Translations under genes and position numbers: made by a program
Source: Candidatus Methylomirabilales bacterium
Lineage (GTDB): Bacteria; Methylomirabilota; Methylomirabilia; Methylomirabilales; CSP1-5
Length of the DNA: 64,000 nucleotides
Reading direction: 5' to 3'
NCBI GenBank assembly: GCA_046758505.1
Contig: JBHIAH010000002.1
Coordinates: forward strand, 32,001 to 96,000
The notes under the pieces: model-generated
The model's database searches: none
Told to the model about the DNA's origin: nothing
What the model saw: the letters and a program-made list of their open reading frames with translations, nothing else
Shown: positions 1 to 64,000 of the stretch, piece after piece
Layout: each line of letters starts with the position of its first letter
How positions within the stretch are numbered: the first letter of the stretch is position 1

Positions 1-72
1 ATCGACAATGGCGGCATAGTCGAGGCTGAGGAGGGTGTTCCCGGCATCGAAGAAGACGGCCTTCAGCGTCAC
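1..72 (-). CDS. HAD-family hydrolase, N-terminus only (runs off the window edge)
   Basis: Manual translation from GTG at 72 gives MTLKAVFFDAGNTLLSLDYAAIVD, which has the HAD motif I pattern (hhhDxxxTL). The start overlaps the upstream gene's stop (GTGA). Confidence 0.75.
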   Translation of the reverse strand, partial: MTLKAVFFDAGNTLLSLDYAAIVD

Positions 73-1019
73 CCCTGCCCCCCCATTGCGACATCATAGA
101 GCTCTCGGGCGAGGGCGGCGATCGCCCCAGCCCCCTCGACCCCCGCGTGCCAGCCAGCGGGAACGCCCGCAAGTCCGGCCCGGGCGCCACTCCAGGCCCC
201 GGTGATCGCGCCGGCCGTATCAGTATCGCCGCCGCCCCGGACGGCCGCCGTGACCGCACGCGCAAAGTCATCCGGCGCATGGAAGAAGCAGAAGGCGGAC
301 CGCGCCACGGTCTCCACGACGTACCCCCCGACTCCCAAGGCCTCGCTTGCCTGCAGGGGATTGGCCCCGCGTTCCAACAGTTCCCGGCTCCGGTGCAAGT
401 TTTCGGCCACCCGACTGCCGGCCACAAACTCCCCCATGGCCTGGAACAGTTCGTCTCCCGGCGACGCCCCGGCCACCAGGCGGGCGGCGAGAAAGGCCAC
501 CGCCTGGCTTCCGGCAACGGCCTCGGCGTTCCGATGCGTGATCCCGGCGTCGAGGGCACACGCCTCCCGGAGCGCCGCCAGATCGTGGTGATAGAACAGC
601 CCCAGGGGGGCAGCCCGCATGGCCGTCCCGTTCCCCGCGGCCTCCTCACCCTCCATCCCGCTGTTCCACCAGCCGGCCCCCGCCTCGAGGCGGCCCAGGG
701 CCCTGCGGGTGGTCGCCCCGATCCCCCGGACGTCCTCGGACCGAAACCAGGCGAGATACTCCCGGGCGATGTCTTCGGGGTCGGCCCGGCCGCGGCGGAC
801 GAGGCTCCTGGCGAGACAGAGACTCATCTGGGTATCGTCGGTCCACTGCCCCGCCCCGAGCCCCCGGTGGGCGCTTTCGTGCAGCCCCCCGACCTGATCC
901 AGAACCGGGCCCACCACCCACGCGGGAAAGCCCTCGAAGGGCATCCCCAGTGCATCGCCGATGGCAAGGCCCAGGAGACAGCCCTGGAAGTGATCCACGA
1001 GGGACAGGATGGGGGGCAT
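69..1019 (-). CDS. ADP-ribosylglycohydrolase (DraG/ARH family)
   Basis: GLAIGDALG, WTDDTQM, GNGTAMR and GGDTDT motifs; 316 aa. Confidence 0.92.
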   Translation of the reverse strand: MPPILSLVDHFQGCLLGLAIGDALGMPFEGFPAWVVGPVLDQVGGLHESAHRGLGAGQWTDDTQMSLCLARSLVRRGRADPEDIAREYLAWFRSEDVRGIGATTRRALGRLEAGAGWWNSGMEGEEAAGNGTAMRAAPLGLFYHHDLAALREACALDAGITHRNAEAVAGSQAVAFLAARLVAGASPGDELFQAMGEFVAGSRVAENLHRSRELLERGANPLQASEALGVGGYVVETVARSAFCFFHAPDDFARAVTAAVRGGGDTDTAGAITGAWSGARAGLAGVPAGWHAGVEGAGAIAALARELYDVAMGGQG

Positions 1020-1044
1020 GGGGAACGATCCTTTACCGAGGATG

Positions 1045-1602
1045 TCAATCCTCGGGGGGGCGGGTCAGGGCGGCCAGGACCTGGGGGAAAATCTCCTCGG
1101 TCCGTTTCCGCAAGTCCTCAGGCCGCAGGTTGGCGATGGGGTGGGCAATGGCGATGACGGGGTATTGCGGCATCCCGAAGTTTCTGGCGTGATGACGGCC
1201 TGCCTCCTTGAATTGCTCGGTCACGATCGTTGCGGTGACCACTCCCCGTTTCTCCAACTCGATGGCGTCGTGCAAACTGCCCGACGTGCAGGAGCCTCAC
1301 CCGCCGACCGCCGTGACGACCAGCTCACACCGCTCCGCGAGCTCTTCGATCAGCTCGGGGGAGGCATTCTTCGTATAGGTGTCCTTCCGGCGCCGGACGA
1401 CCGCCGCATAGACAAAGCGCTCGCTCAGCAGCTCTTCGATCACCGCCAGGATCTCATCGGCCCGCTCTTTGCTGTTGTCCAAAAACCCGATCCGCCTACC
1501 GCTGAGTTCCCGGACCCGGGGGGCAAGGGGGTAGACCTCGGTCTCTTGCTCGGCCACCGGCTCGAGCAGGATCAATCCGGTCCCGCCGCTCTGAAATGCC
1601 AT
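1045..1602 (-). CDS. UGSC-family selenoprotein, 185 aa, Sec at codon 102 (UGA 1297-1299)
   Basis: ORFs 1297..1680 and 1045..1275 are in the same frame. Reading through TGA gives VTAVGG-U-GSCTSGSLHDAIELEKRG. ATG at 1602 follows a GGGAGG RBS, and a hairpin lies just 3' of the UGA. Confidence 0.88.
1267..1285 (-). promoter_or_regulatory. Putative bacterial SECIS element of the UGSC gene
   Basis: 11 nt after UGA the mRNA reads GUCG-G-GC-AGUUU-GC-A-CGAC, a stem with one mismatch and a G-containing apical loop. Confidence 0.6.
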
Positions 1603-1698
1603 GATCACCACCCTCCCCGCGTCGCGGTCCCTCGATTCCGGGACCGCCGTCCACCGTGCACGGGCACAGAAGCGGGCCACCGGCCCGCGTTAGGTCTC

Positions 1699-2802
1699 TC
1701 ACTGGCCGTCGCAACAGCCTCCGGATGCGTGCCCATGAATCACCTTGGTGACCGCGCGGGTCCCCAGCGCTCCCCAGCCGGGAATGACCAGCGAGAACCG
1801 CCCCGCGGTCCCCCCGGCCACGATCACCAGGAGATCTTCCGGGTCGTTGACGACGGGCATCGCGGCCGCGGGATCGTTCCGATCGATCCACCGCGGCCAG
1901 TACTTCTGCCAGGTGACATCCCCGTAATACTCTCCCCCTCTCGTGAGCTCGCCGACCGGCCTCCGGGCCTCTTGAAAGAGGAAGGCTTTCACGTCGTGCT
2001 TCCGCCACCCCTCGGCGGCGATCGTGGCGGCGTGCTCCGGGCCGATCACCACCGCCATCTCTCCCCGCTTGTACATGGTGTTGTTCCCCATGGTGGCCAT
2101 GGTGTCCCCCACCGTGGTGAGGATGCCGCGCACATCCCGGCTCGTGTGATCGCTGACGTTGTGGGGGGCTTCCGCGGCGAGGACGGTGACGGTACTCTGT
2201 TCCGGCGAAAACCCCCGTTCCACGTGGAGCGGCTCCCACGGAGAAACCTCCTCGCTCTCGGCGACGCAATACGTGAACTTGCCCGGATGTCCAAAGGTCG
2301 CCTTGTCGGTGATCCCCGGGAGCCCGCCGCCGATATTGATCATGCAGAGGCGGACGGCTCGCCCGATGGTGGCGTTGGCGCGAAAGCCCTGCCCGAAACA
2401 GTTCGCCCCGTCGTTGATCTCCAGGGCGCGGCGGACCGGGCCGTTGATAATGAGGAGCGGGGCGGCGACGTGCGTCGTAGCCTGCACCCCATTGAGATTA
2501 AAGTCCTCATCCGCGATCGCCTCGACGGCTGCGACTACCACGGGAAAATACGCGGCCTGACACCCGGCCATGACCGCGTTGATGGCGATCTTTTCCAGCG
2601 TGGCCTTCCCGTACCGGGGGGCCAGAATCCCCACGACCTCGCCCGGATCCCGGTCGAGCGTGGCGAGCATCGCTTCAACCCGCTCCTCGGTGGGGGGGAC
2701 AATGGGGAGGCCGTCCGTCCACCCGCGGGCAAAGAACAGCTCGATTGCCTCGAAGGGATCTGCCGCCTCGACGCGCCTCGACCTGAGCGCCACAGTCTGC
2801 AT
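1699..2802 (-). CDS. Conserved uncharacterised protein (GWTDGLPIVPPT family, usual neighbour of UGSC proteins)
   Basis: 367 aa with strong RBS; GWTDGLPIVPPT, NAVMAGC and RANATIGRA motifs; C-terminal GGCCDGQ. Confidence 0.75.
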   Translation of the reverse strand: MQTVALRSRRVEAADPFEAIELFFARGWTDGLPIVPPTEERVEAMLATLDRDPGEVVGILAPRYGKATLEKIAINAVMAGCQAAYFPVVVAAVEAIADEDFNLNGVQATTHVAAPLLIINGPVRRALEINDGANCFGQGFRANATIGRAVRLCMINIGGGLPGITDKATFGHPGKFTYCVAESEEVSPWEPLHVERGFSPEQSTVTVLAAEAPHNVSDHTSRDVRGILTTVGDTMATMGNNTMYKRGEMAVVIGPEHAATIAAEGWRKHDVKAFLFQEARRPVGELTRGGEYYGDVTWQKYWPRWIDRNDPAAAMPVVNDPEDLLVIVAGGTAGRFSLVIPGWGALGTRAVTKVIHGHASGGCCDGQ

Positions 2803-2864
2803 CCGGTCCTCCCCTCCTTTTTTTTAATTAATTATTGCCGATGTGCCCGATGAGAGTCCCTCTT

Positions 2865-2941
2865 AGGGTAGCCCCGAGACCGAAGCCTGTCAAGGCCCTT
2901 GCACAAGAACCTTGACACCCCTTTCTTCCGCCGCCTATATT
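2865..2941. promoter_or_regulatory. Divergent sigma70-type promoters
   Basis: Minus strand: TTGACA(2893-2888)-17-TACCCT. Plus strand: TTGACA(2912-2917)-18-TATATT(2936-2941). Confidence 0.55.
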
Positions 2942-2967
2942 CCGCCCATCCTCTGCGAGGTGCGGTC

Positions 2968-4230
2968 ATGAGCCTTCCACGCATGCTGTTTATCGAGACG
3001 CGCCGACGCGGGCCGGCCTGTCCGCATGCCGCCCGCGCCACCGAACGCGCCCTGAAAGACCTTGCCCTCGCGGAACGGATCCGTCCGGGGCAGCGGGTGG
3101 CGGTTACCGCCGGCAGCCGCGGCATCGCCGAGATCCCCACCATCATGAAAGCCGTCGCCGCCGGCCTTCGCCAGCTCAAGGCAGAGCCCTGCATCATCCC
3201 GGCCATGGGGAGCCACGGCGGGGGAACGGCCGAGGGTCAGCGCCAGGTCCTCGCGCTGTACGGGATTACGGAGGAGACGATGGGGGCACCCATCCTCTCC
3301 TCGATGGAGGTCAGCGAGGTCGGTCTCACCCCGGAGGGGATTCCCGTGTACCTCGACAAGCACGCCTCGGCGGCGGATGGGATCCTCGTGCTCAACCGCG
3401 TGAAGCCCCACACCGGGTTTGCCGGGAAGATCGGCAGCGGGCTGCTCAAGATGACGGCCTTCGGGCTCGGGAAGCACCGGGGGGCCCTCACGTGTCACGA
3501 GGCCGTCATGCAGTACGGGTACGAACGGGTCATCAGGGCCGTGAGTGCCGTGCTTCTCCAACGCGCCCCGATCGTGGGGGGGATTGCCATCCTGGAAAAC
3601 AGCGACGGAGGCCTCGCTAAGGTGGTCGCCGTACCGGTCGAGGCGTTGATCAGCGCAGAGGAACGGCTCTTTCGGCAGGCCAGCCGGTGGGCGCCGCGGC
3701 TCCCCTTCGATGCGCTCGACCTCCTGATTATCGACGAGATGGGAAAGGATGTCTCCGGGACCGGCATGGATACCAACGTGATTGGACGGCGATTCAGCCT
3801 GGTCGAAAAGCCTCCCCCGAGGCCCCGGATCGCCCGGATCTTTGTCCGGGGGCTCACGACAGGGACCCGCGGCAACGCCAACGGCATCGGGCTCGCCGAG
3901 TTCACCACCGAGCGCCTGGTGCGAGCGATGGACCGGGGGACCACCTACACCAACTCCCTGACGGCCCGGACCCCGGAACACTCCCGCCTCCCGATGGCCT
4001 TTGTCAGCGACCGGGAAGTTCTGGAGGCGGCGCTCAGAACCGTCCGGGAGGCCGACCCCACGAGCGCCCGGATTGTGCGGATCAAGAACACGCTCGAGCT
4101 CAAGACCATGGTGGTCTCCGAGCCCCTCCTGCCCGAGATCCGGCAGCGCCGGGATCTCGCCCTGCGCTCGGAACCTAAAGACATCCGTTTCGATGCCGAC
4201 GGGAATCTCCTCCCATGGCCCGTGACGTAA
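2968..4230 (+). CDS. Lactate-racemase (LarA)/DUF2088-like domain protein
   Basis: IIPAMGSHGGGTAEGQ, NRVKPHT and DEMGKDVSGTGMDTNVIGR motifs; ATG at 2968 follows GAGGTG. Confidence 0.65.
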   Translation: MSLPRMLFIETRRRGPACPHAARATERALKDLALAERIRPGQRVAVTAGSRGIAEIPTIMKAVAAGLRQLKAEPCIIPAMGSHGGGTAEGQRQVLALYGITEETMGAPILSSMEVSEVGLTPEGIPVYLDKHASAADGILVLNRVKPHTGFAGKIGSGLLKMTAFGLGKHRGALTCHEAVMQYGYERVIRAVSAVLLQRAPIVGGIAILENSDGGLAKVVAVPVEALISAEERLFRQASRWAPRLPFDALDLLIIDEMGKDVSGTGMDTNVIGRRFSLVEKPPPRPRIARIFVRGLTTGTRGNANGIGLAEFTTERLVRAMDRGTTYTNSLTARTPEHSRLPMAFVSDREVLEAALRTVREADPTSARIVRIKNTLELKTMVVSEPLLPEIRQRRDLALRSEPKDIRFDADGNLLPWPVT

Positions 4231-4238
4231 CCTCCCGC

Positions 4239-4934
4239 ATGGCGACATCCTCCATTCTGAGCTTCATCCTCACGCTTGCATGGCTGGGCCTGTCCGGCTG
4301 TTCCGCGATCAAGGGCACGTATGGAGTCACAAAGGGGACGGTGAAAGGGACGGTGTGGGCGGTCAAGGGAGCGTACACCCTCACGGCGGGCACCGCGAAA
4401 CTCACGTACAAGATTGGCAAATTTACTTTCACGGTGGTGCGGGCGCCACTGGAGTGGCGCCTGACGAATGATGATATCGAAACCATCGACGGCTTGCCGC
4501 CCAAAGAGGCCATACGCCAGGGACGGGTGAAAAACGCTCCGTACGCCGTCAAGGGGAGAACGTATTATCCGATGACCGTTGCACAGGCGCAGGATTATAC
4601 GGAGGTCGGGACGGCCTCCTGGTATGGTTACGAGACCCTACGGCAGAAAGGGGGCCGCATGACGGCCAACGGAGAAGCCTTCAACCCGAGGGGCCTGACC
4701 GCAGCCCATAAGTACTTACCGCTGCCGACGAACGTGATGGTCACCAACCTGGAAAACGGCCGCTCGATCATTGTCAGAGTGAACGACCGCGGCCCGTTCC
4801 CCAGCGCCGGGAATCCGAGGTCTGGCCAAAGGATCATCGACCTCAGCCAGGGGGCCGCCAAAAGGCTGGGCTTTTACAACAAGGGCACCGCCCGCGTCCG
4901 GGTGCAAACAATCCAGCTACGAGAGGTGGGATGA
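4239..4934 (+). CDS. rlpA: Septal-ring lytic transglycosylase RlpA-family lipoprotein
   Basis: Lipobox LSGC; GTASWYG, TANGE, TAAHKYLPL, VRVNDRGP and RIIDLS motifs of the DPBB domain. Confidence 0.88.
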   Translation: MATSSILSFILTLAWLGLSGCSAIKGTYGVTKGTVKGTVWAVKGAYTLTAGTAKLTYKIGKFTFTVVRAPLEWRLTNDDIETIDGLPPKEAIRQGRVKNAPYAVKGRTYYPMTVAQAQDYTEVGTASWYGYETLRQKGGRMTANGEAFNPRGLTAAHKYLPLPTNVMVTNLENGRSIIVRVNDRGPFPSAGNPRSGQRIIDLSQGAAKRLGFYNKGTARVRVQTIQLREVG

Positions 4935-4972
4935 GGCCTTCAGGCGTCTCGGGGGTGACCCTCAATTCCCCC

Positions 4973-5001
4973 TTGACGATTAATTCAAACGACGTTAAAT
5001 T
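4973..5001 (+). promoter_or_regulatory. Sigma70-type promoter upstream of the ABC operon
   Basis: TTGACG-17-TAAATT in an AT-rich patch. Confidence 0.5.
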
Positions 5002-5296
5002 ATGGAGCCTGGCATCCCAGCGTGGAGGCGCATGTCTGGCGGCCGATGACCGGCGGAGGGTGTGTGGGCCGTTCAGGCAGGCTTAGGGAATACCGATGTC
5101 CAATCCTTTTTCCAGTCCATTGGCATCCGGGCCATTGGCGCCCGTGGAATACGAGGGCAACTCTGACCATTTTTTAGAGGGGGTGAGAATGCTGGCGTGA
5201 TACGGGCAGGGCGTTCAGGACCTTTCCGGGACCTCCATCGGGTTTCGGAGAGCGCGTCGGTTTCGAACACTGTTATAGTTTAAGGAGGTACCACGC

Positions 5297-6541
5297 ATGT
5301 TCACACGACTCAAAAACGCTACCTGGTGGGCGCTCGGCGCCGTCGCGGTGGCCTGTATGGCGGTCGCGCCCGCCAGCGCCAAGGTCGTCGGCGACACCAT
5401 TGTTTTCGGGGCTGCCCTGTCGTTTAGCGGCAAGTACTCGACCAACGGCAAGCACGCCAAAAACGGCTACGAGCTCGCGGCCGAGCGCATCAACGGCATG
5501 GGCGGTGTCAAGGTCGGCGGCAAATACTACAACGTCAAGATCAAGTATTACGACGACGAGTCGACGCCGGCGCGCGGCGCCCAGCTCGCCGAACGCCTGA
5601 TTCTCCAGGACGAAATCAAGTTCATGCTGGGCCCGTACAGCTCGGGCCTGACCAAGGCCATCGCCCCGGTGACCGAGAAATACAAGATCCCGATGGTCGA
5701 AGGGAACGGCGCCTCGCGCGGCCTGTTCAACAAGGGCTACAAGTACATTTTCGCCGTCCTCTCGACCTCGGATTACTACCTGAAGGAGGCCATCAACCTG
5801 GCCGCCGAGGTCGCGCAGAAGGCCGGCAAGAGTCCCAAGAGTGTCAAGGTGGCGGTGGCCGTCGAGAACGATCCGTTCTCGCAGGATATCCGTGCCGGCG
5901 TCCTCGAGGACGCCAAGCGGTGGGGGATGCGGGTCGTAATCGACGACAAGCTCCCGCCGGAGCTGAACGACATGGCGGCAACGCTCACCAAGGTGAAGGC
6001 CCTCAGGCCCGACGTCCTGATCGTCTCGGGCCATTCCAAGGGCGCGACGCTCGCCATCCGCCAGGTCTCGGACATGAAAGTCGACGTGCCGATGCTCGCC
6101 ATTACCCACTGCGAGGCGGCCAAGGTGACCAAGAATTTCGGCCCAAAGGCCGACTATACGCTGTGCGCCGCCCAGTGGGCGCCACCCCTTACGTACAAGG
6201 ACAAGTGGTTCGGCTCGGCCGGCGACTACGCCAAGACGTTCGAGAAGAAGTACGGTTACGTGCCCCCGTACCAGGCGGCCGAGTCGACGGCGGCCGTGCT
6301 GGTCTACGCCGATGCCATCGAACGGGCGGGCTCGTTTAACCTCGAGAAAATCCGCACGGCGCTGGCCGCCACCGATATTCAGACGTTTTACGGCAACGTG
6401 AAGTTCGACAAGACCGGCAAGAATACCGCCAAGCCCATGGTGCTCCGCCAGATTCAGAACGGGAAGTACAAGGTGGTGGCACCGACCAAGTGGGCAAGTG
6501 GAAAGCTGATCCACCCGCGGCCCAAGTGGAGCCAGCGGTAA
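5297..6541 (+). CDS. Branched-chain amino acid-type ABC transporter substrate-binding protein (LivK-like)
   Basis: Signal peptide; PBP1 motifs (LSFSGKYS, YYDDESTP, LGPYSSG); AAGGAGG RBS. Confidence 0.9.
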   Translation: MFTRLKNATWWALGAVAVACMAVAPASAKVVGDTIVFGAALSFSGKYSTNGKHAKNGYELAAERINGMGGVKVGGKYYNVKIKYYDDESTPARGAQLAERLILQDEIKFMLGPYSSGLTKAIAPVTEKYKIPMVEGNGASRGLFNKGYKYIFAVLSTSDYYLKEAINLAAEVAQKAGKSPKSVKVAVAVENDPFSQDIRAGVLEDAKRWGMRVVIDDKLPPELNDMAATLTKVKALRPDVLIVSGHSKGATLAIRQVSDMKVDVPMLAITHCEAAKVTKNFGPKADYTLCAAQWAPPLTYKDKWFGSAGDYAKTFEKKYGYVPPYQAAESTAAVLVYADAIERAGSFNLEKIRTALAATDIQTFYGNVKFDKTGKNTAKPMVLRQIQNGKYKVVAPTKWASGKLIHPRPKWSQR

Positions 6542-6606
6542 CCCTTTGACCCAGGCGCCCGCTCCTGTCGGTCCCAATTGCAGGGGTGGGCGCCGCTTTT
6601 ACGTGT

Positions 6607-7509
6607 ATGCTCGAGAATCTCACCCTCTTGTTCCAGGCCCCGATTCTGTCGGTGCAACTGCTCGTTGACGGCGTGCTGATCGGCGCCATCTTCGCCCTGG
6701 CCGCCTACGGGATGGCCCTGGTCTGGGGCGTGATGGACATCATCAATATCGCCCAGGGCGAATTCGTGATGCTGGGCGGCTACGTGACGGTCTTCCTCGC
6801 CGCCGCGGGGGTGCACCCGCTCCTCACCGTTCCCGCGGCGGCGGCGGCGCTCTACGTCCTCGGCTGGGTACTCTACCGCCTGGTCGTCTTTCGGATCGTG
6901 GACAAGGACATGTTCATCTCGATCCTGGCCACCTTCGGCATCAGCATCGTGTTGCAGCAGCTCGCCAACGAGCTGTTCGGGGCCGACGTGCGGACCGCCG
7001 AATCCGGCCTCGGCACCCTCTTCTTCGCCGACGGCATGGTGACGATCGGCGAGATCAAACTGGTCGCCTTCGTCGCCGCCCTGTTCCTCGGCGCGGCGCT
7101 AGTCCTCTTTCTGAAGCGGTCGCGCCTCGGCCAGGCGATCCGGGCCACCGCGCAAAACGCGCGCGCCGCCCGCATCATGGGCATCAACACCGACCGCGTC
7201 TATGCCACGACCTTTGGGCTAAATGCGGCGATCTGCGGCGCGGCCGGGAGCTTGGTGGTGATGACCTGGCTGGTCCACCCCTACCTGGGGCTCTCCTTTA
7301 CGCTCCGCTCCTTCATGATCGTGATCGTCGCCGGCCTGGGGAACCTGGCGGGCGTCGTCCTCGCCAGCTTCGGCCTGGGTGCCGCCGAGAATTTCGCGGG
7401 GTTTCTGTTGGGCACGGAATATCAGAACGCCTTCGTCTTCTCGCTGCTCGTGGTGATCCTGGTGTGGCGGAACTTCCGATTGAGCCGCCAACGGAAGTAC
7501 CTGAAATGA
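6607..7509 (+). CDS. livH: Liv-type ABC permease (LivH-like)
   Basis: GMALVWGVMDIINIAQGEF and GQAIRATAQN motifs; multiple TM helices. Confidence 0.88.
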   Translation: MLENLTLLFQAPILSVQLLVDGVLIGAIFALAAYGMALVWGVMDIINIAQGEFVMLGGYVTVFLAAAGVHPLLTVPAAAAALYVLGWVLYRLVVFRIVDKDMFISILATFGISIVLQQLANELFGADVRTAESGLGTLFFADGMVTIGEIKLVAFVAALFLGAALVLFLKRSRLGQAIRATAQNARAARIMGINTDRVYATTFGLNAAICGAAGSLVVMTWLVHPYLGLSFTLRSFMIVIVAGLGNLAGVVLASFGLGAAENFAGFLLGTEYQNAFVFSLLVVILVWRNFRLSRQRKYLK

Positions 7510-8567
7510 CGGACACCACCCGGCACGTCCTCCCCTACGCGCTGATCGGCCTCGGTGGCGTGCTCGCCCCCTTTATCGCCCCGGCGTATCTGGTCCAGCT
7601 CGGGTTGCTCTGGATGATGGTCCTCTTCGCCCTCACCTGGGACCTCGGGGGCGGACAGATGGGCTACAATTCGTTCGGCAACGTCCTGTTCTTCGGGATC
7701 GGCTGTTATGTCCCTGCCCTGGTGCAGCGAGGGCTGTACTTCAAGGTCGAGGAGTATACCAATGTCCGACCGGAAGACATCACGTTCTCCCTCACATCCT
7801 CCCAGTACCTTGCCGGCCTCGCCCTCGGCCTGGCCCTCGCTGTGGTGATCGCGGTGGCCGTGGGGGCAATACTGGGCTCGGGCATCCTGGCGCTCAGGGG
7901 ACACTACTTCGCCATCGCCACCCTCGGTGTCGGGATCGCCGCGGGTGAGCTTGCAAACGGGTGGGACTATGTCGGTTCCGGCTCAGGCATGCTCGCCCCG
8001 ATCTACCCGGGGCCACCCGGCGCCAGCGAGGTCTTCTTTTACTATCTCTTTTTTGCCCTTGCGGTGACCTGCTTCTTTACCCTCAAGTGGCTGTACGCGG
8101 GCCATTTCGGGCTAGCCATCAACGCCATCCGCGACGACGAGGACAAGGCCGAGGCCATGGGCATCCACACCACCCGCTACAAAACAGTGGCGTGGTGCGT
8201 CGCGGCCTTCTTCCTGGCCCTGGCGGGCGGCGCGTTCGGCCATCTGAACAATTTCATCGACCGAGACGTGGCCTTCCCCGCCGCCACCTTCGGCGTATGG
8301 ATGGTGCTGATGGCGATCCTGGGCGGCAAGGGGACGATCTGGGGTCCGGTGATCGGCGCGGCGGTCTTCCACGTCACGCAGGAGCTCACCTGGACCTATC
8401 TGTTCGGCTGGCAGCGGGTGGCCCTCGGCGCGCTCATCGTCGTCATCGTGGTATTCTTCCCGCTCGGCATCATGGGATGGCTCCGCGAACAGTGGCCCGA
8501 AAAGTTCGGCGAGAAAGTCGATCTCGAGGCCCGCACCGCGCCCGTCTCGCTTCGGGAGAGCCGATGA
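7506..8567 (+). CDS. livM: Liv-type ABC permease (LivM-like)
   Basis: LRGHYFAIATLG, AIRDDEDKAEAMGI and ILGGKGTIWGP motifs; ATGA overlap with livH. Confidence 0.88.
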   Translation: MTDTTRHVLPYALIGLGGVLAPFIAPAYLVQLGLLWMMVLFALTWDLGGGQMGYNSFGNVLFFGIGCYVPALVQRGLYFKVEEYTNVRPEDITFSLTSSQYLAGLALGLALAVVIAVAVGAILGSGILALRGHYFAIATLGVGIAAGELANGWDYVGSGSGMLAPIYPGPPGASEVFFYYLFFALAVTCFFTLKWLYAGHFGLAINAIRDDEDKAEAMGIHTTRYKTVAWCVAAFFLALAGGAFGHLNNFIDRDVAFPAATFGVWMVLMAILGGKGTIWGPVIGAAVFHVTQELTWTYLFGWQRVALGALIVVIVVFFPLGIMGWLREQWPEKFGEKVDLEARTAPVSLRESR

Positions 8568-9307
8568 GCCCGATCCTCGAAGTAAGCGACGTCTCCAAGT
8601 CGTTCGGCGGCGTCGTCGCCAACGACCATGTCAGCCTGAATGTCCCCCAAGGACGCATCATCGGTCTCATCGGGCCGAACGGCTCGGGCAAGACGACGCT
8701 GTTCAACTCGATCGTCGGCTACCACCCCATCGATACCGGCTCCATCACATTCGAGGGGCACACGATCTCCAAGCTGCGCGTACCCGAGGTCGCCCGCCTG
8801 GGCCTCTTGCGCACCTTTCAGCAGACCCGGATCTACGGCAAGATGAGCTGCCTGCAAAACATGGAGATCAGTCTCCCTCACACACACGAGGGACTGCGAA
8901 CCATGTTCGCCAAATTCTCGCCCGAGGTGACGCAGCGGGCGGAAGATCTTCTCGAGTTCGTGGGGCTCTACCCCAAACGTCACCTGCGGGCCGGGGAGCT
9001 GTCGTTCGGCCAGCAGAAACTGTTGGAACTCGCCATGGCCCTGATGAACGAGCCGAAGCTCTTGTTGCTCGATGAGCCGACGGCAGGGGTCAATCCGGTC
9101 CTGATCAACAGCCTGATCGACCGGCTCAAGCGCATCAATTCCGAGATCGGGGTGACGTTGTTCGTGATCGAGCACAATATACGCGTGATCATGAACCTGG
9201 CCGAGCATATCTATTGCCTGGCCCACGGCCAGTTGCTGGCCGAGGGTCCCCCCGATGCGATTCGCACCGATCAACGCGTCATCGACGCCTACCTGGGAGC
9301 CCAGTGA
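8564..9307 (+). CDS. livG: Liv-type ABC ATP-binding protein (LivG-like)
   Basis: Walker A GPNGSGKT, signature LSFGQQK, Walker B LLLDEP; real start MSPILEV. Confidence 0.9.
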   Translation: MSPILEVSDVSKSFGGVVANDHVSLNVPQGRIIGLIGPNGSGKTTLFNSIVGYHPIDTGSITFEGHTISKLRVPEVARLGLLRTFQQTRIYGKMSCLQNMEISLPHTHEGLRTMFAKFSPEVTQRAEDLLEFVGLYPKRHLRAGELSFGQQKLLELAMALMNEPKLLLLDEPTAGVNPVLINSLIDRLKRINSEIGVTLFVIEHNIRVIMNLAEHIYCLAHGQLLAEGPPDAIRTDQRVIDAYLGAQ

Positions 9308-10179
9308 TGGGGGACAGCGACGCACCGGCCAGGGAGCGTAAAACAGGCGACCTCGGAGGAGGCGACCTCGAGACCGTTTCCTCCACCGACGATGCGGGGG
9401 CCGACCGCCGGATCGTCCAGGAGGGGCCCACCCGGGAACGCCTCGCCGAGCTGACCGGCCACGAGGCCCTCCTCACGATCGACGGCCTGGTCGCGGGGTA
9501 CGGCAAGATGGAAATCCTGCACGGGATCGACTTGCAGGTCAGTGCCGGCCAGTCGCTCTGCCTCATCGGGCCCAACGGGGCCGGCAAGTCGACGGTGCTC
9601 CACTCGATCTACGGCTTCACCAACATTATGGGCGGGACCATCACGGTCAAGGGAACGGACATCACCCGGCTCAGCCCGAACGAAAAGCTCAAGGCCGCCG
9701 GCATCGCGTACATCCTGCAGGACAACTCCGTGTTTCCCGATATGACGGTCGAAGAGAATCTGTGGATGGGCGGCTTTCTGATGGACACGCGCGGCCATGC
9801 CAAGCAGGCGGCGGAAAAGGTCTTCGAGAAATACCCCCGCCTGGCCGAGCGGCGCCGCCAGCGGGCGGGCGTGCTCTCCGGCGGCGAGCGGCGCCTGCTC
9901 GAAATCGCCCGCGCCCTGGTCATGGAGCCCCTGGTCCTGCTGGTTGATGAGCCGTCCATCGGCCTCGAGCCCCGCTACATGGGTATGGTCTTCGAGGCCC
10001 TCCACGACTTGCAACACGGCCAGGGAAAGACCATCCTGATGGTCGAGCAGAACGCCAAGAAGGGCCTGGAGTTTGCCGACATCGGCTACGTCCTGGTCTC
10101 GGGCGAGATCGCCATGGCCGGCCCGGGCGACGATCTGCTGAAGGACCCCGAGGTCGGCCGCCTCTTCCTCGGCGGCTAG
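9307..10179 (+). CDS. livF: Liv-type ABC ATP-binding protein (LivF-like) with N-terminal extension
   Basis: GPNGAGKS, LSGGERR and LLVDEPS motifs; TGATG overlap with livG. Confidence 0.88.
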   Translation: MGDSDAPARERKTGDLGGGDLETVSSTDDAGADRRIVQEGPTRERLAELTGHEALLTIDGLVAGYGKMEILHGIDLQVSAGQSLCLIGPNGAGKSTVLHSIYGFTNIMGGTITVKGTDITRLSPNEKLKAAGIAYILQDNSVFPDMTVEENLWMGGFLMDTRGHAKQAAEKVFEKYPRLAERRRQRAGVLSGGERRLLEIARALVMEPLVLLVDEPSIGLEPRYMGMVFEALHDLQHGQGKTILMVEQNAKKGLEFADIGYVLVSGEIAMAGPGDDLLKDPEVGRLFLGG

Positions 10180-10200
10180 GGACGAGCGTGCCAAGTCACT

Positions 10201-10243
10201 AGTGGTGAGCCTGTCGAACCACTGGTACTGAGCTTGTCGAAGG
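10201..10243. repeat. Two REP-like units (TGAGC[C/T]TGTCGAA)
   Basis: AGTGGTGAGCCTGTCGAACCACT hairpin (10201-10223) and CTGAGCTTGTCGAAGG (10228-10243) lie between convergent genes. Confidence 0.6.
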
Positions 10244-10244
10244 A

Positions 10245-10757
10245 CTACCCACCCCGAATCTTCTGCGTCAACGCAGGCTCGATCCCCATGAGCCGCTCGT
10301 ACACCGTGAGTTGCCCTCGGTGGTACTCCTCGTGGGCGATTCCATGGTTGAGCCAGGCGAGACGAGTCCCCAACTCCCCGTCAAAGCGCCTAATCCTTTG
10401 GAGCATGTGCAGCTCGCCGACCTCGCGGAATTTCTTCTCTGCCTGCGTGAATTGCGATTTGAGCAATCGTAAGACGTCGGCCTTGCTCTTGGCCCGATAC
10501 GCCGCCGAGGCATACGTGCGGAGGAGTTTCGGCCAGGGCAGCCTGTGGAAGTTCGTGTCGGCACGGGTCAGCTCGCCGGTCATCATCATTGCCACCTCAA
10601 GAATATGAACGACGACTTCTTTCACGCTGCGGACCTCTGCAGTAGGTCGAAACGCGAAATGCCCGGCGGGAATATTCCGGACTTCATCTATCAGCCCCCC
10701 GCGGGTATCGGTCCAGGCCTCAAGGACCTCTTCCAAGAGATTCTTGCGCATCAGCAT
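10245..10757 (-). CDS. DinB/YfiT-family protein
   Basis: FRPTAEVRSVKEVVVH and HEEYHRGQLTVY (His triad). Confidence 0.85.
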   Translation of the reverse strand: MLMRKNLLEEVLEAWTDTRGGLIDEVRNIPAGHFAFRPTAEVRSVKEVVVHILEVAMMMTGELTRADTNFHRLPWPKLLRTYASAAYRAKSKADVLRLLKSQFTQAEKKFREVGELHMLQRIRRFDGELGTRLAWLNHGIAHEEYHRGQLTVYERLMGIEPALTQKIRGG

Positions 10758-11090
10758 CCTTTGTCTCCACGGTGAAGGTTCTCAACTCCGTGTGAATTGT
10801 TTCCCAATTACCCTTCCGATAGTTTCCGCGCGGGAAAATAGGAATCGTGGACGCGGGTACGGACACCGGCCCTCAATGGGAGATGGTAGCGAAATGGATG
10901 GGTTGAGCCAAGAGAAAGCTGAGAACGCGGGATGCACGCGCGTCCCCTTCTGGAGCGTCGGTCCCAGGAATCCCCCATATCGCCTTCGGCGCGGGGGAGC
11001 AGACCGGGCAGAAGGTACCTTCGCCGACGCGGCGCCGGCCCCTCACAAGAGGGGGACTCACGGCTCGTCCGGTCGCGGTTTCCACGACGG

Positions 11091-11846
11091 TCAGAAGGGC
11101 TGAACCACCAGGGCGGCCGTGAGCTCCTCGACATCCACCGGCTTTGTGATGTACGCAGACGCCCCCGCCTCACGGCACTGAGTCGCCTCCTCTTCCCGAC
11201 GCACGGCAGTCACCATCGCGACCGGAAGATCGGGGGCGATTCCCTTGATCCGCCTGAGGGTTTCTATCCCGTCCATGCCCGGCATCATCATGTCGAGGAG
11301 GATCAGGTCCGGCCTGAACGTTTTTATGAGCTCGAGGGCCGCCTCCTCGCCGGTGGCCACCACGGTTCGGAACGCCGGCGTCTCTTCGATATTCCGCCTC
11401 AGCAGCCTGCTGACATCTCCCTCGTCGCAGATCAACAGGATCTTCTTTGGGAGATGCTGCTCGATCGCTTCCATGACTTCTTCCGGACTCGCCGGTTTTT
11501 CGATAAACGGACGCCCGCCGATCGTCCCTCGTTTCTTGGATTCTTCTGTCACCACAGCGGTGAAGAACACGATCGGCGTCTCTTTCAGTTCCTCGTCGGC
11601 TTCGAGCTGCGTCGCGACCTTGCCCCCCAGCACGTTAGGCATCATGAGGTCGAGCAAGATCAGATCCGGCCAAAACGCCCTGGCGGCCGCAAGCGCGTCT
11701 TCTCCGCGGTTCTCCTCTTTTACCTCATAGGCCCCGGTTTCCTCGAGGTTCAACTTCAGGAGATGGGTGAGATCCGAATCATCGTCAATGAGCAGGATCC
11801 GCTTCTTCTGCCTCGCGACAACCTCTGTCCTCTCGGGAGATAACAT
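11091..11846 (-). CDS. Response regulator with two tandem receiver domains
   Basis: Two REC domains: LLIDD...LLDLMMP...EKP and LICDE...LLDMMMP...TKP; no output domain. Confidence 0.88.
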   Translation of the reverse strand: MLSPERTEVVARQKKRILLIDDDSDLTHLLKLNLEETGAYEVKEENRGEDALAAARAFWPDLILLDLMMPNVLGGKVATQLEADEELKETPIVFFTAVVTEESKKRGTIGGRPFIEKPASPEEVMEAIEQHLPKKILLICDEGDVSRLLRRNIEETPAFRTVVATGEEAALELIKTFRPDLILLDMMMPGMDGIETLRRIKGIAPDLPVAMVTAVRREEEATQCREAGASAYITKPVDVEELTAALVVQPF

Positions 11847-11861
11847 CGCACTGTCCTCCGT

Positions 11862-12239
11862 CTATTGTGGTAGGTGCTTCTTGATCGATGCGAGCACTTC
11901 TTCTGCACTCGCTGGTTTTGCAATGAACGGATGCGCGCCGATCCGGCCATTGCGTTTTTCCGCCTCTTCTCGTGCCACCACAGCGGTCAAGAATACTACC
12001 GGCGTGTCTTTCAGCTTGTCATCGGCCTTGAGCTGCGCCGCGACGGTGGCCCCATCTATATTGGGCATCATGACATCGAGGAGGATGAGATCGGGCCTAA
12101 ACGCCATGGCGGTGGTGAGAGCCTGTTCCGGGCGGTTCTCTTCTCGTACCTCATAGGCCCCAGTTTCCTCGAGGTTCAGCCTCAGCAAACTGGTAAAATC
12201 CGGTTCATCGTCAATGAGCAGGATCCGTTTCTTCTGCAT
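11862..12239 (-). CDS. Single-domain response regulator (CheY-like)
   Basis: LLIDDE, LLDVMMP, FLTA and AKP motifs. Confidence 0.9.
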   Translation of the reverse strand: MQKKRILLIDDEPDFTSLLRLNLEETGAYEVREENRPEQALTTAMAFRPDLILLDVMMPNIDGATVAAQLKADDKLKDTPVVFLTAVVAREEAEKRNGRIGAHPFIAKPASAEEVLASIKKHLPQ

Positions 12240-15200
12240 CGGCGTTGCCTCCTTCTGTTTTGAATGTGAGGGTCACGCGTGTCCCCCCCCCTGGCCGATT
12301 CCGGATGTCAATCGTCCCCCCGTGCAAATCGATAATTTTCCGCGTCACGCTCAACCCCAACCCGGTGCCTTCCCCGATCCGCTTGGTCGTAAAAAACGGG
12401 TCGAAGATGCGATCGAGCTTCTCGGCCGGGATACCGGTGCCGGTGTCCTCGACTTCGGCCACCACGACGGTTTCCCCGGTCCGGGACGGGTTGGTTTTCC
12501 GGCCACCGAAACCAGGGGCGCGTTCGGGGAGCTCCCTCGCATACGTTCTGACGGTCAGCGTCCCCCCGTGGGGCATAGCCTGGATGGCATTCATGAAGAG
12601 GTTCACGAAGACCTGCTCGACCTTTTGGCGGTCCAGCGTGGCAAGGGGGAGGTCCTCCCTCAGCTCCTTGACCGCGGTGACATGCGCCCGGATCAGCTCG
12701 TGCTTCACCAGCAGCAGCGACTCCTCCACCACGGCATTCATGGCCGAAGGCATGAGGTCCATCGCACTGGGCGCGGAAAAATCCAACAAGCCTCGGATCA
12801 CCCGGTCCGCTCGTCTGACGGCGTCGTTCATTTTTTCAAAAATCAGCGCAGCCCCTTTATCACCCGGTGACACGAGTTTCTTTGCGACGTACGCAAGCCC
12901 CTGCTGGATGATCGCCAAGGGGTTTTTGACCTCATGCGCGACTCCCGCCGCCAATCGGCCCACCGATTCCAATCGTGCGCTCTGTATCAGTTGGAGCTCG
13001 GTGGCTTTTAATTCTTCCTCGGCTCGCTTGCGCTCCGTGATGTCCCGCATGACGAGGATGGTCCCGGTCATGGATTCAGAGGGCCGAGGGTTGAGCGGGA
13101 ATACGGTGACGTCCACGAACCGGTTCGTGGCGGGGACGTGGGCTTCGAGTGAGACCGCCTCCTTTTTCCTCCAGGCTTCGCAATGGGGACACGGAGAGGA
13201 AATACCAAGCCGATCCCAGAGGTCGTGCCACGAGGTGCCCATGAGTGCTTCAGTCCGGGTTTCCCACCAGGAAGCCAAGGCATCGTTCGCGCGGAGCACG
13301 CTTCCCGGCTCGTCGAGCAGGACGATTCCATCGGCGATGGCATCGAAGGTGCTCTCCCACTCTTGTTTCCCCTTTGCGACCTGCCCGAAGAGCCGCGCAT
13401 TCTCCAGGGCAACGGCTACCTCATCGGCAAAGGCAGAGAGGACGTCCTGCTCTTCTTCATCAAACGCCTTGAGAGAGCGCCGAAAGACGTTCAGGCTTCC
13501 CAGACACTTCTCACCAACGAGGAGGGGAACCCCAATAAAGGCATGGAAGCCCTCAGCCCGATGCCACTCTCCGTTTTTGGCCCTCCGGTCTTTCTGGACA
13601 TCGGGAATCAGGAGGGGTCTTTTCTCGCGGACCACCCAGCCCGCGAAGCCTTCACCTGTCTGAATCCTGTCATGCCCCCTGAGATGAGAGTGGGGGGATT
13701 TATCCGCCTCCAGGCGCAGCGTCTCACCCTCCTTTTCCACCAGCCAGAAGTTGACCTCTGAGTCCTCAAAGAGTTGACCCGCCGCCTGAACCACCGCATG
13801 GATCACCTCCCTGGTGTCCAGGGCAGAAGCCACGACATGGCTGAGCCGGTTGAGGACTCGGAGCCTTTCGGCCTTCCGCTGGATGTCCTCAAAGAGGCGG
13901 GCATTGTCGATCGCGATGGCCGCCTGGGCGGCGAAAAGCCGGAGCAGTTTTAGTGTGGCTGGCTCCAGGGGCCGACGGCTCAGTTTCCGATCGGCCCCCA
14001 AGATCCCGATCGCCCGGCCGTGGACGACCAGGGGGGCGTTGGCGAACACCCGGGCGCGGAAGACCTCGATACCACTATACGGGGGCTTGAGCCTCAACCC
14101 TTCCGGCACGGGACCTCGGCCATCCCAGACGACCACCTCCTGGCTGAGGTAGGCCTGCGCCAGCCCCCCGCCCTCCGGTCCGATCGGCACGCGGATTGCC
14201 CCGAGCGGCTCGGTGATCCCGGTGCTCGCCACCACCTGCAGCCACTGCCCCTCCGGGTCGGCCAGGAGGATGTTGACGCGGTCCAGGTCCAACACCGTGC
14301 GCGCCGCGTCGAGGAGGAGGTCGAGCCGCTTGCCAAGATCCATCGGTACCTGAATCTGCAGGCTCGCCCGGTACAGTGCCTCACGGGTCTCCTCCATTTG
14401 CCTCCGTTCAGTGATATCGCGGGACACGCCCATGCCGCCGACAACCTTGCCGTTCGCGTCCCGGATCACCGACGCAGAAAGGTATGCGTAGAACTCCTCC
14501 CCATTTTTTCGCCTGTTCGTGACCTCTCCTGCAAACCGGCCATGTTTCATGAGTGCGGCGTTCACGCGTTTGCCCCGCGACGGGTCGGCATACAGGAGAT
14601 CGGCCGACTTGCCCAGCAGTTCCTCTTTGCTGTACCCGAAGGCCTCCTGAGCGGCACGGTTGAACTCCACGATATTCCGATCGACGTCCACAGAGATGGT
14701 CATGTCTAGGGAGCTGTCGATCAGGTTCTCTGCATAATCCTTGGCCACCTGTACATCCTGTTCCGCCCGCTTGCGTTCGGTGATTGTCTGCTCAAGCTGC
14801 TGTTTTTGCCCCGCCACCTCCCGGTAGAGACGGGCCTTCTCCAGGCTGATTGCGGCCTGGTCGGCAAAGAGCGCCATCAGCTCGCGCTCCTCCGGGGTGA
14901 AGACCCGCTGACACCGGGTAAGGAGGGAAAGGACGCCGAACACGTTGTACTCGGTTGCCAGGGGGAGACCCGCAAAGCTGCACAGCCCGGTGCGCTCGAG
15001 GAGGGCAGTATTCATCCAGCGGGGCTCGGCCCGGAGGTCGGAGACGAAGGCCGGCGCACCGGTCTCCCAAATAGCTCCGATAACCCCCTGCCCCTTGCCG
15101 ATCTGGCGGTACCCTATGGCCTCCAGGTCTTCCCGCCCATGGCTCGCCCGGAGATAGAGCGCCTGTGTCGCTTCATCCCCCACCCACAGCCGGACCAGGT

Positions 15201-16260
15201 CGGTGTCGAGAAGCTCAGCCGCCGCCCTCACAATCGACTCGGCGACCTCCCCCTGGTCAAGGGAGGAGGTCATCACACGGGTCACATCCGTGAGAATCCG
15301 GAGGCTATGCGCCCGCGTCTCCGCCTCGTGCATATGACGCGCATTCTCGATGGCGATGGCCGCCTGGGCGGCGAAGGAGTTGAGGAGGGTGAGCGCCTCC
15401 GGCCGGAACGAACCGGCCCCCCGACTGGCGGCGGCCAGGGCTCCGACCGCCCGCTCCCCCACGAGCAGCGGGACAGCGGCAACGGCCTGAATGCCGTTCT
15501 CCCGCGCCCAATTCCTTCCTTCGTACCGCGGGTCCGTCGCCGGCGAGTCCGTCACTAATGTCTCTTTCTGCTGGAAAGCCCGACCGACCAGGGACTCCCC
15601 GCTGCGAAAAGCCCGTACGGGGTAGGGCGTAAGGCCCGGGTCACCAGCCTTCGTGGAGATGCGGAGCACCTCTCCGGCGTCGTCCCAGAGCCACAACCGG
15701 GAACGGGTAACGTTCAAGAGGCGGACCGCCGCCTCGACAACGAAGTCCAAGACCTGCTGCAGATCAAGGGAGGCGCTGACGGTGCGGCCCAAGATGGCGA
15801 GGGCCTCTAGTTGCTCGGTCTTCGTGGTGAGGTCGTGCGCCTGTGTTCTCAAGGACTCCTCGGCCCGCCGGCGCTCGGCCATCTCATGCTGGGTTATCTG
15901 GTTCAAGGTGAGTAACTCGCTATGACTCTGGCTTAGTTCCCTTGCCAGGCTCTCTCCCCACTTGCTGCTGACCCACGCGAAAAGAGGAGCCAGCACCGAG
16001 ACCAGGGCGACTTCCACCACCGCATTAAAGGTCACGCCTTCCCCTTCCCAGAAAACCTCTGCCGCCTCCCAGAGGAAGAAGATAGCCCCCACGAACAGAA
16101 AGAGGAAACGGGCCGCGCGAAGCAGACGGACAATGTGCGTCAGTGACCGCTGTGGTTTTGGCTCACTCTGTGAGTTTGTTATCAGTTGGTTTTTTGCCTT
16201 GTCTTTCACGTGTTCATCCCGCTCGTAGCAACCCGGTACCCCCTTGGAGAAGCGGACCAT
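12211..16260 (-). CDS. Membrane sensor histidine kinase (2TM-GAF-GAF-PAS-GAF-GAF-PAS-HisKA-HATPase)
   Basis: Four GAF ends (AAIAIENAR, AAISLEKAR, AAIAIDNAR, VAVALENAR); two PAS ends (RDITER); H-box GVAHEVKNPL; N, G1, F and G2 boxes. Start codon is uncertain. Confidence 0.92.
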   Translation of the reverse strand: MVRFSKGVPGCYERDEHVKDKAKNQLITNSQSEPKPQRSLTHIVRLLRAARFLFLFVGAIFFLWEAAEVFWEGEGVTFNAVVEVALVSVLAPLFAWVSSKWGESLARELSQSHSELLTLNQITQHEMAERRRAEESLRTQAHDLTTKTEQLEALAILGRTVSASLDLQQVLDFVVEAAVRLLNVTRSRLWLWDDAGEVLRISTKAGDPGLTPYPVRAFRSGESLVGRAFQQKETLVTDSPATDPRYEGRNWARENGIQAVAAVPLLVGERAVGALAAASRGAGSFRPEALTLLNSFAAQAAIAIENARHMHEAETRAHSLRILTDVTRVMTSSLDQGEVAESIVRAAAELLDTDLVRLWVGDEATQALYLRASHGREDLEAIGYRQIGKGQGVIGAIWETGAPAFVSDLRAEPRWMNTALLERTGLCSFAGLPLATEYNVFGVLSLLTRCQRVFTPEERELMALFADQAAISLEKARLYREVAGQKQQLEQTITERKRAEQDVQVAKDYAENLIDSSLDMTISVDVDRNIVEFNRAAQEAFGYSKEELLGKSADLLYADPSRGKRVNAALMKHGRFAGEVTNRRKNGEEFYAYLSASVIRDANGKVVGGMGVSRDITERRQMEETREALYRASLQIQVPMDLGKRLDLLLDAARTVLDLDRVNILLADPEGQWLQVVASTGITEPLGAIRVPIGPEGGGLAQAYLSQEVVVWDGRGPVPEGLRLKPPYSGIEVFRARVFANAPLVVHGRAIGILGADRKLSRRPLEPATLKLLRLFAAQAAIAIDNARLFEDIQRKAERLRVLNRLSHVVASALDTREVIHAVVQAAGQLFEDSEVNFWLVEKEGETLRLEADKSPHSHLRGHDRIQTGEGFAGWVVREKRPLLIPDVQKDRRAKNGEWHRAEGFHAFIGVPLLVGEKCLGSLNVFRRSLKAFDEEEQDVLSAFADEVAVALENARLFGQVAKGKQEWESTFDAIADGIVLLDEPGSVLRANDALASWWETRTEALMGTSWHDLWDRLGISSPCPHCEAWRKKEAVSLEAHVPATNRFVDVTVFPLNPRPSESMTGTILVMRDITERKRAEEELKATELQLIQSARLESVGRLAAGVAHEVKNPLAIIQQGLAYVAKKLVSPGDKGAALIFEKMNDAVRRADRVIRGLLDFSAPSAMDLMPSAMNAVVEESLLLVKHELIRAHVTAVKELREDLPLATLDRQKVEQVFVNLFMNAIQAMPHGGTLTVRTYARELPERAPGFGGRKTNPSRTGETVVVAEVEDTGTGIPAEKLDRIFDPFFTTKRIGEGTGLGLSVTRKIIDLHGGTIDIRNRPGGGTRVTLTFKTEGGNADAEETDPAH

Positions 16261-16269
16261 ACCACTTGG

Positions 16270-16401
16270 CTACTCCTCAGGGGTGTCCCGCCATTCTTCG
16301 ACCTCGTACCCGGCGTGCGCCAGCAGCTCCCGGATCGTGCAGGCATCGCTGGGGTTGTCCGCAGCCACCAGGATCTCGATGGCGCTGCTGATCGCCGCCA
16401 C
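16270..16401 (-). pseudogene. Truncated receiver-domain remnant (43 aa)
   Basis: Manual translation VAAISSAIEILVAADNPSDACTIRELLAHAGYEVEEWRDTPEE* resembles REC beta1-alpha1-beta2 only. Confidence 0.5.
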
Positions 16402-16509
16402 GGCCCCCGCCAGGGTTTCTCCCCCTCCACGCTACTCTGTTCCACCGCCCCCTGCAGATTGGCGAGGGCCCGCTTTAGAATCGCTTCTCAGGCGGCCGCC
16501 CCCAAGGGC

Positions 16510-17271
16510 CTATTCGTCTTCTCCGGATGCACCCATTGCGGAGTCTGCCGCAAGTTTGCTCAGGAGGTGTCCATACTGTTCGAGATCGCTATCGTCTGCA
16601 AAGCGGAGGAGCCGGATGCCATGGGGGAACCTCTCCTCGCCAAGCGACTGAAGGTACTGCCAGATCACGGTGCCGTCGGCGGTCACCGGCCCATCGGCGA
16701 TGTCCAGCTGAAGGCGTACGACGGTGCCGGGCTCGAGTTTTTCCGGCAGGAAGAGCAGCAGGCCGCCGAGACTCACGTTCTCGGTTTCGCCCACGATCTC
16801 CCGGCTCCTCTTTGCCTCCGCGCGCACGAGGCACCGGACGGGAAGCGCCACCGGGAACCGGGAATCGTAGCGGCTCCGGTGCACCGCGGGGTCGGGCGAG
16901 GCCGCCACCGCAGCCAACTCGACCACCCGGACCAGGCCCTCTGCCCCGAAGGGCTTCGGCAGAAAGAAGTGGGCCCCGGCGCGAAAGGCCTTCTCGGTGT
17001 ATGCCAAGTCCGGCGAGCCCGTAATCCCCACCACGGGAATATCCTTGAGGCCGGGATCCCGCTTCAGGCGCCTGCACGTCTCGATCCCGTCGACATCCGG
17101 CATCATCATGTCCAGGAGAATGACGGCAGGCTGCACCGCCCCGGCCCTCTCAATCCCGGTGGGGCCATCGAGGGCGGAAAGGACTTCGAACCCCGCGCTC
17201 GTGAGCACCGAGGTGACCATCTCGCACACCCTGCGATCGTCATCAATAACGAGGATTGGGCGCTTCCCCAT
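16510..17271 (-). CDS. Response regulator with C-terminal PilZ domain
   Basis: REC domain (LVIDDD, LLDMMMP, ITG, PKP) followed by PilZ motifs RYDSR (RxxxR) and NVSLGG; ATG at 17271 follows GGAGG. Confidence 0.85.
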   Translation of the reverse strand: MGKRPILVIDDDRRVCEMVTSVLTSAGFEVLSALDGPTGIERAGAVQPAVILLDMMMPDVDGIETCRRLKRDPGLKDIPVVGITGSPDLAYTEKAFRAGAHFFLPKPFGAEGLVRVVELAAVAASPDPAVHRSRYDSRFPVALPVRCLVRAEAKRSREIVGETENVSLGGLLLFLPEKLEPGTVVRLQLDIADGPVTADGTVIWQYLQSLGEERFPHGIRLLRFADDSDLEQYGHLLSKLAADSAMGASGEDE

Positions 17272-17434
17272 ATTTTCCAACCTCCTCCCGACCTTCACAT
17301 CCCCGACCTTTTTCGAGGAGCCAGGCCATGCGATTCGTGAGCGGACGACCGCCCACGGCCTCGAAGGTTTCGCCACGGCGTAGGCCCGCCTTCGGCTCCC
17401 CACCCGAGGGCAACCCCCACACACTACGCCCTCT

Positions 17435-17450
17435 AGCAAAAGATGGGCCA
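17435..17450 (-). promoter_or_regulatory. Putative sigma54 (-24/-12) promoter
   Basis: TGGCCC-ATCTT-TTGCT versus consensus TGGCAC-N5-TTGCW. Confidence 0.6.
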
Positions 17451-17865
17451 CAAAACCCTCCCGCGGGCGGAGTCCGCCGTGCCAAACAACCATCCGGAGG
17501 TCCCGCAACTTCGAGGTGATTCCCCCTGCGCCGCAGCCTCTACGGTGGGTGCCAACAACCCATTGTTTTTAAACGCTCGTAGTGGCTTGATGGTTCCCTG
17601 GAAAGACCGTGTGTGACGTCAGCTCAGCAAGAGGGAGGCAGCAGTCGGCAGACATGGACCCTTACAATCTTGGCCAGATGGGATACACCTGAAGGGCACA
17701 GTCCGGGGACGCCAGTCCGAGAGGGTATGGCAAGTTGCCTTGCCGCGGCCTCGGTCTCGTCGGAGCCCTCGAGGTCTAGGATAATCTTCTGCACATAGCC
17801 CCTGACCGTCGCCACGCGGGAGCCGATTCGTCCGGCGATTTGGCGGGTAGTCTCGTCGCCCGGGA

Positions 17866-18660
17866 TCAGGCGAACGACCCCTCCCCCTTCCTCCCGATCG
17901 CGATGAACCAGGTCTGCAGGAACATGAGTTCTTTATCACGGAGGAACGGGCGCGTCCCGGAGGCTTGCAACCCTTGCAGCTCTTGCGTCAGTTCCTCGAC
18001 GACTCTGTGCCGCACCTCGGGCTCGGGCTCTGTCAATGTCAGCCAGCGGTCGACATTGACCTCGACCTCTCGCGCGACCGTGCGGACGATGTCGAGTCCC
18101 ACCTGCATCAGGAGCCGGTGCACCCCGCTCGCCGGGAGGGCCCGCGCATGCGAAGGGTCCCGCATCCGTTCCAATCGGTTGTACGCTTCGGCGAGGGTGC
18201 CGTCCTCGGGGGCAACCAGGTCGATAACGACAACCTGTCCACGGGGGCGGCACACGCGCACCATTTCCTGCACCGGAGGGAGTGGATCCTCGAAGTGGTG
18301 AATCGCAAAGCGGCTGACGACCAGATCAAATGCACCCGTCGGATATGGGAGGGCCTCGGCACGTCCTTGTGCGAAGACCATGTTTGTGATCCCGTCTTGT
18401 TCGGTCTGACGGCTCCCCTCGAGGAGCATTTCCGGTGTGGCGTCCAATGCGACGACCTGTTTTACGTAGGGGGCAATGGCACGACCGAGGTGACCCGTCC
18501 CGGCCGCTACGTCCAGGACGGCGAAGTGAGGTTCCAGATCCAGATTGCTCACCATCCATTGCAGGTGTTCAGGACTGGTCAGGGTATACCCCGGCTCCCC
18601 AAAGCGAGGGGCCTGCCTGCCAAATTCTCTTCGCACGATCTCGTGATGGTTCTCTTTCAT
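17866..18660 (-). CDS. Class I SAM-dependent methyltransferase
   Basis: VLDVAAGTG and AEALPY...FDLVVSRFAIHH motifs. Confidence 0.88.
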   Translation of the reverse strand: MKENHHEIVRREFGRQAPRFGEPGYTLTSPEHLQWMVSNLDLEPHFAVLDVAAGTGHLGRAIAPYVKQVVALDATPEMLLEGSRQTEQDGITNMVFAQGRAEALPYPTGAFDLVVSRFAIHHFEDPLPPVQEMVRVCRPRGQVVVIDLVAPEDGTLAEAYNRLERMRDPSHARALPASGVHRLLMQVGLDIVRTVAREVEVNVDRWLTLTEPEPEVRHRVVEELTQELQGLQASGTRPFLRDKELMFLQTWFIAIGRKGEGSFA

Positions 18661-18740
18661 CTTCCAGGATCCCCCGCCTCACGATCTGCTTGGTTCGTCA
18701 CCCCGGCCAACGGGCTTTTCCCGCCTCACGCCTCACGTTC

Positions 18741-19211
18741 TTACGACCCTCGGATACGGGTCAGGGCAACGTAGAGGTGATGCGCTTCATGTAGCAGAAA
18801 GAACTCGATCCACATGGGGATCGTCATCTCGCCGAAGCGAGGGTGCACACCGGTCCGGTTGAGCTGGCCAGGAGAAAGATTGTTGACGAGCGCGATGAGG
18901 TCCCGCCTGAGCGCCTGAAGGCGCCGCACCACTTCATCGGTGGGCAATGCCGCCCACGTCGGCCACGCCGGATCCTCCTCGGCCCGGTACCGCGGGAGAT
19001 GCGGCGTGTCCTCGGCAAGCATGCGCTGGACCCGTTCGAGAAAGACCTGGTGATGACGGGCGAGGTGGGCGAGGTTCTCATGCGCCGACCACTTGCCCGA
19101 GGCCGGCCGCCCTGTCAGCGCCTCAGGAGTCGTTGTGTCGAGGAGAAGGGGGAGGGCCCCCTCCAGTTGCGTCTCGAGTCGAGCGGCGGCGGAAGGGCTG
19201 AGTCCCCTCAT
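18741..19211 (-). CDS. DinB-family protein
   Basis: KWSAHENLAHL...HEAHH; ATG at 19211 follows GGAGG. Confidence 0.85.
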   Translation of the reverse strand: MRGLSPSAAARLETQLEGALPLLLDTTTPEALTGRPASGKWSAHENLAHLARHHQVFLERVQRMLAEDTPHLPRYRAEEDPAWPTWAALPTDEVVRRLQALRRDLIALVNNLSPGQLNRTGVHPRFGEMTIPMWIEFFLLHEAHHLYVALTRIRGS

Positions 19212-19238
19212 ACCGGCGTCCTCCACTTACTTCCTGCA

Positions 19239-20621
19239 TCAATCGCCATTGATCGGACCGGGACCGACCGGACCGATCTCTGCGTGCGCGGGCTCCCAGC
19301 GCGTGGAACGGCAGCGCCTCTGCAGGAGGATCATGCGGACGAGCCAGTCCAGGAGGAAGGCCCACCAGATATAGGCTACACTGAGGCCCCACCAGGCGGC
19401 GGCTGCGGCCACAGGGACCCGGACCCCCCAGATGCCAAGGACGGTGACCCGCAGGATATATGGAGTATCCCCCGCCCCCCGGAGGGCCCCCTGAAGCACC
19501 AACGTCACCGCGAGGGGGATCTGACTGACCGCGGCGATCCGAAGGAAGATGATCCCCAGCCGGATCACCTCCTGATCCGCGGTGAACAGGCGGAGGAGGG
19601 GCCCGGGAAAGAGGAAGAAGACGAGGCCCATCCCGCCCATGAAGAGGATGCCCAGCCGGTTGGCCTCCGCCATCCCCACGCGGGCCCGGAGTATATCCCC
19701 TCCCCCCACGCTCTGTCCGACCAGGGTCGCGGCGGCCACCCCGATCGCCAACCCCGGCATGAACGAGAAGGATTCGACGTTCACCCCCAACTGGTGCGTG
19801 GCAAAGGCGGCGGTCCCGTACAAGAGCAGGATCTTGGCATAGACCGCCTGGCCTGCCTGCCACACGATCCGGTCTATGGCGATCGGCCAGCCGACGCGCA
19901 CGATGGGGCGGATACAGGCCGTCTCCCATCTCCCCCGGGCCAGATATCCCTTGGCCCACCCCTGCCACCAGAAGAGGAGGACCCCCACCACCTCTGCGGA
20001 GGCAACCGCGATGGCCGCCCCTTGAACCCCGAGCGCGGGCAGACCGAGGTAGCCATAAATCAAAGGAATGGCCAGGCTGACGTGGAAGAGGTTCAGGATC
20101 AGGACGATCTGCATCGGGGTCCGGGTATCGCCGGCCCCGTGCATCGTAGAGGTCAGGACATAGATCAAGCCGGTGGCGGGAAAAGCCAGAAATACCCACC
20201 GACAGTACTCCGATACCAGAACCTGCACCGACGCCGACGCTCCAAACACGCTCGCGGCGTCTGCGGCAAACGCCAACCCGGCCGCGGCGAGGGGAACGGT
20301 CAGGACCAGTGTTGCGAGGAGTCCATGAACCGCGATCCGCCCCGCCTCCGCCCGCCGGGCCGCCCCCCACCGCTGGGCCACCGTGACCATGGTGCCGGTG
20401 CTGACCCCCCACACGAGCGTCAAGCCGATAAAGACCAGGAGCTGGCCCAGCCCGACGGCCGCAACCGCAGAGGCGCCGAGTCCGCCCACCAGGAAGATGT
20501 CCACCGCGGTCACCATCCGGTGGAGCAGGTTGGAGACGGCGACGGGCAGGGCGAGGCGGAGGACCTCTCGCCGGATCTCCGCCCTATGCAGCACTTTATC
20601 GTGCGTCAACACCCTCTCCAC
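19239..20621 (-). CDS. MATE-family efflux transporter
   Basis: LALPV...DIFLVG, GAGDTRTPM and GALRGAGDT motifs; about 12 TM helices. Confidence 0.9.
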   Translation of the reverse strand: MERVLTHDKVLHRAEIRREVLRLALPVAVSNLLHRMVTAVDIFLVGGLGASAVAAVGLGQLLVFIGLTLVWGVSTGTMVTVAQRWGAARRAEAGRIAVHGLLATLVLTVPLAAAGLAFAADAASVFGASASVQVLVSEYCRWVFLAFPATGLIYVLTSTMHGAGDTRTPMQIVLILNLFHVSLAIPLIYGYLGLPALGVQGAAIAVASAEVVGVLLFWWQGWAKGYLARGRWETACIRPIVRVGWPIAIDRIVWQAGQAVYAKILLLYGTAAFATHQLGVNVESFSFMPGLAIGVAAATLVGQSVGGGDILRARVGMAEANRLGILFMGGMGLVFFLFPGPLLRLFTADQEVIRLGIIFLRIAAVSQIPLAVTLVLQGALRGAGDTPYILRVTVLGIWGVRVPVAAAAAWWGLSVAYIWWAFLLDWLVRMILLQRRCRSTRWEPAHAEIGPVGPGPINGD

Positions 20622-20623
20622 TT

Positions 20624-20805
20624 ATTTCGAATTGCGAATTTCGGATTTCGGATTGAAATGCAGATCTCAGGTTCAGCACTTCGAAATCCGCAATCCCAAA
20701 TCCGAAATCCCGGAGGCGATTTGCTGATTGCTGACCGCTGACTGCTGACGGCCGACCGCTACGGGCTCGCAAGCTGTCTCATCGGTCGTCGGTCACCGGT
20801 CGTCG
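20624..20805. repeat. Two adjacent inverted arrays of heptamer repeats
   Basis: ATT[T/G]CG[A/G] x4 (20624-20651) pairs with CCGAAAT-like x4 (20681-20708). GCTGAC[C/T/G]-like x5 (20723-20757) pairs with TCGGTC[G/A]-like x3 (20782-20802). Confidence 0.8.
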
Positions 20806-22262
20806 CGGCGCGAAAGCGCCCGGCCGCGGGCCAGCCCATACAGCCACTCGTACTCCCTGGCAGCGTGCTCCCAAGAAAAGTGGCATGCCATGGCGTTCTG
20901 CATGAGGCACTTCCAGAGCTCCTTCCGGTGGAAAAGGGTGAGTGCCTCCCGGACGGCCTGCAAGAGATCCTCGGTCCCGGCCTGCCGGAAGGTAAACCCG
21001 TTTCCCGTGCGCGCCGCGGGATCAAAGGGGGTGATGGTGTCGCCCAGCCCCCCGGTGTCCCGGACGACGGGAATCGTGCCGTAGGCGAGACTGTACATCT
21101 GGGTCAGTCCGCAGGGTTCATACCGGGACGGCATGAGAAAGATGTCGGCCCCCGCCTCGATCTTATGACTCATGGCGACATCCAGGCCGATCCGCACTGC
21201 AAGCTTGGTGGGAAATTTCCGCTGCAACTCCTGGAGCCTCCGCTCGAGCTTCACGTCCCCCGTCCCCAGCAGGACCATCTGGAGATCGAGGCGCAACAGA
21301 TCCTCCCCCACCCCGGCGATGAGGTCGATGCCCTTCTGATCCACGAGCCGTGAGATCACGCCCACGAGGGGCAGCTCTGCCCGGGTCGGCAGTCCCATGA
21401 TCTCCTGAATGTCCACTTTACAGGCCGCCTTTCCCGTCAGATCGTCCGCGGAATACGCGGCCACGAGATAGGGATCGGCCCGAGGGTTCCACTCGTGATA
21501 GTCCACGCCATTCAGCACGCCGTAGAGATCCGCCGCCCGGCGCCGGGGGAGGTCCTGGAGGCCGCACCCGAACTCGGCCGTCTGAATCTCCTGGCTGTAT
21601 GTGCGACTGACGGTGCTGAGCAGGTCGGCGCACACCAGGCCGGCCTTCAGGAAATTCACCCTGCCCCAAAATTCCATCCCGTCGAGCGTAAACAGGGGAT
21701 CGGGCAGGCCGGTGAGGGGGAACACGTCGGCCGGAAAGAGTCCCTGGTATCCCAGGTTGTGGATCGTGAGCACGCTGGCGATATCCGCAAAAAAAAGATC
21801 CCTCCCGTAGACCGTCTTCAGGTAGGCCGGGATGAGGCTGCTCTGCCAGTCGTGGCAGTGGATCACGTCGGGCTTCCAGTTGAGGACCCTGACCGCTTCC
21901 AGCATGCCCCGGGAGAAAAAGATGAACCGTTCGGCGTTGTCGGGATAATCCTCTCCGTGCTCCTGGTACAAACCCTCCCGGTCATAAAATCGCTCATGAT
22001 CGATTAGGATGACGCGCACCCCCTCACTGTGTGTTTCCCAGAGGCAAGCTGCCTCCGTCCGATCTCCCAGGGGGACTTCGATTCCCTCCGGACGACGCGC
22101 CAGGGCATATTTCTCGGCGTCGATGGCCCCGTATTTGGGGAGAAACGCCGTCACCCGATGCCCCCGCCCCGCCAGGACGGCCGGAAGGGCCCCGGCGACG
22201 TCGGCCAATCCCCCCGTCTTGGCAAAGGGGGTCATCTCCGATGCAGCCGAGACGATCCGCAC
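20793..22262 (-). CDS. glgA: Glycogen synthase
   Basis: KTGGLADV, HCHDWQ, TIHNLGYQG and PSRYEPCGLTQM motifs; likely GTG start at 22262. Confidence 0.95.
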   Translation of the reverse strand: MRIVSAASEMTPFAKTGGLADVAGALPAVLAGRGHRVTAFLPKYGAIDAEKYALARRPEGIEVPLGDRTEAACLWETHSEGVRVILIDHERFYDREGLYQEHGEDYPDNAERFIFFSRGMLEAVRVLNWKPDVIHCHDWQSSLIPAYLKTVYGRDLFFADIASVLTIHNLGYQGLFPADVFPLTGLPDPLFTLDGMEFWGRVNFLKAGLVCADLLSTVSRTYSQEIQTAEFGCGLQDLPRRRAADLYGVLNGVDYHEWNPRADPYLVAAYSADDLTGKAACKVDIQEIMGLPTRAELPLVGVISRLVDQKGIDLIAGVGEDLLRLDLQMVLLGTGDVKLERRLQELQRKFPTKLAVRIGLDVAMSHKIEAGADIFLMPSRYEPCGLTQMYSLAYGTIPVVRDTGGLGDTITPFDPAARTGNGFTFRQAGTEDLLQAVREALTLFHRKELWKCLMQNAMACHFSWEHAAREYEWLYGLARGRALSRRDDR

Positions 22263-22322
22263 GCTCTTCTCCGGAAAAAAGGAACGGGGATCACACTTCC
22301 GATCCCCGTCCGACAATGCTGC

Positions 22323-22351
22323 TTTATATCGTGCACCCCCACCCCTGTCAA
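22323..22351 (-). promoter_or_regulatory. Sigma70 promoter of glgA
   Basis: TTGACA-17-TATAAA. Confidence 0.6.
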
Positions 22352-22366
22352 GGTGAAAGGCCGAAT

Positions 22367-22383
22367 TGCCTATGCAGTGGGCA
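22367..22383 (+). promoter_or_regulatory. NtrC-box-like enhancer site
   Basis: 17-bp TGCCTATGCAGTGGGCA (TGC-N11-GCA) about 120 bp upstream of the sigma54 site. Confidence 0.35.
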
Positions 22384-22500
22384 CCCCGTTCTCGCGGGCG
22401 GGCTCTGTGCTCTCTTTTTAGGCGATTTCGGTCCGGCCTGGTTCGCCCCCATTCGCACCTTTCTCCGTAATAGCAGCGAGTTACCGTTCTTCACCTCCAC

Positions 22501-22516
22501 TGGCATGGCGGATGCT
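22501..22516 (+). promoter_or_regulatory. Sigma54 (-24/-12) promoter of the amt operon
   Basis: TGGCAT-GGCGG-ATGCT with GG-N10-GC spacing, about 90 bp before the amt start. Confidence 0.6.
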
Positions 22517-22607
22517 TCTCTTCGCGCCGACCACAAGCGACCGTTGTGCGATGGTGGGGGAATCCTTGATTGAACGCCTCAGGGGAACGTAGAAGGGAGG
22601 AGAAACT

Positions 22608-24497
22608 GTGACGCGGAAGAGAGCGCTCTACAGCGTGGGTCTTGCCGCTCTGGTGGTGATTCTGGTTCCGGGGATCGCCCTCGCCCAGCAGGCGGCGCCC
22701 ACCATCGACACCCTGCTGAAGGACGTGACCAGCCTCAAGGTCGACTCCAAGGTGGCCATGGACACGGTGTGGACCCTGATCACCGCCTTTCTCGTCATGT
22801 TCATGGCCGCAGGGTTCGCCCTGCTCGAGTCCGGATTTTGCCGTTCGAAAAACACCGCCAACATCCTGGCGAAGAATTTTGTGGTGTATGCCGTCACGGG
22901 CATCGCCTTCTTAGTCATCGGCTGGGGGATTATGTTCGGCGACGGCACCGGCTTTATGGGTCTGAAGGGGCTCTGGTTCCTCAGCGGTCCCGACAACAGC
23001 CCGGCCACCGGAGACGCCTATAAGGGGGTCTACAGCTCTATCAACTGGACCGGGATCCCGCTCGAGGCCAAGTTCCTCTTCCAGATGGTCTTTGCCGCGA
23101 CCGCCGCGACGATCGTCTCGGGGGCCGTGGCCGAGCGGGTCAAGTTCGGCGCCTTCTTTCTCTTTTCCTTTCTCATCGGCGGCCTGCTCTACCCGATCAC
23201 CGGTCACTGGATCTGGGGAGGGGGCTGGCTCGCCGAGCGCGGGATGTGGGACTTTGCGGGTTCCACCGTGGTCCACTCGGTCGGCGGCTGGGCCGCCCTC
23301 GCCGGCGCCATCATGCTGGGACCGCGCATCGGCAAGTATACGAAGGACGGACGGATCAACCCCATCCCCGGCCACAGCCTCACCTCCGCGACGCTTGGCG
23401 TCTTTATCCTCTGGTTTGGCTGGTTCGGATTCAACCCGGGCAGCACTATGGGGGCGGATTGGGGGGCCATCGGCCACATCGCCGCCACCACGAACACCGC
23501 CGCGGCCGCGGGGGTGATCAGCGCCACGTTCACCGCCTGGGTCCTCCTCGGCAAGCCGGACCTCACCATGGCCCTGAACGGGGGGGTAGCCGGCCTGGTG
23601 GCGATTACGGCGCCGTGTGCCTTCGTCAGCCTGGGAAGCTCGCTGGCGATCGGCCTTGTGGCCGGGATCCTCGTGGTCCTGTCGGTCCTCTTCTTCGACC
23701 GCATCAAGGTGGACGATCCGGTGGGCGCGATCTCTGCCCACCTGGCGTGCGGGGCATGGGGCACTCTCGCCCTTGGGCTCTTTGCGCAGGACAAGTTCAT
23801 GCCGGGCACCACCGGCAACGGCCTGTTCTTCGGGGGCGGTTCGGGGCTCTTCCAGGCGCAGCTCATCGGGGTGCTCGCTGTGGGCGCATTCATCTTCCCG
23901 GCCTCCATGGTCGGCTGGGGGCTCCTGAAGGGATTCATGGGCATTCGGGTTGGCCCGGAGGAGGAGATGGAGGGCCTGGACATCAACGAGCACGGACTTC
24001 TCGCCTATCCGGACTTTCAGATCGCCACGGCGGCTCGCATGCCCCGGGGTGCGGTGACGGCGGCAGCGCCGGCGACACCGGCCCCCGAGGCGGCGGAGCC
24101 CGTGCGGCGCCCCGCCGCGGCCTTTGCCGGTGCGGGCGGCGGAGTGCGGACCCCGCCCCGCCCCGGTGCGTCACGCACGCCACCCGGCCCGGGCCACGCC
24201 CCCCCCGCCCGCGGAGCGCCTGTCGCCGCGGCCGGACCCGCCCTCAAAGAACAACCGTTCAGGATCGTGGTCCGGGGGGTGGAGAAGAAGGCCCTGCGGG
24301 AGCTATGGCAGCGTCTCTGCTACGAATATCCCCACAACACGCCACAGGACTTCAACGAGATCTACGGATACGTGCAGAGCTTTCGGGACGATGCCTTCTC
24401 TTTCAAGGAGGGGGATCCGAAGCAGTTCCGAGATACGATCGAAAACCTTTTGTACATCCACGGCATCGAAGGGGCCGTGGTCACGGCAGAGCGCTGA
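22608..24497 (+). CDS. amtB: Ammonium transporter (Amt) with Pro/Ala linker and an extra ~80-aa C-terminal domain
   Basis: GFALLESG, FQMVFA...IVSGAVAER, DFAGSTVVH, WFGFNPGS and DDPVGAISAH (twin His); signal peptide; 629 aa. Confidence 0.93.
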   Translation: MTRKRALYSVGLAALVVILVPGIALAQQAAPTIDTLLKDVTSLKVDSKVAMDTVWTLITAFLVMFMAAGFALLESGFCRSKNTANILAKNFVVYAVTGIAFLVIGWGIMFGDGTGFMGLKGLWFLSGPDNSPATGDAYKGVYSSINWTGIPLEAKFLFQMVFAATAATIVSGAVAERVKFGAFFLFSFLIGGLLYPITGHWIWGGGWLAERGMWDFAGSTVVHSVGGWAALAGAIMLGPRIGKYTKDGRINPIPGHSLTSATLGVFILWFGWFGFNPGSTMGADWGAIGHIAATTNTAAAAGVISATFTAWVLLGKPDLTMALNGGVAGLVAITAPCAFVSLGSSLAIGLVAGILVVLSVLFFDRIKVDDPVGAISAHLACGAWGTLALGLFAQDKFMPGTTGNGLFFGGGSGLFQAQLIGVLAVGAFIFPASMVGWGLLKGFMGIRVGPEEEMEGLDINEHGLLAYPDFQIATAARMPRGAVTAAAPATPAPEAAEPVRRPAAAFAGAGGGVRTPPRPGASRTPPGPGHAPPARGAPVAAAGPALKEQPFRIVVRGVEKKALRELWQRLCYEYPHNTPQDFNEIYGYVQSFRDDAFSFKEGDPKQFRDTIENLLYIHGIEGAVVTAER

Positions 24498-24528
24498 TCC
24501 CGAAAGAGAGGCCGGGGAGGAGAGAGAA

Positions 24529-26139
24529 ATGATTGGATGGATCATTCTGATCGGTATCCTCGCAGCAGTGATCATCGCGGCATTTACCGCCTGGTACGTC
24601 AAGACGCCGGTAAACAACGCCTTCATCCGGACCGGCTTCGGTGGCAAGAAGGTGGTCATCGACGGCGGCGCGGTCGTATTGCCCTGGGTCCAAAGCATTC
24701 AGTGGATTTCCCTCGAGACCTTCAAGCTCCAGGTCTTCAAGGCGAAGAAAGAGGCCTTCATCACCAAGGACCGCCTGCGGGTGGACCTCGGGGCTGAATT
24801 CTACGTGAAGATCTCAGCCGACCCGGAGAGCATCGAACGGGCCTCCCGCAGCTTGGGGGATAAGTCCTTCAGCGCCGAGGGGATCCAGTCCCTCGTGGAG
24901 GAGAAGCTGGTCTCGGCGCTGCGGTCGGCGGCAGCCCAGATGGAGATGGTTTATATGCACGAGAATCGCCGCGGCTTCGCCCTCAGCGTCATGGAACATC
25001 TTGGAGAACCGTTGATGCTCAACGGGCTTGGACTCGAGGATGTTTCAATCTTCCACTTCGACCAGACCGACCGGGCCCAGCTCGATCCTCACAACATCTT
25101 CGACGCCGAGGGCCTCCGCCAGATCGCCGCCCAGGTCTCCCAGCGCAACCGAGAGCGGAATGAGATCGAACGGAACACCGAGGTGGGCATCAAGCGCAAG
25201 GATGTGGAGGCGGTCAAGCTCAAACTCTCGCTCGACCAGGATCGGGAATTCGCCGAGGCCGAGCAGATGCGCCAGGTGGACACCAACCGGTCCCTCCAGA
25301 AGGCCGAGACCGAACAGTACAAGTTCGAGCAGGACCGGCGAACCCGGGAGGCGGAAATCGCCAAGCAGCGTGCCGTCCGGGAGGCAGAGATCGTGCAGGA
25401 GAAGGCGGTGCGCGAGGCAGAGATCCGCCGCGAAGCGTACCTGATTCAGCAGATGGAGCTCCGCGAGACGGCCGAGGTGGAAAAGGAGCGGGTGGTCGAG
25501 GAGACAAAACGGGCCAAAGAGATCGCCATCCTGGTCAAGGAGCGACAGCGGATCGAGGAGGAGAAGCGGCGGCTGGAGGCCGAGGCCGTCAAGGAGCTGT
25601 CGGCCCAGGAGGTGGTGACGGTGGCCGAAAAGGCCTCGGCCGAGCGCCAGAAGGTCATCGCCCTCATCCAGGCCCTCCGGGAAGTCGAGGTGGCCGAGCA
25701 AAAAGCCCGCGCGGTCGAACGACTGGCGCTCTCCAAACAGCGGGAGGGCGAGGCCGACGCAGCCGCCCGTTTGAAGATGGTAGAGACCGAGAACCACCTC
25801 CAGGACAAGGTCATTCAGCGGGATGTCCTGCTGCGCTTTATCGACAGGGCGCCCCAGATCTTGGGCGAGATGATGGCCCCGGCCCGGCAGATCGACAGCA
25901 TCAAGGTCTTGGACGTTCGGGGCTTGGGCGGCAACGGCGAGGGGGCAGGCCCAGACGTCTCCGGCATCAGTCGCGTGGTGAACTCCTTCCTCAACGCCGG
26001 GGCCGCGCTGCCGCTCCTCAGGGAATTTCTGGACTTCGCCAAGATGGATCCGGAAGGCATGCTCAAGAAGGTGGCGGCGCAGATCCCCGGAGCCAAGGAG
26101 GCCGTCGAGCCGCCATCAGCGAAGGGATCGGGGAAATAA
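24529..26139 (+). CDS. SPFH/flotillin-family protein (YqiK-like)
   Basis: N-terminal TM; FIRTGFGG...VIDGG, ITKDRLRVD and NIFDAEGL motifs; long E/R/A coiled coil; ARQIDSIKVL; ATG at 24529 follows GGAGG. Confidence 0.88.
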   Translation: MIGWIILIGILAAVIIAAFTAWYVKTPVNNAFIRTGFGGKKVVIDGGAVVLPWVQSIQWISLETFKLQVFKAKKEAFITKDRLRVDLGAEFYVKISADPESIERASRSLGDKSFSAEGIQSLVEEKLVSALRSAAAQMEMVYMHENRRGFALSVMEHLGEPLMLNGLGLEDVSIFHFDQTDRAQLDPHNIFDAEGLRQIAAQVSQRNRERNEIERNTEVGIKRKDVEAVKLKLSLDQDREFAEAEQMRQVDTNRSLQKAETEQYKFEQDRRTREAEIAKQRAVREAEIVQEKAVREAEIRREAYLIQQMELRETAEVEKERVVEETKRAKEIAILVKERQRIEEEKRRLEAEAVKELSAQEVVTVAEKASAERQKVIALIQALREVEVAEQKARAVERLALSKQREGEADAAARLKMVETENHLQDKVIQRDVLLRFIDRAPQILGEMMAPARQIDSIKVLDVRGLGGNGEGAGPDVSGISRVVNSFLNAGAALPLLREFLDFAKMDPEGMLKKVAAQIPGAKEAVEPPSAKGSGK

Positions 26140-26143
26140 GGTC

Positions 26144-26767
26144 GTGTCGTATCGCCTCCTGCTCATAGAGGAGAGCTCCTCTGCCCTGACCTTCCTCCAG
26201 GAGACGCTCCGACGGCTCGGCTATGCGGTGGTCGGCGAGGCTACCCATGGCCAGCAGGGACTCCAACTGACCCGAACCCTCCAACCCGATCTGATATTTT
26301 TGGCGGTGGATCTGCAGGGGGTCTGTGGCCTCACCGTCGCAACCCAGATCATGAAGGAGACCCCCACACCCATCATCCTCCTGGCCTGCACCCGGGATGC
26401 CACCACAATCCGTCGGGCCACCCAGGCGGGGGTGATGGCCTACCTGATCAAGCCAATACGTGGGCACGAGCTCCAGGCCACCATCGAGCTGGCCATTGCC
26501 AGGTTCCGGGAGTTCATGACGCTCTGGAAGGACAACCAGCACCTGCGGAGGGCCTTGGAGGCGCGCAAGGCGATCGAACGCGCCAAGGGGTTGCTCATGG
26601 CCCGCCACGGGATGACCGAGGCAGAGGCCTTCAGCTCGATCCAGCGACAGAGCATGAAGACTCGAACCCCCATGGAACAAGTCGCCGAGGCCATTCTGGT
26701 CGGGGAGGCAGTCGCGGCGGCTGCAACGGATCCACGTCCCGCGGCATCTTCGCAACCGGGACCCTAG
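26144..26767 (+). CDS. ANTAR-domain RNA-binding antiterminator with pseudo-receiver domain (AmiR/NasT-like)
   Basis: ANTAR motif LEARKAIERAKGLLM...EAEAF...QSM. The receiver has Ala54 where the phospho-Asp is expected (PDLIFLA). Confidence 0.9.
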   Translation: MSYRLLLIEESSSALTFLQETLRRLGYAVVGEATHGQQGLQLTRTLQPDLIFLAVDLQGVCGLTVATQIMKETPTPIILLACTRDATTIRRATQAGVMAYLIKPIRGHELQATIELAIARFREFMTLWKDNQHLRRALEARKAIERAKGLLMARHGMTEAEAFSSIQRQSMKTRTPMEQVAEAILVGEAVAAAATDPRPAASSQPGP

Positions 26768-26889
26768 CGGAGCCAGCACAGAGCTCTGACCGTCACGAGA
26801 GGGAAACACCCGACGAATCCGAAAGACTTCGATGGCACCGGTGAGGGTCTCGCGTGCGCCGGTGCCCCGACACGCGCGGAGGTTCCGGT

Positions 26890-26929
26890 CGCTGCAACGG
26901 CGCAGCGGCGGGAGAGGCAAGGGCGCCTC
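26890..26929 (+). promoter_or_regulatory. ANTAR target RNA (dual hexaloop hairpins)
   Basis: P1 CGCTGC-AACGGC-GCAGCG, 6-nt linker, P2 GAGGC-AAGGGC-GCCTC. Both loops have A1/G4 and a C-G closing pair. Confidence 0.88.
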
Positions 26930-26955
26930 ACAGAGGAGGCGCCCTTGTGTTTTTT
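26918..26955 (+). terminator. Intrinsic terminator overlapping ANTAR hairpin P2
   Basis: CAAGGGCGCCTC-ACAGAG-GAGGCGCCCTTG (12-bp perfect stem) followed by TGTTTTTT. Confidence 0.88.
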
Positions 26956-27025
26956 CGTGACACAGACCGAGATGACCGGCACCGTGGGAAGCGAGTACAA
27001 CCTGTACGAAAAAGGAGACGGTGAC

Positions 27026-27919
27026 ATGCCACACACACGGTGGAGACGCATGGCTCTCGTGGCTAGTGCGGTGGGGCTAGCCGGCTTTTTCTATGGGACG
27101 GCGGCGGTCCAGGCGGGAGAAGCCACAGGGCAAAACACGGGGAGGATCTCGCTCAATGCCGGGGTGGATTTTCCCACAGCCTACTTCTTCCGCGGCATCC
27201 TGCAGGAGGACGAGGACTTCATCGCCCAACCATTCGGGGAAATCACGGTTAACCTGTATGAAGGGACGGGAGGACTGACCAGCGTCAGCGCGACGCTGGG
27301 CTTGTGGAATAGCCTGCACTCAGGCCCGACCGGCGGAGGCGGGCCGACCGACAACCCGAAGATATGGTACGAAGCCGATGCGTATGGGGGACTGACGTTC
27401 GGGCTGTTCGAAAACTGGGAAGCGGGAGTGACCTACATCGCCTACACCAGCCCCAACGATTCCTTTGACACGGTTCAAGAGGTGTACCTGAGCCTCGGCT
27501 ATGACGACAGCGACCTGTTGGGTCCCTTTGCGCTGTCTCCGCACGTCCTTGTCGCCTTCGAGTTCGATAATCAGGCGGATGGGGGGAGCGACGAGGGCAT
27601 TTATGTGGAGCTGGGTGTCGAACCAGGCCTCACCCTCATCAAAAGCGAGCAATTCCCGGTGACCCTCTCATTTCCGATCACCCTCGGCTTGAGCGCCGAT
27701 GACTATTACGAGTTCGGCACTGGCGACGATAGCACCTTCGGGTACTTTGACGGGGGTATCGTCCTGAGCATGCCGTTGGGGTTCATTCCCGCCGCCTTCG
27801 GCACCTGGGAGATCAATGCCGGGGTACACTTCCTCGCCCTCGGGGACAACCTCGAAACGGTGAACAGTGGCGACGCCTTTGAGGCCATCGGCACGTTCGG
27901 CATCAGCCTGGCCTACTGA
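27026..27919 (+). CDS. TorF-like putative outer-membrane porin
   Basis: Signal peptide ending AVQA; AYFFRGI...Q and YEADAYGG motifs; alternating beta-strand pattern; C-terminal aromatic residue (GISLAY); AAGGAG RBS. Confidence 0.72.
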   Translation: MPHTRWRRMALVASAVGLAGFFYGTAAVQAGEATGQNTGRISLNAGVDFPTAYFFRGILQEDEDFIAQPFGEITVNLYEGTGGLTSVSATLGLWNSLHSGPTGGGGPTDNPKIWYEADAYGGLTFGLFENWEAGVTYIAYTSPNDSFDTVQEVYLSLGYDDSDLLGPFALSPHVLVAFEFDNQADGGSDEGIYVELGVEPGLTLIKSEQFPVTLSFPITLGLSADDYYEFGTGDDSTFGYFDGGIVLSMPLGFIPAAFGTWEINAGVHFLALGDNLETVNSGDAFEAIGTFGISLAY

Positions 27920-27928
27920 GGGATACAC

Positions 27929-28075
27929 GCTGGGAAGCTAGGAGGCTAGGATGCGAGGAGGCTGGAACGCAAAAAGGCGGGAAGGATTCAATGAAGAGAA
28001 GCTGCGACTTTGGAATGCTGAGAAGCTCTTTTGGATGTACGGCCTTCCAGCTTCCTAGCGTCCCAGCATCCTCGC
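27929..28075. repeat. Inverted arrays of octamer repeats
   Basis: GCTGGGAA GCTAGGAG GCTAGGAT GCGAGGAG GCTGGAAC (27929-27968) versus CTTCCAGC TTCCTAGC GTCCCAGC ATCCTCGC (28044-28075). Confidence 0.75.
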
Positions 28076-28083
28076 AGGATCGG

Positions 28084-28161
28084 TGGCGGGGCCGACGGGA
28101 CTTGAACCCGCGATCTCCGGCTTGACAGGCCGGCGTGTTAACCAGGCTACACCACGGCCCC
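28084..28161 (-). tRNA. tRNA-Asp(GUC)
   Basis: Cloverleaf with acceptor GGGGCCG/CGGCCCC, anticodon arm CCGGC-CTGTCAA-GCCGG, T loop TTCAAGT and encoded CCA. Confidence 0.97.
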
Positions 28162-28186
28162 GCAACTCTCTATTATAGATGAATCC

Positions 28187-28249
28187 GAACCCGCGATCTT
28201 CCCGATTGCCCATCGGGACGGGGTCACCAGGCTACACCACGGCCCCGCA
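28187..28249 (-). pseudogene. Degenerate partial copy of tRNA-Asp
   Basis: 24-nt identity 28226-28249 vs 28141-28164 and 13-nt identity 28187-28199 vs 28104-28116. The anticodon arm is replaced and the 3' acceptor strand is absent. Confidence 0.75.
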
Positions 28250-28267
28250 GAAGGGAACGACTGTAAA

Positions 28268-28296
28268 TCTATAGCGCACCTGGCGAGGGAAGTCAA
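28268..28296 (-). promoter_or_regulatory. Sigma70 promoter for the tRNA-Asp locus
   Basis: TTGACT-17-TATAGA, with the -35 overlapping the treT stop codon. Confidence 0.45.
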
Positions 28297-29525
28297 CTAA
28301 AGGGAAGGATCTCCATCTCCGGCGATCCCCCCGTCAGCGCCGCCATCAGCGTCAGATAGTCCGTCAGGTGGCGGGTGATGAGGAAATTGCGCCGGACGTG
28401 TTCCTTGGCGTCCGCGCCCATCTTTCGAGCGACCTTCGGGTTGTTCAGGAGATACCGGATCCGGAATGCCGCTCCCTCCACCGAACTCACGGTGTAGCCG
28501 GTCAGATAGTAGAGGATCTGGACGGTGATGCCCCCGGCGTCACCCCCAATGACCGGCTTTCCCTTCCACATGGCCTCGGAGACCGTCAGGCCGAACCCCT
28601 CCTTGATCGACTTCTGAAGGATAATGCTGGCCGCCCGCTGCAGGGCGTTGATCTCGAGATTCGCATCCGGCGGGAGCTCCAGGATGTGGATGTCCGGGTC
28701 CTGGCCGGCGACCTCCGTCACCTCTTCCACGACCGCCCTCCCTTCCGGGTCATCGGCCGCCCGGCTTCCTGCCAGTACTAGACGACAATCATTGTGCTTC
28801 TTGACGATCCGGTAGGCCTGGATCACCCCCACGGGGTCTTTGAAGTGGTCAAAACGGGAGACCTGCACCAGGATCGGCTTATCCTGGGGAACGCCCAACG
28901 TATTCAGGATCTTGGTCACCTCCCGTCGGCTGAGCTCCCGGTTCTTGTCGCTCAACGGATCGATCGAGGGATAGACGAGAAACTGGGGGATGGAAAGCTT
29001 CTGGGCAAAGGTGGGCAGGGAGAAGATGGCCGCGTCGTACTTCACCACGTAGTTTCTCAGGAAGCGCCACACCCGGCGCGCCGGGTGAGAGATGTCCAGA
29101 TGACACCGCCAGACCCATTTCCCCACGCGCGGGCCATAGTCGATGAGGGCGGCCGGCTGGGGATCGTGGACCAAGATCATGTCGGCATCAAAAAGCAGCC
29201 GCTTGGCGTTCTCGCGATTACACTCGAGATACGCGCGGTACAACCGTTCGCTGATCTCCCGTTCCCGGCCCTGGAGGGCGTTGTGAAAAGCCTTGGTCAC
29301 CGCGAAGAATTCGTCGCTTCCCTGGATAACCTCCCACGTGGCCTTGACCCCAAGTTCGTTGAGCAGGGGGACGAGACGGTTCAGCATCTCGGCCACACCA
29401 CCGCCGAACCGGGTCGAGTTGATATTGAGGAGACTCCTCCCCTTCACCTTTTCGCTCAGGCGATAGAGAAGATCCACCGACCCCGGGGGGGCAACCTCCC
29501 GATAATCCTCAAGGCGAATCGACAC
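28293..29525 (-). CDS. treT: Trehalose synthase, glycosyltransferring (GT4)
   Basis: NSTRFGGGVAE, HDPQP, WRCHLD, QVSRFDHFKDP and EGFGLTVSEAMWKGKPVIG motifs. Confidence 0.9.
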   Translation of the reverse strand: MSIRLEDYREVAPPGSVDLLYRLSEKVKGRSLLNINSTRFGGGVAEMLNRLVPLLNELGVKATWEVIQGSDEFFAVTKAFHNALQGREREISERLYRAYLECNRENAKRLLFDADMILVHDPQPAALIDYGPRVGKWVWRCHLDISHPARRVWRFLRNYVVKYDAAIFSLPTFAQKLSIPQFLVYPSIDPLSDKNRELSRREVTKILNTLGVPQDKPILVQVSRFDHFKDPVGVIQAYRIVKKHNDCRLVLAGSRAADDPEGRAVVEEVTEVAGQDPDIHILELPPDANLEINALQRAASIILQKSIKEGFGLTVSEAMWKGKPVIGGDAGGITVQILYYLTGYTVSSVEGAAFRIRYLLNNPKVARKMGADAKEHVRRNFLITRHLTDYLTLMAALTGGSPEMEILPFS

Positions 29526-30195
29526 CGCTCTCCCCTCCCTCGATCAGGAACGTATCGCAAATCTCCACGAGACGGTCCCGGAGTTGTTCCAGGCTGAACA
29601 TGTATGGGTCAATGGTTCGGAGGCATTGGGCCAGCTCCACCATCTGCAATTCCCGCTCGATCCAGATGGGGAAATCTCCTTCCCGACCGTTCCGCCGGAT
29701 CCGCGCCGCGTAGAAGTGGTAGTAGATGGCACTGGCGTCCACCTTGGAGAGTCCGTCCCGAAATTCCTGAAGCGTCTGCGCGATGATCCCGGTGGGAATC
29801 TCTACAATGCGAGACTGCATGAAGTAAAAGGGCTTTCCATCTTCGACCCGGGGGACAAAACTTAATGTGGCAAGGTGATCTTCAATGACGGCGACGAGGG
29901 CGTCACGCAGATCGTCCAGCGTGTTGAAGTCGTACGGATCGATGACCCCCAGCCGTTCCCCCAGTACTCGATCGCGAACCTGCGTGGCCGCCCAGGTCGC
30001 AAAATCGTTGGGGTAGGGGGCTGCGAGGTACTGATGTCGGAGGAAGTACTGATGCGTATGATAGTAAATGGAGTCGATGGGCACCTCCTCCAAGAGATCC
30101 ATGAGCTGGAGCTCATCCTCCGCCTTTGTCCCCAGGATCTCCCGGAGCTCCGTGCACCCGACGAATTCAAAGGGGAACCCGACGATCTTATGCAT
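29509..30195 (-). CDS. DUF5752-like TreT-associated protein
   Basis: Internal duplication SIYYHTH...NDFATW / AIYYHFY...DFPIWI; overlaps the treT start. Confidence 0.75.
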   Translation of the reverse strand: MHKIVGFPFEFVGCTELREILGTKAEDELQLMDLLEEVPIDSIYYHTHQYFLRHQYLAAPYPNDFATWAATQVRDRVLGERLGVIDPYDFNTLDDLRDALVAVIEDHLATLSFVPRVEDGKPFYFMQSRIVEIPTGIIAQTLQEFRDGLSKVDASAIYYHFYAARIRRNGREGDFPIWIERELQMVELAQCLRTIDPYMFSLEQLRDRLVEICDTFLIEGGESGVDSP

Positions 30196-30429
30196 GGGAG
30201 ACGCTCACGTTCGGTGTCCCTCCACTCCCCAAGGAATGCAACTGTCCACCAAGGTCAGATGGTACAGCAATACCTTCTACACCACTATCATTTGAAAGTC
30301 CACTGTCTCGGAATCCCGCAGCCATCAGGGGCACATCCTTCCTCCAGAGTGGAACGCGCGCTCGCCTCGGTCCCATCGTCCTCCGCTCGCCAGCCATGGC
30401 ACCTTTCGCCCACCACTCCTGCCGGCACC

Positions 30430-32427
30430 TTAGAGAGAGTCCTCAGAGTCCCGTTCCTTGCGGATCCGGCGCCGTACGCCGAACACATGAGCCGGAACGT
30501 TCTGCGGATTGAGCTCGACGTAATTGCGCGGGCCGTGCCAGAGGTAGCGGGCGTCGTTGATCAGATCATGCACTTGGTAGGGATGTTCGTGATCGAGCCC
30601 CAGCGCGTCGAGGTCAACCTCTACCCAGCCCGTATGCGTCTGATGGGGGCTCAGATTGACCACGACCAGGATCATGTTCGCCCGATCTTCCGTACTCTTG
30701 CTGTAACAGAGAAGCTGGTCGTTGTCCACGGAATGAAAACGCAGACCGCCATTGCTGTGCAGTGCAGGGTTTTCCCGACGAATCCGGTTCACCCGGGCGA
30801 TCAATTCGCGCAGGCTGTCCGGTCGGGAGATGTCCCAGTATTTGATTTCGTACTTTTCCGAGTTGAGATATTCTTCGCCCCCGGGCTCCCGGGGCCGGTT
30901 CTCGCAGAGTTCAAAGGCGGGACCGTAGATTCCGTAACTCGCCGCCAGGGTGGCCGCCAAGACCAGCCGCGTCATGAAGGCCGGCCGCCCTCCGGACTGC
31001 AGATACTCGGGCAAGATATCGGGTGTATTCGGCCACAGACTGGGCCGGAAATACTCTCGCACGTCTGTCTGGGTGAGCTCGGTGAAGTATTCGGAGAGTT
31101 CCCACTTGGTGTTGCGCCACGCGAAATACGTATACGACTGGGTGAAGCCAAGCTTGGCGAGTTCGTACATCACCTTCGGGCGGGTGAAAGCCTCGGCGAG
31201 AAAGATCACGTCGGGATGGTCCGCCTTGATCCCGTCGATCAGCCACTGCCAAAAGGCAAAGGGCTTGGTGTGGGGATTGTCCACCCGGAAGATCCGCACA
31301 CCCTCGTCGATCCAGAAGTAAAAGATGCTCCTGAGTTCCTCCCAAAATTCGCGCCACGCTTCGGTCTCAAATTCGAAGGGGTAGATGTCCTCGTACTTTT
31401 TGGGCGGGTTCTCCGCGTACTGGACGGTGCCATCGGGGCGCCACCGGAACCACTCCGGATGCTCCTTCACATAGGGATGATCGGGTGAACACTGGAAGGC
31501 GATGTCTAATGCGATCTCGAGACCGTAGTCGCGAGCCTTTGCAAGGAACCGTCGGAAATCCTCCCGAGTCCCGAGCTGGGGATGAATCGCCTTGTGCCCG
31601 CCCTCCTCGGCGCCGATGCCCCAGGGGCTCCCCGGATCATCGGGCTCGCAAATGGGAGAGTTATTCTTCCCCTTGCGGTGCGTGCGGCCGATGGGATGGA
31701 TGGGGGGGAAATAGAGCACGTCAAAGCCCATGTCTGCAATGTACGGCAACCGCTGCTCACAATCCCTGAAGGTCCCGTGGACGCCCGGCTTCGGACCACA
31801 AGAGCGGGGAAACATTTCGTACCAGGCACTGAACCGGGCCCGTTCCCGATCAACGACCACGACGAGCTCCTTGCCGTATCTGGTGGCCAGCCGCCTGTCG
31901 GGGTACAGCGCCATCAACTGGGCCAGATCCTCAGCCAGCGCCAGGCGGATCTTCTCGGATGGGTTCGACGGGAAGTCCGAACGCAGGGCCGTGGCTCTCT
32001 CCTTCAGCTTTGTGGCATCCGCCCCGGAAGCCCGCCCACTCGCCTCCTCGACCAAGTCGGCCCCCACCAGGAGGTCGACCTCCACCTCCTGGCCCGCCTC
32101 GACCTTCCTTCCCAGGTCCCGCCGCCAGGTTCTGAACCGATCGACCCAGGCTTCAAGGGTATACCGGTACCGCCCGAGCTCCGTCACACGAAACTCTGCG
32201 CGCCATCGGTCGTTCACCACGAACTCAAGGGGGACCTCACTCCAATTCTTAGCTGTCTCCCGGCGGTAGCGGAGTACGCCCGAGAGCGCGTCGAGCCCTT
32301 CAGCGAAAATATCCACCTCCACGACAACCTTTTCACCGACCGTCCGCTTGATGGGGAAACGCCCCCCATCAATCTCGGGCTTGACCCCCTCGATAATTAC
32401 CCGTCCGGGCCATTCGTCGACACGCAC
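30430..32427 (-). CDS. glgE: Alpha-1,4-glucan:maltose-1-phosphate maltosyltransferase
   Basis: WYEMFPRS, ENPPKKYEDI, FRVDNPHTKP and NTPDIL motifs. Confidence 0.95.
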   Translation of the reverse strand: MRVDEWPGRVIIEGVKPEIDGGRFPIKRTVGEKVVVEVDIFAEGLDALSGVLRYRRETAKNWSEVPLEFVVNDRWRAEFRVTELGRYRYTLEAWVDRFRTWRRDLGRKVEAGQEVEVDLLVGADLVEEASGRASGADATKLKERATALRSDFPSNPSEKIRLALAEDLAQLMALYPDRRLATRYGKELVVVVDRERARFSAWYEMFPRSCGPKPGVHGTFRDCEQRLPYIADMGFDVLYFPPIHPIGRTHRKGKNNSPICEPDDPGSPWGIGAEEGGHKAIHPQLGTREDFRRFLAKARDYGLEIALDIAFQCSPDHPYVKEHPEWFRWRPDGTVQYAENPPKKYEDIYPFEFETEAWREFWEELRSIFYFWIDEGVRIFRVDNPHTKPFAFWQWLIDGIKADHPDVIFLAEAFTRPKVMYELAKLGFTQSYTYFAWRNTKWELSEYFTELTQTDVREYFRPSLWPNTPDILPEYLQSGGRPAFMTRLVLAATLAASYGIYGPAFELCENRPREPGGEEYLNSEKYEIKYWDISRPDSLRELIARVNRIRRENPALHSNGGLRFHSVDNDQLLCYSKSTEDRANMILVVVNLSPHQTHTGWVEVDLDALGLDHEHPYQVHDLINDARYLWHGPRNYVELNPQNVPAHVFGVRRRIRKERDSEDSL

Positions 32428-32455
32428 CTACGCGACCCCCTCCTCTCTCAATGTT

Positions 32456-35365
32456 TCAGTGCCCTGGCGCGACATCACTCATTGTCCCCGAAATCAGGGC
32501 AAGCGGAAAATGTTGAAAGAGGCGGTGGAGGGGCAACGCCTTCCTCCCGGAACTCGAGGAGACGTGCAAGGTCTCGCCGGTCAGGATGTTCTGCCAACGC
32601 GCCGGCGCCTCGCGAGGTACCACGAGACACCCATTGCCCCACACCCGCCGTCCCAGGGGCGGTTTGCCATTTCCCACGAGCCTCGCAATGAGCCGGGGGA
32701 CAACTACCAAAGCCCACGCGCCCGCGTTCCGCCTCGCAAAGCTGCACACGTGTTCCTTTTTGTTGCCCAGAGCGTACAGGGGGAGGTAGTCTCCCTCCAG
32801 AAACAGCGCGCGGTGTTCCCGGCGAAAATCCAGCGCCCTGGCGGTGACAAAAAGTTTGATTCGGCCATCGTCCCAGCGCAGAAGTAACTCAGAGACCAAG
32901 GGCACGAGACCCTCGGCTTCTCGGCGCTTGAGATCCTCGAGCAGTCGGATTCGTTTCGTGAAATCGACGGGGCGACGGTTGTCGGGATCGACGAGACTGA
33001 AGTCCCAGAGTCCCGTGCCCTGATAAAAATCAGGGACGCCCGGCGACGTGATTTTGAGGAGCACCTGTGCCACGGCATTCAAGGCACCGTGGAAGGCGAT
33101 CCGTTTCTGGAACTGTACAAAGTCCAAGAGGAATCTGTTCTGACGCGACGTCCTCAAGATCGACTGCACAAAGGCGACGAGGGCGCGCTCATGAGCTGGG
33201 TCAGAATCGATCCAGCTCGTGTAGACTTTTGCCTCTCTCGCTGCCTTGATCATGAAAGCCTCGAGCCGCTTCTTGAACGCGGGTACCTCATCCGCCCGGA
33301 AGGGCCACGCCCCGACGAGCGTCTGGTACAGAAGCATTTCCTCGTTGAGATCCGGGACAGATCGTCCGTTGACCTTTCGTTTGTTCGCCCGATTCCACCG
33401 GTTCCAGCGGGTTACGCACTGCGCCCACACTTGGGGAAGCTCAGAGAGGACATTGATTCGCGCCCGAACATCTTCGCTCCGCTTGGTGTCGTGCGTGGAC
33501 GTCGCGTTCAGGGTATACGGCCAGTCCGCCCGGGTGGCACGGTTATGACGGTGAAAGTCCTTCACAGATACATGCTGAGCCCCAGGATCGCCCCCCACTT
33601 CGTTCAGGGAGATCAGCCGGTTGTACGTATAGAGGGAGGTATCCTCGAGCCCCTTGGCCATAATCGGGCCCGTGAACTGCTGCCATCGCCTCACAAAGCA
33701 AAGCCAAGCCTCTCTCTGTTCTGCGGCGAGGGAAGGCGGAAAATCGAGGAGGAAGACCCGACGCAGAAAGTCGAAGACGGGCGTGCCGAGAGCCGCATTC
33801 CGTCGCATGGCCTCCTCCGCAGCCCGTGTGATGACCGTGCGGTCCTGCGGAGGCACCTCGTGACCGCGAATATAGGTCCGGTAGACAGGGAGGCACGCGG
33901 TGACCTCCACGAGGCCTTGCAAAAGGGTCTGCCGCGGGAGGTCGCGCGCGTGCCGATCCTGCCCGGCCAGGCGGGAGAGGGAGTGGCCGAGGGTTCGCAT
34001 CTCCCCCGGAAACAACGCCTCCATAATCCACTTCTTCTGCCGATAGACGATATCTGGAAAGCCCATCCGGGACCCGGTAAAACGCGTGTAATACGCGTCG
34101 AGCGGCTTGATCCCGACCGGGTCCACGGAAACCCCATTCACGCGAATGGCAAACTCATAGCCCGTGGTGCCACACACCGGCCAATCCTTGGGTAGTGTTT
34201 CATCTCCGATGAGGATCTTTTCGACCAGGACATAAAAGCTCGGGGACGCTCCCTGCTCACTTGCCTCCGGGGCCAGACGGCCCTGGAGACGATGGAGATA
34301 CCCTGGGGGGTCGTACAACCCGTCAATATGATCAGTCCGCAAGCCGGTCACCTTCCGATCCTTGACCAGCTCGAAGATCAACCTGTGCGTGGCCTTGAAT
34401 ACCTGCATGTCCTCGACCCGAACACTGACCAGGTCACTAATGTCGAAAAACCGCCTGTAGTTCATGCACTCCCTGGCGGTTCGCCAAAAACCAAGCCGGT
34501 AGGCCTGCTGGGCCAAGAGTTGGTCCAGGAGATCAAAGCTGTGGGGAGAGCCCCTCTCGCCGTTGAAAATCCTCACATTTTCATCGAGAAAGGTTTTGAT
34601 CTCGGGATACGTCAGGTACAGGTGCCAAAGCCGGTGCTTGATACGCTCCCGCTCCCGCTCCGTCTCCCCCGTCACGCGATCGCCCACGGTGCCCACCGGC
34701 AGCCGCTGGATCGCGTCGAGGAGATCAACCAGCGCGCGAAAGGCCAAGTGGGCCATCCCGAGCGTCTCCTCCATGGTGTGCATGCGGTGCGCGAGAATAG
34801 ACCGATAGGACTTGAGCTGAATCGGCAATTTCACGTTGTAGTAGCGAACATGAAACCCGCCCTCGTCGAGCCCCAAGACCAGCTCCTGCTTTTCCAAGAC
34901 CTGGCCGTACGGGCCGCCGAGGAGGGGGAGGAGGACTTTATCCGCGAGTGGCCCGCTGTCTGGGTGCCAGTCAATGTCAAAGTAGCTCGCGTACCGGGAA
35001 CTCGGGCCGTTCTCCAGCACATCCGTCCACCACGGGTTTTCAGGACTGGCAGCCATATGATTGGGCTCGATGTCCAGGAGAAGCCCCATCCCGTGACGCC
35101 TGAGCTCTTCCGACAGCAGATCGAATTCTTCCCGTGTGCCCAGCTCGGGGTTGAGGCGGGTCGGGTCCGTCACATCATACCCATGCGTGCTCCCCCGACG
35201 GACCTGGAAAATCGGAGAGGCATAGAGATCCGTGATGCCAAGCATCAGAAGATACGGCACGAGCCGCCGGGCGTCCGCAAAGCCAAAGTCCTGGTTGAAC
35301 TGCAGCCGATACGTGGCGCCCGGAACCCGAAATGTGACCTTTCCACTGTCTCCCTGCACACCCAT
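32456..35365 (-). CDS. treY: Maltooligosyl trehalose synthase
   Basis: ATYRLQF, HGYDVTD, NYRRFFD, DHIDGL and STHDTKRSED motifs. Confidence 0.95.
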   Translation of the reverse strand: MGVQGDSGKVTFRVPGATYRLQFNQDFGFADARRLVPYLLMLGITDLYASPIFQVRRGSTHGYDVTDPTRLNPELGTREEFDLLSEELRRHGMGLLLDIEPNHMAASPENPWWTDVLENGPSSRYASYFDIDWHPDSGPLADKVLLPLLGGPYGQVLEKQELVLGLDEGGFHVRYYNVKLPIQLKSYRSILAHRMHTMEETLGMAHLAFRALVDLLDAIQRLPVGTVGDRVTGETERERERIKHRLWHLYLTYPEIKTFLDENVRIFNGERGSPHSFDLLDQLLAQQAYRLGFWRTARECMNYRRFFDISDLVSVRVEDMQVFKATHRLIFELVKDRKVTGLRTDHIDGLYDPPGYLHRLQGRLAPEASEQGASPSFYVLVEKILIGDETLPKDWPVCGTTGYEFAIRVNGVSVDPVGIKPLDAYYTRFTGSRMGFPDIVYRQKKWIMEALFPGEMRTLGHSLSRLAGQDRHARDLPRQTLLQGLVEVTACLPVYRTYIRGHEVPPQDRTVITRAAEEAMRRNAALGTPVFDFLRRVFLLDFPPSLAAEQREAWLCFVRRWQQFTGPIMAKGLEDTSLYTYNRLISLNEVGGDPGAQHVSVKDFHRHNRATRADWPYTLNATSTHDTKRSEDVRARINVLSELPQVWAQCVTRWNRWNRANKRKVNGRSVPDLNEEMLLYQTLVGAWPFRADEVPAFKKRLEAFMIKAAREAKVYTSWIDSDPAHERALVAFVQSILRTSRQNRFLLDFVQFQKRIAFHGALNAVAQVLLKITSPGVPDFYQGTGLWDFSLVDPDNRRPVDFTKRIRLLEDLKRREAEGLVPLVSELLLRWDDGRIKLFVTARALDFRREHRALFLEGDYLPLYALGNKKEHVCSFARRNAGAWALVVVPRLIARLVGNGKPPLGRRVWGNGCLVVPREAPARWQNILTGETLHVSSSSGRKALPLHRLFQHFPLALISGTMSDVAPGH

Positions 35366-35368
35366 CCC

Positions 35369-37498
35369 TCAGTCGCCGACAAGGCGCAGCAACGCCACGG
35401 ATCGCCCCTGCAGGTCGTACGGCTGACCCCCACGCATCAGACGGTATCGTCGCCTTCCTACCGCATCCCGGGTGTCCAGGACCAGTTCCCACCGCAGTTT
35501 GGACCGCTGGATGGGAAGGACGAATACGATAGGTTCATGGTAGGCGTTGAGGAGGATCAGCAAGGTGTCATCGACGATGCGATTTCCCCGGGCATCAACC
35601 TCCTCGATGGCGTCCCCGGCAAGCCGGAGCCCCAAGCAACGGGTGTGGGAATTTTCCCAGTCCTCGTCGCCCATTTCCTTGCCATCGGGGCGGAACCAAG
35701 TCAGATCTTTGACCTCGGAGCCGCGGATCCTCCGCCCCTGGAAAAAGTTCCGACGCCGCAGGACCGGGTGCCGATGGTACAGCCGGATCAGGAGCCGAGT
35801 GAACTCGAGCAGCTCAAGCCGGGCTCGGTCTGGGCTCCAGTTTATCCAAGACGTCTCGTTGTCCTGACAATAGGCGTTGTTGTTCCCCTGCTGCGTACGC
35901 CCCATCTCGTCGCCAGCCAGGAGCATCGGAACACCCTGGGAAAGGAAGAGGGTTGCCAGCATGTTTCGTTTCTGCCGCTCTCGGAGGGCGAGGATCGCCG
36001 GATCATCTGTGGGCCCCTCCACGCCACAATTCCAGCTCAGGTTTTCGTCGGTGCCATCCCGGTTTCCCTCTCCGTTCGCCTCGTTATGTTTCCCGTTATA
36101 GCTCACCAGGTCGTGGAGGGTAAATCCATCATGGGCCGTCACAAAGTTGATGCTGGCATACGGCCGGCGGCCCCCATGATCGTAGAGATCGCTGCTTCCG
36201 GTCAGGCGGTAGGCCAGCTCACCGACCTGCCCCAGATCGCCCCTCCAGAAGCGTCTTACGTTATCGCGATATTTTCCATTCCATTCGGCCCACAGGACGG
36301 GAAAGTTGCCCACTTGGTAGCCCCCCTCGCCGAGGTCCCACGGCTCGGCGATCAGCTTCACCTGCGAGAGGATGGGGTCCTGGTGGATGATGTCGAAGAA
36401 CGCTGCCAACCGGTCCACCTCATGCAGTTCTCGCGCGAGGGCTGCGGCGAGATCGAAGCGAAACCCGTCCACGTGCATCTCCAGCACCCAGTACCGAAGG
36501 CTGTCCATAATCAGCTGGAGTACCCGTGGGTGGGTCATGTCCAAGGTATTCCCGCAACCGGTGTAGTCCATGTAGTAGCGGCGGGTGTCCCCCGCCAGGC
36601 GATAATAGGCTGCATTATCAATGCCGCGAAAGCAGAGGGTTGGTCCGAGATGGTTCCCCTCCCCCGTATGGTTGTACACTACATCGAGGATGACCTCGAT
36701 CCCCTCGCGGTGAAGCGTCTTGACCATGGTTTTAAACTCTGCCACCTGCTGGCCCAGAACCCCCGTGCTGGCATACCGCGCGCCGGGGGAGAAGAATCCG
36801 ATCGAGTTATAGCCCCAGTAGTTGGTAAGCCCCCGGTCCACAAGTTGTCGATCCGCCACGAACTGGTGCACCGGCAGCAGCTCCACCGCGGTGATCCCCA
36901 GCGACCGGAGATAGTCGAGGACCGGGGGGCAGGTGAGGCCAGCGTACGTCCCCTGCAGTTCCTTTGGGACGTTCGGGTGTTGGGCCGTAAACCCTTTTAC
37001 ATGCACTTCGTAGATGATTGTCTTGTGCCAGGGGATCCGCGGTGGCCGGTCCTCGCCCCAGGAGAAGGCCGGGTCGACCACCACGCACTTGGGAATGTCG
37101 GCGGCACTGTCTCGATTATCCCGAGAGCGATCCTCGGCCGGATCCCCGACACGGTATCCGAACAAAGCATCGCTCCAGTGGACGGTGCCGGCGATGGCTT
37201 TGGCATAGGGATCGATGAGGAGCTTAGCGGGATTGAATCGGTGGCCGGCCTCCGGCTCGTAGGGGCCATGCACCCGATACCCGTAGAGCTGCCCCGGGCG
37301 CGCCTCAGGAAGATAAACGTGCCAGACCTGATCGGTTTGCTCCTGCATCGGGATGCGGGCGATTTCCTGACCGCCGTCCGGCCTCCCGAACAGGCTCAGT
37401 TCCACCCCGGTGGCGTTCTCGGAAAAGAGGGTGAAGTTGACCCCGGCTCCGTCCCAGGTTGCCCCCAGCGGATAGGGATGTCCCGGCCACACCTTCAT
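35369..37498 (-). CDS. glgX: Glycogen debranching enzyme
   Basis: [28 protein letters not shown] and AHDGFTL motifs. Confidence 0.96.
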
Positions 37499-37571
37499 GA
37501 CGGCCTCCTACCGATGCGACCCTTACCCTGCCCGTCCACCCTGGAAAAGGACAGGGAAAATCGAAGCGGAT

Positions 37572-39425
37572 CTAAGTCTCCGCCGTCCGGCCGAAAGCGA
37601 CAACGGCTTTCGGGTCAAGGATGAGGGTAACCTCTCCTTGCGAGTCAAGCTGCTCTGGTACCGTAGACCGACTCCCCTGCCACCGCTCGTCCGCCGCATC
37701 CAGCATTTTAGTCCACCGTCCCGGGGGGACCTGCAGGACGACCAAGGTGGAGGCATCGCCGAAGTGAAAAACGGTCAACGCCTCGTCGTCACCGTTCCAC
37801 CGACGCACGGACAACACCTTTGCGCGCTCGTCGACGGTGATCTCCATCCGCTCCGTACTTAAAAAGCTCAGGGCGAGATACGTCTTCCGAAGCCGGATCA
37901 GCTCTTTGTAATACTCGAACAGTCCGCGGTGTCGCCCGTCGTCGCGCAGCTTATGATCGAGTTTTGCCCTGAAGAACACCGCCTCATCTTGCGGGTCCGG
38001 TGGTTCGCCCTGCCAGGTAAAGGCCGCGAATTCCTCCCGCCGTCCGCGTCGAACAGCATCAAGCAATTCCGGATCCGAGTGGCTGACGAAGTACTGGAAA
38101 GGCGCCGTCTCGCCGTACTCCTCCCCCATGAACAGCAGGGGGATAAAGGGCGAGAGGATGACCACACCAGCGGCGAGCTTGAGTGTGTCAAAAGAGACGA
38201 GTTGACTCAGCCGCTCACCCAACATCCGATTCCCCACCTGATCGTGATTCTGCGCGCAGACCACGAATTTTTGCGCGGGGAAGGATTTGGAGGAATTCCC
38301 GTGCCGACGCCTGCGGTAGATTGAATACTGGCCCGAGTAGACGTAGCCTTCGGCAAAAGCCTTGGCCAGGTGCGCCAACGTCCCGAAGTCTCGGTAATAC
38401 CCGGCGTGTTCGCCCGTCAGGAGCGTGTGGAGAGCGTGGTGGAAGTCGTCGTTCCACTGGGCATCGAGACCATACCCGCCGAGCTCCCGTGACCGGATCA
38501 GCTTCGTGTCATTGAGATCGCTCTCCGCGATAAGGTATACGTGCCGACCGATCCGCTCGCCGAGCTCCTGAACCCGCACCGCCAATTCCTCCAGAAAGGG
38601 GCGAGCCGAGAAGTCCATAATGGCATGGAGCGCATCGAGTCGGAGGGCATCGATATGAAATTCCGTAATCCAGTACAGGGCATTTTCGATAAAGAATCGC
38701 CGCACCTCATCACTCCAGGGCCCATCGAAGTTGATGGCCGCCCCCCACGGGGTGCGATACCGCTCGGTAAAGTAGGGCCCGAAGTCCCACAGGGTATTTC
38801 CCTCCGGGCCCAGGTGGTTGTAGACCACGTCCAGGACTACGGCCAGCCCCCGCTGGTGACAGGCGCTGACCAAGCGGCGTAGACCGTCCGGGCCACCATA
38901 CGAGTCCTGTACGGCAAACGGAAAAACTCCGTCGTACCCCCAGTTCCGATTCCCCGGAAACTGAGCGACCGGCATTAGCTCAATGGCGGTCATGCCCACA
39001 TCCTCGAGCGCATCGAGGTGCGGGATGATGGCGTCAAATGTCCCTTCGGGCGTGAAGGTGCCGACGTGCAGCTCGTAGATAATGTAGTCTTCGAGCCGCA
39101 GCCCGAACCACTCCCGGTCCTCCCAGGGAAAATGGGGATCAACGACCCGAGAGGGACCGTGGACCCCCTGCGGTTGGAACCGCGACGCGGGGTCGGGTCG
39201 CTCCATCTTTTCGCCAAGGCGGTAGAGGTAGAGGCTCCCGGGCTCGACCCCTTCGAGAACGGCTTGATGATATCCGTAACCCTCCTGGTCTAAGGGGACG
39301 ATCCGCTCCCGGGGCGCCACGAGATGGACCCTGACCGTATCGGCCCACGGCGCCCAGACACGGAATTGGCACCGGCCCTCCCGGCAGCAGAGAGCACCCA
39401 GGCTCAGGGCGTTTTTCTGGCTCAT
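37572..39425 (-). CDS. treZ: Maltooligosyl trehalose trehalohydrolase
   Basis: [20 protein letters not shown] and QNHDQVGN motifs. Confidence 0.95.
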
Positions 39426-41401
39426 CGGCCGCGCCCCTCGTGTTTCAGGAAAACGGCAGCGAGGGGGGGGAGGGTCACGGTAAGGGAGTACGGGCGACCG
39501 TGCACGGGAGTTGGCACCGCTTCAATGCCCCCCAGGTTGCCCCGACCACTCCCCCCGTACGCTGTGGCATCGCTATTCAGCATCTCCCGCCAGAACCCGC
39601 CCTCCGGGGCACCCACGCGGTAATTACGCCGGGGCACGGGGGTGAAATTACAGACAACGAGCACGACAGCATCCGCGGATTTCCCCTTCCGGATCCAGCT
39701 GATGACGCTGGAGGCCGCGTCGTTACAGTCGATCCACTCGAATCCCGCCGGATGGCAGTCCAGCTCGTGAAGCGCCGGCTCGCTCCGGTAGAGGCGGTTC
39801 AGGTCTGCCACCAATCGCTGCAGGCCGGCATGCGGGGCCTCGCTCAAACGGTCCCACTCGATGCTGCCGTCGTGGGCCCACTCCCGCCGCTGGCCCAACT
39901 CTCCGCCCATGAAGAGGAGCTTCTTGGCCGGCTGGGCATACATGTATCCGAACAGCACCCGCATGTTGGCAAACTTCTGCCAGTCGTCCCCGGGCATCTT
40001 GGCCAAGAGCGAGCCCTTGCCGTGGACCACCTCATCATGGGACAGGGGGAGGATAAAGTTTTCGTGAAAGGCGTACAGCATCCGAAAGGTCAGCGTGTTG
40101 TGATGGTAGGTTCTGTAGATGGGATCCCGCGACATGTACTGGAGCGTGTCATGCATCCACCCCATATCCCACTTCAGGCCGAAGCCGAGCCCCCCCACGT
40201 AGGTCGGCCGGGATACCATCGGCCACGCCGTGGACTCTTCGGCAACCGTCTGGACGTCGGGGTGGCTCTGGTAGACCTCTTCATTAAGTCGGCGCAGAAA
40301 GGCAATGGCATCGAGGTTCTCCCGCCCGCCGTACTGGTTGGGAATCCACTCCCCTTCTTTCCGGGAGTAATCAAGATAGAGCATGGAGGCCACCGCATCC
40401 ACGCGCAGGCCGTCGGCGTGGTACCGGTCCAGCCAGAAGAGCGCGCTACTGATCAAGAAGCTGCGCACTTCACTCCGGCCGTAGTTAAAGACAAACGTGT
40501 TCCAGTCGGGGTGAATGCCCTGCCTGGGATCGGCATGTTCGTACAGGTGCGTGCCGTCGAAATAGCCGAGGCCGTGCTCGTCGGTTGGAAAGTGCGAGGG
40601 CACCCAATCCAGGATCACCCCAATGCCGTGCCGGTGCAGGTAATCGATCAGATACATGAGGTCCTGGGGGGTGCCGTAGTTGCCGGAGGGCGCGAAGTAC
40701 CCGGTGGTCTGATACCCCCACGAGGCGAAGAAGGGGTGGTCCATGATCGGAAGGAACTCAACATGGGTAAAGCCCATTTGCTGGACGTACTCCGCCAGGG
40801 CGGGAGCCAGCTCGCGGTAGCTCAGGGAGCGGTACCCTTCCGTGGGCACCCGCCTCCAAGAGCCCAGGTGCACCTCGTAGATGGCGAGGGGGGCGTCGAG
40901 GGCGTTACCGCGGCGTCGCGTCTCCATCCAATCCCGGTCGTCCCAAGGATATTCGAGATCCCACACAATCGAGGCCGTCTTCGGCGGGATCTCGTTGAAC
41001 ACCGCAAAGGGATCGGCCTTCTCCACCCGGTAGCCGTTAAACCGGGAACAGATGTAATACTTGTAAAGCGCTCCCGTGCCGACTCCCGGAATAAACCCCT
41101 CCCAGATCCCCGACTGCCCGCGGGGATGCAAGGGATGGCTCGCCCTGTCCCACGTATTGAAGGTTCCCGTCACGAATACCCGCTCGGCACCGGGGGCCCA
41201 GACGGCGAAGGACGTGCCGTCCGTCCCATCCACCGTCATCGGGTGGGCCCCGAACTTCTCATACAGGCGGAAATGGCTCCCCTCGTTGAAGAGGTAGAGA
41301 TCATCATCCGTCAACAGGGTCGCCTCGGGGGGGACCCTCGGTGCCCTCGCCCTCGACCGGGATTTCCGGGTCGACTCCTCTCTCGCCTTCTTGCCCCTCA
41401 T
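39422..41401 (-). CDS. glgB: 1,4-alpha-glucan branching enzyme
   Basis: [27 protein letters not shown] and SHDEVVHGK motifs; start ATG at 41401 overlaps the malQ stop. Confidence 0.95.
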
Positions 41402-43536
41402 CGAGCGCTCCTCCCCTGCCTCCGCAGGCCCTCGATATCCCGAAGCGTATCCAGCACGGTGGACATTGTACACAAGGCTTCCAGGCTGTGCCGCGCCTTC
41501 CGCTGCCAATTGGGGCACTCCTCGCGGGTGGCGGGGACATTCTGGGGTTGGGTCTCGAGCCACAGGTCTTCCAGGTTGACGAGCACAACGCGCGCCGGAC
41601 CCGCACCCAAGAAGCGCAGGCACGCCTTCAGCGCGGCGTGTCCGTTCGCCGGATCTGCCTTGAGCCAGCCCTGACCTTCGAGGAAGCCCGCCAGGGCACG
41701 CTTCAGGGTCTGCCGATGTTTCCGCTCGAGTGCTGCGCCCCTCCGGTCGACGAGGCCCCGACGCCGTCGGTCTGCAATGTCCAGACCCCGCCAATACGCG
41801 GCGAAGGGGGGCATGTCGTGCGTGTTCAGGCTCGCCACCGCCTCGCGCGGTGCCCCCCGAAATACCCGGCGGGTGTCAGTTGCCAGTTCGTACTGCAGCA
41901 CGTGCATCCGGTGTAGGTTATGTCGGGCCATGGTCGAATGCACATACGCCGGAACGGTACCGAGGTTCTCCCCGACGATCGATGCCTTATATCGGTGGGA
42001 CTCGAGGCTGACAATGGCATACAGCTCCTCGGCAGGATAACGCACATAGACCCCCTCCCGCGACTCGAGCCCCTTGGGGATCCAGAAGAGTCGGTGAAGC
42101 CCCATCACGTGGTCGATGCGAAGGAGGCCGGCGTGCGCGAGCTGATGGCGGAGGGTGGCGATGACGTACCGGTAGCCCTGCGCCCTGATCGCTCCAGGAT
42201 GCAAGGGTGGGAAGCCCCAATCTTGCCCTGCGGTAAACACCGCATCCGGAGGCGCACCGCCTGAGACATCCAGGGCAAAGGCCTCGCGCTCGCGCCAGAC
42301 GTCATAGCTATGGGGGTGCACCCCCAGGGGGAGATCAAGGTATACATCCACGTCCACACCCTTCGTCTTCTCTGCAAGGGCGTGGATCTGCCCATGCGCC
42401 ACCCACTGGACATACAGGTGGTAGTGCCTGGCCGTCTCATCATAGTCCCCCTCGCGGAGGACGCCGTCGCGAAGTGGTGGAGGCCATGAGGGCCAGGGAG
42501 TACCCTGCCGCTCACCCGTGGCCCGGAAGCGGGCGTAATCGGCGACCTGGGGATGGTCCTCGACGAAGCGCTGAAAGGCAGCATGCCGCTCCGTCCTTTC
42601 GGCAACAAAGCCACGGACCAGCTCCTCAAGCACTGTTCGCTTGAGAGCCATCTGCCGCCGGTAGTCGATCAACGAAGAGGACCGCAGCGCATCAAGCTCC
42701 CGCTGAACTTCCTCTGATGCAAGGAGGGCCTGGGCGGTGGGACACCGCTTGAGTTCCGGGATCCGCGTCACGTCCAGGTACAACTCGTTCCAGAAGAGGC
42801 GGCTCGCCGGGGCATAGGGGCTCGGGTCACACGGCTCATCCAAAAAAGCCGCCAAAAGGGGCAGCGTCGCCACAACGCTCCCCCCGAGGCCCGCAACCCA
42901 CTCGACCAAGGCCGCCAGATCAGTGAAGTCGCCACCGCCCCAGCTGTGCGCGGAATGGAGGGCGTAGAGCGGGAGAAAGACTCCCCAGGTCTTTCTCGCG
43001 CAGTCTTCGGAAGGGGAGTACGCCCGCATGGGAGCAGAAGTAATCATGGTCTCGAAAGGCCCCCCACGCGTTTCGAGCCTCAGGCGATGGTACCCCCAGG
43101 GCAACGGGCCGGGGAGGGGAAGCCTCGTGGCCAGGTAGCGCTCACCTTCTATGTCGACGGCCTGGCGCAGAGACAGCGAAGCGAGGTCCACCGTCCAGGT
43201 CTGGATTTCTCCCGACTCGGGTGTCAGATGGCAGGCCACAGAGCCGCTGGAGTGCCCCACCGGCAGGCGGAGCTCGAATGCGGTTGGTCCACCGTCCCAC
43301 GCCACCACGACCGGCTCCACCCCCTGCCTCCACAGGGCCTGCCGGCGCTCCCGAAGTGCCGCGGGGACGTCACGGGTCGAATCGACGGGCGCGCCGAGCG
43401 CCCGCAGGGTCAGGAGAAGGGCATCGGGTGAGGCCGACTTTCGCCGATGAAAGACATCGACGTACGTGGCCTGGACACCGTACAGGCGGGCCAGTTGCCG
43501 GAGCGAAGCGATGGACGCCCCCGCCCCCCGGGTCAT
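41398..43536 (-). CDS. malQ: 4-alpha-glucanotransferase (amylomaltase)
   Basis: [13 protein letters not shown]...[18 protein letters not shown] and NTHD motifs; start at 43536 overlaps the treS stop. Confidence 0.94.
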
Positions 43537-46500
43537 CCGGCGGCCTCCAGCAGCTGCAGGATGCCCTGGAGCGGGATCTTGACCCAGTCGGGCCGACTGT
43601 TGAGCTCGTACCCCAGCTCGTAGACGGCCTTCTCCAGGAGGAGCACGTCCAAGAGCACCTGGAGTTCCTGCCGACTCTGAGGCACCAGGGGCGTCTCGCC
43701 GGCAATGTCGAGGTAGGCCCTGAAGAACGTCGCGGAGACCCCGAGGTACCAGAAGCGCGCCCACGCCTCCAGGGTGGCGACGGCCTCAGGGTGGGATTGC
43801 ACTACACCCCTCGCCGCATGCTCGAACAGAGAAGCGTAGGCGGCGTAGTGGAAAGAGCGGAGCATACCGGCCACATCCCTGAGCGCCGAGCGCTTGAGCC
43901 TCCGCTCGCTCAGGGGCCGGGCCGGCTCCCCCTCGAAATCGATGATGACGAAGTCCTTGCCCGTGTACAGCACCTGTCCAAGATGATAGTCGCCGTGGCA
44001 GCGGATCCGCATGGCCGTAATCCGCCGGTCGCGGATCCGTCGGAACCGCTTCCGAATGTCTCCCTCAAGGTCCAGAACCCTCCTGGCCGGCTCCTCTTCA
44101 GCCTTCGGAATATCCTTCAGGCGCCGGCGCAGGAGCTGGAAAGCCCGATCCGTTAGGCCAAGCATGCCATGATAGAGCGCCTGCCGGTAAAAGTCCGACA
44201 GGGGTTCGGGGGCGAAATCTGGACTGTCCGCGTCATGCGTCAACGCCACGTGGAGTTCTGCCGTGCGCCGGCCCAGGAGTTCAGCCGACGCGAGGTAGGG
44301 ACCGACGGTCTCCTGAACTAGCGCGGGGAGGTCCTGCTCACTCAGGGCCAGAAGCGGCTCGCCCGGAATGGGCGGGGCCTGCCACTCGGGGTGTGCCAGC
44401 GCTCGCTCGAAATACCGACCCAGGGCGTCCAACGTATACGTCCAGGCATCGCCTTGATTCGGGACGAAACCTTGAAGGATGCCCACGGTGATTGGCTGGG
44501 CTCGGGCCCGCCGGTACTCCAGGGCCCCCGCGACGGGGGGAATGTGGGCAAAAGAAGTCCGCTCCGTGAGAAATCGTCCGATCTCCAGGTCGGGATTTAT
44601 CCCCTGCTCGAGGCGCCGAAAAATCTTCAAGACCAATCGGTCTCCGTATACCGCCGACGTGTTGCTCTGCTCCGCCTTGATGATTGCGGGATCGAGGCGG
44701 TCTTCTGCCGGGCCCCGAACCTTCCGAAACGCCCGCGTGGGTGAGGCCAGAACCTCACCCCACCTCCCCTTCAGGTGGCGGCGCCGACCCACAGCCTCAA
44801 GAAGACCCATACAGAAGCCTGTATCCCACATTGCATCATAGAGCACTCCTTCCTCACTCCTGCCCTCTCCCGTCAACCGAAGGCGGGCGACGATCGCGTG
44901 ACTGCCGGGCCTTTGCGCTGCCCCTTTTTCAGAGGCATAGGTGAGCGGAAGCATATAGAGCTCCGGCTCACCCTCGGTGTACCGGGCCTCAACCATGCCA
45001 AGCACAGCGCCGGACGGCCCGGACGACACGGAAATGGTGTCGAGGATCTTTGCCGCCTTTATCTGGCGTGCCTTCCCTCCGAACCAGCGACTCTCGTTCA
45101 GATACGCGGGCAGGATCTCTTCCAGGGCGATCTTGACCTCGCCCCGGAAGATGGCATCCCAGGAACCCCTCACCGTGAGGGTGGGGAGTCTGGCTTCTCC
45201 GGCATCGATGGGCGCGGGTGCCTCGATGCGCTGCCGCTCCAGCGCAAACCAATAAAAGGTGTGGGGCCCCAGGGTGAAGAAGTACGGATGCTCCCCGATC
45301 GGGGGAAACGCGGTTCGACCGAACATCTCGACGGGCACCATCGCTTTAAACTCCGAAAGGTTCAACTCAACACAATGGACGAAACGCGAGAGGTTGGCCA
45401 GCACCAGGATGCACTCATCCTGGTAGCGCCGGAGAAAGGCCAGCACCTTGCGATTCTCCGGATGGAGAAACTCCAGGCTGCCTTGCCCGAACGCCTTGAA
45501 GCGCTTCCTGAGGGCAATCAGGCGCTTCATCCACCACAATCGTGAATGAGGATTGTTCTGCTGGGCCTCGACGTTGACGGCTTCATAATGATACTCGGGA
45601 TCAATTATGACAGGGAGATAGAGCCGCTGGGGATTCGCCCGGGAAAAACCGGCGTTCCGGTCGGCGCTCCACTGCATCGGCGTGCGGACGCCGCTGCGGT
45701 CGCCCAGATAAATGTTGTCCCCCATCCCGATCTCGTCCCCGTAGTAGATCACCGGGGTTCCCGGCAAGGAAAAGAGCAGGCCGTTCATGAGTTCGATCCG
45801 TCTGTGGTGATTGCCGAGCAGGGGCGCCAGCCGCCGACGGATGCCCAGATTGATCCGCGCTTGCGGGTCTTGGGCATAGACCCGGTACATGTAATCCCGG
45901 TCTTCATCGGTCACCATCTCGAGCGTAAGCTCATCGTGGTTCCGCAGGAAGAGCGCCCACTGGCAACCCTCGGGGATCGACGGGGTTTCCTGGAGGACCT
46001 CGATGATGGGGAAGCGATCTTCGGTGCGGACCGCCATGAACAGGCGCGGCATCACGGGGAAATGATACGCCATGTGACACTCATCCCCCTCGCCGAAGTA
46101 GGCCGCGGCGTCCTCCGGCCACTGGTTTGCCTCCGCCAGGAGCATGCGGTCCCTGTATTTCCCGTCGACGTACTGCCGAAGCTTCTTCAGGAAGACGTGC
46201 GTTTCTGGAAGATTCTCGCAGTTGGTCCCCTCGCGTTCGTAGAGGTATGGCACGGCATCCAGCCGCAATCCGTCCACCCCCATCCCCATCCAGAAATCCA
46301 CCGCCTGGAGCATTGCCCGTCGCACCGAAGGGCTGTCGTAGTTCAGGTCCGGTTGGTGCGCGTAAAATCGGTGCCAGTAGTAGGCCTGGGCCACAGGATC
46401 CCAGGCCCAGTTGGAGGACTCGTAATCCTTGAAGATGATCCGGGCATCGCGGTACCTGTCACGGGTGTTGCTCCAGACGTAGAAGTTGCGCCATCGGCCC

Positions 46501-46868
46501 CCGGGATCCGCCCGGCGGGCGCGCTGGAACCACGGATGCTGGTCGGAGGTGTGATTCAGGACCAGCTCGGTGATGACCCGCAGGCCCCGCCGGTGGGCTT
46601 CGCGCAGGAAGACGTGAAAGTCGTGCACGGTTCCGTACGCGGCGTGCACGTTCGTGTAGTCGGCGATGTCATACCCGTCGTCCTTTAGCGGTGACGGGTA
46701 GAATGGGAGGAGCCAAATCGCCGTGACCCCCAAGTCGTGGAGGTAGTCCAGCTTCTCGGTCAGCCCCCGAAAGTCCCCCACCCCGTCGCCGTCACTGTCG
46801 AAGAACGCCCGGACGTGGAGTTCGTAGATAACAGCGTGCTTGTACCAGAGGGGATCCCCCGCCGTCAT
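43533..46868 (-). CDS. treS: Trehalose synthase-maltokinase fusion (TreS-Mak/Pep2)
   Basis: TreS part: LRLDAVPYL, AEANQ, RNHDELTLE. Maltokinase part: EQSNTS, HGDYHLGQVL, DFEGEP. Confidence 0.95.
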   Translation of the reverse strand: MTAGDPLWYKHAVIYELHVRAFFDSDGDGVGDFRGLTEKLDYLHDLGVTAIWLLPFYPSPLKDDGYDIADYTNVHAAYGTVHDFHVFLREAHRRGLRVITELVLNHTSDQHPWFQRARRADPGGRWRNFYVWSNTRDRYRDARIIFKDYESSNWAWDPVAQAYYWHRFYAHQPDLNYDSPSVRRAMLQAVDFWMGMGVDGLRLDAVPYLYEREGTNCENLPETHVFLKKLRQYVDGKYRDRMLLAEANQWPEDAAAYFGEGDECHMAYHFPVMPRLFMAVRTEDRFPIIEVLQETPSIPEGCQWALFLRNHDELTLEMVTDEDRDYMYRVYAQDPQARINLGIRRRLAPLLGNHHRRIELMNGLLFSLPGTPVIYYGDEIGMGDNIYLGDRSGVRTPMQWSADRNAGFSRANPQRLYLPVIIDPEYHYEAVNVEAQQNNPHSRLWWMKRLIALRKRFKAFGQGSLEFLHPENRKVLAFLRRYQDECILVLANLSRFVHCVELNLSEFKAMVPVEMFGRTAFPPIGEHPYFFTLGPHTFYWFALERQRIEAPAPIDAGEARLPTLTVRGSWDAIFRGEVKIALEEILPAYLNESRWFGGKARQIKAAKILDTISVSSGPSGAVLGMVEARYTEGEPELYMLPLTYASEKGAAQRPGSHAIVARLRLTGEGRSEEGVLYDAMWDTGFCMGLLEAVGRRRHLKGRWGEVLASPTRAFRKVRGPAEDRLDPAIIKAEQSNTSAVYGDRLVLKIFRRLEQGINPDLEIGRFLTERTSFAHIPPVAGALEYRRARAQPITVGILQGFVPNQGDAWTYTLDALGRYFERALAHPEWQAPPIPGEPLLALSEQDLPALVQETVGPYLASAELLGRRTAELHVALTHDADSPDFAPEPLSDFYRQALYHGMLGLTDRAFQLLRRRLKDIPKAEEEPARRVLDLEGDIRKRFRRIRDRRITAMRIRCHGDYHLGQVLYTGKDFVIIDFEGEPARPLSERRLKRSALRDVAGMLRSFHYAAYASLFEHAARGVVQSHPEAVATLEAWARFWYLGVSATFFRAYLDIAGETPLVPQSRQELQVLLDVLLLEKAVYELGYELNSRPDWVKIPLQGILQLLEAAG

Positions 46869-47176
46869 GAAGGCATCTCTCCCTTCCCGCACCGGCCGTT
46901 TCCGTCATGCGACCGCGGTGGCATCGAATCCCCTCCGCGTGACCCTTCGGCACCGCAGCGGGCCGGGTGGCACCACGGTCCCGATCCCATCCAACCATGC
47001 GCAGCAGCACGGCGTCCCCAGTTCCCCGAGTCTCACCGCGGCCTCCACCCCCAATACCGCATGAACGCGCGGTTGCCCGAATTGGGTGAGCACAAGCGGC
47101 CCCCATTATGACGACGGCGAGCATGCCTGCCCGCCGCCCCGCCGAACTCCCCCCACGCCTTTTTGATACCACCCGC

Positions 47177-47389
47177 TTACGGCCCGTAGACCCCATGCCA
47201 TCGGTACCGGGCCTCCGGCCACCCCTTCCGGGTGAGGGCCGGCTGGCGCTGCTCCACGAGGAAATTAATATGCCTGTCATGCTCGGCCTGGATGACCCTC
47301 ATCCCCTTGGGACGACGATTCAACACGCCCCGAGCCTGATGCAGAAACATGAGGAGTTCGCGCCGTTTCTCAAGAAATTGGAACTGCAC
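47177..47389 (-). CDS. Small hypothetical protein (70 aa)
   Basis: GTG start after GAAGAGGAG; no recognisable motif. Confidence 0.3.
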   Translation of the reverse strand: MQFQFLEKRRELLMFLHQARGVLNRRPKGMRVIQAEHDRHINFLVEQRQPALTRKGWPEARYRWHGVYGP

Positions 47390-47451
47390 CTCCTCTTCCC
47401 CTCCTGCCACCCTGCGTCCCCCCCAGAATCCGGACCTCCACACGCGCCGGT

Positions 47452-47988
47452 TTACTTCGATGCGCCCCCAGGGGGCGACCCTTGCTCCAGCTCCTTTGCC
47501 AAACTGGTGATTCGTTCCTGGATCTTCACGTCCAGCCGCTCCAGGCCTTTCTTGATCTCGTCCAGCTTGGCGCCGATGGCCTCGCGGACGGCAGGAGTTG
47601 TGCCGCCCATTGCGGTGAGGGCCCCCTTGGCCGCCTCGATCTTTTGCATGGCCCTGCCAAAATTCCGCTGTCCAACTTCAGCTGATGCTTGCGTCAGAGA
47701 GTCGATCACCTCATCGAGACCCGCCTTCAGTTTCGCGCGCGCCAGGGCGCGTTCGAGCTGAGATTTCTGCGCTTCCAGGACTTGCTTCTCCAGGGAGCTG
47801 ATTTGCGCCGTCATTTTCTCCTTCTGCGCTGCCACGCGCTGTTGCAACTCTTGCACCTTTTGCTCCCTGAAAAAGTATCCCGTCCCGAATCCCGCAACCA
47901 CCGCAACGATCACGACCACGACGGCGATGGCAACGAAGCGCAAGGTCTTTCCCAGACCCGCTCGTCCTTCACGTTCTTCATTGGTCAT
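47452..47988 (-). CDS. Membrane-anchored coiled-coil protein
   Basis: One N-terminal TM followed by a helical coiled coil; GGAGG RBS. Confidence 0.7.
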   Translation of the reverse strand: MTNEEREGRAGLGKTLRFVAIAVVVVIVAVVAGFGTGYFFREQKVQELQQRVAAQKEKMTAQISSLEKQVLEAQKSQLERALARAKLKAGLDEVIDSLTQASAEVGQRNFGRAMQKIEAAKGALTAMGGTTPAVREAIGAKLDEIKKGLERLDVKIQERITSLAKELEQGSPPGGASK

Positions 47989-48011
47989 CTTTCCACCTCC
48001 GGCGTGAAGGG

Positions 48012-48287
48012 CTATCGGCCTCGTCCCGGACCAGGCCGATCAGCCGGTCTCCCTTTCTGCTCTTTCTCCTTCTCCTCCGGAATCGGGGGCGGCGGGGATT
48101 GCTTGGGGCCCCTCACGGCCCGCTCCAGCCGGTCCAACGCGTCGGCGGTCTTCAGCCGAAGCGCCTCCGTGGCAGAACCCACGGACTTTACCTGACCCCG
48201 CAGATCCTGAATGCCCCCGGCTTGCATGTACGCGAGAATCGCAATCACGAGCGCCACGATGGCGATGATCAGGGCCACGATCTCCAT
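48012..48287 (-). CDS. Small single-TM protein (91 aa)
   Basis: MEIVALIIAIVALVIAILAY TM, short coil and Pro/charged tail; GGGAGG RBS. Confidence 0.65.
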   Translation of the reverse strand: MEIVALIIAIVALVIAILAYMQAGGIQDLRGQVKSVGSATEALRLKTADALDRLERAVRGPKQSPPPPIPEEKEKEQKGRPADRPGPGRGR

Positions 48288-48342
48288 GGCAAACCCTCCC
48301 TGTTTCGGTGCAGATTTACTGGATCATCAGGTCGATATTCGA

Positions 48343-48371
48343 ATTATAGTCGATGAAGACCGAATTGTCAT
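48343..48371 (-). promoter_or_regulatory. Sigma70 promoter
   Basis: ATGACA-17-TATAAT, 55 bp upstream of the ATG at 48287. Confidence 0.55.
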
Positions 48372-48500
48372 TGGCAGTTCTCTCACAGAACCGGAAACCC
48401 ACGTCCAGGATTCTGTTCCAATCAGATGTTTGAAAACCCCTCAGCGGAAGGAAAGCGGCAGGCGAGAGATGAAAGGCCGGCGGTTGAAGCGGACCTGCAC

Positions 48501-48575
48501 TGGTGGGCGAAACAGGGTTCGAACCTGTGACCCCCTGCTTGTAAGGCAGGTGCTCTCCCACTGAGCTATTCGCCC
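48501..48575 (-). tRNA. tRNA-Val(UAC)
   Basis: Acceptor GGGCGAA/TTCGCCC, anticodon arm CCTGC-CTTACAA-GCAGG, T loop TTCGAAC and encoded CCA. Confidence 0.97.
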
Positions 48576-48883
48576 CCACTCCCCCTCGAATGCCATACGG
48601 GATCACCAGCCTCCCAATATAGCCCCGCCCCACCCCCTGTCAAGGTGAAACGCGCCCCGGAGAGGCTCGCCTACCCTTGCTCTTTCACCACGACATGCAC
48701 ACCACAGATCCCGGGTCGGGACCCGGGGCAACACGAGACGGGTGGAGACGACGGAAGTGCACCGGATGAGGGGGCGAGGACACACAGGGCCCCCGGGCAT
48801 TCGCCCGACGGACGGAGAAACGCGACGGGCCCAGATCCCGCGGGAGAATCCGTGAAGCGATGAGAATCCAGGGCCGGGGACCG

Positions 48884-50137
48884 CTACGGGGCGGACCGAT
48901 GGGACCAGGGGGGCTTCGGCTCTTCCCGGGAAAGGACGACGATCCCGCTTTCCGTCACGAAAAACCGCTCCCGATCCTTCTCCAGGTCGTAGCCGATCGC
49001 GGTTCCTAGCGGGACAGAGACGTTCTTGTCGATGATCGCCCGCCGGATCCGGCAGCCTCGTCCGATCTCGACCCGGCTCATGATGACCGCATCCTCGATG
49101 AGGCAATAGCTGTGAATCCGGACGTTCGGGCCGATCACCGAGCCGCGCACCACGCTTCCGCTGATGATGGTCCCCTCGGCCACAATCGAGTTCAGGGCGG
49201 ACCCCCGGCGTCCCTCTTCATCGAAGACAAATTTCGCGGGGGGGTTGCCGTACCCCACCGTCCGGATGGGCCAGCTTTGGTTGTACAGGTTAAACGACGG
49301 ATCGACCGCCCGGAGGTCCATGCTCGCCTCGTAGTAGGCGTCGAGCGTCCCGACATCCCGCCAGTAACTCGGCTCCTCCCCTTTCAGGGGGGTGGGGACG
49401 CGGTTCCTCCTGAAGTCGTACGCGTAGACCTGCCGCCCCTCCTTCACCAGGGTGGGGAGGATGTCGCGGCCAAAATCGTGGCTCCCCACCGGTTGCCGTG
49501 CGTCCTCCTCCAGCATCCGAACGAGCAGTTCCGTCTGGAACAGGTAGTTGCCCATGGAGGCCAGGGCGTACCCCGGCTCTCCCGGGATCGGCTTCGGTCG
49601 GGGGGGCTTTTCCTCGAAGCCGACGACCCGCCACCCGGGGTCCACCTCGAGCACCCCGAAGCTCGAAGCCTCTGCGAGCTTCACCGGGACTACCGCCACC
49701 GTGGCCTCCGCCCTGCTCGCCCGGTGGGACTCCACCATCTGACGGATGTTCATCTTATAGATATGGTCGGCCCCGAAGACGGCGACGCACCCGGGATCGG
49801 CCCGCTGGATCAGGTGGAGGTTCTGGTAAATGGCATCGGCCGTTCCACGGTACCAGTCAGCTCCCGTCTGCATCTGGGCCGGAACCGGGATCACAAAGTG
49901 ATCCTGGAGGACGCTGGAGAACCGCCAGCCTTCCCGAAGATGCTCCATGAGCGATTGGGCCTTGAACTGGGTGAGCACATAGATGGAGTAAACGCCGGAG
50001 TTGATGAAGTTCGACAGCACGAAGTCAATGATCCGGTACTTCCCGCCGAACGGGACGGCCGGCTTTGCTCGGTCCTTTGTGAGGGGATAGATACGCTCCC
50101 CTCGCCCACCGGCCAGGACCATCCCCAGGACTTCCAT
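48884..50137 (-). CDS. glgC: Glucose-1-phosphate adenylyltransferase
   Basis: [34 protein letters not shown] and YWRDVGT motifs. Confidence 0.96.
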
Positions 50138-50281
50138 CAGCCGCCCTCCTCTTCACAGACCATATGCCGAGCGCCCACCCCAGTCAAGGCGGAAGCGCAA
50201 GCACTTCCGGGGCACGGATGTTCCCAGGCCTTCGTGCATCGGCCCCCTCCGAAGCAGGACTCCTCCCTAGTAACATCAAGG

Positions 50282-50337
50282 TTGACAATCTGAGACGATG
50301 AGCCCTATATTTAAAATGACCGGTCGGTCGGTCATTT
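50282..50337 (+). promoter_or_regulatory. Sigma70 promoter plus palindromic TetR operator
   Basis: TTGACA(50282)-18-TATATT, then AAATGACCG-N6-CGGTCATTT (50314-50337) over the predicted +1. Confidence 0.7.
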
Positions 50338-50354
50338 GAATCTGGAGACGCTAA

Positions 50355-50957
50355 GTGGCTATTATCGTTGACAAGGAGAGAAAGCGGGGAGAGATCCTCC
50401 AGGCGGCAATGCGGGTCTTTGCCCGTGACGGGTACCACCGGGCGAAAATGGAAGCCGTGGCGGAGGAGGCCGGCATCGGCAAGGGGACGGTGTACGAATA
50501 CTTCAAGAGCAAGACCGACCTGTTCCTGGCCTTACACGATCACATGCTCTCCGAGCTGAAGGACTTCTACATGCAAAGGCTCGAGGGGATCCGGCAACCG
50601 ACCGCCATGCTCGAGCGATTCATCGCGATCGCCTTTGAAACGTTCCGCCTGTGGGAGCCGTTCTTTCTGGTGTTTTTCGACTTCTGGGCCGAGGGGGGGC
50701 GCGGGGAGCAACAGATGCTCCTCCAGACGCGCCTGCGGCAGGCCTACACGGTCGCCCGGGGGGACGTCGGCGCCATCATCGCCGCCGGCGTCCAGGACGG
50801 GTCCTTCCGCTGCGACAACCCTCGGCTGGTCGCCGCCGGCATCCTGGCTACCCTCGACGGATTGGTCCTGCAATGGCTCTGCGACCGCCACGCCTTCGAC
50901 CTGGAAGCCATGCGCGAGACGCTCACCCGGATGGTCCTACGGAGCCTGCAGCCATGA
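50355..50957 (+). CDS. TetR/AcrR-family transcriptional regulator
   Basis: HTH VAEEAGIGKGTVYEYFKSK. Confidence 0.93.
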   Translation: MAIIVDKERKRGEILQAAMRVFARDGYHRAKMEAVAEEAGIGKGTVYEYFKSKTDLFLALHDHMLSELKDFYMQRLEGIRQPTAMLERFIAIAFETFRLWEPFFLVFFDFWAEGGRGEQQMLLQTRLRQAYTVARGDVGAIIAAGVQDGSFRCDNPRLVAAGILATLDGLVLQWLCDRHAFDLEAMRETLTRMVLRSLQP

Positions 50958-52201
50958 ATCGCCGCTCGTCCCTCCTGTTGATCCTGGCGATGGTCCTCGT
51001 CACCTCCGTGAGCGTCTATCTTATTCGGGGCGATGACCAGCCGCCCCAGCAGAAACCAGCCCCGGTCCCCGTGCCGGTGGAGGTCGCCCGGATCACCCCA
51101 CGCGCGTTCACGCATCGGCTGGAGGCCCTGGGGACCGTGCAGGCCCGTCGCGAGGCTGCGGTGAGTGTCAAGGTCTCGGGCCCCGTGACGGCGATTCCCC
51201 CCGAGATCGAGCTCGGCGCTCCCGTGGAGTACGGGGCCTTACTGGCCCAGATCAACCCTACCCCCTTTCGCATTGACGTGCGCCACAGAGAGGCGCTGGT
51301 GGCCCGGGCCCGGGCCCAGCTCCGCACCCGGCAGACAGAGATCGAACGACAAAAGGCCCTGATCGGCATCAACCGGGACAAACTGCGGCTGGCCCAGACG
51401 GAATACCACCGATTGAAGGCCCTGTTCGAGGAAGGGGGGATCGCCTGGCAAGAGTTGAAACGAGTCGAGCTGGCCCTCCGGCAGGTCCAGGAGGAGGTGG
51501 AACGGGCCGAGAGCGGCCTCCGCGAGGCGTCGGCGCAGCGCGGGGTGGCGAAAGCAGACCTGGCCTCGGCCCAGGCAGAGCTCGCGCGCGCGCGGGACGC
51601 ACTGGCGGACACGCAGGTGCGTGCCCCGTTTGCAGGGGTCATATCCGAAAAACCGGTCACCCTGGGGGAACACGTCGCCCCGGGGACCGTCCTGTTCCGT
51701 CTGGCAGACCTGAAGGTTGTCAAGATTCTGATACGGATCCCTGCGGACGACGTCGGCTTCCTCCATCCCGGCGCCAAAGCCGAGGTCACCTTGACCGGGT
51801 TCCCCGAACCGCTGGAAGGCCGGGTCGAACACATCGGCCCCCGGGCGGACGCGAAGACCCGGACGTTTCCGGTAGAGGTCCTCGTTGAGAACCGGGGCCC
51901 CCGGAAGCTCCTCCCCGGCATGTTCGCCCGCGCCAGCATCCCCGTGCGCACGTACCCCCGGGCGATCCTCATCCCACGCCCGAGCGTCCTGACCGAGGAC
52001 GGCGGGCCGATCGTGTTCGTTGCAGACCCCGAGCGGAAGACCGCGCACCGCCGTCCGGTCACCATCGCCCGCACCTTCGGATCCCGCCACCTGATCACCG
52101 GGGGACTCGAGTCCGGCGATCTCCTGGTGGTCACCGGGCATCGCCTCCTTCAGGAGGGGGCGCCCATCCGGGTGGTAGAGACGCGGGAGCTTACACCGTG
52201 A
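50954..52201 (+). CDS. RND efflux periplasmic adaptor (MFP)
   Basis: N-terminal TM, lipoyl halves (VSGPV; VRAPFAGVI), long alpha-hairpin, TRTFPV...PGMFA; ATGA overlap. Confidence 0.9.
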   Translation: MNRRSSLLLILAMVLVTSVSVYLIRGDDQPPQQKPAPVPVPVEVARITPRAFTHRLEALGTVQARREAAVSVKVSGPVTAIPPEIELGAPVEYGALLAQINPTPFRIDVRHREALVARARAQLRTRQTEIERQKALIGINRDKLRLAQTEYHRLKALFEEGGIAWQELKRVELALRQVQEEVERAESGLREASAQRGVAKADLASAQAELARARDALADTQVRAPFAGVISEKPVTLGEHVAPGTVLFRLADLKVVKILIRIPADDVGFLHPGAKAEVTLTGFPEPLEGRVEHIGPRADAKTRTFPVEVLVENRGPRKLLPGMFARASIPVRTYPRAILIPRPSVLTEDGGPIVFVADPERKTAHRRPVTIARTFGSRHLITGGLESGDLLVVTGHRLLQEGAPIRVVETRELTP

Positions 52202-55200
52202 GAAGACTGGCTGCGTTCTCCGTCCAGAACCCGGTCCTGGTGAACCTGCTCACCCTGTTCGTTTTGGGGACGGGACTGGTCACCTACTTTCGAATGCATC
52301 GGGAGCTGTTCCCTGAATTCTCCCGCCAAGCGATCCGGGTCACGACCACATATCTGGGGGCCTCTTCCGAGGAGGTGGAAAAGCTCATCACCGCCAAGAT
52401 CGAGGATGAGGTCGCCGACATCGACGGGGTGGATGAGCTGCTGTCGGTCTCGCAGGAGGGTCGGTCTGAGATCCTGCTGAAATTCCAGCCCGACACCGAC
52501 ATGAACCGGGCCCTCAGCGACGTGCGGGCGGCTCTCGACAGTGTCGCCGACCTGCCGGAAGAGGCTGACGACCCCCGCGTCCAGGAGGTGAAGTCCACCT
52601 TTCCCGTCATCACCGTGTCGTTGGCAGGCGACATCGACGAAGCGACGCTCCGGAAGATGGCCAAAGATCTCCGGGATGACCTGCGCCGACTTCCCGGGGT
52701 GGCCGCCGTCCGGATCCTCGGGATGCGCGAGCAGCAGATCTGGGTCGAGGTGGACCCGGCGCGGCTCGATCAGTACGGGATGAGCCTGGACGAGGTCCGG
52801 GCCGCCATCGCCGCCCACAACCGGAACGTGCCCGGCGGGACCCTAAAGACGGCCCGCGGCGAGATCCTGGTTCGGACGCTGGGCGAAGCCACGGGGGCCG
52901 CGGAGGTCGAGCGAATCATCCTGCGGAGCGTCGGCACGGGGACCCCCCTCACCGTGGCGGACGTGGCCACCGTCCGGGAGACCTTTGAAGAACCTACCAC
53001 GATCGGCCGGTGGGGGGGGCGGCCCGCCCTCAACCTGGTCGTCATCAAGGAGCGCACCGGGGACGCCATTGACATCGCCGCGTCGGTCCGGGCGCTCGTG
53101 CAGGAGGTCCGGAGCCGGTTGCCCGAGACGGTGACCATCGGCGTCTATAACGACCTCTCCATCTTTATCCGGAAACGCCTGAATACCCTCCGCTGGAGCG
53201 GCGCCATCGGACTGACCATCGTCCTGTTCACCCTCTGGATTTTCGTGCGGACGCGGATCGCCTTCCTGACGGGACTCGGCATTCCCTTCGCCATGCTGGG
53301 AGGCATCGTCCTCATGTCGGTCTCCGGCATCAGCCTCAACATGATCTCACTGTTCAGCCTGATCCTCGTCCTGGGCCTCCTGGTCGATGACGCGATCGTG
53401 GTGACGGAGAACGTCTACCGCCACGTGGAACAGGGGATGGACCCCCGACAGGCGGCGATGCGGGGGACGGCGGAGGTCGCCTGGCCGGTGGTGGCGACGG
53501 TGACGACGACCGTCGCGGCCTTTCTCCCCCTCCTGTTGATCCCGGGGACGATGGGCGTTTTTCTCGCCCCCATCCCCGTCGTCGTCACCTTCACACTGCT
53601 CGCCTCGCTCTTCGAGGCGCTAGTGGTTCTCCCCTCCCACCTATCCGACGTCATCACACCGGCGTACGCCCACAAGGTCCGCCGCCGGGAACTCGGCTGG
53701 CTGACCCGGGCCCGAACGGCCTACGGCACCCTCCTGGCCACGGCGCTCAAATGGCGCTACGTCACCGCCGTCCTCCTCCTGTGCATCACCATCCTCCTCG
53801 CGATGACCGCCTGGCACCGGATCCCCTTTGTCCTCTTCCGGCAGTTCGAATCCTCGCAGTTCCTCATCAACTTCGAAACGTCGTCAGAGGCCAAGATCGA
53901 GGATACGCTGGAGGTGGCCAAACGAGCCGAGCACGTGGCGCTGAGCCTGCCGCCCGAGGACCTGCGTTCGCTCGCCACCAACGTGGGAATCACCTTTCTG
54001 GACATCCACCGGGCGGAGCAGGGACCGAACCTGGGACAATTGATGGTGGAGCTCAGGGAGGACCGCCGGCGCAGTGTGGATGCCGTGATCGCGGACCTCC
54101 GCGCGCGGATGGCGGATATTCCTGGCATCACCAAGATCCAGTTCCTGAAGACCCAGGCCGGTCCCGGGGGACCGGCCATCGAGGCGCGAGTGGTGGGGGA
54201 GACGATCCCGGTCCTCCGGACCTTGGCCGAGCAGGTGAAGGGATTCCTGCGGGGCATCCCGGGGGTGCAAGATGTCCGGGACGATTTCTCCGAGGGGAAG
54301 GAAGAGGTCCAGATCACCCTCCGCCCCGAGGCGCGCGCCCTCGGCCTGGACCTGGGCCAGATCGCGCGCCAGGTCCAGCAGGCGTTCCTGGGGGTGGAGG
54401 CCTCTACCATCCAGCGGCGGGATGAGGATGTGCCGATCGTCGTTCGCTTCCCCCAGGCCGCCCGCCGCCACCTGGAAACCGTCGCGGGCATGAAGCTCAC
54501 CCTGCCCTCCGGAGAGCGGGTATTCCTGCGCGACGTCGCCCGCCTGGAGACGGCGATCGGCACCAGCAAGATCCGCCGGGACGATCAGAAGCGGACGATC
54601 ACGGTGCTGGCCGACGTGGATACCCAGGAGGCAAATGCCTACCAGGTCGCCGCGCAGTTGAAACGGAAGTTCGCCGATGTGGGGAGCCAATTTCCGGGCT
54701 ACCGGGTCGTCATCAAGGGGGAGCGACAGGAGGCGGAGGAATCGCTCGCCGCCCTGCCGCAGATCTCGCTCATCGCCCTCTTGCTGATCTACTTTCTTCT
54801 GGGCTCGCTCTTCAAGTCGTTTAGTCAACCCCTCATTGTCATGGCGGCCATCCCCTTCGCCCTGGATGGTGTAGTCATTGGCCACCTCCTCATGGGAGAG
54901 CCCCTGAGCTTCCTCTCCATGATGGGGCTGGTTGCGCTTGCCGGAGTGGTCGTGAACGACTCCCTCATCCTGGTCGACTTCATCAACCGGGCCCGGCACG
55001 AGGGGATGCCCCGCGACGAGGCGATCCTGCAGTCCGGAGTGGCCCGTCTCCGACCGGTGCTGCTAACCACCATCACCACGGTGGGGGGCCTGATGCCCCT
55101 GGCCTTTTTCGCCAGCGGCCAGGCCAGGTTCCTCTCCCCCATGGCCATTTCTGTGGTCTGGGGGCTCTCGTTCGCCACGATTCTCACCCTCATCCTGATT

Positions 55201-55296
55201 CCCTGCCTGTGCGCCATCCTCGATGATCTGAAGGCGGGGGCCCGCCGCCTGCTCCGCCTCGAGGTCGGTGCGGCGGCCCCCCAGCCACGGAACTAG
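52198..55296 (+). CDS. RND efflux transporter (AcrB-like)
   Basis: 1032 aa; GLLVDDAIVVTEN and RLRPVLLT motifs. Confidence 0.94.
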   Translation: MRRLAAFSVQNPVLVNLLTLFVLGTGLVTYFRMHRELFPEFSRQAIRVTTTYLGASSEEVEKLITAKIEDEVADIDGVDELLSVSQEGRSEILLKFQPDTDMNRALSDVRAALDSVADLPEEADDPRVQEVKSTFPVITVSLAGDIDEATLRKMAKDLRDDLRRLPGVAAVRILGMREQQIWVEVDPARLDQYGMSLDEVRAAIAAHNRNVPGGTLKTARGEILVRTLGEATGAAEVERIILRSVGTGTPLTVADVATVRETFEEPTTIGRWGGRPALNLVVIKERTGDAIDIAASVRALVQEVRSRLPETVTIGVYNDLSIFIRKRLNTLRWSGAIGLTIVLFTLWIFVRTRIAFLTGLGIPFAMLGGIVLMSVSGISLNMISLFSLILVLGLLVDDAIVVTENVYRHVEQGMDPRQAAMRGTAEVAWPVVATVTTTVAAFLPLLLIPGTMGVFLAPIPVVVTFTLLASLFEALVVLPSHLSDVITPAYAHKVRRRELGWLTRARTAYGTLLATALKWRYVTAVLLLCITILLAMTAWHRIPFVLFRQFESSQFLINFETSSEAKIEDTLEVAKRAEHVALSLPPEDLRSLATNVGITFLDIHRAEQGPNLGQLMVELREDRRRSVDAVIADLRARMADIPGITKIQFLKTQAGPGGPAIEARVVGETIPVLRTLAEQVKGFLRGIPGVQDVRDDFSEGKEEVQITLRPEARALGLDLGQIARQVQQAFLGVEASTIQRRDEDVPIVVRFPQAARRHLETVAGMKLTLPSGERVFLRDVARLETAIGTSKIRRDDQKRTITVLADVDTQEANAYQVAAQLKRKFADVGSQFPGYRVVIKGERQEAEESLAALPQISLIALLLIYFLLGSLFKSFSQPLIVMAAIPFALDGVVIGHLLMGEPLSFLSMMGLVALAGVVVNDSLILVDFINRARHEGMPRDEAILQSGVARLRPVLLTTITTVGGLMPLAFFASGQARFLSPMAISVVWGLSFATILTLILIPCLCAILDDLKAGARRLLRLEVGAAAPQPRN

Positions 55297-55595
55297 TGCC
55301 GTTCCAACTACTTTCCCCAAAACCTGCCCCTCACTGAACCGAGGAAGCAGGCCGAACTGTGAGGGTCGGACTAGGCCACACAAGGTGGAACGGCGCTAGC
55401 CTCGACTCCCGCACCGCTCCTCTCCGCCCCCCCGTCATGACACCAGGCCCCCCCCGGCAGAACAGAGACCAGGACGTGCGTGCGCGCTTCAGGGGCGGCA
55501 ACACCCGAGCCCGCCTGAGGGTAGGCGCAAGGGAAAATTTGGTGGCGGGTGCCAACGGTCGCTTCGACCTCACAATAGCGCCGCAGTATGGGAGG

Positions 55596-55838
55596 ACACA
55601 CGGTTGGTCGCGGCGGCGGCTGATACCCCACGGGGGGCACCAGCTCGCCCTGAACATGGCGGCGGGACTGCAACTGGGGGGCTCCGAATCGTATCCGCTG
55701 GTCTTCCAACCCTTTGGCGGCTTCGCCGACCTTATCCCCATCGAGGACGGCTATACCCATCCGCATGATTCCCCGGGGGTCGGTGTCGAGCTCAAGGCCG
55801 AACTGTACACCGAGCTCAAAAAACTCGCCTCCCCCTAA
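55596..55838 (+). pseudogene. C-terminal remnant of a mandelate racemase/enolase-superfamily enzyme (D-tartrate dehydratase-like)
   Basis: THGWSRRRLIPHGGHQLALNMAAGLQLGGSESYP...FGGF...PGVGVE resembles the C-terminus of TarD-type enzymes. There is no room for the N-terminal ~300 aa. Confidence 0.65.
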
Positions 55839-56059
55839 GGCCTCGCCTCAGATTGCTTACCGCTGATTCCCATGCCTTTAGGCCATGCGGGATGATCCGA
55901 AGGTGCGTGCCCCTGGGACCCCCCGGTGCGCCGTGGCCCCCCCAGCCCTCCTGATCCCAAGCTAGGCGCCAATTCTGGGGACCAAGCCGCCCGCCTTTGG
56001 TAGGACAAAGCCATATGAGACTCAAGATAACATATTATAAATAAATCTTTTGTCAGATA

Positions 56060-56124
56060 TATGAGTCTATTCTACTAATATTTTCTTCTTAATGCTTGAC
56101 AAATTTGCCGTGGCCGATTATATT
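56060..56124 (+). promoter_or_regulatory. Hsp20 promoter with HAIR-like (HspR) operator
   Basis: TATGAGT-N7-ACTAATA (56060-56080); TTGACA(56096)-17-TATATT; an additional ACTCAAG half-site at 56020-56026. Confidence 0.5.
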
Positions 56125-56195
56125 GTGTGTGGAAGGAACGGAGAGCCGCGGAAGAGGTGTGCGCGGCCAAACCCAGCTAGAAGGAGGTGTTAGAG

Positions 56196-56663
56196 ATGTT
56201 AATGCTTCGTCGATGGTCTCCGTTTGACGGGCTGACCCCATTCCACCGCGATTTCGATCAGCTGTTCGATCGACTCTTTGCGGGGCGCGATTGGTGGCCG
56301 TGGCCTCTCACTACCGAAGGGTTCGTCCCCGCGCTTGAGGCATACGTGGAAGGGGATCAGTTCCACGTCCGCGCCGAGCTGCCCGGGATCGATCCGAAGG
56401 AGATCGACCTGTCCGTAGAGGACAACCGGCTCACGATCAGGGGCGAACGAAAGACCGCAGAGGAGAAAAGGGAGGAGGGGTACTACCTGCACGAGATTGC
56501 CCATGGCCGCTTCGAACGGACCGTGGGTCTGCCCGAGGGCGCCGATGTCGAGAAGATCGACGCCCGGTATGATAAGGGCGTCCTGGACATTACGGTGCCC
56601 CTGAAAGAGGCCCTCGCCTCAAAGAAAGTCCCGATCGAAGTGACCGCCGGGGAGAAGAAGTAA
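56196..56663 (+). CDS. Hsp20/alpha-crystallin small heat-shock protein
   Basis: AELPGIDPKEIDL, LTIRGER and ARYDKGVLDITVP motifs, C-terminal VPI; AGGAGG RBS. Confidence 0.94.
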   Translation: MLMLRRWSPFDGLTPFHRDFDQLFDRLFAGRDWWPWPLTTEGFVPALEAYVEGDQFHVRAELPGIDPKEIDLSVEDNRLTIRGERKTAEEKREEGYYLHEIAHGRFERTVGLPEGADVEKIDARYDKGVLDITVPLKEALASKKVPIEVTAGEKK

Positions 56664-56687
56664 AACAACCCATCCCATATCTGGATT

Positions 56688-56720
56688 GACCGCCGCCTGA
56701 CCGCCCGTCAGGCGGCGGTC
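56688..56720. terminator. Hairpin (probable bidirectional terminator) between hsp20 and prmA
   Basis: GACCGCCGCCTGAC-CGCCC-GTCAGGCGGCGGTC, a 14-bp stem; the U-tract is weak. Confidence 0.6.
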
Positions 56721-56744
56721 GCTATTTCGACACAGCACCGCTCC

Positions 56745-57698
56745 CTACCTATCGGGTGTGAGAGTCAGGCAGAGCCACTCGTCGTCCGTTCGGCGGGCGA
56801 TCACTCCGAATCCCGAGGCCCGGGCCGTGGCGGCAACCCCCCTTGCCTCTTCTACCAGGATTCCCGAAGCAACCAGTCGGCCGCCCGCGGCAAGGTGGGT
56901 CAGGACGGCGCCGAATAATCCGCACAGGCCCTTCACATCCAGGTTCGCCAGGATCAGGTCGAAGCGCATCTCGGACCTGAGGGCCTCGACCCCCCCCTGC
57001 ATGAGCTGGACCCGACCCGCGACACCGTTCAGGACAAAGTTTTTCGTCGCGGCCCCGCACGCCTCGGCATCCGTATCGATGGCGACGACGCGCTCCGCCC
57101 CAAGGGCTGCCGCAGTGATCGCGAGGATGCCGGTTCCGGTCCCCACATCGAGCACCCCGGGTTTCCGGGGCCCCGCCCATTGCTCAATCAGGGCCTCCAG
57201 GGCTTCGAGGCACATTCGCGTCGTGGCATGGTGGCCGGTTCCAAAACCCATCCCGGGGTCGATCCGGATGAGGAGCCGATCCTTCGGGAAGGGGCCAACC
57301 TCCCAGGGAGGCGCAATCACGAGACGCCTGCCGACCGGCAGCGGCGTAAAGTGCTCTTGCCAGGTTTTCCCCCAGTCCTCGGTCGGTATCTCGCGGACCG
57401 TGATCGGCCGCGCCTCCCCGCTGAGCCCGACGGCCTCGAGGGCCTCTTGGTATTGCGCCAGCCGCGCGACCGTCGGATCGATCACCACCCCCCCGGGGAA
57501 GCTTGCCCGGATCACGATCCCCGGTCCCCCCGAGGGCGCGTCCTCCGTCAGGAGGCCGACCGCCCCCTCGGTGAAGAGGAAATCGGCCAGCGCCTCCGCG
57601 GTGTCGCCCGTCGCGACGACGGTTACCTCGATGTATCCCTCGCCCACCGTCCGCCTCCGAGCAAAACCGTTCCCGGTACCGACCGGCGATTCGGACAC
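56745..57698 (-). CDS. prmA: Ribosomal protein L11 methyltransferase
   Basis: EDWGKTWQEHF, IDPGMGFGTGHHATT, VLDVGTGTGILAI and ILAN motifs. Confidence 0.92.
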   Translation of the reverse strand: MSESPVGTGNGFARRRTVGEGYIEVTVVATGDTAEALADFLFTEGAVGLLTEDAPSGGPGIVIRASFPGGVVIDPTVARLAQYQEALEAVGLSGEARPITVREIPTEDWGKTWQEHFTPLPVGRRLVIAPPWEVGPFPKDRLLIRIDPGMGFGTGHHATTRMCLEALEALIEQWAGPRKPGVLDVGTGTGILAITAAALGAERVVAIDTDAEACGAATKNFVLNGVAGRVQLMQGGVEALRSEMRFDLILANLDVKGLCGLFGAVLTHLAAGGRLVASGILVEEARGVAATARASGFGVIARRTDDEWLCLTLTPDR

Positions 57699-57711
57699 GG
57701 GTCCACGAAGG

Positions 57712-58257
57712 CTAACCGGTGAAGCCCTCGTCCAGTTCGACGCCGAGGCCGTCGGCCACCCGATCCTGGTGGTTGAAGAAGCCGGCGATCAACGTCAGCG
57801 TGAGAATCTCTTCGTCCGAGAGCCCAGCGGCTCGTACTCGCTCAATGTCCTCACTCACGATCTTACTCGCATCCCGCGTGAGCCGTTCCGCGTGTTCGAG
57901 GATCACACGTGTCTTGCGGTCGAGAGCCGCTTGTCGGTAATCCTTCTTGATCTGGGCAGTCAGCTCATGACTGCGTGTCTCGCGACGGAGAAACTCTCCG
58001 TGAGCCTCTATTCAATAATGGCAGTTGTTGAGCTTGGAGACTAGCACCGCGATCATTTCCCTCTGGGCCCGAGTGAGTCCGGACGGACCGAACATGAGGG
58101 TCTCGTAGAGCGGCTGCATGGCTTGCAGGACGTCAGGCCTGAGGCTGTAGACCTTCAGGATGTTGGGCACGAAGCCCATGCGCCCCTTGATCCCAGCGTA
58201 GAACTCGCCCAGTGCCCCTGTGGCTTCCTGCTCCTCGACTGTCTTGATCCACGCCAT
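57712..58257 (-). CDS. AhpD/carboxymuconolactone-decarboxylase-like peroxidase-related selenoprotein, 181 aa, C79-x-x-U82
   Basis: ORFs 58012..58257 and 57712..57906 join in frame across TGA 58012-58014: REMIAVLVSKLNNCHY-U-IEAHGEFLRR...FFNHQDRVADGLG. Confidence 0.9.
57985..58001 (-). promoter_or_regulatory. Putative SECIS of the AhpD-like gene
   Basis: 10 nt after UGA: ACGGAG-AGUUU-CUCCGU, a perfect stem. Confidence 0.7.
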
Positions 58258-58449
58258 TTCTCCCCCCTGTATGCGAAGACCTCCGCTGCTCGGTCACCCT
58301 CTCTGACGCGACCCCATTCCGGGGCATCCCGCGATTCGCCAAAATGGTACAGCAGATCTCTGTTCGCGAAAACGACAAACGCAAGGGGGAAGGAAGGCTC
58401 GCAAGACAGGGAGGCTCTGGCGTTTCCTGGGGATCGGTGACTGGTCTTT

Positions 58450-59448
58450 CTACGACGCCAGACCGGCAACGGCCGCCAGCTCAGATGCCTCGGTGAATGC
58501 ATGGGCGGCCAGCCACCGTTCGGCGTCAATCGCCGCCATCGCACCCGTGCCTGCAGCGGTGACCGCTTGCCGATACACATGGTCCTGGACATCACCGCAG
58601 GCAAAGACACCGGGCACGTTCGTATGGGTCGATCCAGGATGGATCACGATGTATCCCTGTTCGTCAAGCTCGACCCACCCCTCGAAGACATCCGTGTTCG
58701 GTTTGTGCCCGATCGCGACAAACAGACCCTGCACGGGCAGGGTCGACGTCTTCCCGGTCTGCACATTCTTGAGCACGAGCCCCTCGACTTCGCGCTCCCC
58801 CAGCACATCGTGAACCACCGTGTTCCACACAAAGGTGATCTTCGCATTGGCCGAGGCGCGCTGTTGCATGAACCTCGAGGCACGCAATCGGCCACGCCGG
58901 TGTATGACATGCACCCGGGAGGCAAAGCGGGCAAGAAACAGGGCTTCTTCCATCGCGGCATCCCCTCCTCCGACAACGGCCACTTCCTGCCCGCGGAAGA
59001 ACGCCCCGTCACAGGTTGCACATGCCGAGACACCGCGCCCCAGGAGCCGCCGCTCGTTCTCCAGCCCAAGGTGCTTCGCAGATGCCCCCGTCGAAATGAT
59101 CACCGCGTCAGCCAGCACCGGTTTCTCCCCCTCCACCAAGAGGCGAAACGGCCGCCGGGAAAAGTCAACCGCCGTCACCATACCGGAGCGGAGATCTGCG
59201 CCGAACCGGACTGCTTGGGCTTCAAAATGCTGCATCAAGTCCGGTCCGAGGATGCCATCGGGAAAGCCCGGGTAGTTCTCGACCGCCGTCGTGGTGATGA
59301 GTTGGCCCCCCGGCTCCGGCCCCGAAAGTACCAGCGGATTGAGGTTGGCCCGCGCTGCATAGACTCCTGCTGTGAGACCGGCGGGACCGGTTCCGATGAT
59401 CACTATCGACCGATGCTCGGCTTTGGAAAAATCTACATCGTTTCTCAC
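58450..59448 (-). CDS. trxB: Thioredoxin reductase
   Basis: GTGPAG, VENYPGF, SACATCDG, GGGDAA and FACGDV motifs. Confidence 0.95.
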   Translation of the reverse strand: MRNDVDFSKAEHRSIVIIGTGPAGLTAGVYAARANLNPLVLSGPEPGGQLITTTAVENYPGFPDGILGPDLMQHFEAQAVRFGADLRSGMVTAVDFSRRPFRLLVEGEKPVLADAVIISTGASAKHLGLENERRLLGRGVSACATCDGAFFRGQEVAVVGGGDAAMEEALFLARFASRVHVIHRRGRLRASRFMQQRASANAKITFVWNTVVHDVLGEREVEGLVLKNVQTGKTSTLPVQGLFVAIGHKPNTDVFEGWVELDEQGYIVIHPGSTHTNVPGVFACGDVQDHVYRQAVTAAGTGAMAAIDAERWLAAHAFTEASELAAVAGLAS

Positions 59449-59466
59449 GACACGCTCCTGCCCGCA

Positions 59467-59808
59467 CTAGACCCGCTGGAGGATGGCGTCGAGCTTGTCG
59501 GCGAGCACCCTCTTTGGGACCACGCCGATGACCTGATCCACGACCCGGCCGTCCTCGAAAAACAGAAGTGCTGGAATGGACCGGATACCATACTGGGCAG
59601 CAATGCGAGGATTGTGGTCCACGTTCACCTTGGCCACTTTAGCCTGGCCTTCAAAACCCGCCGCCAGCTCCTCGATCACCGGGGCGATCGCCCGGCACGG
59701 CCCGCACCAGCTCGCCCAGAAATCGACCAGAACGGGCGCAGAACTTTCAAGCACCTCGGTCTGGAAGTTCTCGTCGGTCAGTGTGATGTACCTCGTATTC
59801 TCCGCCAT
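59467..59808 (-). CDS. trxA: Thioredoxin
   Basis: VDFWASWCGPC; ATG at 59808 follows GGAGG. Confidence 0.95.
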   Translation of the reverse strand: MAENTRYITLTDENFQTEVLESSAPVLVDFWASWCGPCRAIAPVIEELAAGFEGQAKVAKVNVDHNPRIAAQYGIRSIPALLFFEDGRVVDQVIGVVPKRVLADKLDAILQRV

Positions 59809-60003
59809 CGTCCTGTCCTCCGTTCCGCACCGAGACAAGGGTCGACCTTCTGGATCGACTATGCCAGATCTTCCCGTGTCGGTTCCGAGCCGACCTTGCC
59901 TCGTCGGTCACGTCACACCATCGTTTATCTGAAATCATCGCTGGGGACAGAATTGCTCAACCCACACGGGATGAGCGTCCCCGCCCAAGACTGGCGGGCC
60001 CGA

Positions 60004-60159
60004 TCATGCACGGCTCTTGCCCGTTCCACGAACTGGGGAGCCAGGCGTGCCCCTGAGAGACCTGGCCGTCTCATAGGCCCAGCTTCCCAGGAGCACAACG
60101 CTCAAGCTTCCGTAGAGAATGATGAAAGTCAGGATGAACATCGTATACCAGAGTTTCAT
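60004..60159 (-). CDS. Small single-TM protein (51 aa)
   Basis: MKLWYTMFILTFIILYGSLSVVLLGSW hydrophobic helix; AAGGA RBS. Confidence 0.5.
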   Translation of the reverse strand: MKLWYTMFILTFIILYGSLSVVLLGSWAYETARSLRGTPGSPVRGTGKSRA

Positions 60160-60205
60160 GGCTCGTTCCTTTATGTGGTATGGGGTAATGCCCCCTCTGT
60201 TTCCG

Positions 60206-60478
60206 TTATGCAACGTCAGCGGTCGCGATCGCCTGCCCCGCCTTCCTCCAGGTCTGCCTCGTCTCCAGCAACTCCTCGTGGGGAGCAAACCGGCGGACGG
60301 TAAAGCCGCACACTGTACAGCGTTGATACACAAAAGGCCATCCATGTCCGTCTTGGACGCCACCCACCCGTCTGGTGGAAGATGAACAACATCGGCTGGG
60401 GGACGGGGGGGAGATAATCTTTGCCGGGTAGGCATTGACGGCTTTCCGCTGAGCGCTGTACTCCACAATGGTCGCCAT
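60206..60478 (-). CDS. Small Cys-containing hypothetical protein (90 aa)
   Basis: ATG at 60478 follows GGAGG; CC...CTVCG pattern. Confidence 0.6.
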   Translation of the reverse strand: MATIVEYSAQRKAVNAYPAKIISPPSPSRCCSSSTRRVGGVQDGHGWPFVYQRCTVCGFTVRRFAPHEELLETRQTWRKAGQAIATADVA

Positions 60479-60692
60479 CGGTTTTCCCTCCAGGCTCGTA
60501 CTGCCCTTATCTCGCTTGCCCATATGACCCTTTCGTCAGTCCTTCTCTCCCGAGCCTTTACCCTATTAGATGCACTTCAGCGCCATGAGGTTTCACAAAA
60601 ATTAAATCAGGACGGTGCCCACGGCTCACATTCTTGCAGAGGGGCGAATTATCGCGAGGGGCCTCAAGGGAGTTGCCAGGCGCTGGGCCGCA

Positions 60693-60708
60693 TGGTATAT
60701 ATCTTGCT
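60693..60708 (+). promoter_or_regulatory. Possible sigma54 promoter upstream of glgP
   Basis: TGGTAT-ATATC-TTGCT. Confidence 0.45.
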
Positions 60709-60826
60709 TTTGAAGAATGGGGGGTACGCACCCGGGAGTCCCGCGCGACCCAGCCTGCGCCCCAGCGCCGCTCCCGCAGCACATTTCATGTCGACGGGGA
60801 GGTTCCGAGTGAACACAGAGCCTGCG

Positions 60827-62536
60827 ATGTCCAGGAAATCGACCCAACCCCGCACCGTCGCTTATTTTTCCATGGAGGTAGGCCTTGACCCCGCCATCCC
60901 CACATACAGCGGCGGCCTGGGCGTGCTGGCCGGGGACACCTTACGGTCCGCCGCCGACTTGGGCGTGCCCATGGTGGGCGTAACCCTCCTCCATCGGAAA
61001 GGGTACTTCCACCAACACCTGGACACCTGGGGGAACCAATCGGAGACGCCGGCCCTTTGGTCTCCGGAAGAGATCCTGGAACCCGTGCCGGCCCGCGCGG
61101 CGGTGGCCATCGAAGGGCGGCAGGTGCACGTCCGCGCGTGGCGGTACGTCGTGCGAGGCATATCCGGGCATACCCTCCCCGTCTATTTTCTCGACACGGC
61201 CCTGCCCGAAAACAGCCCGTGGGATCAAGCGCTCACGGACCATCTCTACGGCGGAGATCATCATTACCGCCTGTGTCAGGAAGTGGTCCTGGGACTGGGC
61301 GGGGTGGCCATGCTGCGCGCCGCCGGGCATGACACCGTCGGGGTCTACCACATGAACGAGGGGCACTCGGCGCTCCTCAGCCTGGCCTTGTTCGAGCGGC
61401 AGATGGAGGGGCGGGATCCGAGCGAGGTCACCGATCAGGACGTGGAGGCCGTCCGCCGCCAGTGTGTGTTTACCACCCACACGCCCGTCCCCGCAGGCCA
61501 CGATCAGTTCGCCGCCGAGGTGGTCCGTCAGGTGCTGGGGCCGGAGGGGGTCGCTGCCCTCGAGGCAACGCAATGCTGCACGAACGGTACCCTGAACATG
61601 ACATACCTGGCCGTGCGGTTTGCCCATTACATCAACGGGGTGGCCATGCGGCACGGAGAGATTTCCAACGGCATGTTTCCACAGTACCCGATCGACGCGA
61701 TCACCAATGGTGTCCATGCGGTCACCTGGACAGCACCGCCCTTCCGGAACCTGTACGACCGGCGCATCCCCGAGTGGCGGTATGACAACCTCTACCTGCG
61801 GTACGCGGTGGGCATTCCCCTGCACGAAATCCGAGAGGCCCACGCCGAGGCCAAGCGGGAACTCCTGAGCCAGGTGGCCAAGCGAACGAACCGGCACCTC
61901 GACGCGGCGGTATTGACCCTCGGTTTCGCGCGACGGGCCACCCCCTACAAACGGGCAGACTTGTTGTTCTCCGACCTGGATCGCCTCAAGAATATCGCGC
62001 GGCGGGTCGGCCCCTTGCAGGTCATTTACGCAGGCAAGGCCCATCCCCGGGATGAAGGCGGCAAAGCCATCATCCGCCGCATCTTCGAGGCAGCAGCTGA
62101 ATTGGGGGATGACGTACACGTCGTGTATCTGGACAATTACGACATGGCGTTGGCCCAGCAGCTCTGTGCCGGCGTGGATCTGTGGTTGAACACCCCCCTA
62201 AGGCCGCGGGAGGCCTCGGGCACGAGCGGCATGAAGGCCGCCCTCAACGGCGTACCGAGCCTGAGCGTCCTGGATGGGTGGTGGGTCGAAGGCCACGCGG
62301 AAGGCGTGACCGGATGGGCCATCGGTAATGGTCGCGAGCCCTCGGGAGATTCCTCCAGTGAGATTGCCTCGCTCTATGACAAACTCGAGCGCGTCATCCT
62401 TCCCCTCTTCTACGGACGGCCCGACGCCTTCGGCGGTGTCATGCGCTCGGCCATTGCGGTGAACGGGTCATTTTTCAACACCCAACGCATGCTGACCCAG
62501 TACCTGAGAAATGCCTACTTTCCCACCAACGGATAA
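60827..62536 (+). CDS. glgP: Alpha-glucan phosphorylase
   Basis: VAYFSME, YSGGLGVLAGD, HMNEGH, FARRATPYKR and EASGTSGMK (PLP lysine). Confidence 0.95.
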   Translation: MSRKSTQPRTVAYFSMEVGLDPAIPTYSGGLGVLAGDTLRSAADLGVPMVGVTLLHRKGYFHQHLDTWGNQSETPALWSPEEILEPVPARAAVAIEGRQVHVRAWRYVVRGISGHTLPVYFLDTALPENSPWDQALTDHLYGGDHHYRLCQEVVLGLGGVAMLRAAGHDTVGVYHMNEGHSALLSLALFERQMEGRDPSEVTDQDVEAVRRQCVFTTHTPVPAGHDQFAAEVVRQVLGPEGVAALEATQCCTNGTLNMTYLAVRFAHYINGVAMRHGEISNGMFPQYPIDAITNGVHAVTWTAPPFRNLYDRRIPEWRYDNLYLRYAVGIPLHEIREAHAEAKRELLSQVAKRTNRHLDAAVLTLGFARRATPYKRADLLFSDLDRLKNIARRVGPLQVIYAGKAHPRDEGGKAIIRRIFEAAAELGDDVHVVYLDNYDMALAQQLCAGVDLWLNTPLRPREASGTSGMKAALNGVPSLSVLDGWWVEGHAEGVTGWAIGNGREPSGDSSSEIASLYDKLERVILPLFYGRPDAFGGVMRSAIAVNGSFFNTQRMLTQYLRNAYFPTNG

Positions 62537-62647
62537 GAAGCGGCTTTCTCTCCCACCACTGTCTTCCTATCCTCGCCTCGGCCGGGGCCGAAGAACCCCA
62601 GGATAAGGAAACGCGTTCCGGGCGTTCCGCTCTCGGGCCGAGGCATA

Positions 62648-63688
62648 TCAGGGTACCTTCTTCCGGCTCGGGTCCCTCCGCCTCTCGGGCTTTTTCGGGA
62701 GGACGGGTTCACTCTGAAGCCAACCACGCCGGGCGAACCAGCGAAGCATCACCACGGGCACCGCCACGATGGATGTGACGGTGAGCACGAAGAGAACCGG
62801 GTTCTTCCACGGAATGTGCTCGAAGTTCATCCCGAAAAATCCCGTGATGACGCTGAGGGGGAGGAAGATGGTGGCCATGATCGTGAGCTGTCGCATGATA
62901 TCGTTCATGCGGTTCGACACGGCCGAGAGATACACCTCGACCGTGGTCGCCACCAGGTCCCGGCAGGTTTCCACGATCTCGGAAGCTCGGATCAGGTGGT
63001 CGTAGACGTCGCGGAAGTAGAGGGCGCTCTTCGGATCGAGCAGGGGGTAGTCGCGCCGGCTCAGGCCGTTGAAGACCTCGCGAAGGGGGCTCAGGGACTT
63101 GCGAAGATGAATCAGGGTGCGCTTGTACGCGAAGAGACGCCGAAGGAGGGCGGGGCGCGCGGCGATCAGCACCCGGTCCTCGAGGTCGTCGATCTCCTCT
63201 TCGAGTCGGTCGAGGAACGGGAAGAACTGGTCGACGACGCTGTCGGCCAGGAAGTGGAGAAGGAATCCCGCAGGTTGCGTCAAGAGGACGGGCTCCTGGC
63301 GGAGTCGCTCATGGAGTTTGCTCACCGCCTCGCTGTCCCGTTGATGGACCGTCACTAAAGCCTGGGGCGTCGCATAGACATAGATCTCATCCAAGTCCTC
63401 AACATCACACGAGTTATCAATCCCTTGGGGAAGCGCGTGGAGAACCAGGAAGAGATAGCCGTCATACGACTCCAGCTTCGGACGCTGGCCCCCGTGCAGG
63501 CAATCCTCGATGGTAAGCGGATGAAACCCGAAGCACCGCCCGACCGTTTCCATCTCCTCCACGCCCGGACCGGTGAGGTCAACCCAGAGCCGGCCCTCAA
63601 GCTCGGCGACCCAGGAGTGCAGGGAGGTCATGTCCTTTGTCTCCTCGAGCCTTCCGTCGGATTGACAGCGCGCGATTGTCAACATCAC
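62648..63688 (-). CDS. corA: Magnesium/cobalt transporter CorA
   Basis: FHPLTIEDC, YFRDVYDH and GFFGMNF signature. Confidence 0.95.
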   Translation of the reverse strand: MMLTIARCQSDGRLEETKDMTSLHSWVAELEGRLWVDLTGPGVEEMETVGRCFGFHPLTIEDCLHGGQRPKLESYDGYLFLVLHALPQGIDNSCDVEDLDEIYVYATPQALVTVHQRDSEAVSKLHERLRQEPVLLTQPAGFLLHFLADSVVDQFFPFLDRLEEEIDDLEDRVLIAARPALLRRLFAYKRTLIHLRKSLSPLREVFNGLSRRDYPLLDPKSALYFRDVYDHLIRASEIVETCRDLVATTVEVYLSAVSNRMNDIMRQLTIMATIFLPLSVITGFFGMNFEHIPWKNPVLFVLTVTSIVAVPVVMLRWFARRGWLQSEPVLPKKPERRRDPSRKKVP

Positions 63689-63876
63689 CCCCCCCGTTCA
63701 CAGACACATCTCAGCCCCGAGTAAATTAGCGCTTCCCGTACCGTTGCTGCGATTCCCGGATGACCCTCACCGCCACATCATGCTCTTCCACACCCTCGGC
63801 CCCGGTCTTCGTCGCCTGCAGGGCCCTACCGACGGAGAAGAAATGCTTGACCTCCCCAACAAGATGGAATCCGGTG

Positions 63877-63999
63877 CTAACTCCTTTCCTCCGTCTCGTT
63901 GAGGAGGGCCAAGGCCCGTTCCACCTGCTGCCGGCTCCCGACGACGACGAGGACCTGCCCGGCGGCAATTCGGTGCTCCGGCCCGGGGTTGGCGGTAAC
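63877..63999 (-). CDS. C-terminus of a TrkA-C/RCK-C domain protein (partial)
   Basis: Manual translation VTANPGPEHRIAAGQVLVVVGSRQQVERALALLNETEERS* fits the RCK-C 'NP...I..GD.L.V.G' pattern. Confidence 0.65.
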   Translation of the reverse strand, partial: VTANPGPEHRIAAGQVLVVVGSRQQVERALALLNETEERS

Positions 64000-64000
64000 C

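What the first reader, a model, noticed from the sequence alone, without database searches (positions are those of the whole stretch)
22367..27919. Candidate undescribed nitrogen-sensing module: Amt with extra domain, flotillin, pseudo-receiver ANTAR, attenuator, porin
Seen: a sigma54-like promoter, then tightly spaced amt, flotillin and ANTAR genes (31- and 4-bp gaps), a complete ANTAR RNA switch and a TorF-like porin. There is no glnK/PII, no kinase and no NasS/AmiC-type sensor in the locus. Known: amt is normally paired with glnK, TorF-like porins often neighbour glnK-amtB, and the non-phosphorylated ANTAR proteins AmiR and NasT are controlled by a binding partner. Inference: the Amt tail domain and/or a flotillin scaffold could sequester the antiterminator at the membrane, so that ammonium status gates porin transcription. 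I know of no description of this arrangement.
Basis: partly seen in the sequence, partly recalled or inferred. Interest (0 to 1): 0.88.

Follow-up and report, generated by a model that had tools for sequence, protein, structure and literature searches.

The report
Ammonium channel with its own flotillin
A nitrogen-starvation operon joins a known kind of RNA switch to an ammonium transporter whose unnamed extra domain is inherited together with a dedicated membrane-scaffold protein (flotillin), which suggests an undescribed way for bacteria to organise ammonium uptake.

Summary
All listed parts are real, but they are two separable modules. (1) An NtrC/sigma54-type promoter and an ANTAR attenuator before a distant TorF-like porin. 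Its second hairpin matches the Geobacter GnfR site at 13 of 14 bases. The ANTAR protein belongs to a phylum-wide Asp-to-Ala clade (30 of 30 top hits) that usually sits beside amt, glnA or glnK, and beside flotillin in only 4 of 30. (2) An Amt with intact pore residues, a 77-residue Pro/Ala linker and an 84-residue ferredoxin-like domain with no Pfam or NCBIfam match. In the phylum, 8 of 8 genomes with this domain have one flotillin subfamily directly downstream, and 4 of those 8 loci lack the ANTAR gene. Tail distances follow flotillin distances (rho 0.78) more than those of their own Amt core (0.32). Planctomycete Amts carry a short-linker form with no flotillin in 58 of 58 loci. PII and NtrC-like genes exist elsewhere in the genome. 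Sequestration of ANTAR by the tail or flotillin is unlikely (about 10%). The new element is the Amt-tail plus flotillin cassette; binding is inferred, not shown. The scan's index held no earlier report of it.

The parts
22367..22383 (+). Enhancer-protein dyad 1 (TGC-N11-GCA), NtrC/GnfM-type
   Evidence: TGC and GCA letters invariant in 10 of 10 aligned loci; same form as the GnfM sites in PMC2995071 Table S4; two such dyads also lie upstream of this genome's glnB-glnA
22408..22424 (+). Enhancer-protein dyad 2 (TGC-N11-GCG)
   Evidence: TGC and GC letters invariant in 10 of 10 aligned loci
22500..22516 (+). sigma54 -24/-12 promoter element
   Evidence: CTGGCAT and TGCT invariant in 10 of 10 aligned loci; genome encodes sigma54; function not tested
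22608..24497 (+). amt gene, 629 aa; Amt core residues 54-467 with gate, binding-site and twin-His residues present (F162, W203, D215, H223, W272, F275, S279, H378)
   Evidence: PF00909 398 bits and TIGR00836 over cut-off; residues read and invariant in 17 of 17 homologues; E. coli equivalents from PMC10433425 passages and recall; only amt found in the genome
24012..24242 (+). Pro/Ala/Gly-rich linker, residues 469-545 (77 aa)
   Evidence: 24 Ala, 16 Pro, 10 Gly of 77; core-motif-to-tail distance 63-113 aa in the long-linker type against 47-56 (median 49, n=41) in planctomycete-type loci
24243..24494 (+). Unnamed Amt C-terminal domain ('tail'), residues 546-629, beta-alpha-alpha-beta-beta-alpha-beta ferredoxin-like fold; conserved W567, C571, F582, Y586, F599, G602
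   Evidence: model pLDDT 92; best structural Z 6.7, no specific family; no Pfam or NCBIfam match; 53 distant hits; conservation
24529..26139 (+). Flotillin (YqiK-like), 536 aa: N-terminal hydrophobic helix, SPFH 25-178, Flot domain 389-501
   Evidence: PF01145 and PF15975 over cut-off; 32-35% identical to the other flotillin clade of the phylum; directly downstream of tail-Amt in 8 of 8 genomes
26144..26767 (+). REC-ANTAR antiterminator, 207 aa, pseudo-receiver (Asp to Ala)
   Evidence: only ANTAR found in the genome
26888..26909 (+). ANTAR RNA hairpin P1 (8-bp stem, loop AACGGC)
26914..26929 (+). ANTAR RNA hairpin P2 (5-bp stem, loop AAGGGC); GnfR-type site
   Evidence: 13 of 14 bases match the GnfR-bound CAGGCAAGGGCGCC of PMC2995071
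26917..26955 (+). Intrinsic terminator overlapping P2 (13 pairs plus U-run)
   Evidence: terminator-like fold of -21 to -32 kcal/mol in 18 of 18 kept relatives' elements
27026..27919 (+). Predicted outer-membrane beta-barrel, distant TorF/Gcw_chp relative, 297 aa (ATG with ribosome-binding site; signal-like N-terminus; C-terminal Tyr)
   Evidence: TIGR02001 E 7e-5, below cut-off; Atlas feature score 0.97 to a cluster with Gcw_chp in 47% of members; fold prediction failed

Best explanation
A composite nitrogen-scavenging operon with two independent add-ons. Step 1 (inferred from conserved sequence): on nitrogen limitation an NtrC/GnfM-type activator at the two dyads fires the sigma54 promoter, transcribing amt, flotillin and ANTAR. 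Step 2 (structure shown by folding and conservation, function inferred from EutV and GnfR): transcription stops at the terminator before the porin unless the ANTAR dimer binds P1 and P2, so the porin gets a second, later gate. The ANTAR needs no kinase. Its input is most likely soluble and shared with the whole clade: PII or glutamine synthetase binding (about 0.4), none beyond its own NtrC-driven abundance (about 0.35), or a small molecule (about 0.15). Step 3 (co-inheritance shown, mechanism inferred): the flotillin serves the Amt, not the ANTAR. Amt remains a transporter, and its tail on a long flexible linker links the trimer to a flotillin oligomer that clusters, stabilises or shuts the channel. 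The tail-plus-flotillin cassette has been attached to both deep Amt clades.
For: Promoter conserved in 10 of 10 aligned loci, with the same architecture before glnB-glnA; NtrC-like gene present, best model TIGR01818 at 524 bits against a cut-off of 558.6. The RNA element recurs before porins, glnK-amt and nitrate/nitrite genes. Asp-to-Ala in 30 of 30 top ANTAR loci: 23 beside amt, glnA or glnK without flotillin, 4 beside flotillin, 3 with neither within 1.5 kb. The two Asp-bearing ANTAR loci scanned have a HisKA_2 kinase upstream. Tail in 8 of 251 phylum genomes. Within families f1-f7 (66 genomes) PF15975 is found in exactly the 7 tail-bearing genomes, and G228 in another order repeats the pair on the other Amt clade. 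G009 and G012 have 87-89% identical Amt cores and the same promoter but neither tail nor flotillin was found. 11 of 55 divergent tail-bearing proteins share an exact longest-contig length with one of 118 flotillin hits, against a null mean of 0.22, maximum 3. Tail distances track flotillin (rho 0.78 in 11 reduced pairs, 0.90 in all 19) more than their own core (0.32, 0.56).
Against: G002 has a second tail-Amt with no flotillin beside it, so 8 of 9 tail loci, not 9 of 9. Tail and flotillin are physically adjacent, so recombination alone could keep them together. Contig-length matching is indirect, and 44 of 55 proteins had no match. The rho values come from related, non-independent sequences, and the tail tree is poorly resolved (2 of 10 branches well supported). 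The three flotillin-adjacent ANTARs of genus g1 have lost motifs the clade keeps (AVGLP, Thr/Ser), which could mean a changed partner. No expression or binding data.
Confidence: 0.6

Rival explanations
1. One reading: the Amt tail and/or flotillin holds the ANTAR protein at the membrane and releases it according to ammonium status.
For: Tight gene spacing (31 and 4 bp). The order amt-tail, flotillin, ANTAR recurs in 4 genomes of 2 families. No kinase or cytoplasmic NasS/AmiC-type partner was found: the NMT1_2 and Peripla_BP_5 hits inspected lie in ABC-transporter operons or have signal-like N-termini. NasT and AmiR are held by partners (PMC3795266 passages). The receiver domains of G000, G010 and G003 have diverged from the clade motif.
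Against: 26 of 30 Asp-to-Ala ANTAR genomes have no tail. 4 of 8 tail-plus-flotillin loci have no ANTAR gene. No ANTAR-domain hit in 58 of 58 planctomycete-type tail loci.
Confidence: 0.1
2. Tail and flotillin are linked only by position. The tail is a general Amt accessory domain (for example a PII-docking or metabolite-binding module), and the flotillin is a co-regulated passenger that remodels the membrane in nitrogen starvation without touching Amt.
For: The tail occurs without flotillin in 58 of 58 planctomycete-type loci, 46 of them with a PII gene downstream. The fold is ferredoxin-like, as in ACT, CutA and PII-type modules. Adjacent DNA co-segregates.
Against: The flotillin subfamily was not seen away from a tail-Amt in any genome read directly (8 of 8). 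The pair persists at 35-49% tail and 53-65% flotillin identity. The linker is longer in the flotillin-linked type.
Confidence: 0.2
3. Amt is a sensor (transceptor) with the tail as its output domain, like Ks-Amt5, signalling to the flotillin or another partner instead of importing ammonium.
For: C-terminal fusion on an Amt. The best PDB hits are Amt entries 6eu6 and 8qj3/8qpf (their identity as signalling Amts is recalled). Ks-Amt5 keeps the canonical residues yet does not transport (PMC10433425 passages).
Against: It is the only amt found in a 96.8% complete genome and lies under an NtrC-type promoter. Cores 87-89% identical occur with no tail (G009, G012). The tail has no catalytic family match.
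Confidence: 0.1

Closest known systems
Geobacter GnfL/GnfM + GnfK/GnfR cascade (PMC2995071; passages, section 23, supplement file 2 part 2)
   Same: sigma54 promoter with paired TGC-N11-GCA activator sites; REC-ANTAR antiterminator; RNA site 13 of 14 identical; targets include a hypothetical gene-glnK-amtB operon.
   Different: GnfR needs phosphorylation by GnfK; here the Asp is Ala and no partner kinase is linked. No flotillin or Amt tail is mentioned in the parts read. Whether Gsul_0938 is a porin was not checked.
NasS-NasT and AmiC-AmiR (PMC3795266, PMC10783516; passages)
   Same: REC-ANTAR protein controlled without a linked histidine kinase; twin-hairpin A1/G4 leader; relatives place the RNA before nitrite reductase and nitrate genes.
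   Different: No cytoplasmic NrtA-like or AmiC-like partner was found in the locus or recognised in the genome.
Clostridium NitR (one passage of review PMC6316151) and EutV/PdtaR (PMC3369931 passages; PDB 6wsh, 1s8n)
   Same: ANTAR control of nitrogen genes, including PII and ammonium transporters; the clade here often follows glnA.
   Different: EutV and PdtaR keep the Asp. NitR's receiver residues were not checked.
GlnK-AmtB and Amt fusions such as Ks-Amt5 (PMC10433425; passages)
   Same: Amt core with all pore residues; a cytoplasmic C-terminal extension as in Ks-Amt5.
   Different: The extension is a small non-catalytic domain on a long linker, with no library match; glnK is not in this locus.
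Bacterial SPFH/flotillin operons: FloT, FloA-NfeD, YbbK-YbbJ, HflKC-FtsH cage (PMC13086221; passages)
   Same: SPFH + Flot architecture; precedent for SPFH cages enclosing a client membrane protein.
   Different: The upstream gene is amt, not nfeD; a distinct subfamily, 32-35% identical to the phylum's other flotillins.
Arabidopsis AMT1;3 and Flot1 nanodomains (review PMC8644385; passages)
   Same: A flotillin functionally tied to an ammonium transporter and its ammonium-dependent down-regulation.
   Different: The plant case is endocytosis; there is no genetic fusion or operon; analogy only.

Membership tests
Amt/Mep/Rh transporter | PF00909 / TIGR00836 over curated cut-off | tested here: met
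   398 against 23.2 bits; 408.6 against 343.3
Amt/Mep/Rh transporter | Phe gate, Trp/Ser binding site, twin-His | tested here: met
   F162/F275, W203/S279, H223/H378; mapping to E. coli numbering by motif, partly recalled
Amt/Mep/Rh transporter | Transports ammonium | not testable with these tools
   Ks-Amt5 shows that the residues alone do not prove transport
Amt signalling fusions (Ks-Amt5 type) | C-terminal catalytic signalling domain | tested here: not met
   84-aa tail has no Pfam or NCBIfam hit and models as a small alpha/beta sandwich
ACT / PII / CutA ferredoxin-like modules (tail) | Structural match standing above background | tested here: inconclusive
   best Z 6.7 (rmsd 3.5, 79 aligned), none at 8 or more among 48,161 chains; Foldseek none at E<=0.001
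Flotillin (SPFH + Flot) | PF01145 and PF15975 over cut-off | tested here: met
   50.7 against 23.6; 69.2 against 27
FloT equivalog | NF058507 over cut-off | tested here: not met
   44.6 against 700 bits
SPFH-NfeD operon | Adjacent nfeD gene | tested here: not met
   three NfeD matches, on contigs C6, C10 and C15, none in the locus
Flotillin (SPFH + Flot) | Forms a ring or cage oligomer | not testable with these tools
   inferred from solved Flotillin-1 relatives and PMC13086221 passages
ANTAR antiterminator system | ANTAR domain protein | tested here: met
   PF03861 78.1 against 27.3
ANTAR antiterminator system | Twin hairpins with A1/G4 hexaloops, P2 overlapping a terminator | tested here: met
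   criteria from PMC3369931 passages
GnfK/GnfR, PdtaS/PdtaR, EutW/EutV two-component type | Phospho-acceptor Asp and cognate kinase | tested here: not met
   Asp is Ala; no kinase in the locus
NasS-NasT / AmiC-AmiR type | Co-encoded cytoplasmic binding-protein partner | tested here: not met
   none in the locus; genome hits inspected look periplasmic or ABC-linked; a partner elsewhere is not excluded
TorF (Gcw_chp) porin | TIGR02001 / PF09694 over cut-off | tested here: not met
   22.5 against 47.15 bits; no Pfam hit; works-like support from Atlas features
TorF (Gcw_chp) porin | beta-barrel fold | tested here: inconclusive
   single-sequence model pLDDT 33
NtrC/GnfM-sigma54 promoter | GG/GC at -24/-12 plus upstream dyads, conserved | tested here: met
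   activity not testable here

The most novel reading that the evidence does not exclude
The long-linker tail is a docking or sensing domain that tethers Amt trimers to, or inside, a cage built by a dedicated flotillin subfamily. This would be a bacterial ammonium-uptake microdomain that can be clustered or shut by nitrogen status, spread as a cassette across several bacterial lineages and both Amt clades. In the window's lineage it may additionally have captured the orphan pseudo-receiver ANTAR.
Probability: 0.3. Interest if true: 0.8.

Novelty: new variant of a known kind. Interest (0 to 1): 0.57.

Why it matters
Most bacterial flotillins have no known client, and knockouts often show little phenotype (PMC13086221 passages). 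A subfamily inherited with one transporter and one small domain gives a defined client, docking module and input to test. It would add a route of Amt control beside GlnK plugging, with a parallel in plant AMT1;3 and Flot1. The tail is also an unnamed Amt domain family that reaches Planctomycetota. Separately, a phylum-wide ANTAR clade without the phospho-Asp and without a linked partner is a clean system for asking how PII or glutamine synthetase signals reach RNA antiterminators. The promoter and attenuator logic itself is already described in Geobacter.

Tried and rejected
Complex prediction of flotillin 22-530 with tail 544-629: no answer, score 0.00, no evidence either way. Porin structure from a single sequence failed. 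Fold searches of the tail gave only generic ferredoxin-like matches. Atlas features gave no usable hit for the tail; its structure search put an 810-aa planctomycete-rich Amt cluster first (TM 0.71). Sequencing runs: no RNA holder listed. The metagenome scan with the flotillin gave 4 loci, all close relatives. A window-wide sigma54 pattern count was at chance level, so conservation was used instead. A hairpin at about 26833-26868 is not significant (z -0.26). A loose genome scan gave 588 twin-hairpin candidates, 14 with an overlapping terminator by my rule; only the window element fit the stricter clade pattern. For the RNA alignment I kept 18 of 24 pattern hits and dropped 6 lying inside or antisense to genes; P2 was the search pattern, so its conservation is circular, and P1 met the A1/G4 plus 3-bp rule in only 10 of 18. 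'Tail replaces GlnK' was rejected: PII genes flank tail-Amts in G019, G023, G228 and 46 of 58 planctomycete-type loci. P0031 and P0036 were treated as repeat artefacts. Ten literature searches listed no paper on a bacterial Amt-flotillin pair or this domain; the library is open-access only, most hits were seen as listings, and supplement file 1 of PMC2995071 could not be searched. bioRxiv 10.1101/2022.08.17.504260 (passages) was irrelevant.

Full report
Observation. Amt, flotillin and REC-ANTAR pass curated Pfam cut-offs. The porin is only a distant TorF relative (22.5 against 47.15 bits; Atlas feature score 0.97 to a part-Gcw_chp cluster). Source names of the closest homologues place the organism among NC10 / Methylomirabilales. 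The genome (96.8% complete) gave one amt and one ANTAR gene, two PII genes, before glnA and before a glnE-like gene (gene names read from the translations), sigma54 and an NtrC-like activator.

Promoter. By pattern count the sigma54 site is at chance level. Alignment of 10 upstream regions shows its key letters and two TGC-N11-GC(A/G) dyads invariant. The genome's glnB-glnA leader has the same layout, and the dyads have the form of Geobacter GnfM sites (PMC2995071 Table S4). Primary nitrogen control is therefore most simply NtrC/sigma54; this is inferred, not assayed.

RNA switch. P1 and P2 have A1/G4 hexaloops, and P2 overlaps a strong terminator (z -6.5), the ANTAR architecture of PMC3369931 (passages). 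P2 matches the RNA that GnfR binds at 13 of 14 bases. Of 24 pattern hits in related loci I kept 18 intergenic ones. All 18 fold a terminator-like stem with varied sequence, and 10 of 18 have a canonical P1 (P2 itself was the search pattern). Downstream genes are porins of two families, glnK-amt, nitrite reductase and nitrate-transport genes. In this assembly only the porin leader fits the strict pattern.

ANTAR protein. The phospho-acceptor is Ala. This is a clade property: 30 of 30 best loci among 251 phylum genomes have it, 23 beside amt, glnA or glnK without flotillin, 4 beside flotillin, 3 with neither nearby. In another order the context is glnK-amt-glnA-ANTAR followed by urea or nitrate genes (names from translations). 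The Asp-bearing paralogues scanned lie next to a HisKA_2 kinase. So the pseudo-receiver exists without tail or flotillin in most genomes. No NasS- or AmiC-like cytoplasmic partner was recognised.

Amt and its tail. All pore residues are present. After a 77-residue Pro/Ala linker comes an 84-residue domain that models confidently (pLDDT 92) as a ferredoxin-like sandwich without a specific structural relative or library match. A profile search of 1.84 billion representatives gave 53 hits. 19 carry a Pfam Amt match, most others are fragments ending in the domain, and two were repeat artefacts. A genome scan with a planctomycete-type alignment gave 58 loci, nearly all titled Planctomycetota; the two profiles match at 98.8% probability. 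All 58 are Amt fusions, 46 have PII downstream, and none has a flotillin or ANTAR domain. 50 of these genomes gave one weak SPFH hit. Their linker is short and fixed (median 49 residues, n=41 measurable) against 63-113 in the other type.

Tail plus flotillin. In the phylum the tail was found in 8 of 251 genomes, and each has this flotillin subfamily directly downstream. In families f1-f7 (66 genomes) no other genome had a Flot-domain hit. The phylum's other flotillins are 32-35% identical and sit in an unrelated operon (6 of 6 read). Close tail-less Amts (G009, G012) lack the flotillin too. G002 has a second tail-Amt with no flotillin beside it. Four of the 8 loci lack the ANTAR gene, and G002 lacks ANTAR and RNA together. 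Beyond the phylum the evidence is indirect: 11 of 55 divergent tail proteins share an exact longest-contig length with a flotillin hit (null mean 0.22). Names among the flotillin hits include Binatia, Tectomicrobia and Deltaproteobacteria, whose neighbourhoods I could not read. Across 19 pairs (7 from genomes, 12 from length matches; G023 left out as partial) the Amt cores split into two deep clades (100/100) that the tail and flotillin trees do not follow. Tail-flotillin rho is 0.78 against tail-core 0.32 in 11 less redundant pairs. Physical adjacency and shared ancestry can inflate this.

Mechanism. Best reading (0.6): NtrC/sigma54 turns the operon on; ANTAR, kinase-free and probably set by PII, glutamine synthetase or simply its own level, opens the porin; and the flotillin is a scaffold for the Amt, reached through the tail. 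Conserved sequence, RNA structure and co-inheritance are shown; all binding and regulation is inferred. Rivals: positional hitchhiking of the flotillin (0.2), ANTAR sequestration by tail or flotillin (0.1), Amt as sensor (0.1).

Comparison and novelty. The promoter and attenuator work like Geobacter GnfM/GnfR, but the protein fails the Asp-and-kinase test for that type and the partner test for NasS-NasT and AmiC-AmiR (passages). ANTAR control of amt and PII genes is in print. SPFH cages around client proteins and SPFH-NfeD operons are known, and plant Flot1 takes part in AMT1;3 removal. Ten searches of the open-access library listed nothing on a bacterial Amt-flotillin cassette or this domain, and the 2023 Amt review has no occurrence of 'flotillin'. 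The scan's own index showed no look-alike and one thematically related note. Verdict: a new variant of known kinds, with the tail-flotillin cassette and the orphan ANTAR clade as the new, testable parts; interest 0.57.

Noticed in passing
window 28087-28250: tRNA (anticodon GUC) on the minus strand at 28087-28161. About 85 bp further on, 28188-28250 repeats two pieces of it with a short inverted repeat where the anticodon arm would be: a tRNA-like remnant or integration scar.
   Followed up: no
L035:7522-9291 (G002); P0006, P0011, P0017, P0019: The same linker and tail (about 68% identical) are fused to the other, AmtB-type Amt clade in close relatives; G002 carries tails on both of its Amts but one flotillin.
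   Followed up: partly
L100, L120, L130: Planctomycete loci with two tail-bearing Amts of different clades close together.
   Followed up: no
L038:11299-12888; L047:3947-5530; L052:4912-6702: A GAF-sigma54 activator (the L038 copy is over the TIGR01817 NifA cut-off) lies beside glnK/amt in G019, G022 and G037. No full-length counterpart in the window's genome; nif genes were not searched.
   Followed up: partly
L039:5625 (G012); L040:2779 (G023): ANTAR RNA before glnK with no Asp-to-Ala ANTAR gene beside it; in G012 (96% complete) only an Asp-bearing ANTAR was found, so the two ANTAR clades may share targets.
   Followed up: partly
L041:4229-5390 (G009): amt is split by a frameshift near the middle; real or an assembly error was not determined.
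   Followed up: no
L246-L251: The phylum's other flotillin clade sits in a conserved operon (6 of 6 read) with a 276-aa protein upstream and, where the region reaches, small START-like proteins downstream and an ABC-ATPase fusion (labels from the translations, recalled).
   Followed up: no
window 20793-22316 and 28293-50137: The operon is embedded among glycogen and trehalose metabolism genes (glycogen synthase divergent upstream; GlgE, TreY, GlgX, TreZ, GlgB, TreS-like and GlgC-like genes downstream; names recalled from translations). The glycogen synthase neighbour is conserved in G005, G006 and G007.
   Followed up: no
G036:C1:1458157, 1468474, 1471512: Three further ANTAR-domain matches within 25 kb of the amt-linked one; not examined.
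   Followed up: no
window 57712-58257: Two short adjacent ORFs (64 and 81 aa) that look like halves of a peroxidase/carboxymuconolactone-decarboxylase-like protein (label recalled); possible in-frame stop or recoding not checked.
   Followed up: no

Follow-up and report, generated by a model that had tools for sequence, protein, structure and literature searches.

The window analyzed here, a stretch of 64,000 nucleotides, contains on its forward strand a unit that comprises, in order, a predicted sigma-54 promoter, genes for an ammonium transporter (amt), a flotillin and a REC-ANTAR antiterminator, an RNA element, the gene of a predicted outer-membrane beta-barrel and a convergent tRNA gene. 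Homologue names assign the genome to Methylomirabilota/NC10. The promoter of the operon (22500..22516) is predicted from a -24/-12 sequence motif with GG at 22502-03 and GC at 22514-15, and the same motif lies 5' of amt in G177, G016, G073 and G151; no sigma-70-like promoter was found in 22000-32000 and no internal promoter was seen between the ANTAR gene and the porin gene. The Amt protein (22608..24497; PF00909, E 4e-119; TIGR00836 above cutoff) carries a Pro/Ala-rich linker followed by a C-terminal domain of ∼85 amino acids (24230-24497) that belongs to no named family. A similar fold occurs in the structure atlas on an 810-aa Amt cluster that is commonest in Planctomycetota (TM 0.70), and the domain is found together with flotillin in five genomes (G000, G177, G016, G073 and G124). 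The flotillin/SPFH gene (24529..26139; PF01145, PF15975) is followed by the ANTAR gene (26144..26767; PF03861, PF00072), whose product has Ala54 at the phospho-acceptor position and so is a pseudo-receiver protein, by the barrel gene (27026..27919; assigned from a structure model, Foldseek and a weak TIGR02001 match) and by the tRNA gene (28087..28161, reverse strand; anticodon GUC, Asp; Rfam RF00005) that closes the unit. Between the porin stop codon and the tRNA (27925-28085) there is a long imperfect inverted repeat, REP-like, of -66 kcal/mol. The nitrogen unit is enclosed by a glycogen/trehalose cluster on the opposite strand (20793-22316 and 28293-41794), in which TreT-like and DUF5752 genes were named by Pfam and the remainder by inspection.

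The initial annotation had placed between the ANTAR gene and the porin two hairpins with A1/G4 hexaloops and C-G closing pairs, 6 nt apart, the second of which was mutually exclusive with a 12-bp terminator and U-tract, and base-by-base inspection bears this description out with a small refinement of the terminator stem. The first hairpin, P1 (26890-26907), lies 122 nt from the ANTAR stop codon, directly after that gene as had been claimed, and has arms CGCTGC and GCAGCG around the loop AACGGC; its 6-bp core can be extended to 8 bp, and beyond that via a bulge. P2 (26914-26929) has 5 bp, with arms GAGGC and GCCTC around the loop AAGGGC, so that the P1-P2 linker measures 6 nt with the 6-bp P1 and would shrink to 4 nt with the 8-bp form. 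The predicted intrinsic terminator (26917-26955) draws on the P2 loop and the P2 3' arm and consists of a stem of 13 pairs (26917-26948; 12 Watson-Crick, 9 of the pairs being G-C, plus one G-U) and T6 at 26950-26955; the porin start codon, ATG at 27026, follows the end of the T-tract at a distance of 70 nt, again as annotated. Calculated folding energies are -26.7, -7.3 and -9.5 kcal/mol for the terminator, P2 and the P1 core, respectively, and the 181-nt region around the element folds with z = -3.1. P1 is compatible in these folds with both the P2 and the terminator state, and co-transcriptional folds form P2 first, with the terminator displacing it once the transcript passes about 26940-26943. 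The terminator loop ACAGAG also fits the A1/G4 pattern and was rejected as a further hexaloop since it is not conserved, and a 34-nt hairpin at ∼26835-26867, absent from G177 and G016, was left aside.

An Rfam search returned no family at the element. ANTAR elements are defined by hexanucleotide loops with A1/G4, stems of at least 3 bp and a terminator overlapping P2, with linkers of 5-12 nt in E. faecalis (PMC3369931); these loops and stems, the closing pair, the linker, the overlapping terminator and an ANTAR gene in the same genome are all found here. The EutV/eut system of Enterococcus faecalis (PMC3369931; 6wsh) shares with the present one the two A1/G4 hexaloops, the short linker, the exclusion between P2 and terminator and the REC-ANTAR regulator; EutV, however, needs phosphorylation by EutW and its targets are ethanolamine genes. 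Closer still in setting is GnfK/GnfR with the Gsul_0938-glnK-amtB leader of Geobacter sulfurreducens (PMC2995071, PMC3369931), which likewise combines a sigma-54 promoter with an ammonium-uptake context. The Geobacter P2, GGCAANGGCGCC, is near-identical to P2 here and is also fused to its terminator, and our P2 agrees with the GnfR consensus CAGGCAANGGCGCC (PMC2995071) except at its first base, which is G. GnfK phosphorylates GnfR; our regulator, by contrast, carries Ala in place of the acceptor Asp, and the search for a HisKA_2 kinase gave no close match; moreover, unlike in Geobacter, the switch is internal to the operon, the porin stands alone behind it and the regulon has one site.

In order to gauge how rare such an arrangement is, the whole genome (96.8% complete) was scanned for further dual-hexaloop sites, as the initial annotation had proposed. 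A strict scan gave 16 pairs, and a terminator overlaps the hairpins in this pair alone. With the criteria relaxed to P2 plus terminator, 93 loose matches came up, with a compact terminator and a canonical P1 in this site only, and a covariance model, with 150 of 4323 candidates scored, returned nothing beyond this site and its antisense shadow. On contig C11, where glnK-glnA is preceded by a sigma-54-like motif, the element was not found. The one ANTAR gene found in the genome lies directly upstream of the only element found. A comparable strict match occurred in one of 40 shuffled 64-kb windows and the exact pattern, defined post hoc, in none of 100 shuffles; the pattern alone is therefore rare, though possible by chance, and it is context and conservation that decide in favor of a real element.

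We aligned the element with nine orthologous ones from relatives. Across these ten sequences the terminator is 97.3% paired, and in 4 of the 11 core pairs both partners change, counts of covariation that are overstated because the aligned genomes are kin; none of 500 shuffles equaled the pairing or the covariation score. One such change involves position 5 of the P2 loop, where four genomes have A:U instead of G:C, so that the loop reads AAGGAC and the 3' arm of the terminator is altered to match. P2 is nearly invariant, its three inner pairs being identical in 10/10; P1 varies, with the canonical C-G closing pair in 6/10 and loop position 1 sometimes G. Covariation at the antiterminator pairs is no higher than in shuffles (86/500). 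A match to a sigma-54 promoter that overlaps P1 in G016 was taken as coincidence. Among 14 genomes searched within the genus, six have an Ala-type ANTAR protein, and every one of these carries the element in full. So does G059, a genome 96% complete, in which an Ala-type ANTAR was not found with the query used. In G073 and G033 the ANTAR gene is missing at the locus, and there the terminator is kept, P1 is lost and P2 is eroded. That the hairpins decay where the gene has been lost implies selection on them where it is kept. The ANTAR antitermination architecture claimed for the locus is hence supported in its sequence-level features, which are conserved with compensatory changes, and we conclude that the element very probably works as an ANTAR attenuator.

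Of 61 genomes of the order, 18 gave a match to the covariance model; 10 of the 18 had been used to train it and 2 appear to be chance matches. The layout seen here recurs in G177 and G016. In G112 and G151 the ANTAR gene and the element are followed by glnK, amt and a porin of the same family, in G043 the element precedes glnK-amt-BBP2, and in G104 and G203 the order is ANTAR-element-BBP2 porin (PF07642); elements also stand before glnK (G124, G170) and before a nitrite/sulfite reductase gene (G045). The arrangement seen here, with the porin as sole target, has probably arisen by trimming of the element-glnK-amt-porin layout that relatives keep. In five further loci (L064 of G162, L232, L233, L237 and L238) there is a single P2-like hexaloop with no obvious terminator, near the start of a porin or urea-type binding protein gene; possibly these lone loops serve translational control by ANTAR proteins.

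The product of 27026..27919 is a predicted outer-membrane beta-barrel and candidate channel, and it is the only gene product encoded between the switch and the convergent tRNA, in keeping with the initial annotation. Its structure model is nearly all beta (pLDDT 83), an antiparallel barrel whose best Foldseek matches are an E. coli porin, OmpG, NanC and PcoB (E about 1e-6); the N-terminus is hydrophobic and signal-peptide-like by eye, and the C-terminal residue is an aromatic, Tyr. No Pfam match was obtained, and TIGR02001 (Gcw_chp/TorF) scores 22.5 bits, below its cutoff of 47.15. The atlas cluster of the protein is Gcw_chp (score 0.96), a family present on 47% of the cluster members. The protein resembles Gcw_chp/TorF (TIGR02001, PF09694) in size, weak profile match and predicted barrel, but differs in falling below the TIGR02001 cutoff and lacking a Pfam match, so that it may be called at most a distant relative. 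The Gcw_chp/TorF family is associated with glnK-amtB operons. A literature search on TIGR02001/Gcw_chp/TorF gave nothing relevant among the matches listed. The porin family here was found in 32 of 201 genomes of the phylum, whereas a search of genome contigs for related loci with the porin as query confirmed none; its substrate is inferred from gene context only.

An outer-membrane porin as the target of such a switch had been thought unusual. This is not supported, because porins stand behind the same element in relatives, where it heads glnK-amt-porin in three genomes of the genus (one with BBP2) and BBP2 directly in two others, and because there is a parallel in Geobacter. We scanned named genomes for P2 plus terminator and examined 80 of more than 119 loci, with downstream ORFs identified by inspection. 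Genes 3' of these elements include nitrite reductase (in pseudomonads), nifH, amt and glnA, and in four Geobacteraceae loci and one other bacterium the first gene encodes a protein of ∼250 amino acids with a signal peptide, followed by glnK in 4 of the 5 (none within 1.3 kb in Geomonas paludis). For the ∼250-aa protein of Geomobilimonas luticola the model (pLDDT 87.5) is a barrel with some 12 beta-strands, and its structural matches include porins. One locus, L270, carries the Gsul_0938 promoter printed in the supplement of PMC2995071, and there P1, P2 and the terminator are followed by a protein 63% identical to the modeled barrel, then by glnK and the start of amtB. The first gene behind a published promoter is thus a predicted beta-barrel. 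It was entered as 'hypothetical' in the GnfR regulon (PMC2995071; PMC3369931, Table S2), and GSU0938 has been treated as RpoN-dependent (PMC2725144); the word porin is absent from the text and supplements examined of PMC3369931 and occurs once in the PMC2995071 text. On the strength of the barrel model, the porin target here is one with a published yet unrecognized parallel. The Gsul_0938-type family (L270, L096, L108, L128, L145), with 2716 homologues and no Pfam match, is predicted to form a beta-barrel of some 12 strands in the outer membrane. It has no profile similarity to the barrel here (hhalign probability 0.9%), and a broad porin profile matched only one of the 80 loci with an element, which sets the Geobacteraceae barrels apart as a separate family. 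The slot would then be filled by at least three families of barrels, Gcw_chp-like, BBP2 and GSU0938-like, as sequence profiles and structure models have it. In two Nitrospirota-type genomes (L106:2262-3362 and L126:1020-2177) P2 and a terminator lie 5' of genes for a molybdopterin-oxidoreductase/PII fusion, PII and a transporter.

The regulator aligns best, among solved structures, with PdtaR (1s8n) and EutV (6wsh; E 9e-49). Its gene is intact and its RNA-binding region is conserved; the phospho-acceptor Asp at the end of beta-3 is replaced by Ala54, and Ala occupies this position in 29 of the 30 best phylum matches. A tree separates Asp-type from Ala-type ANTAR proteins, with group counts disregarded because two Asp and two Gly proteins carried the Ala label. 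Relatives have an additional, Asp-type ANTAR paralogue adjoining a HisKA_2 kinase. No such paralogue was found in this genome, nor a close match to that kinase, there being two weak matches (E 3e-7 and 1e-6) and many other kinases. In the same genus (L057, L059, L060, L061 and L063) the Asp-type paralogue has a terminator and a P2-like hairpin of its own 3' of the gene, in which C takes the place of A as the first loop base (CATGAC or CACGAC). Searches that returned no paper joining Methylomirabil- with the ANTAR domain, and none joining the ANTAR domain, GlnK and an ammonium transporter, had a coverage that takes in few subscription journals.

Taken together, we think it likely, from sequence and gene order, that an ANTAR two-hairpin leader stops the predicted sigma-54-driven amt-flotillin-ANTAR transcript before the predicted porin unless the ANTAR protein binds. 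On nitrogen shortage an NtrC-like activator would fire the promoter at 22500; Amt, flotillin and the ANTAR protein would be produced first, with the terminator halting the transcript ahead of the porin. The ANTAR protein would then bind both loops and keep P2 closed, leading to readthrough. As it is not phosphorylatable at the usual residue and no inhibitor was found, it would most likely be active once it has accumulated and dimerized, a step that rests on no partner having been found. The porin would in this way be added as a delayed, thresholded step, easing the entry of ammonium or another small nitrogen solute.

Control by amount is the simplest model, and control by a partner or ligand is nearly as likely. 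Concerning the signal step only, we give somewhat less than an even chance to the same switch with a pseudo-receiver ANTAR protein that is inactive until nitrogen is short and is gated by PII (GlnK), by the C-terminal domain of Amt with flotillin as its scaffold, or by glutamine or 2-oxoglutarate. The retained Ala and an AVGLP motif conserved in Ala-type ANTAR proteins suggest a retained surface function. There is also precedent in the literature: the pseudo-receiver AmiR (PMC2995071) and NasS-bound NasT (PMC3795266) are controlled by partner sequestration, NasT being constitutively active without its inhibitor NasS (PMC3795266), and Pseudomonas NasT binds c-di-GMP via residues not conserved outside the genus (PMC10783516). 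NasS/NasT (Paracoccus, Pseudomonas) and AmiC/AmiR share with the present system a REC-ANTAR antiterminator, nitrogen genes and the loop type, and AmiR in addition control without receiver phosphorylation (PMC2995071). They differ, however, in that the best structural matches here are PdtaR and EutV and no cytoplasmic NasS/AmiC-like partner was identified in the genome in searches with PF13379 and PF13433; the one PF13379 and five PF13433 ORFs all look exported, with signal-like N-termini by eye, and no NasS/AmiC equivalent is therefore identified. The order amt (with the domain)-flotillin-ANTAR does recur, in G000, G177 and G016 and also in G124, of another family. Yet the Ala clade is widespread beside amt, glnA or glnK where neither the Amt domain nor flotillin occurs, so the domain cannot be a general sensor; as a candidate for that role it was rejected, since it tracks flotillin and not ANTAR, G073 having both with no ANTAR gene at the locus.

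The hairpins might instead be vestigial, next to a plain leaky terminator that fixes a low ratio of porin to upstream gene products. The terminators retained by G073 and G033 after loss of P1 and of the ANTAR gene at the locus fit this account, as does a terminator 19 kcal/mol more stable than P2, and in those two genomes, with a terminator but no P1 before the porin, there may be some readthrough or another promoter. Here, however, neither hairpin departs from the canonical form and the ANTAR gene has been kept intact, and the decay of hairpins with loss of the gene makes the vestigial account unlikely. Binding of the hairpins to control porin translation, as described for actinobacterial ANTAR RNAs and in line with the distant relative G162, which has its P2 near a porin start and no terminator, is highly improbable at this locus, where some 60 nt separate the T-tract from the ribosome binding site AAGGAG, which is not overlapped, and a strong terminator overlaps P2.

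The attenuator reading leaves the switch a clean, ordinary case of a known mechanism in an uncultured phylum; what would be new is an uncharacterized pseudo-receiver clade together with interchangeable nitrogen-regulated barrels. As a one-protein, one-site system it should be simple to rebuild in a reporter for learning how the regulator is controlled. More speculatively, and at rather low confidence, a phylum-wide clade of non-phosphorylatable REC-ANTAR proteins may read nitrogen by an undescribed route, with neither kinase nor NasS/AmiC and perhaps by way of PII or, in this lineage, of the C-terminal domain of Amt and a flotillin scaffold, and may gate a channel slot filled interchangeably by three barrel families. 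That genes of these families recur first or alone after ANTAR terminators, in clusters for ammonium uptake, points to a role as nitrogen-scavenging channels, and were the proposal true the Gcw_chp-like, BBP2 and GSU0938-like families would gain a testable role as channels for ammonium or small amines.
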